A stretch of DNA of 64,000 nucleotides from Phallusia mammillata. Its lineage: Eukaryota. Location of the stretch: NCBI GenBank assembly GCA_965637545.1, contig OZ281494.1, positions 17,856,001 to 17,920,000 of the forward strand, written 5' to 3'. Below, one piece after another: positions 1 to 64,000 of the stretch (positions within the stretch are counted from its first letter, which is position 1; the number at the start of each line of letters is the position of its first letter). Made by a program: the position numbers and the translations under genes. The notes beneath the pieces are model-generated. The model saw only the letters and a program-made list of their open reading frames with translations. It searched no databases and was not told where the DNA came from.

Positions 1-234
1 ACTTTTTAATTCAATGATAACTGCAAAAACTGAAGCCCACTTACATTCATCTTAAAAAGTCACGACTAACCGTCAAAAATATTCATGTAACTGTACTCAC
101 TGTCGAACTTAAAAATACAGTACGCGGGTTTGGCTTTGGAGCACAGTGATTCGTCATGAAACCAAAGAACTCTATAATTCTTTGATGAAACTGGAGCTGC
201 AGTTCCACCATAGATAACATATTAATAGCATTTT

Positions 235-1303
235 GGTAAGCACTTTTTTCCAAGGAATGCAGCCTGACTACGGTAACTATAGCCAGGTGATTGTTTCCGT
301 CATGGTAGTTGGTTTCAATTTGGCGCGTGGTGATACCGGTTTTGTTGCTTCTTGTTATAATGTGACATGTAGTCTGCAGTCTGCACCAACTATTTTTGTT
401 AAAAAAACTTTACGGATAACATTTTGAATTGTAATTTATTTTGCGCAAAGTCGCGAACATCGTCTGCAACCTGTTTAATATCACACAATGTATTTTTGTT
501 TGTTTTTTTAGAAAGACTGTAGCCTATAAAGAACAGCTACACTGTACTATAGTTTACAAAAATTTTAAAATATTTTATAGTATACTAAAATAGTATAATA
601 CAGGTCATGTGCCCTTTAAGTCTACAGCATCAAGTCAGCCACTGGTGAAAGCATTTGGTTCTGATGGGCGAAACCTTTTTTCCTGACTGACATGCCATGA
701 CCATCACCATTGGGAACATATTGCTCAACTTTAACAATTTTGCCTGCCAATTACAAAAGCAACAAAATGGTGTTGAAATCAGGGACAAGAAATCAACCAA
801 TAAGTGTGAGGTAGGTATCAGATGGCAGAACACAAACATAGGTTCTGGGTGGAGTTTATACCAAAAATAAAAAGGCATTTGCACAGCTTTGTGGTCTTCA
901 TTTCTCAGAAAAAGTTTCCATTTAAAAAGGGAGAACAGTTCCGTTTTGTTAGTCATTTAAGTCGCAATATGGCTGGGTCTCCCAACTGTGTTAAAAATTC
1001 GATGTTGAATAAAATAGTTCGAGTATATATATTAAAAAAACAGGACAGTGAAGTTCACGAGTAGGAGCAAAACTTCATCAGAATCAACCCTAACATTGAA
1101 TCTTTTATATGGGAGTGTTAATACGCATTTAATGTTTAATAAGTACCTCAAACTCCTTTTGAGAGCGTACACAATATAACTTACCTACCTAAAACCAAGA
1201 ACACAAACTGGCGCCAGTTTGTTTACAACGGTATGTGACGTCATAATGCGTACATTTTTATTCATGGTAGTCAGGCTGCATTCCTTGGAAAAAAGTGCTT
1301 ACC
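235..1303. mobile_element. Non-autonomous Mutator-like (MULE) TIR element, about 1.07 kb
   Basis: Perfect 37-bp TIRs GGTAAGCACTTTTTTCCAAGGAATGCAGCCTGACTAC (235-271 and 1267-1303), flanked by the 9-bp direct repeat TAGCATTTT (226-234, 1304-1312). No transposase ORF. Confidence 0.85.
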
Positions 1304-1508
1304 TAGCATTTTTTTGTGAAAAAAATGCCGATCAAGGCGGAAATTATATTTATAAAAATTATACTTAAGAATAAAAAAAAATAAGTATAATGAAAGTTAT
1401 CTGTATTATTGTGGTAGGACCATTAAGTAAAAATATCTAGGGGGTGCTGCAGCTCCGCAGCACCCTAGCACGAGCCGCCCCTGATGCTGTGTTAATGTAT
1501 TGGGTTAA

Positions 1509-1864
1509 ATCACAGTACGCCAGGCCCATTGAAGGCGCTATACCGAATCAGCCGGTCACCAAGCATTCACCACCATATGGCAAGGCGTAGGCTAGAAAAA
1601 TCTAGCCTGCGGTGGGATTCGAACCCACGACAGGAGTCTTTCCGGGACTCGCGCTCTACCAACTGAGCTACACAGGCCCAGTGGAGAATCCGCCGAAAGT
1701 CGAATCACAAGCACCGTTGCCTGCCTCGTATGCTGCACATGTCAGCTTCGTAGTAGGGGATCTCCAGATTGACCTGTGATTTATATATGAGTGTGCCGTG
1801 ATCGCTGGTCTGCATAGACGCTTCAGGGCTGATCCCAGTTATGAATTTATGTTCATCTTAACTA
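1509..1864. mobile_element. 356-bp insertion carrying an internal tRNA-like gene
   Basis: Flanked by the 11-bp direct repeat TATTGGGTTAA (1498-1508, 1865-1875); more GC-rich than its flanks; no TIRs. Confidence 0.65.
1604..1677 (-). tRNA. tRNA-like cloverleaf (anticodon GGA), probably element-derived or pseudo-tRNA
   Basis: Minus strand reads GCCTGTG TA GCTC AGTTGGTA GAGC GC GAGTC CCGGAAA GACTC CTGTC GTGGG TTCGAAT CCCAC CGCAGGC T. All four stems pair, A and B boxes are intact and TTTTT follows. Atypical features: C33, an extra base before the anticodon stem, and a short variable arm despite a Ser anticodon. Confidence 0.6.
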
Positions 1865-2860
1865 TATTGGGTTAATTGAGAACTTTTGAATGCGGCCCTT
1901 GTACTGAAAAGTTTGCCCACTCCTGGGCTAGCCTATATGGCATATCGCATATTGTCGGCGACACTGGAATTCTTCAATAAATGAAAAAGTTGCAATTAAA
2001 TTTGGTACAAAAGTATTAATCTGACTATGCCTAAAGTCCTAATACTAATTGTCAGGCTAAATGTGGCGGAATGTAATCGTTTTTTTTATAAGATAGGTAT
2101 GGCTAGATGAATTATCGCGCAATGGTATTGCCGGAGGTCCATTGCATTACGTCATCACCAAAGATTATCTAATATCAACACTAATCGTAGTTTAATATTT
2201 AAAAATATAAAATAAAACAAAAAAGCAGAGGTTAGTAGATATAAAATGTATTGGGGCTTGTCGGAAAGCATGTCCAGGGGACGGAAATAATATACCTGCA
2301 TATAAAAAATAAATATAAGTTAGTAGGTCAATGTCGGTTTGTAAATTCATAGCAAAAGTTGTTGTAAGAATTATATTAATAATACATAACGTCATGACCT
2401 TTAAGCAATCACACGGCATAACATTAAAATCAAGTTCTCCCATTTATATGGTATGTTACAAAATATTGTCTCATGAACTACCCAGAACAAAAATGTATGT
2501 CACGTGAGAAATTTAGTGGCTGCTATGTTGTTGGCAACTTAGGAAGTAGAAGACATTTATTACCAACATCACTTATACAACGAGGCGGACATAAAGCGTG
2601 CCTACCATCACTACACATACGTGCTTCGTCTGGGGTTAAAAAGTCTCAAGTTGTTTTGTTGTGGTATACAAATTAATCGTTTTCGACAAAAGGACGAACG
2701 AGCAACTCCTAAATTTCAAATTAACCAAATGTTGATTACCGTACCGCTCGATACGCGATTTGCAGCTTTTTGGTTGGCCGAAACTGGTGTTATACAGACG
2801 TGCCGATAAAGGTTTGGACTACATCAGTCTATTCGACCATAAATTTTGTATTGGCTATCA

Positions 2861-3151
2861 CAGTGGTTCTCAACTCGATTTGGGCCATAGACCACCGGCC
2901 CAGTAAACATAATATTGTGGACCATATATTTTCGGGGTAAGATTAAAGTAGGCATACAAAACAACCATTTCGGCATGAAACATCATTCTTTAAAACTGAT
3001 TTTTAGGAAGTCAGATACAATTATTAACACCTAACATTTTAATGCTCTTTCAACATGAAATATGCAATCACCTCTAGTTTATCACTTAATTTAGTGGACG
3101 TCCTGTGGACCAAACAAAAAGTTATCATGGACCACCAGTTGAGAACCACTG
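2861..3151. mobile_element. hAT (Charlie-like) MITE
   Basis: TIRs CAGTGGTTCTCAAC / GTTGAGAACCACTG; 8-bp flanks are degenerate (GGCTATCA vs GGGTAATA). Confidence 0.75.
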
Positions 3152-3663
3152 GGGTAATATTGATCAAGTTTGGGCAATGGTTTATCATCAAATCGTCAGT
3201 TTTGGCCAATTGTTTAAAAGTGATCTGGTTGAAACGAAAACATCACCTTACTGCTATACACTTTTTCAGTAAACTTATAAACTTTAGTGCAGCGCTGCAA
3301 TAGAACTTTATCAAATACAAAAATAATATAAGGTTGTCGAGCATTTATCTACAACGTGATCGATTTTTATTTTTTTAGGTGCAGTTACAGTGAAAGATTT
3401 CTATTCTCAGTGAAATCAGGCGTTGGGCAATTAGACTGTTTTAGTTAGGTTTATACCACTGCAACAAAATTATAGTCCATCCATTCGGTATTTTTAAGAG
3501 GTACTTTTTTATTGAACATACATTGTATTGACAACAGAAAATATTAATCACTAAAAGCAAAAGTGCTTCAGGCAACCAACACGCGAAGTTTGGTCGATGT
3601 TCTGTTGGTATTTGATGGAATTGAATGGCGCGTTGTTGTTTATTACATGGGCTTTGTAACAAA

Positions 3664-3760
3664 CTAAACTTTTCTAAGTTAAAAAATCCTAAAGCATATT
3701 TGTTTTAGCCTTTTTTCTAAACTTTTCTAAATTAAAAAATCCTAAAGCATATTTGTTTAG
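3664..3760 (+). repeat. Tandem duplication, about 53-bp period
   Basis: CTAAACTTTTCTAA(G/A)TTAAAAAATCCTAAAGCATATTTGTTT occurs at 3664 and 3717. Confidence 0.85.
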
Positions 3761-4157
3761 TTTTTAGCTTAAGAAACCAGAATCTTGACGTACACCATGC
3801 CTTAAAAGTATCGTTGAGGTTAATGGCTGTACTTCTAATGTCTTGAACACTGTATTATAAGTCCGTTTGCAAAAGTGCGTGAACTTTAGTGAAATGGAAG
3901 TTAGACTAGTTGATTTGACCGAATGATGCTTATCATGCTCCACATGTCCGAATGAAGGAAGGTTTGCAAATGATTGATAGGGTGTTCCGCAGTATGAAAT
4001 CGCCGCTGGTATAGGTTTGCATATTATGCAGGCTAACTTCAGTTTTCCGCTACTTTGTGTACTTTTTCCTCTTGTTTAGCGCGAAAATAAGTTGGTGTGA
4101 CGGCAGGCTTTGTAGTTTCTTTGTTTGTTTGCTAAACCGGCTTATTTTGGCTGTGCG

Positions 4158-7100
4158 ATGTTTAGGTGGTGGGACGTTCGTTTTCCTCTCTTATTTTTAT
4201 TTTTGGTCAACAGTTTGGCGGTGGCACAAAGTAAGTGTATTTAAACATAGAGCCTAACTTTGTTCATTAACTGAAGGAAAATTTGGGTGATTTCAGTTTC
4301 CGTAAACTTTTTTTGCATCTTTAAACTGTTAAATATCAGTTTCGTGCTACGAGTTTTATGCTTACCGGTAACTGTGAAAGCAGATAGGTAAAAACTACCA
4401 CATTATAAGAGTGTCAAACCGGCATTATTGCTTTCTAACATAATGTATATGCAACCATATTCGTCCTCTTTTTTAAAAGCATAATGGTCATAGTGGTCGA
4501 CGTAATAAAAGGGATCAAATTATTATTAAATAGCTATGACCAGTGCCGGATTAACCATTAGGCAAAGTAGGCACGTGCCTACAGGCCAGTCAAAAATCCA
4601 GGCCACTTTAAAATTGGTAGAAAGATTTGGCAACACGATAATTCTAATTTTTTAGTTGGCAATCCTGATTTTCGGGCCACTTATAAAATGTGCCTACAGG
4701 CCAGCAGACCCTTAATCCGGCACTGGCTATGACCCTGTAACGCCACAGACTTGTGTGCGGTGCGACATTTCATAATCTCTTTGTTTATTAAATAAATAAC
4801 ATTAAAAAGATATTACCCAAACCAGACGTACTATCCTATATTGTTGTATTACATGAAATTTGTCGAACTGCTTTTTACTGATATATTCCACTTATACACA
4901 ATTAAAAATATTGACGGCAGTATATCTTTACGACGCAAGTTAATGAAATTTGTTCAAGGTTTTCAGTAACTAAAAGGCGACGCATATAAGTCATTTTAAG
5001 ATTTATTTGATACGCGAAGTTTTTTTGTTATGTTTTTAGAGTTTTTTTGCACTAACGGCTCTTCTCTTGAGGCCGCAAAGTTTTGTGACGGTGTGCAAGA
5101 TTGTGACGGAAGTGACGAAAAAAACGTTTCCTGTTTGCAATGTTCAACAATGGAAATCAGGTCAGAGTTTGTGTTTTATGCGCATATTTGTATGTTTACA
5201 CACACAAAAACAAAATTGTGGTGATTGAAATGCAGTTTAACACATGGGAGTACTGTTTTGAACCTAACATATACCTTTGTACGTTAAAAAAATTCTAAAA
5301 CACGCCTTCTCGTCAAAACAAAACAAAATTGGCAATAAAGCTATAACACCCTTAATATGGCGCGGTTGAAAATTTACTTGCGTCAGAAAAAAAATTCGAT
5401 TGTAAGCCGCAAGTTGAGGTGCTAAAAAAATAATGTAAGCCGCCCTCGATTGTAAGCCGCACGCTGGAATTTTTGATGCTATTGTTTCCTAATATACTTC
5501 TTTCTGCTGTTACACAGCATAACTATTTGCCTATATACGTTAGTTACGTTGATAACTGTACCCAACAGAACGTATATCGACGTATAATCTGTACATACAT
5601 ACATGTTTTGAACCCCAAATAATTTAAAACGTTGGAGTGTAGAAATAATATCGGAATAAAATTAAAATGTAAGCCGCCCTCGATTATAAGCTGCACAAAC
5701 GGCAGCTAAAAAACAATATAAGCCGCGGCTTACAATCGAGTAAATACGGTATCAAGCGTTGACTGTAGGTCAATATTTGTGCTGTTCGTTTTCCTAAAGG
5801 GTTAAAATAGAGCGACCTTATTAAAGGATATGAAGGCGATTTATTATGTATGAGACTGTAACCCGGTGACATTCAGTTAAACCCCGATTGCGAGCTTTTA
5901 TGTAGTACATGTTTGCGTGCTGCTGGTAATGGATGTCTTTTTTTTAAACAGCATCAGCAACACAGCAGTCACAGGATTTAAATTTTACGTGCCATGCTGA
6001 CCTTTCGTGAAGCATCAACTCACATAGGCGCCGAGTTTTAGAAAAATGCAAGCTGGCGAACTTAAAGTATGACGTCATTTCACGTGACGTCACTAATACG
6101 TGCGACCACATCAGCTTAAACTCGTAGCCCAACAAACTTCCCATAGTTTGTCAAAATCATAAAATATGAGGGGGGGGCACGGGTTTAGATTCATCAAAAA
6201 CACCCACTAAAAGCCATTTTCTTTTTAACTTTATTTCCCAATTTAATCGGCTGTTTTACATACTATTTGTCTACACTGAAGTTTTACGATTACGGACTCA
6301 ATTTACATTTTTTAAGGGGGGTACAGGTCCTACAGGGTTACATGAAAGGGCTCACGAGGCCCAAAAGTTACTTTTATGGGTGGCACGGTCCATGAAAGGT
6401 TGAGAACCACTGTTTTAAACCTTGTTGTCTAAAAAAAATTCTGGAATTTAGTTGCACGCCGACGTCATCACGATATACCTGTTCACTGCAACGAGACTAC
6501 ATTTGCAACGGTACGATCACGTGCCAAGGTTTGACTCCATGTGACGTAGGATGTCCAACACATTACAAATGTCTGAGTGGTAACAAATGTGTTCTACGTT
6601 CAACTGTATGCGACGGGGCAGCTTGCAATGGTTGTCCTGAAGATGATGATGGTTGGAAAAATGGTGCCGGGTTCAAATGCTTTCGCAATGGTGAAATTTG
6701 CCGTTTGCCACAGCAGTTATTGTGGGATAGTGTCCAGGACTGTGACGACGGCTCAGACTTGTGCTACACATCGGACAGCAGTATTGTTGATGGAAGGTTT
6801 GTACTTGCGGGCCCATAAACCTAACGAAGCTGTTTACGCCAATAAAAAGTTTCCCAGCATCCGCCTAACTTTATTGAGCCGCATGCAATGTTTAAATACT
6901 CGATGTTAAGCAAGAGACGTGGCGACTTCATCAACAGTTTAACTGCAACTGTTCTTTAAACTAATCTCTTTTTTACTGTAACTTACTTACAGAGACATAA
7001 GAAATCGTTCTGGAGTAGTTTTCAATGCACAAAAATGCACCACTTGCCTTAACAACACTATGTTGGTTCCACGTCAGCGAGTGTGTGACGGAATAATTGA

Positions 7101-10100
7101 CTGCTCGGATTTATCTGATGAGTGCTTGTGCGAAAAGCAAGTTGCCGATATCTGTAAACACGTCCAATTGCGAACTGACAAGTAATATCTATGATACCTG
7201 TAATATTAGTGGAATTATAGTTGCTTTGTTGTAGATTCTAAGAAATTGTTTGTAAGAGTTATTCACATTGTTTCGCTTCACGTAGTAATTCTTTTCTTAT
7301 TATTGAAATCTCCTTTCAAGTAAAACGACCGCGACGATTCAGGGTCATTAAAATCAGATGAAGAAAATTCAGTGTGAAAAACCACTAAATCTGTCGCTAT
7401 GTTTTATTTGTTTTATCAAAACAAATGCATTTCGCTATAAAAAGCATCATCAGTGTCTAAAAACAAAATAAAAAGCGGGATAAGAGCAAAAAATGCAAAA
7501 AACACACACCACCAGACCAACCGCAAAAAGCCTTTCCTCTGTTTCGCTTCACGTTTTTGCCTAAAGCGTTTTGAGCATGATATTTCAAGAAAAAATTGAA
7601 CTACTTTTTAGAACGGAGATATGTCCTGCAGGAACGGTTCGTTGTGAAATTTCGGACTTCAATCTGACATTATGCACACAAAGAACAAGTGTTTGCAATG
7701 GTGTTGCCGAATGCTCCTGGAACAATTTGGATGAAAAGTATGAGGTGCATGATGACACTCATTGCAATAAGTTAACAAATCCAATTACTCACCCGCAGAT
7801 ATAGCTACTGTGGTGGAACTTTACCCTGTAGTGCAGGACTGTTGGATGATGTTGGAACCGAATGCAGGTTGTTGTATGGACGTTATCACTTTCCAAACTT
7901 ATAAAGCTAAGCACATAAAATACATTTTATTTATGTCTTAGTATTTGCTCCACATACAAAATATACTCAAAAAGAGCGGCAGACGATCAGCGTCAGTGTA
8001 AAGTTTTATTTGAAAAAGAAATATTAATTTCGCTTATTAAGGCATCATCAGTTTCTGTCTAAAGAAAAGAAATGTATTTTTGACAAGTAAAGACAGATCT
8101 GTCGGTCACCACCCTGTTACAGAGGCTGATTCTTGTAGTCTGTTATGACATTACACTTATTTGCTCCACATGTTTCAGATGTACTGCTACCAAATGCAGC
8201 ATACACAATCCAAACAAAGGAGTACGAAGTGGAGTGCTATGCGACAGCGTGGAGGATTGCAAAGTGGTCGAACCGGGATTGCTTCTAATCGGCCAATGGA
8301 GCTATCCACCAGGTTTTCCAGAAGATGAGTGTGAAGCAAAATGTCCGAACGTCACTGGAAAATTTAACTGCACCCAGCGTGCTGCACACGGAGTTTCAAT
8401 ACCACAATATACCTTTTTGTGTAAAGTTAAAGTAAATACGTGTTATTGCAACCTTTAACTAACAACAAAATATTTGTAATTGTACTAAATTGTGGAGTAG
8501 GCCTAAACTCAATAACCTTCTTAAGACAAAGCTATTGAATTCTATAGAGTTTTTCATTTAATTTTTACAAATTTTATGAAAAGTTTCTTTATAAAATCGT
8601 TTGTGAACAAACGGCCACAATCAGAATATAGCCCTTGTATTTAATCTGCTAAATTCTGGGCAAAAAGAAATCCATACACGTCTTTCAGTTTCCGGGATCA
8701 TCTTTCGTGGGAGAATTAATTGCGGACAATACTATGAAATGCGATGGAATCCTTACTTGTACGTTTGACAACAGTGACGAAAAGGATTGTCCTAATAGGT
8801 AAGTAACAAGCATTTTTTGTATGTTTTGTTAATTTCTAGAAACAAGTCAGTGAAGCTTAATTTCACAAACGACTAGTTTAAAACATGCTTGAAATGGTTA
8901 AAACGTAGTTTTGTAATCTTTTGACCACAAAGGTTTGTGTGCCAAAGTGGCAACTTGGTGAATATTCCGAAGACAAAAGTGTGCGATGGTTACAAAGATT
9001 GCGATAATGGATCGGATGAGAGCAAAACACAATGTCAAAATGCAGACAGATTTTACTGCGCGTCATTGAATGGACGCAAGGTAAAAAAACACATGCAAGT
9101 TGTAAAACAATACAGCAACGTTTGAAAACTATCTTCAGGTTTCTGTATCGAAACAAGTGGTTTGCGATTTTAACATTAACTGCGACAAAGGCGAAGATGA
9201 AATGAACTGTTCTAGTGTGGATGGACGATTTTACTGTGAAAACGGAAAACCGTTTTTTGTTCATAAAAGCCGGGTAACTTAATTCATTTTCATTCATTTT
9301 TTCACAAAATTTACGTTTGCTCCTGTAATTGAATTTTCACACAAGATACTTGACGGTCGCGGGGATTGCAGCGATTGGAGCGACGAATGTTCTGACAAGT
9401 TTAAAACCTCTGCAACAATTTTATCTTCGCGATATGAATTGATAGCCGATCCCTTTCTTCGTGCTATTGTATGGATCATGGCTTTATTGGCTTTCTTTGG
9501 AAATTCAGTAAGTTCACCATGCAACATGCAACAGTTCTCCATGCAACATGGTGACGATATGTTTAAATTAAGATTGTCATTGTTGGAGAATCGAAAGCTC
9601 TCAAAAAAATCTTTTCCAAATCCCAAGGAGCGCCGCTGAGGACAAATCACATGCTGGTGTTAAATCTAGCGGTTGCTGATTTTCTTATGTCCATTTACCT
9701 GTTTATGTTGGGAATAGCGGGAGCAGTTTATAGTGGAAGTTATTGCTCACAATCTCTATCATGGCTCACCAGTCAATCTTGTGTTGCCATGGGAGTGCTG
9801 GTTGTGCTCTCAAGCGAAACGTCAGTGTTGACGATGTTGCTTTTAACAGGAAGCCGTCTATTTGCAGTTTATAATGTAAGTGGTGTATTAACACTCACAC
9901 CCTTGTAATAAATGGTTTACTTTTTTCAGCCGATTGCATCCTTAACCAAACCAAGTTTTCGCGTTGTTCTTCTGATGATTGCTGTCACATGGGCAATTTC
10001 CATTACATTAGCACTTGTTCCGCTATCGACTTATTATCAAAGCAGTTTTGTGGAACGGGCAATGATTGAAAGCAGTCCATACTTTAGCAATGTTGTCGTT

Positions 10101-10930
10101 AACTTTACTTCTGCTAAGAACTTTACCCTAAAACTCTTGACCTATTCGAAGCAGCTGGCCGTCCAACCAGACACATTGATACAACAAGTACAATCAATGT
10201 CATCATGGAATCAGTTAAACGACTTTTTTGCGTCACATTCTGATGGTTCCAAGCTTTTGAAAATTTCAAGCCAGTTTGGGTAAGTTGCTGTAATTAAGTC
10301 GTGGATTGTCACCTAATTTCCATTTCTGTAGCCTAGACCTGCTTGGATGTAAACACCATCATGTGTTGCAATCTTTAGATACTACAGTGTGAACAGTGTG
10401 TGTATACCAAACCTGTTTGTAACTGAAAAAGATGGGTCGTGGAGATTTTCCCTTACAATTTCCATCATTAACTTTCTTGTCTTCGTATTCGTGGCTTCTA
10501 CATACATTGCAATAATAATGAAAGCTCGAAGATCTGTCAACAAGTCCCACGGCGTTGGAAAGAAATCATTAGGTATTAAATTCGAAACTAACCGACTGAA
10601 CGTATTTAACGATATCATATTTTTGTAGCTCTTGAACGCAAGATTATTCGCTTGATCATCACTGATTTTTGCTGCTGGATTCCACTTTCAATCATGGTTT
10701 TCGTCAACTTTAGCGGAGTAAAGATCAACAGCATATCATACGCTGTAGCTGCGATTGTTCTTCTTCCTATTAACAGCGCCCTAAATCCCATTCTTTATTC
10801 CGATTTCATTGACAAAATCTACGAAAAACTTCGATCACGAAGAGGTGTCGAAAGTCATTCAAGTGGGCCGGTGGCTTCAACGTCCGTCTCTACAAATAAC
10901 CAGAATGTTCGTCTGAGGTCCATGCAGTAA
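4158..10930 (+). CDS. LDLa-repeat rhodopsin-class GPCR (GRL101/RXFP-related 7TM, no LRRs), about 945 aa, 15 exons
   Basis: Exons 4158-4230, 5040-5160, 6452-6796, 6993-7181, 7612-7737, 7799-7867, 8179-8392, 8689-8798, 8933-9080, 9139-9273, 9346-9507, 9573-9875, 9930-10279, 10379-10572, 10629-10930 join in frame. Signal peptide MFRWWDVRFPLLFLFLVNSLAVAQ; repeated LDLa motifs (e.g. CDGVQDCDGSDE, CDGIIDCSDLSDE, CDGYKDCDNGSDE); TM motifs LNLAVADFLMSIYL, IITDFCCWIP, LLPINSALNPILY. Confidence 0.9.
4541..4725. mobile_element. hAT MITE in GPCR intron 1
   Basis: 14-bp TIRs CAGTGCCGGATTAA / TTAATCCGGCACTG with a perfect 8-bp TSD GCTATGAC. Confidence 0.9.
5396..5751. mobile_element. Tc1/mariner-pogo-like MITE relic (right end only)
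   Basis: Several TGTAAGCCGC sub-repeats and terminus GCGGCTTACAATCGAGTAAATACGG-TA; no intact left TIR found. Confidence 0.55.
7956..8157. repeat. About 200-bp insertion between 14-bp direct repeats; related sequence near 7400-7480
   Basis: TATTTGCTCCACAT at 7942-7955 and 8158-8171; shares a GTTTTATTTG...ATTTCGCT...GCATCATCAGT..TGTCTAAA core with a nearby upstream intron of the same gene. Confidence 0.5.
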
Positions 10931-11347
10931 AACTTACGAAAATAACCCAATAAACTGCCCACGCTTATTTCGAAAGACAAAAGTTGTTCCGCATTTGGGA
11001 CTTGACCAGACGCGTTTTTTCGGAAATAATTTTTAGTTCTAAAAACGCGTATCGAACTTTAACATTTTGAAACAAAGTCGATGTCCCTGTTATATTTTAG
11101 CACAATTGTAGTTGCAATCTTATCGTTTTACCCAACGCCCTGTAAACTGTATTAAATCTGAGACATCATTTTAAATCCTTTTATACGCTTTTTGATGTAT
11201 AAACGTGTTGTCTAACTCGACTTGCAACATTTTAAAATAGTTTGTTGGAAATTCTAATTAAGCGAAAGTACGTCACTTTGGTTGTGTATATACTAACAAT
11301 ACTTTCTATTCTACATTTATTCGTATTTAAATGCAGCACTCATTTGG

Positions 11348-11565
11348 TTGATCATCACAACTTTAGACGATTTAAGATCGATAGCATATCATAAGCTGTA
11401 GCTGTGATTGTTCTTCTTTTCTATTAGCAGCGCCCTCAATCCAATTTTATTCCAATTGAATTGATAAATTGTATGAGAAAATTCGTCGTCGGAGAACATT
11501 CGAAAGTCAATCGTCGGACCATAAGTTTCCGACCCGACAAACAAACTCAACATTTGTCTGACATT
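11348..11565 (+). pseudogene. Decayed duplicate of the GPCR terminal exon (TM6-TM7-tail)
   Basis: Aligns to about 10652-10920 (e.g. AGCATATCATAAGCTGTAGCTGTGATTGTTCTTCTT vs AGCATATCATACGCTGTAGCTGCGATTGTTCTTCTT) with an internal deletion, a TAC>TAA stop and frameshifts. Confidence 0.85.
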
Positions 11566-12051
11566 TAAGTATATGTGTAGCATCACAGTGAATGTGGGAA
11601 TTTGTAAAGTAGCCTATATGTATTACTTCGAAGCAGGCAAAGTGTGTAGCCTACAAAGCTGAACAATAAACGGAGAATTAAAGTGATTATTTGTGTACAT
11701 AGTATTTCCGTGGTTTTTTTGTTTCGATGTTTTTGCCACGCCCCATAAGATCAAGACTCTTAATGAAACAAGTCAAATGACACAAAATAATACATAAAAT
11801 TTTATTGTTGATGGTTCCAGTTTTGTGTTTTGTAATACTCATTCTGAGTTTGTCGTGAGACAACTTCTTGTGGCTAAATGTTATTTTAAGTGTAGGCTAA
11901 AAACTTTGGCATTGACGAAATCCTAAAGTAAAAAAGGTAGCAAAGCCAAGGTAGCATTACAATACGCTGACCGTATCCTGTTGTGCAGAGCGTACAGCCT
12001 GTCGTATCACCGTGCGGTACTAAATATGAAAAAATTCAACATACGCTAGAC

Positions 12052-12601
12052 CAGCGCTTCCCAACCGGTGGGCCGCGAAGCTTTTCAAACTACTACAACC
12101 ATACTAATATAGAAGTTCAAAAAAATTACACAGTTTGTGAGAACGTGCTTTCAAATTTAACCATTTTTCTCAAAAATATAATATTACTTACTATAAAAGC
12201 CGCATAAGATATCACGTTAAACAAAGCTTTATTACACAAACAAACTACAATTGTCGCGTCACAACAGTAATTGTACTCTTGTAAAATCTTGATGCTAGAA
12301 CTCTTTGTAAGCTTTATTTGGTCTTTGCGTAGCTGCAAAATGGATAGTTTTTTTTACAAAAAGAAAAAGCAAGCAAAGTAAAGAAAATCAAAAAAATCCC
12401 AGAAAGTTGTAGTGATGTCGTCATCAAATCAGCAAGCTCAGACTTCACATTAACAGAAGCATCGCTTGTGCGGTTATTATTTCTCTGTCTCAATTTTAGT
12501 TCTTTTTCCATTGTGGTTTTGTCGCAATATTGTACGGTGGTCCGCCTCCCCTCAAAAATTTTTTAAGTGGGCCGCGAGCTGGAAAAGGTTGGGAAGCACT
12601 G
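12052..12601. mobile_element. hAT (Charlie-like) MITE
   Basis: TIRs CAGCGCTTCCCAACC / GGTTGGGAAGCACTG with a perfect 8-bp TSD CGCTAGAC. Confidence 0.9.
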
Positions 12602-12637
12602 CGCTAGACCACCGTTTAGTTTTTGCGTACCGTAGGC

Positions 12638-13118
12638 CAGTGGTTCCCAACCTTTTTATGACGCGACCCAAATACTTACCAAAATTTTGTTTTCTAGTTT
12701 CTCGCGACCCATGGACATACATTCTTACTATTTTGGTTGTATGTCTGTATATCGGGAAAGTTTGTTTAAAAAAAATTACTGCGCCAGTTTCGAATATCAA
12801 ATTATTATCAAACAAAAATTATTCGTTTAGCGACCAGACATTTCTATTTAGCCCGGACTTCAGAGCATTATCAACCAGACAACGCTCAACAGTGAGCTAA
12901 CACACACCTTATGACGTCACAAACAGAATTACCCAATATCAAGCCAGGTTATCATCAAATTAAATATTTGGGCAACAATTTAAGTCTTGGAAATAAACAA
13001 AAAAACACTACGAAACGAAGTAAAAACTAGATGTTCTTATTGTCACAAAAATAGGCGACCCAACAAAAATTTCAGGCGACCCAACTTTGGGTCGCGACCC
13101 ATAGGTTGGGAAACACTG
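12638..13118. mobile_element. hAT (Charlie-like) MITE
   Basis: TIRs CAGTGGTTCCCAACCT / AGGTTGGGAAACACTG with a perfect 8-bp TSD CCGTAGGC. Confidence 0.9.
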
Positions 13119-14117
13119 CCGTAGGCTACGTTCGACAGTTCAGTGTTTGCCTGAAACGTGTGACATGATACTCGCAATTTTATATTGCCACTTGTTTTCG
13201 GTCATTGTTACCAAAAACCTATTTGTCACACTTGACACTGTACGAGGTTGCACTATTTTTGGATAATGAAAACGATGTTGACATCTTATTTAATTTCCGT
13301 ACCAGTACGAGATATAGCTTTGGGTACGGTGACACGCTCAAGTGGTAACAAAGTTCTTTGGTGGTAACGTGTAGGCTACCAACGTTCGCATGGCATGTTG
13401 TCATCCACAAAACACATATACATTCAAAATTATTATTTGTTCAACACTACTGGGTTTTGCATGATAAGACTAAAGTGAAAATAAAATTAAAAAGCACTGT
13501 AGTGTGAAATATATGTTTCAGATTACCCTTTTTAAATAAATTACGCGTCATGCTTCATTGCCGTTCGGTTAGCCTTCTGTACTGTACGACAGCACCCTTG
13601 TGGAACTGGTAGTTGGAGATGCAGTTGTAGTATTTTGGTTGTGGGTTTGCAATTTGTGTGTTTTTGTTGATGTTGATACTTAGTCCGAACAATTGAAAGC
13701 TGTTTTCTTTTTCACTTTTCCAGAGTACAAAAGCAATGTTAAACATTTGTACTTTATCATGGAATTGCAATGGCTGAAACATTAAAGGTTTGTTTTGCAT
13801 TTTATCATACTTTTTTGTTTGTACTTTAGTTTTGCCAAGATTGGTGAGTATACCCATATATGGATACCTTTTTATGAAAAACTGGAATTTTACAGAAATA
13901 TGCACACCTTTTTGTCAAATGTATGCACTTTTAAAGCTTTTAGCGTTAATCTCTATATATAGTAAAAAAGAAAATTCTTTACATTTTAAGTGTTTGATGC
14001 ATACCAGTCACAAGTTTACAAATAATTTTTAATGTCACTACAAACTTGAGAAATTTTAGATTAGAAATTTTATTTTGGCCTTTTATTTTTTATTTTGTCA
14101 AAATAATTCCATGGAAT

Positions 14118-14981
14118 TAGGGTTTCCTCCCAGGAATTTCCTGGCGAGACATTTCAGACAATCAAGCAAAAACGTTTTTTGTGTATAATATTGTGAAAAA
14201 ACAATCTTTATGTTCAAATTTCTGCTAACTGTAACCAAAATATGGCGTTTTGTAATTTTGATTTTTATAATAGTTTACAAATTTTTTTTTTTAAACAAGA
14301 TTGCAAATTTGGTTATAATCAACAAAATCATGGCTAATAAGATGCTTACAGTAAAATAACTAGTTTTAGTGATTGCACTGTAAAACTACCCACGCAAATT
14401 TTTCGGTCAGGATCCCGGGATTCCCCGAAAATAAAAAAAATATTTGCTGAATCCCAGGAATTAAAAAATCTGGGAAATAGAGGAACTAGAGTTCCTTCTC
14501 AAGAAATTCTCAAAAAATCTCGAAAAAATCGAGTCTCGACTCTCGAGAAATAAATAAAAATTTCTCGTGAAAAATTACGACACATATCATAAACAAAAAG
14601 TAAATGCGACACCTCTTATTACATGTATTTTTCATTTCAACTTGCCTCAACGCGCACTGGGCACATAACTTTCTTATTTTGCTTCTGAAACAGCGATTTT
14701 TAGCATGCATTGCCGCTAAACTTTCACCTTTCCCAGGCAGTAGTCATGCCTGGTTGTGTAAGATCTATAACAGTCGCTTCGTTTTTTGCTGGTTTGCCAG
14801 CGAATCACTACTTGCGATCGGTGCTAGAAGCGAAAAAGCGTACAATCGGAAATTTTTCGGTTTGTTTTTGTTAGAAAATTGGCTTAAATAAAGATTTCGA
14901 GACTCTCGAGATTCTCAAGAAATGAATTTTTAATTTCTCGTTTCTTGAGAAACGAAAAAGTTGAGAAATAGAGGAACCCTA
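14118..14981. mobile_element. Two abutting TAGGG-ended MITEs (hAT-like)
   Basis: TAGGGTTTCCTC...GAGGAACTA (to about 14488) joined to TAGAGTTCCTTC...GAGGAACCCTA, with subterminal CCCGGGA and CTCGAGA repeats; a related inverted copy begins at about 62830. Confidence 0.6.
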
Positions 14982-15459
14982 TCACACATGCAGCTTCTAT
15001 GCTAAACCGTACAACGTTGTTTGTATAATGATTCATTTTTTTTGGTCCCATTTAGTTTCCTTCTATTTGGCATGTTAAAAGCTGTAACATTGTAGGTAAT
15101 TATTTTTCGATCAAAAAATATTTTTCATTGAAGTGCTGAGAAACTTAATGAAAATCTTCCTCTCGAAATAAATGTACTTGACTACATACATGATTTGAAA
15201 ATGTTATTTCAAGCACGTTTTGAAAGTGTTATTTTAAAGCATAACCAATTTTTATGAATTATTTGCGAAAGCAGGCTTGTGATGACACACAACTTTATTG
15301 TAAATATATATAGGAAATTAATCTATTCCAATATGTTGAAAATCTGCCTGGAACTCATGCCATGTGCTTTGTTTATGCATTGTAATGAACAACTTGATGT
15401 TTTACTAAAAAAGTAAATGCAAAAATAAAAACTGTTTTAAGTGGCTCTTTATATTTCAG

Positions 15460-26749
<11,290 letters not shown>

Positions 26750-28528
26750 CCCGAAGTAACTCCGTTTGGGGTCACGTGCTATTTGAACTCTCGCCTCCTG
26801 GTCGGACGGCCTGAAGTAGTGGGTAGGGCTCTTGTCCGAACGTTGTGTTGTGCAAAGGCTTGTGTGCGAAAGTTCCAATAGGAGACTTACTTGGAACGTA
26901 AACCTAAGTACTACTGTATTGCACTATTGGACTTTTTATCTTTTTGACGATAATCACTTGAACGTGGCCTCGGTTGACATTTTCGTAGAAACAATATGTA
27001 TGCTGTGCACGATGTTCATTTCTCCTGGCAGAAAAACAAACCGAACGTTAACAAAAACATATGGTCGAACCATGGCGCAGAGTCACATCTGCAAACCCGG
27101 ATTAAATTTAAATCCGAGAACCGTCGGCTTTAGCGACAACAGCAAATATCACCACAGACAAGTTTTTGCACGAAAAATACAACACCTCTAGATCGTGTCT
27201 AAATGTCAGCACTTCTCGTGGCCACTAATTGCGTACAATCACATGTTTACTGCTAGGACATTTTAAAGTTGTTTCTATACGTTTTGGAAACGCACCCTTT
27301 CGCCCACGTCACAATTTTACTGCTATCGCCAAAAATGCGTAGTGACCACGTAGCACTAATACATATTTTGTGTACGACCTGACAGTGTTTTGTTTGCTCT
27401 TTGGCCTGTGTGCGTATTAGCACGACAAGAACGAAACATGGTATACGGAGCATCAGCGGAAGTTGCTGATAGACTTTTAGGGCAGGCGTCGAAAAAGTGA
27501 CGTAGTAACTTGCTACTCTTGCGCATTTGCGGTCCGCCGAAAACAGGGGCTTCCCCATCTTCCTACCGAAGTTTGTGCTGTGTCATAACACTGCTTGGCA
27601 CTTTTTCTGCAACAGCGAGTGCAGGTTTTTAAAGACAGCCCTACGTGTGACAAACAAGTGTTTTCAAAAACGTGTACAGTCTGCTTCATGTACAGCCTCC
27701 ATTTAGAGTCATTTTTCGTTAGCTGTGTAAAAAAAATGATTCCCATGAATTTCAAAATAGTTGCTTTTGATCAACGGTGCTTCCGGTTAAGGTAGATATG
27801 TCGTTTTACCTTTCAGTTATAATCAGTTGTGTAGTACATTTAGCAAATCTCAAACAGCCACTTATTAGTTACAATAATATTTTCTGAGCACGACCACATA
27901 CCCCCGTCAACAATCGCCTCTACCAATCCTCAATAATCGACAGGAAATTCTCAGAGCTCCGATAAAGTCGACATTCACCACTTGAACTTTTCCACCACCT
28001 GCACATCACATGCACCTGCTTGCTAGTAGCTGGTTTCCATCGACATTTCGTTCTTTCTTATCGGGCAATCACTGGGTGATTTCAATACGACAAGGAAGGT
28101 CTTGCAATGAGTTGTACACAGCACATGTCAATACTCCACTTTACCATTATTTTTTTTTAAAAAAAATCATTTACAACAAACCGAACTTAAAACTCAGTGA
28201 TTTACTGCAGTCTAGTCATTAAGTGTTTAAAGTTAAGTTTTGTTATAACGATGGCTAAGAATTTCCTGTGCTACCAGAAGCAAGACAAGAATACGTAAAC
28301 CCTTCATGTTAAAACCCCTACTTCACAAACTACACATTAAAATATTCGTTTAGGCCGGTGATAACCTGTCAATGTGGTCGTAAAATGCAGACTTTTGTAA
28401 CATCGGACCCACTGTTGTCCCCAAACAATGAAATAGAATTAGGGAGAGCCACAACAACGGTCGATCTCCATAGCAAACCGGTCGTCGCCAAGGCTGTACC
28501 GCCGCGCTTATCTGGGTCCGCGGGTTAG

Positions 28529-28572
28529 ATCACGTGACTGTTTGACGTCATCGCCGGTGGGATTGACGTCAC
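28529..28572. promoter_or_regulatory. E-box plus two CRE palindromes in a CpG-rich patch
   Basis: TCACGTGAC at 28530; TGACGTCA at 28543 and 28564. Confidence 0.4.
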
Positions 28573-31500
28573 TGACTTTTCACAAAAGCGTTGCCATACA
28601 AACAAGAATATTTGGCGCAAAAAGTCTGCTGTGAACGGGAGGTTTTCAAGACAACTAATACCAAATACTAATGGAACTGTCTTTCAAATGTCAGTGTTTT
28701 TATAAAAGATCGTTTTTATTGCTTGTTTTATTACTGGACCGTTCCAGACACAAGAAGTGGTATTTTGTATGCAAACACTTAAAACCATTCCAAATCTGTT
28801 CTGGAAATTGAAACCCGACTATGAAACATTCCACGCCTTTTTGACAACGACCAGCGTCAGGGCGACAGTTTTGAATTAAAATTAACTGGAATGTTTGCAT
28901 AGGCGTGTCCGACTTGAGCTACATTGAATCTCAATCATATAGGTCACAAAATGCCTACGCACCATACACACAAAGCAAGCATATTCGGGAATTTACTAAT
29001 CTGTTTTTTATTATCACTTACTTTCATAAAGGTATTTCAGCAATGGTAGCTATTTTTATTGTGGGATTTTTGTTTTGACTCATCTTGGCGCGCCTGACTT
29101 GAACAGCCAGATTTGGAAACCTACCCTTCATTCCTAGTCCTGCTGCCATAAATAGGCACCAGACCCTGATGTATCTCGGTTCATCGCATCATGCCAATCA
29201 ACGGAAGCACGTTTGATAAACAGGGCACTGTTACGTCACAACGAAAGGGGTGCCTACTTTTCTTATGTTTCAGAGTCCCCAAGTGACTTGTCGCTTCGAC
29301 CCCACTTGTCGCTAATTGTTGTTGGCACAATTGATTTTAATAAGTCATACGCGTTTGTTGCACGCCGGCTACTATGTGCACCCAGATTGACCTGGGCGTC
29401 TTGCCCAACTGATTCTGAAATATTCTGTAGGCTTTAGCTTTTACTAAACGTGTCATCAAAATAGAGGGGCATTTGAAAATGCAGCGCTTTACGTTTTTGC
29501 ACAAACGAAAGTAAATGTGTTAACTAAGTAGCCTATATTAGGTGTTAGCATACTCGTGACCCCTAACCTATACATTTGCCTTATGAAAGCACGCACATCC
29601 TCCCAACTACAAGGTACATTGTTGCAAAGGAGGAACGAACCCAGCTATTGTCCATCGAGCAAAAGGACGGTTTAAAGTTGTGCTTTTATGCCACATAAAT
29701 GTTGAGTTATCAAGGTTTGTTATTTCAAACATGGTATTCGTGACATTCATGAACTTTATTAGCTGCAAGGCACCTCAACAGAAAAATCACTTTTACCAAG
29801 TTTTTGATCTCATTAGTCTTTTGATAAAATTATGGTAAAATGAGTTCATTAAACAGGCTTTTGTGTGGCTGTGTGGCGCCAAGATGCTTACAGTGTTGCA
29901 TCTGCATGTGATAAGCCAATAGAGGAGAGCATGATGGAAATATTTGCTGTTTAGGATGCGTGCGCATCGCTATGCAAACAACAGTGAACATGATCACACT
30001 GTCTCATTACACAACTTTCACCGACTGCCCACGTCAGACGACACCTTATCAAGTCCCGAACGACGCGACTGGCTTGAGAATGACATCGAAATATGCGCAC
30101 TAAACTACACAGTCGTTCCTCTTTGCACTTGAAACGAAAGTTTTTGTGTTTTATGTTTGCATTAAAGAGAAACGCGTCGGTGATGCGCTGTGCAAACTGG
30201 TTGACTCACATTAGAACCGCCACCCAGTTTGAGACGCGCCACTGCCGTACTTTTTGTCGGAAATATCTGACTGGGCAGAAGGCGTCGCGGCGTGAACCCT
30301 TGGTTGCGAGACGAAGCTCCCGGAAATCGTCTGCAACAATCCAATGCCGCCGAAATAATTACCACTGTAAAGAGTGCTTCCTTCAACCATATAATGTTTA
30401 TGTCTATCACGTTTAATGCCAGCATCTTTCTAAAAGCTTTACTGCATTAAGTTGGAAGATAATTTTTGGGAGCTTTTGAAGGGTTTTGCACAACCGATAT
30501 AAAACACGAGCCACAACAAGTTGGGATCATTGATCGTATTTACATGCACAGCGTAGATGCGTTGAATTTCAAAATGAGATTGTCTGTAGCGAAGAAATTG
30601 TTACTGATTCCCTTTGCATTTGTTGCTTGAAATCTGCGAAAATATTCCTTTCTTCCTGAGTCATGTCCGGAGGAAAGTACACAGGAAGCATTCGACGCTT
30701 TACGGAAGCCACATCCATATGATCAGCAGCATGGCAAAACTTCCGGCAACCAACAAGCACAGGGTATTTTACAATAGAGCACAAAGGGACGAATCACCAA
30801 ACAGGTGTCAATTTTCGCTGACGGAAGCGGTGCAAGTCTTTGTTTTGTAGGGTTAGGCCGACGCCTTGCCACCGGTTATTGCTGCGTTCGTCTTGGATCC
30901 GAGCGTTCATTAACACTGACAAGTGGCTGCCGCCTAATCACGTTTGAGGCGCTCCCAACGACGATTTGCTTACTTTTCCACGCCAAACTGTGAGAAGATT
31001 ACCACTGGCGTATCAAGCTTGAGATCAATTGCCTTCCCATTGACGTCTTTCGAGCTGATGCGTCGAAATTAACTGTAATTTCAGGCGGCCACAGAACAAG
31101 ATTTCTACAATCGGTCCAGGCCTTCCTGCTTTCAAACACTGATCGAGGGAAATACTAATGGCATGCTGCATCGATGTTCAAGGCCATTTAAACCCGCAAT
31201 TTGCCATAAATTTTAAAACAGATTATTCTACCTAAAGCTCACCGGTCGTGTGGCAGCGACATTAATTAAGCTTAAAAGTTGTTACAGATCCGCACCTATT
31301 TAAATGAAATGAAATTTACAATTGTTGCACTATTTGTGTTTGCTAACCATGCCGCAAACTTACATATAAGGTAGTGTTGTGCAAAGCAAACCGAGTGGCG
31401 ATCACACAACTCAACATATCATCCATTTACGGTAGGCGCCGTATCGTACCAATGTTTACACGACGTCGTTGGTTGCTATAATCTTAAATCGACGGTACTT

Positions 31501-32055
31501 GTGTGAACACGAAGAGTACCGGGACAAATTTGGCCAAACCTTCGTCTTGCGCATTATAACCACGCGCACTACAGAGATGTTTGGAAAAACCGTAGATAGT
31601 TTCCATCGCAACATTTGTACCGTTTTAACTGGTTAAGCCAGGATGAGCACCCATCAGGATGCAATATACACCGCTGACTTATCGGCAAACTGTCAGTCAA
31701 GGTTAGTTTGATTAGAATCATTTGACAAAGTCACGAAATCGACTGTTTTTATTCCACAATGTTAACTGTGAGTTGGTAAAGTTTACCCTGCAAAGTTTAA
31801 ATTAAAACATGATGCGGAGGTTAAAACTTGGTTGTGTACTTTCGACAACTTTTCCAGTAGTTGCCTTTGTCTGAAGGGAAATATTGCAAATTGGGAGCTC
31901 GGCTTGGTACTCGTGTTTTTCCGACTCCCTTGTTCGCGAGCCAGTTCGCGAAACCTGACTATCACGCGTCCTAAAACTCCCCGACTGCTCCTCCACCGTA
32001 TTTCTTTATTGTGCGCGCTTTTTTCTGGTCTTGTTCTGTCTATGAGGCTCGGTGG

Positions 32056-32062
32056 TATAAAA
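32056..32062 (+). promoter_or_regulatory. TATA box of transcription unit A
   Basis: TATAAAA with an Inr-like TCACTCACAGT about 28-32 nt downstream. Confidence 0.6.
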
Positions 32063-32084
32063 CGTGGCGAGAACCAAAACATCA

Positions 32085-33185
32085 CTCACAGTCGAAGCGA
32101 AAAGCTGTTGGTTTATGTGAGATTGAGAACTGAAACTGTTCAAAACATGGATGTATACTTCAAACGAAAAAGCGTGGCGAAAGCACCGCCAAGAAGAGAT
32201 TGCAAGTACAAATGAAACATGGACTATATACACTTCATACAAATGTGAATTTTGAAGAAATTATGCATTTTCTAAGAAGAAACTAGAATGTCTAGTTGTA
32301 AGACTGACTGAAAGTGAAACGTGCAACTTGTTCACAACGAGGTCGCATTGTATATTACACTGATGATTTCTTGATAAAGACGAGGATTGCATCTAGCATG
32401 AGCTTTATCTCGAAACAGGCATGCGCAGAGAAACTTGCTCAGAACCTAAACGAGCAGCGCAGCAGCCTGCCTCAACGAAAACTAGTTGTTCACGATTTCG
32501 ACGTCTAGCCAGCCGCCATCGGGCCTACTATCTGCAAAGTAAAGCACTCAAGGATTCAGAAGACTGATGAGAGAACCCTGACTTTCGCAGATACGTTTGG
32601 CCAAGAATTCTGCCAAAAGAGGGACACTGTCCAGTAAAAGGCGCTGATGGAAATTGCTTTCAAGGTAAATTAAGTTTCATTACAGTTTTATTATCCATAA
32701 GGTTACCAATATTTATATAGTTGCAGTATTCATAAATAACAATAAACGAGCATAAATAACAATAACTTTTTTAGTGCAATGAAACTAATCATACTTTTAT
32801 CATTTTTAGAATTTTCAAAAACTTTCAACAACATCATTGACAACAATCGATACATTCTGATCACCGACAAAGCGTTTCTGACGCCTCACACCGAAACAAG
32901 CGCGAAGCAGTATCATATCATGGATTGGCACTGTAGCTGATGTAGTGAATATACAGCAGTCATTGTGCTACCACACGATCCTGTCTCGTGCCTACCATGT
33001 GACGTGATTATGCTCGTTAGGGCAAACATATCAAATCGACCGTTCATTTTTTATCAATGTAGTCTCAATAAGAAACGATTTTATTGTTTGTTTTTGTTGT
33101 TAATGTATTTGTATGTGTGTTTTACTCCGCCTTTGCTTTTGTTTTTCATGTTTTGTTGCAATAAATTGAAAAAGAGAGATTTTTG
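32085..33185 (+). ncRNA. Transcription unit A: spliced lncRNA or smORF transcript with a kink-turn hairpin
   Basis: TATA/Inr; intron 32665-32809 (AAG|GTAAAT, branch ACTAAT, TTTTTAG|); U/GU-rich 3' region and AATAAA at 33160; only short ORFs; homology blocks shared with unit B. Confidence 0.55.
32147..32940 (+). CDS. Alternative coding model for unit A: 87-aa unknown protein
   Basis: Exons 32147-32205, 32591-32664, 32810-32940 give MDVYFKRKSVAKAPPRRDCKYVWPRILPKEGHCPVKGADGNCFQEFSKTFNNIIDNNRYILITDKAFLTPHTETSAKQYHIMDWHCS. Good start context (AAACATGG), but the first donor is weak (GTACAA) and no homology is recognised. Confidence 0.3.
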
Positions 33186-36100
33186 TTTCGCTGATAAGAA
33201 AAGAAAATTAAACGCAAAGTTACAATATTACGGTGCCACACTTTAATTTGTAAGGAAGTCACGTTACAACGCTTTCAGTTGTGTTAGGGCTGAAGTTCAG
33301 AAGGTCTAGAGGGCGTATAAACAAACACTGGCAGAATGCTTCAATATGCTGTGCAAAGTAGGTAAACTTAAATAACCAGTAATTAACGTCGAGTAACGAC
33401 AAGCGGCTTAACAATTGAAGAAAGGTACAGTCGAGCAGACAAGAGTTTTCTACCGCCAGATCAATAAATATCTAAGTGTTGCCCAACAGTAAAACGGAAA
33501 TATTAGCTGTGGTTTGAGGTATCCGGACAGCGCTGGGTCACAATGGGCAAAGGAAACGCACCTAACAATTTCCTTGGCGCTACAAAGCCTGCTTGGCGGC
33601 AGTCGAGCGGCATTCAACCTTGACGCTTCCGTCCTGCCAAACCTGCGCGGACAGCATGTGCCACTTTGTCAACGTCGGCAGACGGAAAGCCACATCCGAG
33701 CCTTTGATTGTTTGCGCGGTGCGATGCTTGGCGCACTTTGGTCGTGACTGTAGTGTGAGATCGGACGTTCAACTATCGCCTTACCACAGCGATAGGAAGG
33801 GTTGGCTTTTCTCACATCAACTCACGGTGTGTAGGAGACTACTGCACACCGCCCAACGTGTGACTCACTGCAGAAAATCGCATAACCTGGAAGTCCAGTT
33901 TCACATTAAAGCATAGCGCGTAATCAGTGTTGCGAAACTGCGGAATTTCGTTTTTGTTGATTGTGATACATGTTGCACCGCGATGCTAAATTAGTGTTAC
34001 GTGTTGCACTTGGGACTCGAAAGTCACACTAGTGATTTATTGCGCAAATGTTCGTCAGGTCGACATTAGATAGGCAACTTAATAATTTAACATCTCATTT
34101 CTGTCCGATATGTTGGTGTTTCATTTGGTCTTGGCGGTGATAATTCTATTTTTGGCAGCGATGACTTATACAGCCTCGGGATTTTTTGTTTGAAAAATTT
34201 GGCACTACAGCCACGAAGTTAAATCTCACACGTGATTTTCAATAACGTGGTAATGAAATCGTTAGGTTATTTTGGTGCATATAATTTTCTGTATACAACC
34301 CAGTCCCTAATTGCTGCAGCAAACTGCGACCGCATTCGTCTTAACTGCGGCACGTTTCATCCCATTTGCGAACGCATATAGCAGTTCGAATCGTTATCGG
34401 CACTTTTCGTGGCACACACTAATCCTACGAGAAGGTGAACGCCTCTGCAAGGTCAGGCCTTAAGAAGGATGCAGCATCGGTTATAACAACACCCCAGGGC
34501 ACAGACCACCTCCAAGTTTGGGACGATCAGATCACGTACCCTCGCGAAGAAAACTATAAACTGTGTTTGCCCCCACCCTTTCTTCAAACGACGACCTGGT
34601 AAGTTGCCCTGGGTCGAAAAGGCTGTTTTTGTCTGCCAAGCTTAAAGTTCGTTTCTCAAAACCAATCAGGCAAACGAAAGCACAAAATTAGCATAAGCCG
34701 CCGGCAAGTGCGGATGTTAACGGCTGAATTCAAAATAACTTTCGCATCCAATTATCTAAGCGTCGACCTGGTAAAACCCAAACACCTCGAAAGGTGCTTG
34801 GTGCATATTTTTAATTACCAGGCAGTAACATGAATTGTTTATGTAGCCTAAAAGCCCAATGCGGTCAAGCTAAATACAGACACATGTCTATATTTTTAAT
34901 CTGGCATTTTGGGGTTCGACTGCTTTCATAGCTTAAAGAGTCTTTGGCCCTAACAGGCGTACAGACTTAAAAATAACGACTCGTAGTTTTCCCTCAACAC
35001 CAATCTAAAATTCCAGACTGTTTGAATGAAAGGAAGGCAATTTAAATTCAACCACTTCTCTTCCCGAGTGTCACCTTTCGCATCTTCTATTTACAAGCAA
35101 TCCTTTCCAACCGCAGACCACCGATCAGCCGTATGGCGGAGTGCATGCAAATCTCATGTTCCCGGCAGTTTGGCGCACCCAAACATTTGCCTGCCACGAC
35201 CCATAATCTCTAAGTGTCGATACGACGGACGAAAAAACTTTGCCACTGTCACGTTTTTTGGCCTCGCCCGATAAAAACTGGCCCATGCAAGGTGTGGCGA
35301 TTTGTGATTTTGTTATTGGGTTAGTCCATGCAAAATCACCGCCATAAAATAAGTTTGATACTTTTTAGACAAATAAAACCGGTTTAGGGTGCCATGTAAA
35401 TGCAAATGCCGTAAACAATATCAGACCGATTTTTTTGTCTACCTCGAAAATTCGAGATATTTCTGTTTGGTTACTCGTTTATGGTGTCACGAATGTAATC
35501 ATTTTTCTGTACTTTTTTGACAAATTATATTCATAACAAATAAAACTCAGCACGCTTTCTTGTACAGAAATTTATACATGTAATAATTGATCACTTAAAT
35601 CGGATCATAAAGTTGGGGATTTTTAGCAAATACGAAACATTAAAAATCTGCGTCAATACGTTCCAAAACCGGAGATTCTGCTTGTTGTTACGCGACTGGT
35701 TTGCGTGGAGGAGTCCGAAAGTAACCTTTTTTTAAGCGAAGCACGCAAATGTGCGCGTTGTGTCGGTTAATCCGCTTACTATTTAGATGCAGAGGCGTCT
35801 GCATAAGTTCATAATAACCCTCTCGTACAATTGTATAGAAAAATCTGTAGACACTGCTTGGCAGTAATGTTGTGGCAAAATTTTGTACTTTTCACAATAA
35901 CTTACATAATGTGTTGTAAAAAAAATCGCAGGTTGAAATTTGTAAATTAACGATGATTTTCTGCTCAGTTTCTAAATTAATCAATCACTATATTTTACAC
36001 GAATGCAAACCTTTACGTGTGGCATTATTATGATTCTCCTTGTCTAGAAACCGGTTTGATTTCGACATTAACTGCGGATTATCAGAAATGACACAAGCGT

Positions 36101-39100
36101 TCGATGCACGCTAAGGTCATACTTCGAGTCAAAAATACGATTTAAGCTGATTAACATATGACTTTGCTAAAATGATTTGCACGAGCGTGTGCAATGTTGC
36201 CCATGGCATTTTTTAATATTTTTACTGCCACATTTTTAAATTAAGATATGTCAGTCATAGAAATGATAAAACGCGGTTTAATTTCAAAGGCAAATTTGTC
36301 GCGGGAATCTTCAGGTAGAGACCAAACGCCGACGGCGCGCGTCAAACCAATGGCGCGTCACCTGAAAACATCAGTGAATACAAAGGCGCCGAGGCCGAAC
36401 GAAGCAACCATTGCCTGTGATCAAACGCAGTACAAGTAAAACGCCGCCCCGCTTTGATTCTCCCGCCGTGAGAGGGAACGGATGGGCTTTGTGAATCACA
36501 GAGTGAACTCTTCACTTCCCACGCCCCATCTTATGCTGTGGGTGGCAAGGTTGCAGCACAGTCACTGTCCTCGAAAGTCACACCTTCTTTCCCTCGCGAA
36601 CCGCGTTTAATCAAGGCCCTCCGTCGCGAGAAAAGTTTATTTTTGCCCAAATTAGTCGATATAAGTGGCAGCGTTCTTAAATTGTGGTTGGTTCGCTGCT
36701 TGAAGACGGCAATTGCTGCGATAGTTTTCTGTCTATTTTTGTGGCCAATTATCGATCAGATCAGCTTTTCACACACTGCGAGGTTTAGTATACGATCTGA
36801 AGACTATTTTGGGGTGGAGAATCTTTATTGCGATCAGTTATGGGTCAGCATTTTGTTGAGTTTGCCCGTAAATCCTTTTTGCAACCTCCGACGAATAAAG
36901 CAAAACGTTTTGTCAAAAATTTGCGCTGATTATTTTTTCAAGACTTAAATTGGGTGCAACAGGGTGTAGAATAGTGCAAACAAGGGACATCGAGCCCATA
37001 TTTTCGTCTGTTTGGCTCCGGTGCCACGTAACACCACTCCTGTTATATTTTCGTGAAGTCTATCACGTTTGAGCGCAATGCATCCATGCACGTGCCACAG
37101 CAAACCCACCATCAATTTCGCCTGGTGGCCGTCATGTCACCTCCGGCAACACAGCATAGATCCGCTGGCGGTCTTGTGACGATTTCCACACGCCCAACTC
37201 ACACCTTCCACCTCGCCTTCAAGCGGAAATCGGCGTGTCGCCTCGTTAAAACACAGCCCTTGAGGCGCGTGACTTTGTTGTCGGGTATGCCATATCAAAT
37301 TGCTACTGCCCGTTTATGGAGAGAAACACGACGACTTGGTTGCACTCTCTTTTTTGTAACATACCCAACCATCTTCCATTGTGAGTAACCACTACAGTGG
37401 CATCGTCTGGGTTTAAACAAGCGAAATGGAATGACTGGCAGGCGACGATTGAGACTCGTCTACATATTTTGAATCTGTGGGACCGCTTTGGCATTCTCAT
37501 AGGTTCCAGGTTAGACACCTGTCGCAGACGCAATTTACACGCTTCGTTTAAAGTTTCCCATGACTTGAACATGTTGACATCGGATGTTTCCTGACTATCA
37601 TAACATTTATGGTTGGTCGGTGGCGTGGGACGAATACAGGTGCTCCGCAGAATTCCAATCCCAAATCAAACATGCCTTAAGTAAAGCGTGTCAGTAAGTT
37701 TTCCCATGTAGCTATTTCTAAACAAGGTGCTGAGCCTGGTGGTCGTAAAATCCTTTTGGATTCCATATTTGGCGAAAGTGATTTTTCTTTTTTGATTTTT
37801 GGCAAAAGATTGAATACAAAACATCCAATAGGTTTAAAATTTGAGCACAAAAAATGCCAACGACCAATCAAAATAAAATGAAATATTCCTGCTGTTTTGG
37901 TTGTTTGGTTTCACAGATCGCAATTGTCGCTTTTGTCAGGATCCGACCTGTCAGGGTGTCAACTCAGTTCAACTTAGATATTACATTTTAATTCCAACAT
38001 TCTGAAAGCATAATGTTTTAGCCTAAACATATGTAACGCTGACTAGCAAACGACCGCACGTAGACAAGGCAGGGTAAACAACCGCCAAATGGCCGGAAGG
38101 GGCCAACGGACAGTGTTTACCTGAATGTTATTGCGACCTGTTCGTTTTTTACAATTGTCCTGAATTTAGACGAGGGAATTTTTGTTGCCACCCAATTTAG
38201 AGCTCAGGCACCGAGGAGCAAGAAGACTTGTTCGAACAATGGGACAAATAGGTCTTTAAGCGCCCGTGAAGTAGGCGACGACACTTTGTATCCAAGTGGC
38301 GCATGGCAACGTTTATTATCGGAAACCCTGGCGAGGTTGTTGTGATTTCAATGTGAAAAAGATTGGAGTGATGATTAACTTTTTCGCGGGCCGCGTGGAG
38401 CGCCAACGGGGAGCATCCTTTTTTGTTCAGTGGTTAACGGGGGCCATCAAAGCAATTCAGGCGCCGGGCCACAGGGGCGCGCGCAGCCAACGACCATTAC
38501 AACCGCCGGTTCAAAGAAACACGTCGAGCGCCAATAAATCGCTCGCTGGAATGGCAAAGACAAACATCAGCGGTGTTTTGCAGTGCCACTCGAACGCTGA
38601 ACGGTATCCGGAGTTCAAAGAAGCCTTGTTGAGCCCCTCATTTGTTGGTAACGGCGAACATGTGTTAGCGTTGTGTTTTTGTTCAACCTTGAGCAAACAG
38701 GAACGCTATGATCCGCCTGCTCGGGCAGGTAAATTCCTTTCAATTCCGACGAGGTGACTTTCAATAATCGTGTTTAGCTATGTGAACCACTTAACAAAAT
38801 TTGTGTTAGTTGTATTGCACGAGGTGAGCAGGCTTACCGCCTAGACTCGTAGAATTACTTTTTCCCAAAATAAGAAATAAGCTTTTCCATGACATTGTTA
38901 TGTTCGTGACGTCAATCGTTTCTCAACATAGCCAGTTATACGCACCTATCATATTTTAAATCAACATACAGTATTCATCGATCGAATTATTTATCAGCAT
39001 GTACACGAAACGACGTTTTTATATTCTGCACTAATCCAATAGTTCTAATGCTACAAATGACTGTAAAAACTCATTGAAGTTTATACCTGTAAAATTAGTG

Positions 39101-41239
39101 CACGCTTGCAAAAAGGAAAAACATAATGATCATGATTCAGTTCTGCTTAGTCGCCAGACATTTCTACAAATTTGCGTTTGCAGCATTAATTATTGTTGCG
39201 GTATTGAAAACAATCCACTTTCTGTAAAAGTAAAAAGTGATACTTTTCTTTCCAAAACAACTAAAAAGCAAGTGGGGAGCATAGGACCAGTCGATGAAAA
39301 CATGGAATAACCCTATGTTAAATTAATTGCGCTATGCACGTGATGGACAAAGTCTGCATCATATACCATCCATAATTTCATTTCATGCCCCAATATTGGG
39401 GGCATCCCTAAAAACACCACAGAAAACCATAACGCGTGATTGCACAACAGTTAGCCCAGAAGTTGTGCTACCGCAAGGGGTTTCACCCTTTTACTGTTAC
39501 ACAACACTTGCGACGTGTCTTTCGTGCTACTGTCAAGGTTTATAAATTCCCCGTCGGGTAAAAGTAAACTTGTGGGCAATAACAATAATAGCCTTCTCGA
39601 ATGTTCCACCAAGTCAGCAATTTTGAACAACAACAAAACTGCTGTGTCACCTTGTCGCCGGAAAGCCACGAGTTGATTTCAAGAGGCTCTGCCTTCTCTC
39701 TTTTTAACTCTGCGAAAGTGCGAATGTTTTAAAATACGTAGGAGTTATTATGATGCAACATCGCGCCATAACATGTAGGAATGCTTTTGCATTGTCGAAT
39801 TGGGACACGTTGTATTACGTTGGGTCGTTGCGAAAACAAGGATGAATTGCATTTTCGTGCATTGGGGTTGAAGTCAAGAACATTTTCTTTAGCAGGCAAA
39901 ATGCTTTTTTACGGACTGAACAGAAACAGCACATTTACTATTTCTATTAGACGCGTGGCATATCAAACAAGATACACATTGCGTCTAACCCCAATAGGCA
40001 ATTGTATTGATACATTTTGTTGACATGTTTAAACAACTGCGATCGATCATGTGGATTAATACCTCTTGCACGTGATCAGAGTGTTGCGCGTTATCAGTGA
40101 TGTGTGGCACCCATTACCTTTGTGATTCCCTGTAGTGTTTATTTGAATAATGGGGTCAGCAAATGGACTTTGGTTCATAAAGTGCATGAACCCATATAAT
40201 CAAACACATGTGGAGGTGTAACTGTGGGAGGCGTGATATTAGGCGTGACAACCAGCGAACTTGCTGAGGCCGTTGAATGAACTTTGTACCATGTAGCAAC
40301 CTATAACACGCGGCAATCCTTCCAACACGCGTAGAGACTTGAATCAATTGATTGCGACACCAATCTTGGTCGCTGACTGTTCGTTAGGACATATGTTGTT
40401 TTTCTCACATTTTCCAAAGCGTGGCAAAATAATTGGGCGAGCCCAGACACGCCCCTTCAGGTCAAAGACGGTTGGAAAGCTGTTGGCTTGAGTGACGTTT
40501 TGCACCAATGTGTTGCAACGTTACACAAAATAATTGGTGTCATGTTTCAGGTACAGACGTTGGTGCAACAAATCTAAGACATGCGAGAATGTTTCGGTCA
40601 AACCGTTTCAGGGATTTATCATCCAGAAATGCAGGGTTAAATTTGTACTGTTATTCGTTTATTACCGGGTCAAATTTTTTCTGCATCTACGCCAATTTGA
40701 TGTTTTTGCAACTGCTGCTGAACATATGTGTATCAGCACGAATTGCGCTTTCAAAAATGTTAATGAAGTTTGTTTCCACTGTACTTTCAATTTATTTCCG
40801 ACCGAAACTATTTCATTTGCAAGGATGTCCCAGCTTCTATTGTTTTTCAAGCGCAACGCAAATGGTATTCAGTAACAACAACTTAAATGTCACCACACGT
40901 GCTTACCATGGCATGGAAACACCAGGTCAGTGTACCCACAGAGCAACTGATTCGTAAAAAATGTGACCCCGCTTATAGGGTTGGGAAACTCAGACCCCAA
41001 TTACGAAAATAGCCTTGCGTTAAACACGCTCAGTCAATATTTGGCACATCGTGTCACTTACAATGCACCGTTTCTGTAATGGAATTTACCAAGTTACTTT
41101 TCTTAAGTATGTTTCATAAAATTGTTTGCCTAATTTAGTAGAGTAAGTGTTTGCTTGTAAATTGGTATTAAGCCTTTCTCTCCACCACGTCAAATTTAAT
41201 CAGTGTTTAATCCTGCCTGAGTGTGAAAACAATAAACAA

Positions 41240-42495
41240 TGTACATTTTCACCCAATGTTTTATTTCACCACAACACAAAAACATATAACCATGTAAATA
41301 TTGGTTTGTTTGTGAACTTGGTTTAAAAAGGAATACAGGGTACAAGGCACATTACGAACGAAATATTGCGCTTTAAAAGAGACACAATAACACAAAAATT
41401 TGCGAAAATACGCAGTTGTCGAGTAAACGTTATACACGTAATGATCAAACATAGTGTTGTAAATCGTTCAATACACGAAGGACACAAGCATTCACACATG
41501 CATGTGCGTCATAGAACGATTACAACGTCACTTGACAAGATTTGGCTGATTTTCACTTGTTTCTTCTGATGCTCACGCGGGGATAATTCACCCGGATGTG
41601 ACGATACAAGCTAGTTTCGCCGTTTGCTATCTACAAGAGAAAACAAAATTTCGGTCAATTACATTTCAAGTCACACAATACAACCAAATATGTTTTGTAA
41701 AATCAAATCGAAAGCGATTTATAGTCACTTATCACTGGTGCATATGACGAAAAAACACATAAAAACACAAACAATTTGATTAAAAGTACAACTTACAGCG
41801 TTTTGGCGATTTGTTGTTTGTACAGGATCACATCTTGAAATGTAGAGAATGTCGCAGAACTTGTTTTTTTGTTTTGTTTATATATACAGCCGCAAGTGAA
41901 GCTCCTCTCATCAGCATGTTGAATCCCAGAGGTACACTTTGCGAGTCAATAAACAGTTTGTGAGCAAGTTCTTTTGCTTTTTGCTCTTTGAAAGAGTTCA
42001 AAACTAGCAGTCGTGTCGACAGGCTGATGCTTGTCTTTTTTGTTGCAATTTTTTTCTTGTTTTTTCCATAAAGGTCTTTTTTTGGTGCATCAGTCCCCTT
42101 GCAAACGCTCGTGCATGGTAGCATTCCCTGCACTTGTTCGGGGAACCAACTTGGCAAAACCAAGCCTGGTCTCCGACACGACGCTGCTAGTAGATGTAGC
42201 TACGCTGCTACGAAGCATTGTTCGATATTGTCTTTTGTTTTTTGAAGTTTTGCCACTGTGGATGATACAGCTTGACTTCTTGCAAACATATACAGTCCAA
42301 AATTCAGAGATAGGTAAGTAAATTCGTTCTTCCTCCAAGCCAGTAAATCTTCGAGAATCCAGACCAGCTCGGTCCAGAATCACTGCCAGTGGAGGCCCAT
42401 GACGACGAATTTTTTAAGGTTTTTTAAACACTAAAAAAACCAACAACTGTACACTAACAGCACACACTATACAGCACGCCGTTCTTACAGAGAAT
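41240..42495 (-). ncRNA. Transcription unit B: spliced lncRNA or smORF transcript, apparent paralogue of A
   Basis: TATAAAA at 42526-42520; Inr CTCATTC with its A at 42495; intron 41796-41631 (GTAAGT ... TTTTCTCTTGTAG); AATAAA at 41265-41260 followed by a GU-rich tract; same kink-turn hairpin as A. Confidence 0.55.
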
Positions 42496-42519
42496 GAGGT
42501 GACGCAACCGCGCTAGCGC

Positions 42520-42526
42520 TTTTATA
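42520..42526 (-). promoter_or_regulatory. TATA box of transcription unit B
   Basis: TATAAAA 31 nt upstream of a consensus Inr. Confidence 0.65.
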
Positions 42527-43540
42527 CGAGCCAGTTGCGATAGCAAACAGTCACGGGACATGTACCTTATAAGGCGATCACGTGTTTCGGCGTATTGCGC
42601 AACACAACGGAAAATCATTGTGATTCGCCTTTGTGAGGGTTGGGCTTGTCCAAAGGTTGTTGCGAAGGGTGTGTAGGATCGGCATGTTTCGAATTCTTTT
42701 CTGTGAAAATGTTTAATGAACCAAAGACAACAACATTCACGAGGCAAATATCACTTTTTTACCCATAAACTGCATTTTATGTATCATTTAGGTTGCTATG
42801 AATATTAGTGACATCCTTACAACCTGACTTAGACTCCGTTTATTTTGCGTAAATTACTTTTTAGCCGTCTTAACTTTGGCAAACGAATATGTTTTGCTGT
42901 TGTGAATTGTGAAGTGACATAGGGCCGGGTTTGTTTTGGAGGCGTCACTCCGAACACGCCTCCAGCGATGACGCATCGGGAATCCCCGTCACTTTCACTG
43001 GCGCGCGGAATTTTTGGTGAAACGTTTTCGATTCGTAAGTCTTGTGATGAAGAAGCTGCAATACGTACGAAAATTAGTGGAATTCAGAGCGTGATATCCC
43101 TGCCATTAGGCTTGCCAACTTGCCACAGGCAATTTTCACGACTGCAGAATTTTTAGCGCACCCGCAGCTGGAACTGAACATATAGTGACGTGTAAGTTGT
43201 GACGTCAGGGGAAGGCGGACCTTATTGACTGGGCATTACTAATTGATGAGTCGTTTTTTGTTCGAACATTCCTTTGTTAACTCGGTGTACAAAATTAGCA
43301 ACATGTCGGGACATTATTTGATCTCCCGTACGTACGGTATTGCGAATCAAGTTTTTTTAATCTTTTTCAACATTGCTTTGTCACTGGAAAATTGATGATT
43401 CAAATGTATACAATAAAAGAAGTCATGGTGGATTGTTTTTTAATTATACCAACTTTTTTTCTAGTCGAAAGCACTTGGTGACTTGGTAAAAAAATAATGT
43501 ATTTGCCAATCACATAACCTCAAGCCATTTTGCCACTGTC

Positions 43541-46500
43541 ATGGATTACACTGAAGAACAAAAACAAGAGTTTGAGGCACTTTCTGCCATTTTGATGGAT
43601 GATTTTGTCGGTGTGTGGAATAGAATATGTTGTAGTGAAAAGTGTGATAAACTATGTTTAAAAACTAATCTTTGTGACAGCTTCTTATTCAAGGATGTTT
43701 TTGGATCCTAATATAGCAAGTGCTTTAATACTACATGGGAATTTTACACTTAACCAATAAAGTTGTTTTCACTTCACAGACCTCGCCACCACTCCAATGT
43801 CATGCATGATTACCTTAAGTGGTATTGTGACAGAATCAAACACTACTTTCCACCTAAAAATCACATTGCCAGACAATTACCCTGATGCAATACCTTATGT
43901 TGATATTCCCATCAGGGGCCATTCTCACCACAATAGTCTGAAAGTAAACTTAATTCAACATTTAAATGACAAGGTAATTTGTGGTACAGACTTAAATTTG
44001 TTTATGAATATGTGTAAGATTACTTACACTCAGACCCACTTTAATGTTGTGGACTACTACAGTTTTTTATTTGGTTGAGTTCTAATGCTGATGTTTATTA
44101 TTAAAACTGGAATTTAAGTGTTTTTAATGTGAACAGTTTCTTTAGGCCCAAGAAAACCTTGGATCCCCATCTTTATACACTTTGGTTGAAGAGGCCAAAA
44201 GCTGGCTAGCTGAACATTTGCATGATTACAATACACAACAGAAAAACATAATTGAAGTGGAACAAAAGCAATCAATTGATGAAACAGTGAAGTTAGAAGA
44301 TGGTGGTCAAACTGAATCTGAAGGAAAATGGGATTTTGTCATTGGTCTTGTGGTAAATATTGCTTCTAATCATCACTTGTAGCAAACTAAAGTACAATGT
44401 ACCAAGGTGATATGTATAAATTCAATGTTTTTATGAGTTTAGAAAACGATTCATAAATGCTACCTAAATATCATTTTTGCTATTTAGTTTTGTTATTCTT
44501 ACATCTTATTTAGGGCAAGCCATCAGCTGGAAAAAGCACTTTTTTCAATGCCGCAACAAAATTCCCCAAAGCAAAGGTTGGAATTCATCCATTTACTACA
44601 ATAGAGCCAAACTTTTCACAAGCATTCTACTCAATACCTGACCCCACCAACAACAGAGGAATTGTCTCTGAACCTGGTAATTGTTTTTGTAATAAACTCT
44701 TATGGAAGTGCCATTTTTTAAATTTAAATTATCCATGTATAATGTGTGTTTGTGTGTTGAATTAGACCCAATACATCAATACAGGTTGTGTATTCAGTGT
44801 AGGTTTAATAGTGGCTCATTTCATTTATTTTAAGTATGGATATCTTTCTGCACCTACCATCTTTTATCACATAATTCAAAATTTTGTAGACACAATGTTT
44901 TAACTGAAAGTATTTTCATTGATTGAAATATTGTAATATTAATTCATCCAAATACAGTGTAAATGATCAACAGAATAGTTGTCAAAGACCCACACTTCTC
45001 CTCATGACATCACATTCTTGTGGTGAAAAGCAAAACCTGAGTCATTATGCTTATGGCCTTAAGGAATATCATCAGGTGAACTATGTACCTCAGTGAAACT
45101 GTGTGGCAATCAACCACTGGCTTGCCTGTGAAATTCTGAACCCAAGTAAAACATATTTACCATTGCAGCTTATGGAAAACACCATGATGGCCTGCGGTAT
45201 ATTCCAGTGATTTTGAAGGACGTTGCGGGGCTGGTACCAGGTGCGTCCGACGGGAAGGGCCGAGGAAATCGGTGTGTAAATACTTTACCAAGATATTTTT
45301 ATCGATTTGGAGCATTTTGGTTTGCAGATTTATTGTCTTATCGTGTCTGAGTGGCCTATTGATTTTTGTGGAGCTGGTGACTTACGCAGATGGTTTGGTG
45401 CGTCACTAACTGACGTATCCCTCCGTATGGGGGTGTAATATCAGTCGCGTATATGCTAAAACTCGTTTAAAAAACAGCGATAGCAAATGCTTTTTTGGGG
45501 GATATTTGCAGCATAAACGTCAGTAGTCCTCAAACTGTTTGTTTTTCAACAAGCGATTGCTATTGTGGGTGTTGGAATATGTACCTAACACACTCTATTA
45601 ACCACATTTTTAACAAACGTTTATGGCTGCTAAGGTTGTCCTTGACTGTGCATCCATTTCGGGAAATCTATTTCACAAATACCATACAACAATCCATCTG
45701 TTTGAATTGATCGATCGTCTCTTTCCAAAACTAATGATCATAAAATTTACACACTTTTGATGTAGATACCAGATGAATTGGGTTAGGAATTTCATAGGTC
45801 ATTTTTCCCCAACAGATAAGGCTACAAGCGTTCATGCTAAGTACAAAAAGAAATCTTTAATGCCTATGCGATAGAATGAACAAGGCCTTTTTTATTTTGC
45901 ATTTGTTGCCAAATCGTGGTGTCGACCTTACAATTAGGGTTCATATCCCAAAATATATTCCGGATTGGGGAAATGATTGCGCTTCAAAGTAACGGATATG
46001 TTGCATTTAGGACTCGTCCGTTTTTAATGTGGTAACGGATGTCTTTCCTCTGACGCTATCTATGCGTTAACTTTCCGAAAGAGCGGACCATTTATGACGC
46101 AACGAAAACTCCCTAAGTTTCTCAATAAAACATGGTTCGCATTTGTGCTGTACTGTAGGTTCATTACCCCTAATGGTAATATATGGTGACGACCTATGTT
46201 AATTCTTATGCAATCGCGTGTTATTCACACCCATATGCCTTGCGATGAGCAATGTCACACCAGGGCGAGCCGTTCTCTCGTGCGAGGCGTGACGTAACAT
46301 GTACCGCGTCACGATTTTTTCCAGTTCTGACAGTCGAACATCCAAAGCACAATACTTGTAAATTTGGGACTTTTTATCATCACCTGTACTGGACCACAGA
46401 AAAATTTACGGCGATATCTTTGTGGAGAAAAGTTTAGCCGAAGTCATGTGCCTCTTGAATCCATTGGAGAAAGTTTCACTAGATTGCGGTTTTATCACAC

Positions 46501-49500
46501 CCGGGCGAAATTGGATTGGTCACAAGCGTTTCCTGAACATATTTACGCAAGATAAACGAATGATATGTTCACCGGGCACTTTCATCGGAGAAACAACGGA
46601 TAAAAACTGTTGCGCTTATTTGGTTTTCTGCACTATATGTGGGTCTTCGTACCCCACATTTTGTATTTGGCCTAACGAGTTGAATAAGCTGAAAACAAAA
46701 ATAAACTCTTGAAAAGCTCTTTCTGAGAAAAGTTCCAGAATAGCAATTGGGACAATTATAGTACTGTAAAGGAAGTTATGTTTTATTGTTGCCTCGTGTG
46801 TAAGGGTTTATATTCATCTGGACCGTATTAGGTGAAATTGTACAAAACTTCACGACTGTGCATTAAACTAGTACTTTATAACCAGACAACCCATATATGC
46901 CCCGTCTATTCGTGTTACTTACAGTTAGTTGCAGGAATTGTAATTTTTTGGGTGGCATAAATTCGTAAAAACGATCGCTAATTTTTGGGTTGTCTTTATT
47001 AACAACTTTATTTGACGTGGACCCTTTTTTAATTTCGGATTATAGGTCGTTTCATTAGCGCTAACAGATTGAAAGTCAATTACGGAAAAATGATTTTGGA
47101 TTAAAATGTTAAACGCCAATTTCGCATGCCACGTGTTTTACGCGTTACTTTGTATTGTGAAAATCTGTGAGGGACGCTTGTACTTTGCAACCTCAAAATC
47201 ATTATAAATCGTTTCATGTAAAAAACACGATGCTAAAAGTACAATATGCAGCAATATATTTTATTCAGTTGTTACCGCATTGACGGTTTCAATTTCGTCT
47301 CGTTTCCGTCCTGTTATAAAAATACATTAGATTTCTCTGCGCGAACACTGCCACTATTTATGATGTGAAGTTTACTTTTTATCGGTGAAGAACATCTTGT
47401 ATTTATGAAAGTGCTGAACTTTCACATTAGCCCATCCCACAATCCGGATCCCTAAAATAGTACGACTGAAATACCTAATGTCGGGCTTTAACGTCAATGC
47501 GACAAGTTTGTAGCGTTACAAAGCAGGGCGTATATACACGCTCGTCGGAGCTGAAGGAAATCGGAAGCGACTTGCTCCAGTTTCATACGTAGATGCGGCC
47601 AGGTCTGTCTGCCCACAAGCACCTATTTTTGTTCTTCAAGAAAGCGTGGCCATTGATTGTTGCCGCGCGTTGAAAGGTCATGGTCACTGAGAGTTTGTGT
47701 TCGCCATAGACACAATATTGAACTGTGACGTCAATTTAAACCTATGTCCAAGACGCGCATGAATGACCCTATGCTTTTTGTGTGATCATTACCCGGTAAA
47801 ATGTGTGGTTGCTAACTAAAGCGTTTGACGCAGAAGAGTAGTGAGAAAATTGCTGTTTTCACAGATTGATGATTTATGCCGAAACAATTCCCGCCTTTGT
47901 GCAAATGAACGTATAGTTTACCAGCGTATCTTGCCAAAACGTGTAGTGTATACCTTAATGTATCCGCGGTGGTGGATTATTTTGTGCCGGTATGGAGAAA
48001 CTACAATCCGTAGACTTTACGATCGCTCATCAGGTGTGGCAAATCATTGACGCGACGCTAAGTAAATTTAACGAGCGTCGTGTTCCAGTAAAAAAGTGAA
48101 TTGGAAATCTGCGATCTTCCAGCGGATGTTTATCCCTTCTGGGAATGACGCTCGCATCGCTATTGATTAGTTACAAGCTGAGGGTAATGTTTTCAACTGT
48201 GACGTATTATACTCAAATTTATGACACGTTGCCATGATGCAAAACCCCTAGTGAAGTAATTGTGGTAATTTGGAAGAATTTTAAACTTGCTTATATATTT
48301 ACTTTCAACGTGTATCGTGTAAAAGTACGTCATTTGCGATTGCTGTTTCATAAATAAGCACCAACCCACTAAGCTGACCGCCAATTTCCGACTTCAAGTG
48401 TCGTATACCACATACGTCATGGGATCTGAGTCTTTGACATAATCTATATAAGCAAGTATGAAATCATACTAGATTGTATTCATTTTATTGTGTTGGTAAA
48501 ACAGTCCAAAACAATGGCCTGCTATATTCAGTGACTATAGTGTATAAGTACCCCGTTTGTTTGTTTTTTAAGGCGAAATTATTACCAATTTACCTCCTAC
48601 GTGTAATGTTTAGCCTTGCCAGCGAAAGTTCGCGACGTGTAACCGGACTTCTACGAAACGCGTTTTTGTCATAATCTCACCCCTAACCGCGCATCCGTCT
48701 TACCACACGACCGTCCGCCGAATTACGTAACGTAACTCGTAAAATAGCGATGCTAGCTCATGATGTCCAACGAACTCGCCAATTGCCCAGAGACGGGTTA
48801 AATAAACTGAACTCGTAAACGTTGTAGCGCTTCCGCATTTTGCCTGCGTAACTTACAAGTAATTGGTTTTTCTGGCTGGTTATGCCGCAACGACGTGAAG
48901 AGACTACGTCAGCAGCGCTATGATTGCTAAGCAACCAAACAAACTTTATCTTTAGACTACATTTGTGGTTTGTAGTAAAACGTTTTGCACATTCCCATCT
49001 ATCCATTTAGAACAAAATAATATGCGATTTGTTTTTCTTCAAATTTGAACTTTTTCTTACCCAGTGCAACGCCAAACAATCGCCATTTTTTATGCGTTTA
49101 AAATAAAAATGACGATCGTGGTGCAAAATCATGTTTTTTTCCTTCTGACATAATAAAATTTATTAAGATCTGTATGGGTTAGCATCTAATTCATTTGTCT
49201 AAATTTTTATGTTTAGTCACACAATAAAAATATAAATCGTTTGAAGGGATTGTCGACATAGAACATTGTTTGATTATTTACACAAACAATCGTTTTGGCG
49301 TTCATGATCAAACATTAGTAATTTGCACGAATCTCTTATAAACGTGTGGTCACAAAGGGTTGAAAAACTTCGGGATTACTCTTAAACATAACAAATCCAC
49401 GGGTGGCAGGAAATGACATTGGGAAACACTAAATTAGCATTTGTCATATCATTTCATAAAATGCAAGGTCATGAAACTGTATCAACAACATGGCGTTCCG

Positions 49501-52500
49501 TTCCAATGTTCACTGTGCTCGTGGTGACACAGCAAATTCCGTGTCGTTTTTAAATCGTAAGCACGAGATGCCTTTGTAAATACGAATCACGTGCTCGCCG
49601 CAGAATGTCGAGTCATGATTTCGTTTCTCTGCAAGGGCTTTTCCCGTTTAAGCAAAAATGTGCCGACTAAAAACCTTTTTTGAAATGTCATTGAAACTTA
49701 TTCCATTTTTTTGCTTTTTCACCGAAAATAAAGGAGTCGAATAAAATAAACACGTGGTGCTTAACATTGTCAATAACTTACACGAGACAGTGTACAGTGT
49801 AAAAATTAACACAATTATGAATGTATAAAAGTATGCAAATAACGCTTTTGGGCAATTTGTTTCGGTACACATACCTATAATTTGTAAATTTACTTTGTAA
49901 GTAAATTCAGCATATATTTACCCACAATTTAAACCGTTCAGCCTTATATGTAAACAACCGCATCAATGCGCATCAACTAGCACCGAATGTCAACACAAGG
50001 CCAACTTTTTCATTTCAAGGTCGCGCCTTTTTGTCTCACCACTAACTGCTAGAAAATTGCTCTTGTATTTTGCATTACCTAGTTAATAGCTATATGTGTT
50101 TATTTTTGTTCTCGCCCGTCCTTGATATTTGTGTATAATTTTGTTTAGACGTGTGGGCGCGGCAAGCACTGCGGTAACAAAGATGAAGCGATATATGTGA
50201 ATGCGACTGGGCTTGGTTTTGTACCACTTTGCTCACTTTAAACACCCTTATTGGTGAACTGCGATTCGCCAAGTGTTTTATATGGTGCTTGTTTACAGTA
50301 AATGTTTTGTGGTCGAAATCCAGGCCGTTTTAATCCCGTCCTTAAACCTAAATCCGGAAGTTTGCGTCCGCTTCGCAGTAATACCGGCGTGGGTTTCTGT
50401 TGAAATTGGCCACGTTAATAGTCACACGTCCCCCGTGAAAACGCTTCAAAGAAAAACCACCAATTACTTTACTAAACTATTCTGATGTGTATATTGTCAA
50501 ATACCATTGCAATTCGTAAAAAATGTATTGCAAAGTGGTAAAACTTATTGCCTTGGGTTTGTTGGTTATTACACTCGCCTGTAGAACAGGTTATCTGAGG
50601 AGGTTTGTATAAGCGCCCACACCATACGTGGCTGTGGCTACTTGTATCGTAATTACCAAACAAGTACAACTTTCCACGTATAAAATCGTCATTACGATCA
50701 GACAATTATTGTATTGACGCACAGACCTTTGCATGACCCATGTGGTCTTAACAGTCAATCAAATGTGTCTTGCAAAATTGCTTGCAAGAGACTAACTTGA
50801 CATAGTTTTGAGCTTGTACATGCAAGGCATTGAACCGCCAACCACCACCTTGGCCCATTGTCCAGTAAACTCAACAATCACAATCTCGTTCCCTATCCCA
50901 CGTAATTGCCTCCGAATGATGGTTACATTGCACAGCTAACCCATATTTTCGTTGTTAGCGATCCTTGAATTACAGGAGTTTGGTTTCGCCGTTTAAGATT
51001 TACAATGTAAATGTCGAACGCCTGTAAACACGCCCATTGTAAGATCACAATCAACATTGTGCGCAGGATGTCATTATCTTAAAATTTCGAAATTGAACGT
51101 GCGCCGGTGTCGTGAGCGATTTTATGCATGTTAAACTTTACATACAATTCAACCAAAACCAATTTTCAAACTGAGTTTCCATATTGCCCACTCATTAACG
51201 ATGGAAACAAAGGCTATTTCCCACCTACACTGGAGATAATGGATCCCGGGCAAAACTTTAATGCGTCATGATTCATTGGTCGTGCTTCCTTGATATATTT
51301 TTGGATTTCTTTTGTCGACTAATAACCGGTAGTTTGTTTTTGCCCTATTGTTTAATGTGTGAAACCAATTGTGTCAATGCTAATTATTCCCCAAACTTTC
51401 CGTACCTGTTACCAAATATAGTTTGATTTTCTATCCTTGGACTTTCTGATATGAGTTTTAAATTTCGAATTAGACAGCATTGTTTGGGCTTATGCCAAAA
51501 AATCGTAAGCTGTAAATATTTTTCTGGTACGGGCTTGTTATGGTCACAAGAGCAGCTTTTCCCCTTCTTGGGAGGACGAACTCGCGTTGCCCGTACCTTG
51601 TACATTTTCACCCGAACGTGCATGAAAACCCACGACCGACTGCAAACTGATGTCACTAACACATCTTGAATTGCTGTTGCAGTTTCCTCAACGACCTGTG
51701 CGACGCAGATGTCCTTATTCACGTTCTTGATGCTTCCGGTTGTACGGACGAGTGTGGAGAGCAGACCGACGCGCACAACCCCTCTGATGACGTCACCTGG
51801 CTGCTGGGGGAAGTCCGGTAAGCGTCCACCTGTCGTGTTTCGCTGTTTTTTCGCTCGGGAATGTCGCAACTTGCGCTTTGATAGTTACGTCAATTCCAAA
51901 TGTCAGCATATGGTGCTGCTGTTTCTGTGACATGTGACAAATGCACATGACGTTTGGGGTTTGCCGAATTGGATTGTTGGTGAGCGTGCGAATTTTATCG
52001 TCACAACTCACAGCATAAGTTGTATGTCTATTTTAAATTAAATATTCATTGTCAACAAGTCCTTTACCGATAAGTATTGTAGCTTAATTTAGTCCAGCAA
52101 AAATAAACGATGTTAAAAGTTTAAAAGCTTTACACGGAACATATCGAAAACATAACTTCGAAAGTTGAAACTGAATATTTAGTCGGACGAAACAACGGCT
52201 CAACCACATCATGTGCGTATTGATGACCGTTAACAGCCCGAACACTTGGGGACACCTAGCGGATAATGCGGATCACGTGCTGGTGGTTTCCCATGCGCGT
52301 GAACAGACAAGCCCTTTCCTCAATATTCGAAACCGAAAAATAGTTCCTCTCATAGCTAGAATTTCCAGGAGCGGTTTCTATGCAACCGTCCCATGACAAT
52401 AAGAAACTGCCATCGATACTTGAACGTGAAACTGCATTGTGTTGTTTTCCTGGTTGGTTTATAATTAAAGCATGTACTTACTTTTAGTGAGTGGATTTAC

Positions 52501-55500
52501 CAAAACGTGCAGCGAAAGTGGGAGATGATTGTGAAACGACCCAAGCGTTTGATGGGAATGTTTACCGGCTACCATTGTTCACCGCAGCTCGTTCAAGCGG
52601 CATTCGCTCGCGCAAACCTGTCAACTAGGTATGTGAATTTATTTGTACACAACAAATAATGTTTTGTTTAGAGATTTATGGGGGCGTGAAATTCCCGTGG
52701 GTAGAAATTCAAACTGTTGCTGTGAAGATCGTGAAAGGAGTTTACCACAAGCTGAGTTTTGTTTATACAGCGTTATTTTTTGACTCGGGTGGATTTTTTA
52801 CCACACAAACGTATACTTAAGACTTCTTTTACCACTTTGTCCCGCCTTCCGCTTTACCATTACGTTTAACTCTCTGCAGTGTATAATATACACAAATTTG
52901 TTGTGTTGTTCAATCAACGATCTGATGCCTGCGAAACCAGTAAAACCCTTTTTCGCCATACAGACATGATTCGAAATGTATGCGTGGAGGTTGATCGGTA
53001 TTTATGAATGTTAATTTCATTATCCTATAAGTATAAAAAGTTGACACATTTATACAAAGTAGTTTGTGTTGAATGGTTATATAGATAATCGGTGGTATAC
53101 TAATATACTTTTTGGAAATTGTAACTAAAAAAAACTGTACCTGAAGTTATCGTTTGTTTTTAGTGGGATCCCTTGTGGTTTTCATTACGAAACGTCCAAT
53201 GCATAAGTTGTCTTCAATTTGTCTGTGCAGCAATTGAGCATTTTGAATGACGCTTGCGTTTTCTGTAAACCATTCGTTGTTTGTTTTTACTGGCAATGCT
53301 TGTAAACAGACACAGGGCGCGAAGCCTTCTTACGGGAATTTCGATCTTCATTTCATTGCCCGGGTTCAAGGAATCGCGACGCTTCGCGGGTTGTGGTTAA
53401 TCGTTCTGTGTTTGCATACAATGGAATGTCAACATCGTTATCCCTAGATGCGGCAGACAGTTGCTGTTGACAAAACATAGGACGAACGTACGTAGGCAAT
53501 CATTTTGCAGACAATGTGAGGCGTTCTTATGTCGCCATGTCTGATATGTGATAAGGAATTGGTTTGTTTGTGTTGGGAATTCTTGAGGGTGTTGAGGTTT
53601 TTTGGACATTATGAACGGCATTCTTTGATTAAGTGTCATTCAACGCTGAGAGTGAGACTAGGTTCTACGTCCTCTCTGTTACGACAGACGTTTTTATTGT
53701 TGTCTGGATAAATCAGTAGCTTACATTTTTGCTTTTAGTTGAAATGGAGAGACAATTATTTTGCATGCGACAATTCAAATTTTTCGTGGCATGTTCTTTT
53801 CTATTTTTATGCAACACAAGTTCGTACTTTAGACGGCTGATTTGTATACCACAGGTTGGAACCAAACCATTTTTATTACTTAACTACAATTTAAAATGGT
53901 TAAACAGAAAAAATGCTCATGTTTAAATTCTACTTGCCATCATTATCAGGAAAATTTTACGTGGATCACGCGACAGGCACGTGTAGTTCGTGGCAACACG
54001 GTCACGTGATGTTCATGTGACCCGTCACACGCTGAGCTTCTGTACAACGTGTATGTAAAGCATGCTTAACGACACCCATACATTTTCATTTGTTAGGCAG
54101 CTATCGGAAAAGGAAATTTGACACCAGCCTCCGCGGGCCTGCATTCAAAAGTTATGCCTGTATTAAAATCTGACCACGCCGCTGCAGAAATTCTCAAAAC
54201 CGGCAATTTTCTGCAGTAGGATTTCCTGCAGGCCTTACGTTAATTCTACTGAAACTCGAAACCGTCCCTGTAGTTTACATATACGATTGGTGCATATGGT
54301 TTCATTTGTTTTTCGGCAGGCAGTTTTTCAGGTTTTGTACAATTGGCCCAAAGTATGAAATCAAATGATTAAAGATTTTGCAACGAAACTGACAATCTTT
54401 TTGGACTTTTAAGTAATTTTACTAAATGGGTATTGCTTTGAATTGCTTGATAACACCGCGATATGTGTGCATCATTCCATTTAAAAACAATCAAGTAATG
54501 TTTGTGTGCAGTACACATTGCACATAAATGCTACATAACCTGTTACCTAATGCTTCCAAGGTAAGTTACGTCATTTAGTCCACGTTGGAAGCGAATTTTT
54601 TTGTTATGTAACAGTCACATGATTTGCCGGAAAAACGCCTTTTCTGCTCATTGGCGACACCACGTGATGAATGATTTGTGTCATTATAAACAACAGGATT
54701 CGGTACGGAGAGTCAAAACAGCAAATGTTCTAATGCTCTCTTTGGCCGAAAATTTTGGTCGGAAAACAGTCACTTTTGTTGTTGGATACCCTTTTAAACA
54801 CTATTTTCGTATGTTAGCTGTGCATGAATATGAAAACTTATTGCTTGGGTCAGTTTGTGTAACTGCTTGGCACAGCACCGAGCATCAAATACAGCTTTGG
54901 TATAGGTACTGTGTACTCTGGTTCTGACTCGGCCCATCCCTGGTATTCAGTGCCCCACTCTGTCTATTGTATTACTTTTACTTGAAATTTTGTTCCGTGG
55001 AACGGATACCGCAATTTTGTTCTAATAACCTTGTTATTTTTGTTCTGGCTCCAACTGTCAAATACACAAAAATATGTATGTAAATCAAGCAAAAAGTAAA
55101 CACACTTGTCGTGTGAAAAATGGTAGTCCCCTGTGCTAATATTGTGGTCTTCGAATTTCCTGGCTACTGAGATGTTTTGCTGCTGTATTTCCCAGGAGAG
55201 TACTTCCTTTGTTTCAGGAATATAGAAGAGACTTTACCAACATGGTCCGATGACGTCCTACGAAGATTAGTCGATTCCTTCGTCGATGTTCGTTTTCCAA
55301 TGTTACTGGTTCTAAACAAGAGTGACGCTTCCAGTTCCCATGCTAATATCGACAGGTAACACGTTTTGTTTACGAAGAACAAACAAATGTTTCCTCTCTC
55401 ATCGGCCTTATCGTTTCGTTGTCATCGTCATTAACACATCCTGTGTAGTTTTTACTAAGAATTAAAATGATAATTTGCGTTGTTATGAAATTGCTTCTTT

Positions 55501-56525
55501 TCATAAAATCACTAAGACGAGAATAAGAGTCACGTTAGCACCTTTACTAAAAAGGTAACACAATGATTTTTAAGGCCACAAAGAATAGTAAAAGCCGATA
55601 ACTGCTAAAATACAATGTCCTGACTACTTCGTAATGTTTTTACACGATTTTATTCGTTTAGATTAGCTTGTGACTTTCCAACGATGCCTCAAATTGCGGT
55701 AAGTGCTAAGGTCGAATGTCTCATCCAGTCTTACGTGTCCGATTCACTCATCCAGCACAATTGGGCTGCAGGAAAACTAGAAAGCACCGGGCTTCCATCA
55801 GATAAATTCTCATCTCTTGAAGAGCAATACAAGGGAATATTTGAAAGGTGACGTCTTGGTTTGTATTTTACACAAAACACACTTGCATGAGGTTTGAGGA
55901 ATGTTGATCTCTGTGCTACAATTTGATAAACTGATTAAGGAGTCGTTTAGTAATATGGCCCTAAAACTAAAAAACTACAGGTATGGAGGCACAAACGTAC
56001 GTCAAGCGTTAAATAAAGCGGTCAGCCTGAGGAATCCATCTTATGTGTTTCCCGTCCGTGACTTGACCACCCTCATGTCACATGACCCGGTGCACAAAGG
56101 TCAGAGTTCAGGGGTCATGAAGGATTGTCTCGTTGTGAAGCCTGGCACTACTGTAAAGCACCTTCACACACTGATGGTTCATCACTATCACTTGCTGAGC
56201 GGCAACTTTGTTCGCGCCGAGGTTAGTTAGTTTATTGCTCTGACTCTTTTTAAATGGTTGTGTTTGTTTCCCATGGTGTTTTATTAAATTGTTAAGATTT
56301 TATGCAACCGGGTTTTATGCTAACCACTGGATAAGATATTGCATATTTAGTGTATGAAAACGTACGGAAGCACATGCTAGAATATAGGAGTGTCAAATTT
56401 GGTAACCGTTTCATTGGTTTGTGTTAAAGGCACTAACGCCGGATGGCAACAGCCGTATCTTACGCAAAGATGACATCATTGAAAACAATTGTGTAATCAA
56501 GATTATGACAACAAAGAAAAGCTGA
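43541..56525 (+). CDS. RWD domain + Obg-family (Ygr210-like) GTPase + TGS fusion protein, about 557 aa, 11 exons
   Basis: Exons 43541-43610, 43780-43973, 44146-44352, 44514-44676, 45169-45271, 51683-51817, 52488-52628, 55218-55355, 55662-55847, 55981-56221, 56430-56525. RWD motifs: EEQKQEFEALSAI, LPDNYPDAIP, ENLGSPSLYTLVE. GTPase motifs: G1 GKPSAGKS, G2 PFTTIEPN, G3 DVAGLVPGASDGKGRGNRFLNDL, G4 NKSD, G5 VSA. TGS-like tail: KPGTTV...FVRAE. Confidence 0.92.
53958..54019. promoter_or_regulatory. Dense bHLH E-box cluster in an intron
   Basis: TACGTG 53958, CACGCG 53967, CACGTG 53978, GTCACGTGAT 54001 and CATGTG 54014 within about 60 bp. Confidence 0.35.
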
Positions 56526-57628
56526 CCTATTGAGCATTCCGTTTAAGAAAACCACCCACGTTACTATTTTAAAAGTGGTATTGGCGAAGGGTAAAAAAGG
56601 TGACAACATTTAAAATCCTTGTTTTCGTGTTGCTACCTCGTATATTTAATGCGAATTATGTAAAACGTGCAATTTTGAAAATCAATTTTACTAAATTTTA
56701 TTTCTTATTTTCTGCGCTAATTTTGTATGTTGCAAATTTTTTGCATGTATTTCACATATCGTATTACTGTGGGTAGAGCTACTAACATAAGAACTCACAT
56801 GAAACAATGAATGATATGAGTCGCAAAAAATTAGTTGCTCCACCGTTCCTGTGACGCATGGTTTCATGACACGTTTCGGTCTAAATTTCAATACTGTATG
56901 TTTTTGTTTCTGAACCAAGAATTTTTCTTATTGTTTCAGTGTACACTAATAATTACCTAATGTCGGAAAATCACTTGACTTCATGTTTCGGCTACCAAAA
57001 TTGAGTTATGTCCATATTTGTACTGTAGATTGTGCATAAAAATATGCGAATAAAGGTGAATTTGTACTCAATGTGCAGAAAAGCATCTCAGATAGAGGTT
57101 ATAACTTTTACGAGCTTCTTATGCAAAAATATCGTGGTGCAAACATAACTTTTTTCAAACAACATTTTGCCTGTTAACGTCTTTACTTTCGTTGTAATGT
57201 TTCGCAGCGACGTTAAACTCAATAAACGTTTTGCTACGAAATAAACTATAGGAGGTGACGTGGCTATGTGAAAATCGACGGCAGATACAGCTCACGATAA
57301 TTAACAGAAAATCACAAATCAATATCAGCTTATACCCGAATGGGATCACGACATTCAAACGTTTTTGTTTAGGATGTATGTGCAAAGGTGCCAATTTACA
57401 CTCCTATTTACTCGTTCAGTTAGCAATGCAAAAACAGCGTGCGATCCCCCTGTAGAAGTGCCCTTATTATTTTTTTAGAATTTCAATGCTTATATTTATC
57501 ATTTAAAATACTTTTTAGACGTTAACAATCAAACTTGGTGAGAAAGGTAATAGTGTGTAATGTTTGTGTGTGGCAGATGGTGTATTTGTGCGTTGTCCAT
57601 CATGCTTGAGTAGAGTGTGACGCCATCA

Positions 57629-58921
57629 CTATTGGCCAACCTTGTACGAGTGACTTTCGGTACCGCCGTGTCCGTACCCTGCAAAAAATTAAGATCCACG
57701 TGATGCACATTTCATTAAAAGTGGTCCAAAAACGGTTGTACTTATTATCCCCCTTTTGTGCAATGCATTTTGGGAAAATTTGACTTAAAACGCATAGGGA
57801 TTAGGCAAAGTTAGAAGTCAAGATAAAGTGGGATAATACTGAATGCAGCAAGTGATTATGAAAAGTGATGTCTGACTTTCTGCCAACTAATATAGTTTGT
57901 TGCCAAACTTAGTTGTTGTCTGTGATAGTTAAATTTGAGATGTCAGGTATAGGTGCTTGCTTACCTTGTGGCCCAAAAAGTGCTGAATAGCAGGGGATGT
58001 CGCAGTAAGGTTTGTTGTTGTGCTGCCAAAAAAACAAATACTGTCTGTTTCCAAAACACACAAGCCATTATAACGAAGATTAAAAAACATTTTACCCTAA
58101 ATCGCCAACCTTCCTATATTTCAATGGATCAATGTGCCGAGGCGTTACGTCAAAAATTAAATAAAATGGTGGATTACTGGCGCCACCTCGTGTTTTAAAC
58201 TAGGTTACTGTTTTAGTTTCCATTATATCAACACTGTTAAAAGCTTGCGGCTTACCACCTCAGTTTAAATTATGGAAGAGCCTTCACTATTACTAGTTGT
58301 AAAATATTCATCAAACGGTAAACCTTTAGTTGCTCGTTTTTTTTCTACCTCTGAATGTCGACCCGGGGTCAGTGTTTTCTTACAATTCTCGCATCGGAGG
58401 CAGGCCTTGTGCCACGTCTTGCCAATTGACTTGATCTTCTCAGCTAAAAGATAAAGCAGAGTTTGTGTTTGCGTTTTAGGCAGTAATGATTTATTTATGA
58501 TTGTAAAGTTGCAACGATGGGCGTTCTTCTTAAGGGTAAGTATGCATTTCCAGCAGAATGAAGAGAAAACCTTTTTATCGTATCAAAGCAGCCGTTAAAC
58601 AATAACGAATTATTTCATTCTCTATGTCAGTCAGTGCAGTTTAAGCAGGTTGCATATATGGTTATGAAACACAAGGACCTAGTTAAAAACATGTCTGTTA
58701 TTTATTTATTTTTTTTGTCATGTATTAACTATTGCGCGAACATCTCACAAAACTTATTACTCCATGCAAACGTTTTTCATTCTGCCATAAATCCACAAGT
58801 CCCCTAGCGCGACTGGTGGCCTTTTGTGGTTTCGTCACTTACTTCGCACAAAGGCAATCCACACTACTTGCTACTCACCAAAATAAACAGTTTTGGTACA
58901 TCCAGCACACTTCTCCGACAT
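57629..58921 (-). CDS. CRIP1: Cysteine-rich intestinal protein 1-like single-LIM protein, 81 aa, 4 exons
   Basis: Exons 58921-58879, 58443-58349, 58022-57965, 57678-57629 give [81 protein letters not shown], with LIM Cys/His spacing and the CRIP FGPxGxGxGGxESH tail. Confidence 0.93.
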
Positions 58922-59749
58922 TTCTGATGATATCAGGGACCGGTGAGGGTATAAGTATAAAACACAGACAAACCGTTAGTTTAAAAGATAAGCCTAAAAA
59001 TTTAGTATTACATCAGTATTAGGTTTGGGCAAAAACAGCTTTAAATTCCCCTAAAATTGCCACTGTAAACCTATTCTTGAGTATGATTCCACTGAGATGA
59101 TTAATATGGAAGTTGGTTTCGGTTTGTGTTACCCTCATTTTACATAGGTTAACAACTGTTTTTAAAATTCAATTTGCACACGTACGTTATAAATATTTTA
59201 GCTTTCAGAAATCTAAACCGCGGCGATCGACCTGGCCTTATCTAAAATTCGTTCGTACACAGCATTCTTCGCAAAAGCGAAACATAGCACACATATTAGC
59301 TTATCCATCGCCCGACCAATGACCCTTCACTGTTTCTTTTGCCGGCCTACGGTTTCCCAATACTCAACACATTCCTCAAGAACCCTCAACTGTCTGTCTT
59401 GATTTATGGCCACGGTTGGTTGCGCGCACGTGACCTACAGTTTCTTACAAGAGCTACTAGCAAAAACAAATGTTTAGTTGATAAAACCGGCCAAACAGTG
59501 CACGCGTCTTGTGGAGATCGTTAAGACCTTTCGTCGCCTGTTGCTCAACTGAATTAACTCGCCAAGCAGATTTGTTGCAAACTGGGTTACTATTGATCGC
59601 AGTTCGACTGCAAGCTTGCTGGTGTACACTGCTTTGCTAATTTGCCGCTAAATTGTGTTTCTACGCTACTAGAACAGCTGCGATTTAACCTCCAATTAAC
59701 CTTTTCTGAAGGCATTCTTTTTGTACATCTGCTGTTAATTTGTCTATAA

Positions 59750-59894
59750 CAGGGGCTGGTAACCTTTTTTTGCACTGCGGACCGTTTTTGAAACTAAAAT
59801 TTTGTCGCGGACCGGTCTTACATGGGCAAAATGTTTTATAGCACTTAAACTGAAAAATTATACGGCCCGGTAACGAACTCCTCGCGGACCGGCG
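59750..59894. mobile_element. hAT MITE with the right TIR deleted
   Basis: Left end CAGGGGCTGGTAACCTTTT; GTCTATAA on both sides (59742-59749, 59895-59902). Confidence 0.55.
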
Positions 59895-62174
59895 GTCTAT
59901 AACATCCCGAAATCGAAAACAAAATGTTTTTAGGGGGATGGCAAGCAGCAATCCCAAACATCTGTGCAAATCGCAATTGATTTGTTACGCTTGTTGCAAT
60001 TGGCCGAGAAACACTATTATTCTTTTTTTGCATATGATAAAGGTCAAATCGGTAAAGACCGACAATATTTCACATTATAATACTTCGCGTAAGAAAGAAG
60101 TAAACTGTCTGCCAAGACTATTATGACTTCTTAAAAAAGGAGAGTTAACACCTTTTTAAAATCATTGGAGCGGCTGTTCACTACATTTTTGGTACAGTAT
60201 GACAAATAAATAGCCTTTCGTTCATTATTGTGTTCCGTAAAAGCACACTTGTCCTGCGCAAACACACACGCATTCCAAACATCAACACAAACATCCCTCG
60301 ACAGCACACTCAATGGGACCTTTATCTTCGAAACAGGCTTGTTGGACTGTCGCCTTCATCTCATCCGACTTTTCTTAGAAAATGACGATTGCAGTTATCG
60401 GACAGAACGATAAGCAACGCAGATCTCTCTGTCAGTTTCGAGTGCTATCTCTTTCGACCCAACCTGATACATTATGCATGGTCATTTTCCTCATAACGGA
60501 ACTGTCCTGGCGCATGTTGTGATTGCCAACACTAATCCCTTCGGCAAACTGACCGTCTTAACAGCGCTGTAAATTAACCTAAACTCGACGCTACTTTCGC
60601 TGGCTTTAGCACCCGCTTTACAAGTGTAGGGGTAATTACCGGCACGTTTTACCCGCTTAGTAACAAAACTAATCAACGTAAGTGGGTCGCTAATTACGAA
60701 AAACTGTTGTGCACCGATGTTGTGGTAAAATTATGTTGACCTACGTTATTTCGACTAATATTTACTGCCACGAAATGTAGTTTTTTTCGAAACGAAGCTG
60801 CTCCTTTGATAACACTTTTCCGAATTGGCTACATATCGTAACTGGTGGAATAGATATGGTTTTTAACTTAAAAAACACCAGATTTGAGACCAACTTTAAA
60901 ATATGCTTTCAATTACTAATGATGTACTTCAAAAACAAGGCTTATTTTTCTTGTTTCTGTTTGCAATGTCTAAATATTTCCAGTGACTTTTCTCAGAAAA
61001 CAAACTAAGTACAGCGTACTGAAACATCTAATCCGTCCAATTCGCTGCATACGAAGCCCTACGTAATGAGAGAGGTAGCTTAACTTGGGTATTTTTAGAT
61101 TCCCTTGTTGGGCCGTGACAACCATATCAGCAAAACTAACAGAAACCAGTCGGCCAGGGGACTGATACAGTTATAGCCATCAATAGAAACCTTATTCGCC
61201 TTTATTCAAGCATAATTTGCGTCACTAAGCGAATTAATTTAAGCTCCGAGGCAACTACAAGTCACTTTCGCCTTTCAAATGCTAATTAGCGGTAGACACT
61301 GAACGCCACACTAGTTGGGATAGAGTTTCATTAAATAATACCCCACAGGGGCCAGAAGACATTGTTTGTTGACCTTAATTCAATGAACTGTTATCCAATA
61401 TATGTTCGTTTTTCGATTGGTTATCTAAATAACTTTAGTTGATTGCCCTTATGTCAATGTCATTTGCTACAAAATAAGGTGCATGTTAACTTGTAAACTG
61501 CCTGTGGTCCTCGTACTACACTTCTCTGCTGTTACAGTTTTCCACTCCGCCACCTATACTCACAAAAGTACACACCAAATGAAATCGGTCCGTTTACACA
61601 AAGCGGGCTTAATCGCACATGAAACTATAATTCCTTGTTAGCAATCCCCAAGGAATGCGATTACCGTACATTAGTGCGGCTAGGAAATACCAATTATATA
61701 CGAAAGCCTAAACAGCTTCTCGATTCAAGGCACCTCAAACGAACACAACAGCCTGAAACGCGCATTGCTTCCATCATTCGTTCATTGTATCCCAACTATT
61801 TGTTGGAATATCCATTAATGTCTTGATGATGTCACGTAACATGATATCAGTCGACGTCAAGCAGAGGTGGCATTGACGTCATCACGCTGCTGCTGTTGAA
61901 GATATTAGAAACGCAAATTAAATTGTAAAGACCATCTCAACATAATAAAGTGCACGCGCTGCCATATCAAACGAAATTGGGTTATAATGGTTGGTTGCAT
62001 CCCTGTGGGGAAACACTCCTGTGAGTGGTGGTGAAGGGCATTGAATAGAATACGTAATAAAGCCTTACCCCTTCTTCGGTGGTGGATAACCGTTTACGCA
62101 AAGCTCTATTTTTATCCTATCGTTTTAATTATTCAAGGTCTTAATGCTCAAATTTGAATTTGAGTGGTATATAC

Positions 62175-62677
62175 TAGTGATGTACCGAATCGGCTAAGTT
62201 TCGATTCGGCCGAAACCGAATATTCGGCGGTTTTGCCGAATAAATTTGGCCGAATCAACCGAATCATTTATGATGTCACGCGAAGTCGTACGCTACGCGT
62301 TTGACACGAAAAAATGTTTATCTACCAAGCAACTAGTGCAGGAAAGTTCTGTTTCGTTCTCATTTCAGTTCTATGGGGTTTAAAAAAGCATGATTGGTAA
62401 CCGACCAATGAATTAATATTTTTTTATTACAGTGGGAAAAACGATAATGTGTTGAAAAAGATAAACCTTGACGCGATTTTCGTTATGTTTGTGCTTTTGA
62501 AAAATTGCGTGGTACCTTAATAATCAGAAAAGACACGTTTAACGCTTTAAATTTGTGTTCGTAAAAGATTCGGTTTCGGTCGAATCGCAACAAATTATTC
62601 GACCGAAACCGAATCTTTGCAAAAATGACCGATTCGGCCGAATAAATTCGGTAAACCGAATATTCGGTACATCTCTA
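62175..62677. mobile_element. hAT (Ac-like) MITE with CCGAAT subterminal repeats
   Basis: TIRs TAGTGATGTACCGAAT / ATTCGGTACATCTCTA; partial TSD GTATA. Confidence 0.8.
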
Positions 62678-62829
62678 GTATACCTACGCGTCATGAGCTT
62701 ATTGTGCATAGTTAAAAAAATCATCGCAACACAATTTCCCTAGAACGGTATAGTAAGAAACAATGGAGCAACAGAAAAGCATGCAAACTTTTTGTTTCAA
62801 GTGCATTTTACATCAGTTTGGTTAAGCGT

Positions 62830-63270
62830 TAGGGTTTCTCTGTTTCCCCGGATTCGGGAAATAAAAAAATATTTTGCGGGAATTCCGGGATCCCGACGAA
62901 ATAATTTGATGATTTTTTTTATGATTATTAAGTCATTGCGATGACTACAACTGGTTTGTATCCGCTACAAACATTTAATTGACACGATTTTGTCCATTAA
63001 GACCCCATTTTAAGTTACGTGAATTTCAAAGTGTAAAATCGTTCTTTCATACCACTAAGTAACATTTTCGCAAAAACAATTTACGATCTGGTTTGAAAAC
63101 GTTTACTTACTTTATTATTGAACTTACAAAGGTATTTGAACATATAAAAGTTGCTTTTGCACAAAATTGTACTGAGAAACATGTTATTGCTTGGACTTTC
63201 TGCAAAGAGAAAAGAAATTTTCCGGGATTCGGAGTAGATAGTTTCGTCGGGAAATTCCTGCAATTTCCTT
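62830..63270. mobile_element. TAGGG-ended MITE relic related to 14118-14488
   Basis: TAGGGTTTCTCTGTTTCCCCGGATTCGGGAAAT...TTCCGGGATCCCGACGAA is a diverged reverse complement of about 14400-14488. Confidence 0.55.
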
Positions 63271-64000
63271 TTGAAGCGTTTTCCTTGTTTAGATCTAGCA
63301 AACTTTCACGACCATTTGTTTCTGTAGCAAGTCAATCAATGACCATTAACCGTTAATGGCCTCAGATGGTCATCGCGTGACAAGTGTATACCCTCGTATA
63401 TGCAACACCAAAAGCGAAGTTTTGTGTTAGTAAATGGCGCCCACTGTTGGCTGAAATTAAAGTATCCAGTCCGTAAAGTGAGTTTAACATTATCGCGCCA
63501 CAGACCACAAGACCACTTCTCAGCGTTGGTTTTGGGCTCAATTTACACTGCACAAATGCAAATACTTCTCTTGGCTGATTTATTTACAATTTTACGTTTT
63601 TCAAAATTCGTTTGAGTTTTGTTGTTGGGCAAAACTTCTGTTGCATATTGTTTATTTTACTCTTACTGTTTTCACAAACAAAAATTTTAGCGGGGTTTGA
63701 ACCAGGACGCTTCCTAGTATGAATCCGAACCAGGTTTTTATGTCTGTAAGTAATTTAAGCGCCGCAGAGCAGTGTTTTCCAAAGTAACGGTCGCATAAAA
63801 GTTTTGGGTCGCCTGTTTTTGCAACGAAGTTATTTACTATTTGACTTGCTCGTAGCCTTTATTCTTCCCAACTGTTGTTACTCGCTCGAAAAGTTGGGCC
63901 GAAATGGTGATTTTTATCGATCATATCCAAGCAATACAATCTCAATAGATTTTTTCAAAAGGGAATTGATAATTAGTTTGCGTGGATTTTAGAAATTCAT

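What the first reader, a model, noticed from the sequence alone, without database searches (positions are those of the whole stretch)
32056..42526. Convergent pair of paralogous TATA-driven, one-intron transcripts with no shared long ORF: candidate new structured-lncRNA family
Seen: units A (+, about 32085-33185) and B (-, about 42495-41240) have the same layout of TATAAAA, Inr about 30 nt later, a 0.6-0.7-kb first exon, one short intron (145 and 166 nt), a U-rich last exon and AATAAA. Three collinear blocks are shared: TGAATTTTG..TATG..TTT..AAGAAG (A about 32246-32279; B about 42305-42275), AACTTGCTCA.AA.CT (A about 32432; B about 41971) and a 55-59-nt hairpin ending 74 and 93 nt before the donor. 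The blocks are not held in a common reading frame. Inference: an old duplication whose conservation lies at the RNA level, sitting in a 17-kb interval with no other recognisable gene.
Basis: partly seen in the sequence, partly recalled or inferred. Interest (0 to 1): 0.8.

Follow-up and report, generated by a model that had tools for sequence, protein, structure and literature searches.

The report
Two sea-squirt lncRNAs sharing a kink-turn hairpin
Two neighbouring, facing genes in the sea squirt Phallusia mammillata make short spliced RNAs with no credible protein; the only thing they still share is a ~140-base stretch whose best-kept part can fold into a kink-turn hairpin, a likely protein-docking site that remains untested.

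Summary

**Unit B (minus strand).** RNA-derived contigs from three studies remove exactly 41631-41796. One contig ends at 42495 joined to a template-switch adaptor. That puts the cap site on the Inr A, 31 nt after TATAAAA.

**Unit A.** Support is indirect. The same RNA runs hold 0.66-0.73 of its sampled words, against 0.70 expected for the spliced model. My one read-laying run went to B.

**Origin and coding.** Both units are single copy, so they are not a transposon family. No ORF is shared, has a Pfam match or has a homologue.

**Paralogy.** It is real but narrow.
- Strict local alignment is no better than shuffles.
- nhmmer makes A and B reciprocal best hits in the window (E about 5e-4).
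- Promoters, introns and last exons show nothing.

**Hairpin.** Each unit has a K-turn-compatible hairpin. These are the only two strict matches in 128 kb of sequence (both strands).
- Paired and G.A/U.U positions are kept or compensated.
- Other unpaired positions are at random identity.
- Structure tests on two sequences give only p of about 0.04-0.06.

**Verdict.** This is a lineage-restricted pair of lncRNAs with a probable structured module. Its function and any protein partner are untested.

The parts
32056..32062 (+). TATAAAA box of unit A. The predicted start is at about 32084-32088, in TCACTCAC.
   Evidence: Read directly from the sequence. The TSS was not verified by reads.
32085..32664 (+). 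Unit A exon 1 (model). The donor is CAAG|GTAAAT.
   Evidence: RNA-derived runs hold 0.66-0.73 of the words of 32000-33300, against 0.705 expected for the spliced model. Sequence read.
32459..32503 (+).
   Evidence: nhmmer alignment with high posterior probability. Block X to hairpin start: z 5.9, 0/1000 shuffles. The core pattern is exact only in A and B genome-wide. alifold finds no structure signal here.
32522..32602 (+). Extended stem-loop of A, 81 nt: basal helix GGCC/GGCC, outer stem CUGC-AAAGU/ACUUU-C-GCAG, inner K-turn hairpin.
   Evidence: MFE -26 kcal/mol over 93 nt, z -2.4, 3/200 shuffles. RNAalifold consensus.
32547..32573 (+). K-turn-compatible hairpin of A: CUC | AAG | GA | U | UCAG - AAGA - CUGA | U | GA | GAG.
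   Evidence: Strict descriptor hit, one of only two in 128 kb of sequence (both strands). Sequence read.
32665..32809 (+). Predicted intron of A, 145 nt, GT..AG.
   Evidence: The splice motifs are in the sequence. The word share fits its removal. It was not seen directly.
32810..33185 (+). Unit A last exon (model). It is U-rich, with AATAAA at 33160-33165.
   Evidence: The poly(A) site is not verified.
41240..41630 (-). Unit B last exon. Contigs cover 41630 down to 41346. AATAAA lies at 41265-41260.
   Evidence: table 8. The 3' end beyond 41346 is not covered.
41631..41796 (-). Intron of B, 166 nt, removed in RNA.
   Evidence: A joint from 41630 to 41797, ends CT..AC on the + strand, in X1, X2 and X15, which come from three studies.
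41797..42495 (-). Unit B exon 1. The cap site is at 42495.
   Evidence: The X2 contig ends at 42495 followed by the reverse complement of a template-switch oligo. The Inr TCA(+1)TTC is read.
41876..41954 (-). Extended stem-loop of B, 79 nt: basal helix GUUU/AAAC, outer stem, inner K-turn hairpin.
   Evidence: MFE -20.3 kcal/mol over 91 nt, z -1.6. Four pairs are compensated relative to A.
41904..41932 (-). K-turn-compatible hairpin of B: CCUC | UGG | GA | U | UCA - ACAUGC - UGA | U | GA | GAGG.
   Evidence: Strict descriptor hit at 41931-41905. Sequence read.
41986..42030 (-). Block X in B.
42520..42526 (-). TATAAAA box of unit B; its first T (42526) lies 31 nt upstream of the mapped cap site.

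Best explanation
**What it is.** A and B are two single-copy RNA polymerase II genes of Phallusia mammillata. They lie tail to tail, 8 kb apart. Each makes a roughly 1-kb TATA/Inr-initiated, once-spliced transcript that most likely encodes no protein. The cap site is shown for B only; a poly(A) tail is inferred from the AATAAA signals.

**Origin.** They descend from an old inverted duplication. Almost everything has diverged to randomness except a ~140-nt module in exon 1. The module is a block with no predicted structure (X), followed 20-30 nt later by an ~80-nt stem-loop.

**Proposed mechanism.** The inner part of the stem-loop has every sequence feature of a simple kink-turn:
- a C stem,
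- a 3-nt bulge,
- tandem G.A/A.G pairs,
- a U.U pair,
- a short NC stem capped by a small loop.

I propose that the module is the working part. The K-turn docks an L7Ae-family protein (SNU13/15.5K is the obvious candidate), and block X offers a single-stranded platform beside it. The two RNAs would then be partly redundant carriers of one ribonucleoprotein module.

**Shown and inferred.**
- Shown: B's cap site, splicing and expression; A's expression; single-copy status; homology of the module.
- Inferred: common descent of the whole units, RNA-level selection, K-turn folding, the protein partner and any function.
For: **Transcription**
- B is spliced at 41631-41796 in three studies, and its 5' end at 42495 abuts a template-switch adaptor.
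- A's word share in those RNA runs is 0.66-0.73, against 0.705 expected.

**Not repeats**
- A, B and the spacer are single copy.
- The hairpin covariance model finds only A and B.
- The block X pattern is exact only in A and B.

**Homology**
- nhmmer gives reciprocal best hits with E 4.5e-4 and 6e-4; the next hits have E 2.8-3.3.
- Exon 1 against exon 1 scores 277 against real-sequence nulls of 155+/-24 and 138+/-24, with 0 of 740 reaching it.
- Block X taken alone gives z 5.9.

**Structure**
- A strict K-turn-hairpin descriptor hits only these two sites in 128 kb of sequence (both strands), both on the transcribed strand. Shuffles give 1.25 hits, or 0.15 when a U.U pair is required.
- RNAalifold recovers the same architecture without being told. 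All 18 pairs are kept, 4 of them by changes on both sides.
- Paired columns are 27/36 identical and all 9 changes keep pairing.
- The non-Watson-Crick core is 7/7 identical. Other unpaired columns are 11/38 identical, which is about random.

**Non-coding**
- The longest ORFs are 48 and 98 aa, behind 10 and 3 upstream ATGs.
- There is no Pfam match.
- None of the 8 ATG-start ORFs looked up is in the protein collection as an exact sequence, and B's longest ORF has no homologue.
Against: - There are only two sequences. The structure controls are weak: covariation 29/500, alifold column shuffle 19/500, single folds z -2.4 and -1.6.
- The structure was derived from the same two sequences that it is tested on.
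- The K-turn core is identical in sequence in both copies, so it shows no covariation. A conserved linear motif would look the same.
- With +2/-3 scoring the A/B local alignment is within the shuffle range.
- Scaled to the whole genome, the nhmmer E-value would be about 1.
- The bulge ends in G, not the U that I recall from U4 and box C/D sites bound by 15.5K (recalled, not checked here).
- No Rfam family matches.
- A's ends and intron, both poly(A) sites, and conservation in other species are all untested.
Confidence: 0.5

Rival explanations
1. A and B are real but functionless or fast-evolving transcripts, and the shared module is neutral residue. On this reading they are either by-products, B arising from the bidirectional promoter it shares with the RWD-GTPase gene, or decaying duplicates. 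The ~140-nt similarity would be leftover from a duplication, or partly chance. The K-turn-like fold would be a coincidence that the reader noticed after the fact.
For: - B's cap site lies about 295 bp from the first exon of the divergent RWD-GTPase gene.
- Strict local alignment is no better than shuffles.
- The structure tests reach only p of about 0.04-0.06.
- K-turn-compatible hairpins arise by chance about once per 100 kb.
- No Rfam match and no third copy.
Against: - Unpaired positions are at random identity (11/38). All 43 paired or G.A/U.U positions are identical or compensated.
- The single best-kept block is also the only K-turn descriptor hit in each 1-kb transcript.
- Both units keep their own TATA box. 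B also keeps a mapped Inr start and a working intron. Both are expressed in three or four studies.
Confidence: 0.27
2. One or both units are small-protein genes. Candidates are B's 98-aa lysine-rich ORF (42124-41828) or one of the short upstream ORFs. The shared module would then be a UTR or coding-region regulatory element, and the K-turn a translational control site.
For: - B has a 98-aa ATG ORF that ends 31 nt before the donor.
- In block X, the longest stop-to-stop frames of A (64 aa) and B (111 aa) line up in the same register, with 6 of 14 residues identical (and my own reading).
Against: - A's counterpart ORF stops before the hairpin, while B's runs through it in a shifted frame.
- Differences in block X show no excess at third codon positions (read by eye).
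- There are 10 upstream ATGs in A and 3 in B.
- No Pfam match and no homologue among 5.8 billion proteins of 0.55-1.75 times the query length.
Confidence: 0.13
3. The conserved module acts as DNA, for example as an intragenic enhancer or a cluster of factor-binding sites kept in both copies. On this reading the RNA fold is irrelevant.
For: The best-kept stretches (GGATTCA, CTGATGAGAG, CAGCCTG, CTAGTT) are short exact words such as binding sites would give.
Against: - Four pairs in the basal helices changed on both sides while keeping complementarity.
- The apical loop and bulge vary while both strands of each stem are kept. A DNA-level reading does not predict this.
Confidence: 0.07

Closest known systems
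Simple kink-turn stem-loops bound by L7Ae-family proteins (U4 snRNA 5' stem-loop, box C/D and U3 B/C motifs)
   Same: The order of parts matches: a Watson-Crick C stem with C-G next to the bulge, a 3-nt bulge, tandem G.A/A.G pairs, U.U at 3b.3n as in box C/D K-turns, then a short NC stem closed by a 4-6 nt loop as in the U4 5' stem-loop (family features from my own knowledge).
   Different: The hairpin sits inside exon 1 of a ~1-kb spliced RNA with poly(A) signals, not in a small stable RNA. The third bulge position is G, not U. Unit B has no D box, there is no terminal box C/D stem, there are no U4/U6 pairing regions, and no Rfam family matches. Protein binding is untested.
Drosophila roX1/roX2 lncRNAs (own knowledge)
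   Same: These too are two lncRNAs with almost no sequence similarity that share only short conserved boxes within stem-loops. Those boxes are the protein-binding, functionally redundant part.
   Different: There is no homology to them. roX RNAs act in dosage compensation through MLE and MSL2, and nothing links A or B to that. The A/B module is a K-turn-type hairpin near the end of exon 1, not roX boxes near the 3' end.
K-turn autoregulatory sites in messenger precursors (yeast RPL30 transcript, archaeal L7Ae 5' UTR; own knowledge)
   Same: A K-turn lies in a polymerase II or messenger-type transcript, upstream of a 5' splice site, and could be read by an L7Ae-family protein.
   Different: In those cases the transcript encodes the binding protein itself, and the RPL30 K-turn includes the splice site. 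A and B encode no such protein, and their hairpins end 74 and 93 nt before the donor.

Membership tests
Kink-turn (simple, hairpin-capped) | Watson-Crick C helix ending in a C-G or G-C pair next to the bulge | tested here: met
   A has CUC/GAG and B has CCUC/GAGG, with C-G adjacent to the bulge.
Kink-turn (simple, hairpin-capped) | Three-nucleotide bulge followed by tandem G.A and A.G pairs (GA on both strands) | tested here: met
   A has bulge AAG then GA, B has bulge UGG then GA, and the opposite strand reads U-GA-GAG(G) in both. A descriptor that requires these features hits only these two sites in 128 kb of sequence (both strands). The test is of sequence compatibility only.
Kink-turn (simple, hairpin-capped) | NC helix that starts with a non-Watson-Crick 3b.3n pair | tested here: met
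   Both have U.U, followed by UCAG/CUGA in A and UCA/UGA in B.
Kink-turn (simple, hairpin-capped) | Kinked three-dimensional geometry, and binding by an L7Ae-family protein that depends on the G.A pairs | not testable with these tools
   This needs gel-shift, FRET, crystal or CLIP experiments.
Box C/D snoRNA | C box RUGAUGA near the 5' end and D box CUGA near the 3' end, joined by a terminal stem, in a 70-120 nt RNA | tested here: not met
   CUGAUGA is present in both. B has no CUGA downstream of it in exon 1, and A's nearest CUGA is only 7 nt away. No Rfam C/D family matches either unit at E up to 10 over 30000-45000.
SECIS element | AUGA on the 5' strand, GA on the 3' strand, a long helix II and AA in the apical loop | tested here: not met
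   The 5' strand reads AGGA or GGGA, not AUGA. The stem above the G.A pairs is only 3-4 bp with a 4-6 nt loop. No SECIS hit in Rfam.
Hammerhead ribozyme | CUGANGA and GAAA cores with three helices around a UH cleavage site | tested here: not met
   Only the CUGAUGA word is present. There is no GAAA core in register and no Rfam hit.
Long non-coding RNA gene (polymerase II) | A defined capped start and splicing | tested here: met
   Met for B: a template-switch junction at 42495 and removal of 41631-41796 in three studies. Only indirect for A.
Long non-coding RNA gene (polymerase II) | No conserved or recognisable open reading frame | tested here: met
   The longest ATG ORFs are 48 and 98 aa. 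No Pfam match. No shared frame. No homologue for B's longest ORF. Ribosome profiling was not available.
Long non-coding RNA gene (polymerase II) | Polyadenylated 3' end | not tested
   AATAAA lies at 33160 in A and at 41265 in B. The contigs stop about 100 nt short in B.
Dispersed repeat or transposon | Many copies in the genome | tested here: not met
   Each unit and the spacer match only themselves. Searches with the covariance model and with patterns find no further copy of the module.

The most novel reading that the evidence does not exclude
The most novel reading is a chordate lncRNA pair whose only selected feature is a free-standing K-turn stem-loop with an adjacent single-stranded platform. 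The hairpin would recruit SNU13 or another L7Ae-family protein onto a spliced polymerase II transcript with poly(A) signals. It could act as a sensor, decoy or chaperone for snRNP or snoRNP assembly factors in embryos. That would be a K-turn ribonucleoprotein class outside snRNAs, snoRNAs, rRNA, SECIS elements and autoregulated ribosomal-protein messages.
Probability: 0.2. Interest if true: 0.7.

Novelty: new member of a known kind. Interest (0 to 1): 0.5.

Why it matters
Few ascidian lncRNAs have any proposed working part. Here the comparison of two old paralogues points to one ~80-nt stem-loop and a neighbouring block as the only constrained sequence. That gives a small, directly testable target for gel shifts with SNU13, for CLIP, and for deletion in Phallusia embryos, which are an established imaging and injection system.

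If the K-turn is real, it would add spliced polymerase II lncRNAs to the known carriers of this protein-docking motif. If it is not, the pair is still a well-mapped example of divergent and convergent lncRNA genes. For B the cap site and the intron are verified to the nucleotide.

Tried and rejected
**Similarity methods that found nothing**
- Strict Smith-Waterman (+2/-3) of whole units gives 29 against 25.3+/-2.6 for shuffles, which is not significant.
- blastn and frame-by-frame blastp find nothing convincing.

**Known RNA families**
- Rfam over 30000-45000 at E up to 10 gives only a chance snoR12-like hit outside the units.
- Box C/D snoRNA, SECIS, hammerhead, pre-miRNA and telomerase RNA were considered and rejected.
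- For telomerase RNA, the longest telomere-template word is 6 nt in A and there is none in B.

**Further copies in the genome**
- Pattern GGATTCA N3-12 CTGATGAGAG gives two extra hits. One lies in a carbonyl-reductase-like coding exon, and neither can form the K-turn.
- A looser pattern hits only repeat families, and those have no Rfam match.
- Covariance model R1 finds only A and B.

**ORF look-ups**
- Exact look-up of 8 ORFs finds none in the protein collection.
- Pfam is negative, and the homologue search for B's ORF is empty.

**Synteny route to other species**
- An RWD exon searched against 1.84 billion representatives returned only the species' own protein and a spurious bacterial giant protein.
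- The full protein has its nearest listed relatives in amphioxus at 47% identity, with no closer ascidian in the list. Its gene is not on record for fetching flanks.
- Cross-species conservation therefore could not be tested.

**Literature**
- Three paper searches returned no title or abstract describing such RNAs; none of the papers was opened.

**Handling of the spliced models**
- They were joined only inside a script, to list ORFs.
Every search used single-exon references.

Full report
**Setting.** The window is G000:C1:17856001-17920000 of a 240-Mb sea-squirt assembly. A protein that is 100% identical to an exon of the neighbouring gene is named in UniRef as Obg-like ATPase 1 of Phallusia mammillata. 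KAT5 lies on the + strand. Its MOZ_SAS exons are at about 18.9-20.7 kb and its last coding exon ends at 26749. The RWD-Obg-like GTPase gene starts on the + strand with a non-coding exon at about 42790-43191. Units A (+) and B (-) lie between these genes, tail to tail.

- I laid four small-contig runs from four studies on 39000-44900.
- Three of them (X1, X2, X15) carry contigs over 41346-42495 that skip exactly 41631-41796. The ends read CT..AC on the + strand, which is GT..AG for a minus-strand RNA.
- The same runs show the spliced exons of the GTPase gene and nothing over 39000-41166, so they are RNA-derived.
- The X2 contig ends at 42495 and continues with 21 letters. Their reverse complement ends in ...GCAGAGTACGGG, which I recognise from my own knowledge as the 3' end of a SMART-type template-switch oligo.
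- The RNA 5' end is therefore the A of TCATTCT, 31 nt downstream of the T of TATAAAA at 42526-42520. No spliced leader is attached.
- B's start lies about 295 bp from the first exon of the divergent GTPase gene.
- The 3' end is not confirmed, because contigs stop at 41346-41418.

**Is A a real transcript?** My one read-laying run went to B, so the evidence for A is indirect.
- The runs that one search shows to be RNA hold 0.66-0.73 of the sampled 31-mers of 32000-33300. The probable DNA runs hold 0.93-1.00.
- A is therefore expressed in at least four studies and is probably spliced as proposed. Its ends and intron were not seen.
- Run X9 holds A but shows no B contig, so the two are not always co-expressed.

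**Are they repeats?** No.
- A, B and the 7.9-kb spacer match only themselves in the genome.
- The hairpin pattern has two further genomic hits. One is in a coding exon, and neither can form the K-turn.
- A covariance model of the hairpin finds only A and B.
- The spaced core of block X is exact only in A and B. Its 2-mismatch hits are at control level.

**Are A and B homologous?**
- With stringent scoring the best local alignment, which is the hairpin, scores 29 against 25.3+/-2.6 for dinucleotide shuffles. That is not significant. blastn and per-frame blastp add nothing.
- Sensitive methods give a different answer. With +5/-4 scoring, the whole units score 409 against 283+/-36 for shuffles that keep local composition, with 2 of 1000 reaching it.
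- That signal is confined to exon 1. The part upstream of the hairpin gives 0 of 1000. The introns give z -0.6, the last exons z 0.4, and the stretch from hairpin to donor z 0.9.
- Against real sequence from the same window, exon 1 against exon 1 scores 277. The nulls are 155+/-24 and 138+/-24, with a maximum of 227, and 0 of 740 reach the observed score.
- nhmmer is an independent statistic. It makes B 42030-41889 the best non-self hit of A's exon 1 in the 128 kb searched (both strands), with E 4.5e-4 against a next-best of 2.8. The reverse search gives E 6e-4.
- The nhmmer alignment has two confident blocks. Block X is A 32459-32503 against B 42030-41986. The other block is the hairpin.
- Block X taken alone gives z 5.9.
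- The 370-460 nt upstream of block X are not significant (z 1.45). Block 2 is out of order relative to block X.
- Promoters and downstream flanks show nothing.
- So common descent is well supported for a ~140-nt module. For the whole units it is inferred from adjacency, orientation and layout.

**Is the module an RNA structure?**
- Read directly, both hairpins fit a simple kink-turn. A reads CUC | AAG | GA | U | UCAG - AAGA - CUGA | U | GA | GAG at 32547-32573. B reads CCUC | UGG | GA | U | UCA - ACAUGC - UGA | U | GA | GAGG at 41932-41904.
- A strict descriptor hits exactly these two places in both strands of the window, both on the transcribed strand. The descriptor requires 3 Watson-Crick C-stem pairs, a 3-nt bulge, GA on both strands, 3 Watson-Crick NC pairs and a loop of 3-8 nt. 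Shuffles give 1.25 hits, or 0.15 when U.U is required.
- The two hits are not independent if A and B are homologous. The point is that the best-kept block of each transcript is also its only K-turn candidate.
- RNAalifold, given 155-165 nt from each copy and no hint, returns the same C and NC stems and the outer stem. It also returns two basal helices in which four pairs changed on both sides, for example GGCC/GGCC in A against GUUU/AAAC in B.
- Over the 81 columns of the element, paired columns are 27/36 identical and all nine changes keep pairing. The non-Watson-Crick core is 7/7 identical. Other unpaired columns are 11/38 identical, which is about random.
- The controls are modest, as expected for two sequences. 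Partner shuffles reach the observed covariation in 29 of 500 trials. Slid partners pair in 31-43% of cells against 100% observed.
- Column-shuffled alignments fold as well in 19 of 500 trials, and the block X side shows no structure signal.
- Single-sequence folds of the extended element give z -2.4 for A and z -1.6 for B. The short versions were unremarkable.
- No Rfam family matches.

**Coding potential.**
- In the spliced models, which were joined only inside a script, the longest ATG ORFs are 48 aa in A and 98 aa in B. They lie behind 10 and 3 upstream ATGs.
- None has a credible Pfam match.
- None of the 8 ATG-start ORFs looked up is in the protein collection as an exact sequence.
- B's longest frame has no homologue.
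- In block X the longest frames of A and B do line up, with 6 of 14 residues identical. However, A's frame stops before the hairpin and B's crosses it in a shifted register. Differences show no third-position excess by eye.
- The other long ORFs of the interval have no Pfam match.

**Interpretation.**
- The most economical reading is an old inverted duplication of a small lncRNA gene in which only one module stays under constraint.
- I propose that the stem-loop is a K-turn docking site for an L7Ae-family protein, with block X as an adjacent single-stranded platform.
- The alternatives are neutral residue in functionless transcripts, small-protein genes, or a DNA-level element. None is excluded.
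- The decisive test is orthologues in related ascidians. It could not be run because no ascidian genome other than this one is reachable with these tools.

**Earlier notes.** The scan's own notes on this window (s1-546546, s1-546555) flagged the two hairpins as kink-turns. I re-derived this independently and found the claimed covariation to lie in the basal helices, not in the K-turn itself.

Noticed in passing
window 42790-44676 (+): The RWD-Obg-like GTPase gene has a non-coding first exon at about 42790-43191 and an intron at 43192-43464; one contig retains or extends through that intron. It shares a ~295-bp bidirectional promoter region with B. Its RWD + MMR_HSR1 + YGR210-like architecture (PF05773, PF01926, PF08438) is not a sea-squirt novelty. 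Full-length relatives at 40-47% identity occur in amphioxus, bivalves, gastropods, an annelid and a nemertean; longer forms occur in chytrids and protists. No closer ascidian orthologue was listed.
   Followed up: partly
G000:C5:7858742-7879707 (L009 holds 7867000-7870000): A tandem array repeats GATTCAAYTGCAATGATACTGATGAG every 0.5-2 kb on the minus strand. It has no Rfam match. It is probably a satellite or a gene array of unknown nature.
   Followed up: partly
G000:C3:8435959, C3:16356110, C3:16986529, C5:13062026, C5:15295059 (L010): A dispersed repeat carries GATTCAGACGAGCGCTGATGAG, with 6 copies seen. A second dispersed repeat carries GATTCAAAATTCTGATGAG, with 4 copies. Despite the CUGAUGAG word, neither has a hammerhead or any other Rfam match.
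   Followed up: partly
window 32000-33300 versus 41346-42495: Run X9 (study P3) holds 0.55 of unit A's words but has no contig on unit B. Runs X1, X2 and X15 carry both units. A and B therefore seem to be expressed in partly different samples.
   Followed up: no
window 42007 and 42228: Run X15 differs from the assembly at two places in B's exon 1, G>A and T>C on the + strand. The first falls on a position of block X that is conserved between A and B. No difference was seen in the hairpin in the three runs laid.
   Followed up: no
window 32824-33113 (+) versus 42716-42444 (-): nhmmer finds a weak, non-collinear similarity (E 0.032) between A's last exon and B's promoter and 5' end. It is probably a compositional effect of GT-rich sequence.
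   Followed up: no
window 30580-30664 (+): A sub-threshold snoR12-like box C/D match: 22.5 bits against a gathering score of 39, E 3. I take it for chance.
   Followed up: no

Follow-up and report, generated by a model that had tools for sequence, protein, structure and literature searches.

Eukaryotic kink-turns (k-turns) are found mainly in rRNA, in the U4, U3 and box C/D RNAs, in RNase P/MRP, in SECIS elements and in the yeast RPL30 message. In the 5′ stem-loop of U4 and U4atac the k-turn lies near the tip of a hairpin and is bound by Snu13/15.5K; in SECIS elements helix II runs for about 11–12 pairs and carries unpaired adenines on top; and the RPL30 k-turn sits on the splice donor. A definition of the standard k-turn is given in the accessible part of PMC8191799. 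According to the available text of PMC5689011, C:G at −1b:−1n favours folding in ions and U:U at 3b:3n is intermediate in this respect, and even those k-turns that ions fold poorly will fold once L7Ae is bound. As to the proteins, the accessible portion of PMC1874613 states that the preferred base at bulge position 3 is U for Snu13/15.5K, L7Ae and SBP2 and C or A for eL30, which can nevertheless take G, and that SBP2 also favours a purine–pyrimidine fourth pair. Yeast eL30 uses a k-turn in its own message to control how this message is spliced and translated, and eL30 is a SECIS-binding protein as well (PMC3706390, in its available part). Here we describe this known motif in an unusual setting, on the basis of two copies that lie in a spliced transcription unit (A) and a predicted one (B) within a 64,000-nucleotide stretch of Phallusia mammillata DNA (hereafter, the window).

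The 59-nucleotide string at 32532–32590 (plus strand) matched letter for letter the reading in the initial annotation, which had taken it for a standard k-turn. In the unit A hairpin, 11–12 pairs with one bulged C form the outer stem (32530–32540 with 32581–32592), which an internal loop of 6 × 7 nucleotides separates from a C-stem of three pairs (CUC/GAG, 32547–49 with 32571–73). Beyond the C-stem come an AAG bulge (32550–52), the non-canonical pairs G32553•A32570, A32554•G32569 and U32555•U32568, and a four-pair NC stem (UCAG/CUGA, 32556–59 with 32564–67) capped by an AAGA loop. Unit B, with which the annotation had compared unit A, was located by a local search (Table 1); its core has a UGG bulge, a three-pair NC stem, a six-nucleotide loop and a fourth C-stem pair. 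Judged by their letters, both copies fit the standard k-turn consensus, with all of its sequence features present in A as well as B: the tandem pairs next to the bulge (AAG-GA/GA in A, UGG-GA/GA in B), a Watson–Crick C helix of three pairs in A and four in B with C:G at −1b:−1n in both, and, past the U•U at 3b:3n, an NC helix of four pairs in A and three in B. The pair at 4b:4n is U:A, and the third position of the bulge is G in both copies (32552 in A, 41926 in B).

Contigs from four runs, which come from four coded studies and are not recorded as RNA, skip a GT..AG intron in unit A, and are therefore spliced cDNA, which fixes the strand. The intron starts 74 nucleotides after the hairpin, and the spliced product is about 946 nucleotides long, above the 200-nucleotide criterion for a long non-coding RNA. 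That the motif belongs to a Pol II transcript, as had been proposed, agrees with unit A being spliced, preceded by a TATA box and on the motif's strand. In run X2 an 18-letter loose end, presumably a template-switch adaptor, stands ahead of 32088, and in two runs low-depth cover reaches upstream of the TATA box. By sequence comparison unit B, 9 kb away, is a distant gene copy of unit A for which the same layout is predicted: upstream of the hairpin, the exon 1 sequences of A and B gave a global alignment score of 110 vs 79.9 ± 11.3 in shuffles, only 2 of 300 of which scored as high, and the similarity of the second exons was not significant (33 of 300 shuffles as high).

Table 1. Features of units A and B in the window (positions in window coordinates).
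Feature	Position	Strand	Basis
Unit A TATA box (TATAAAA)	32056..32062	+	sequence; 32 nt before mapped 5′ end
Unit A exon 1 (contains hairpin and many short ORFs)	32088..32664	+	contigs of 4 runs
Unit A second shared motif, about 45 nt upstream of hairpin	32463..32487	+	pattern from both copies
Unit A hairpin with outer stem, internal loop of 6 × 7 nt and terminal k-turn	32530..32592	+	sequence, folding
Unit A k-turn core (C-stem, AAG bulge, G•A, A•G, U•U, 4-bp NC stem, AAGA loop)	32547..32573	+	sequence; strict scan
Unit A intron, 145 nt, GT..AG	32665..32809	+	skipped in contigs of 4/4 runs
Unit A exon 2, U/G-rich tail, AATAAA at 33160	32810..33178	+	contig ends 33178 (X1), 33174 (X2)
Unit B TATA box, predicted promoter	42520..42526	−	sequence alone
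Unit B predicted exon 1, distant paralog of A exon 1	41797..42495	−	global alignment
Unit B second shared motif	42002..42026	−	pattern from both copies
Unit B hairpin, k-turn core 41905–41931	41890..41944	−	local search
Unit B predicted intron, 166 nt, GT..AG	41631..41796	−	splice-site consensus alone
Unit B predicted exon 2, AATAAA near 41265	41240..41630	−	sequence alone

The units share a second motif, for which the pattern built from A and B has two matches in the genome and in which no helix common to A and B was found. In unit B, positions 42003–42019 and 42173–42191 (minus strand) are predicted to form a 17-pair long-range helix that includes this motif and has no counterpart in A. About 110 nucleotides into exon 2 each unit has a further hairpin; the one in A has a stem of 19 positions, three of them mismatched, and no bulge; it shows no Rfam match, and its 5′ arm begins with letters that we take to be a miR-96-type seed. 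Upstream of the unit B TATA box lie a CArG box (42565–42574), a κB-like site (42978–42987) and a CRE (43200–43207), a set that we assume to be of the immediate-early type. These promoter motifs hint that unit B could be an immediate-early gene, the same short motifs also occurring elsewhere in the window. Between the units, 38907–39606 contains CRE, TATAAAA (39023, minus), CArG, κB-like and heat-shock-element-like matches with no k-turn nearby, and may mark an enhancer or a further small transcript.

The units are flanked by a MYST acetyltransferase gene that ends near 26750 and by RWD and Obg-like GTPase exons that start at 43760; four long ORFs checked in the roughly 17 kb between these genes matched no family. 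The adjoining KAT5 exon is 100% identical to the Phallusia mammillata protein and 93% identical to that of Ciona intestinalis. Consecutive exons at 43761–56230 (plus) match RWD and Obg-like GTPase (YGR210-type) and are possibly one fused gene. Further features of the window are a gene at 6396–10930 (plus) for a receptor with LDL-receptor repeats and a rhodopsin-type domain (weak Pfam matches; a homolog search with a neighbouring GPCR exon returned nothing), a perfect 37-nucleotide inverted repeat with arms about 1 kb apart (235–271 and 1267–1303), and a tRNA-like gene at 1603–1678 (minus) with a GGA anticodon and a short variable arm, which is odd for tRNA-Ser.

When the two copies were matched by structure, 31 of 34 structured positions were identical (25 of 28 paired positions and all six core positions) compared with 9 of 25 unpaired ones (Fisher P about 1e-5), the common structure having been derived from the same two sequences that were used to test it. 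Both indels between A and B sit in unpaired parts. Conservation thus tracks the predicted fold, as did the observation in the initial annotation that the identities lie mostly in the core and stems while loops and bulge vary. All three changes at paired positions preserve pairing, and the outer-stem changes are those described before, one compensatory (U-A to C-G) and one to a wobble (C-G to U-G). Both fall among the four outermost pairs of the outer helix, outside the k-turn, and none of the 10 inner pairs varies between the copies (n = 2 sequences), so that the covariation originally claimed for the k-turn stem-loop is confined to these two outer-stem changes and does not extend to the k-turn itself. 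The sole allele difference within the hairpin among the four runs, at 32576, is in the unpaired internal loop. When 200,000 random copies of A were given the same 15 substitutions, the core was kept in 4,232 (2%), and the core together with the outer stem in 77; in a looser control, with the common structure re-chosen for each copy, at least 14 shared pairs were obtained in 239 of 3,000 (P about 0.08). We regard a conserved RNA hairpin as highly probable.

A strict scan for k-turn hairpins on both strands of the window returned units A and B and no others, a count that by itself proves little, since the two copies are related. Among 100 shuffled windows, which held 0.17 strict hairpins on average, 17 had at least one and none had two; a lone strict k-turn hairpin is therefore not rare, and the weight rests on the comparison of the paralogs. 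In the 240-Mb genome the k-turn hairpin pattern had two matches, and DNA searches for a third copy with A and with B each recovered the query alone. A looser pattern had 11 genome matches, of which the other nine scored at most 12.9 bits with a covariance model and were without the stems; this model was run on the window and on fetched loci, and the genome-wide copy count comes from the patterns and DNA searches. Five copies of a dispersed repeat (L008, L009, L010, L013 and L014, near 1500) match the loose core pattern, again without k-turn stems. Searching metagenomes yielded 79 matches at chance level, the best of 23.9 bits as against 83 and 74 bits for the model's source copies; none of the 79 had both outer-stem motifs, three had the 5′ motif alone and four the 3′ motif alone. 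The Rfam check recommended earlier gave no match to the hairpin in either unit: at the gathering score the window's sole match was the tRNA (1604–1677), and at E up to 10 the four matches in unit A and two in unit B were at chance level and none lay on the hairpin. Nor is the element described in the literature searched on kink-turns, ascidian RNAs, lncRNAs and L7Ae-family targets, in which subscription journals were thinly covered.

Folding statistics differed between the copies. The unit A fold (32529–32593) was more stable than all 200 shuffles (z −2.5), with z −1.5 over the wider interval 32525–32600, and its antisense strand folded better than the sense strand (z −4.1 vs −2.5). The unit B hairpin was not unusual against shuffles (z −0.3), and its best predicted fold has the C-stem register shifted. 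Within the whole spliced RNA, pair probabilities for the outer stem were 0.94–1.0 in A and 0.31–0.98 in B, and those for the C-stem were 0.41 in A and 0.73 in B under an energy model that ignores sheared pairs. We think it likely that the RNA truly adopts the kinked fold.

We compared the element with each known class that it might belong to. Neither spliced unit contains the RUGAUGA of a box C/D snoRNA, the 4b:4n pair is U:A rather than G:C, and an alternative CUGAUGA/CUGA pairing is open to A alone; the best scores against snoRNA families, 16.5 and 18.3 bits, were far under the cut-offs and away from the hairpin. For a SECIS element, the 5′ core strand has AGGA (unit A) or GGGA (unit B) in place of RUGA, the NC helix has 3–4 pairs, AA occurs in the loop of A alone, no SECIS family in Rfam matched at E up to 10, and there is no upstream ORF with a conserved in-frame UGA, the read-through frames being dissimilar. 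U4 and U4atac snRNA had no Rfam match, whether at the gathering score or among hits with E up to 10, and where a target of Snu13/15.5K or SBP2 has U at bulge position 3, both copies have G. The CUGAUGA of a hammerhead ribozyme is present, with no room for stems I and III and no GAAA. Against telomerase RNA we found one six-letter partial template match in A and none in B; against an archaeal-type H/ACA hairpin with a k-turn, a pocket that is not conserved and, in B, the lack of an ACA at the required distance; and against a reading of the k-turn hairpin as a pre-microRNA, large loops and no conserved 22-mer. The element is outside the box C/D, SECIS and U4 families.

By its reading frames the hairpin is not conserved for protein coding: tandem UGAs interrupt one frame in A and B alike, the frame of B's ORF is broken by two stops in A, and the third, which follows a stop, lacks a start codon and changes register at a 2-nucleotide indel. 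None of eight ORFs scored above a Pfam cut-off (Staphostatin B, at E 0.005–0.03, was below its own). The 98-codon ORF of unit B (41828–42124, minus) lies behind three upstream AUGs and ends about 30 nucleotides before the predicted junction; two homolog searches found none for it, and an atlas lead to a helix-turn-helix (0.82) was set aside when a low-confidence single-sequence model gave two long helices (pLDDT 61, pTM 0.26). An atlas search with a 107-amino-acid frame found nothing, and eight exact protein look-ups were negative, including those for two exons of neighbouring genes, and are therefore uninformative. The RNA of unit A and the predicted RNA of unit B are probably non-coding, apart from possible micro-peptides, with B's 98-amino-acid ORF being the one covered by the ORF homolog search.

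The G at bulge position 3 in both copies would narrow the list of candidate partners, with eL30 as the best fit. Of the L7Ae-family proteins that had been proposed to bind, SBP2 and, less strongly, Snu13/15.5K are disfavoured by this G and by the U-A at 4b:4n, whereas eL30, which tolerates G, stays on the list (PMC1874613, accessible part). The chances that the partner is an L7Ae-family protein at all seem to us evenly balanced, and the choice of eL30 over Snu13 or SBP2, which draws on the G at position 3, is a tentative one that we hold with some doubt. The kink lies at the tip of a hairpin whose loop differs between the copies, which argues that it likely serves to dock a protein rather than as an architectural hinge for tertiary contacts. 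Because neither gene encodes an L7Ae-family protein, autoregulation is excluded.

Our preferred reading, to which we give an even chance as a whole, is that the k-turn in the A and B hairpins docks an eL30-type protein that controls these probably non-coding RNAs at the level of stability or translation. The exon-1 hairpin would kink at its tip in the RNAs of both units, and an L7Ae-family protein, of which eL30 fits best, would dock on the kink. The short ORFs stop far upstream of the exon junction, which by established rules would make the RNA a target of nonsense-mediated decay. In the most speculative step, the bound protein might shield the RNA or block scanning ribosomes, much as yeast eL30 acts on its own message. 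An extension of this scheme, which we consider improbable, is that A and B are members of a signal-inducible lncRNA family whose stand-alone k-turn is tuned by the G at position 3 to a free L7Ae-family ribosomal protein such as eL30, either sensing or soaking up unassembled protein under stress or competing with SECIS elements for eL30 and thereby tuning selenoprotein synthesis.

The same structural evidence would fit equally well a GA stem-loop that an hnRNP A2-like protein reads as a transport code, although we think this unlikely. GA motifs of a similar kind direct RNA transport in neurons (PMC3153643, in the part available), and G at bulge position 3 removes the typical L7Ae contact (PMC1874613, likewise in part), yet the geometry is exactly that of a standard k-turn with a 3-nucleotide bulge, C:G at −1 and U•U, which is an L7Ae-family target. 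It is also conceivable, if rather improbable, that the conserved letters are linear motifs, namely protein sites on RNA or DNA, and that the hairpin and k-turn pattern are incidental. Such motifs would account for the invariance of all 10 inner pairs and for the second island, conserved 45 nucleotides upstream in the absence of a shared A/B helix, and the frequency of strict hairpins in shuffled windows (17/100) and the result with re-chosen structures (P about 0.08) are in keeping with them. However, the conserved blocks are nested complements between which loop identity drops to 9/25, and the three changes at paired positions keep pairing, one of them as a U-G that is possible on the sense strand alone.

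It is typical of microRNA hosts to be spliced, to carry short ORFs and to be driven by signal-responsive promoters, and the exon-2 hairpins present in both units (32926–32970, plus, z −1.6 in A; 41458–41524, minus, z −2.7 in B) would suit a processed small RNA, either an exon-2 microRNA or the k-turn hairpin itself released as a small RNP, with the k-turn aiding processing. The exon-2 hairpins of A and B do not resemble each other in sequence, though, and no microRNA or snoRNA family scores meaningfully in either unit, and we judge this reading highly improbable. We give even less credence to a SECIS-like recoding element that would direct UGA read-through to yield small hidden proteins. It would explain a frame of 205 codons in exon 1 of unit B (41799–42413, minus), whose only stops are two UGAs (P 0.007–0.013, dinucleotide shuffles), as well as the matching frame in A, in which UAA is absent and UAG occurs once (P 0.057 for exon 1; 0.002 when spliced), the frame being kept across two of the four gaps between shared islands. 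This pattern was nevertheless spotted after the fact; the read-through products of A and B are dissimilar (best E 0.31) and had no match among families or at other loci; an early start codon is lacking in B's frame, and A's, besides its UAG, runs past the transcript end; and the hairpin has neither the SECIS core U nor a helix II of sufficient length, nor does Rfam match it. The stop-poor frames, with UGA only in B, are probably due to chance. Recoding elements of the SRE and HRE types are simple stem-loops at UGA, according to the available part of bioRxiv 10.1101/014928.

If the scheme of a signal-inducible lncRNA family is borne out, the hairpin would represent a k-turn regulatory RNP outside snRNAs, snoRNAs, SECIS elements and autoregulated ribosomal-protein messages. 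A conserved k-turn in a fast-changing, probably non-coding exon would be a rare defined handle on lncRNA function that can be tested by a four-letter mutation, and the hairpin could serve to detect orthologs that escape a plain sequence search. Should the fold be incidental, a pair of undescribed ascidian transcripts remains.

Compared with the standard k-turns of the Kt-7 class, as treated in the accessible parts of PMC8191799 and PMC5689011, the element shares the 3-nucleotide bulge, the tandem G•A/A•G pairs, C:G at −1b:−1n and the C and NC helices, but has U:U and U:A at 3b:3n and 4b:4n instead of A:G and C:G, and it belongs to the exonic sequence of a spliced animal RNA, not to rRNA or a riboswitch. 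With the U4/U4atac 5′ stem-loop it has in common a bulge on the 5′ strand, a short NC stem and C:G at −1; it differs in having G instead of U at bulge position 3 and U•U instead of a Watson–Crick pair at 3b:3n, and its host, unlike U4/U4atac, is a spliced RNA of 0.95 kb. The box C/D k-turn also has a U•U at 3b:3n beside the sheared pairs, but its non-bulged strand reads CUGA where ours reads AUGA, and our element is exonic and comes with no guide or second box. SECIS elements, bound by SBP2 and eL30, resemble it in combining tandem G•A with U•U in a Pol II transcript below a stem that bears an internal loop, whereas here no U precedes the GA of the bulged strand, the fourth pair is pyrimidine–purine and there is no selenoprotein ORF. 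The GA-motif transport RNAs, as described in the available part of PMC3153643, are likewise stem-loops with tandem G•A in a non-housekeeping RNA, and a sequence relation to them is not expected. The yeast RPL30 k-turn is similar in being exonic, in belonging to a Pol II transcript, in preceding the 5′ splice site and in having a protruding base other than U (PMC3706390 and PMC1874613, each in the part available); in Phallusia mammillata, by contrast, the k-turn stands 74 nucleotides from the splice donor, has a simple 3-nucleotide bulge, and belongs to a host that is not the gene of a binder.
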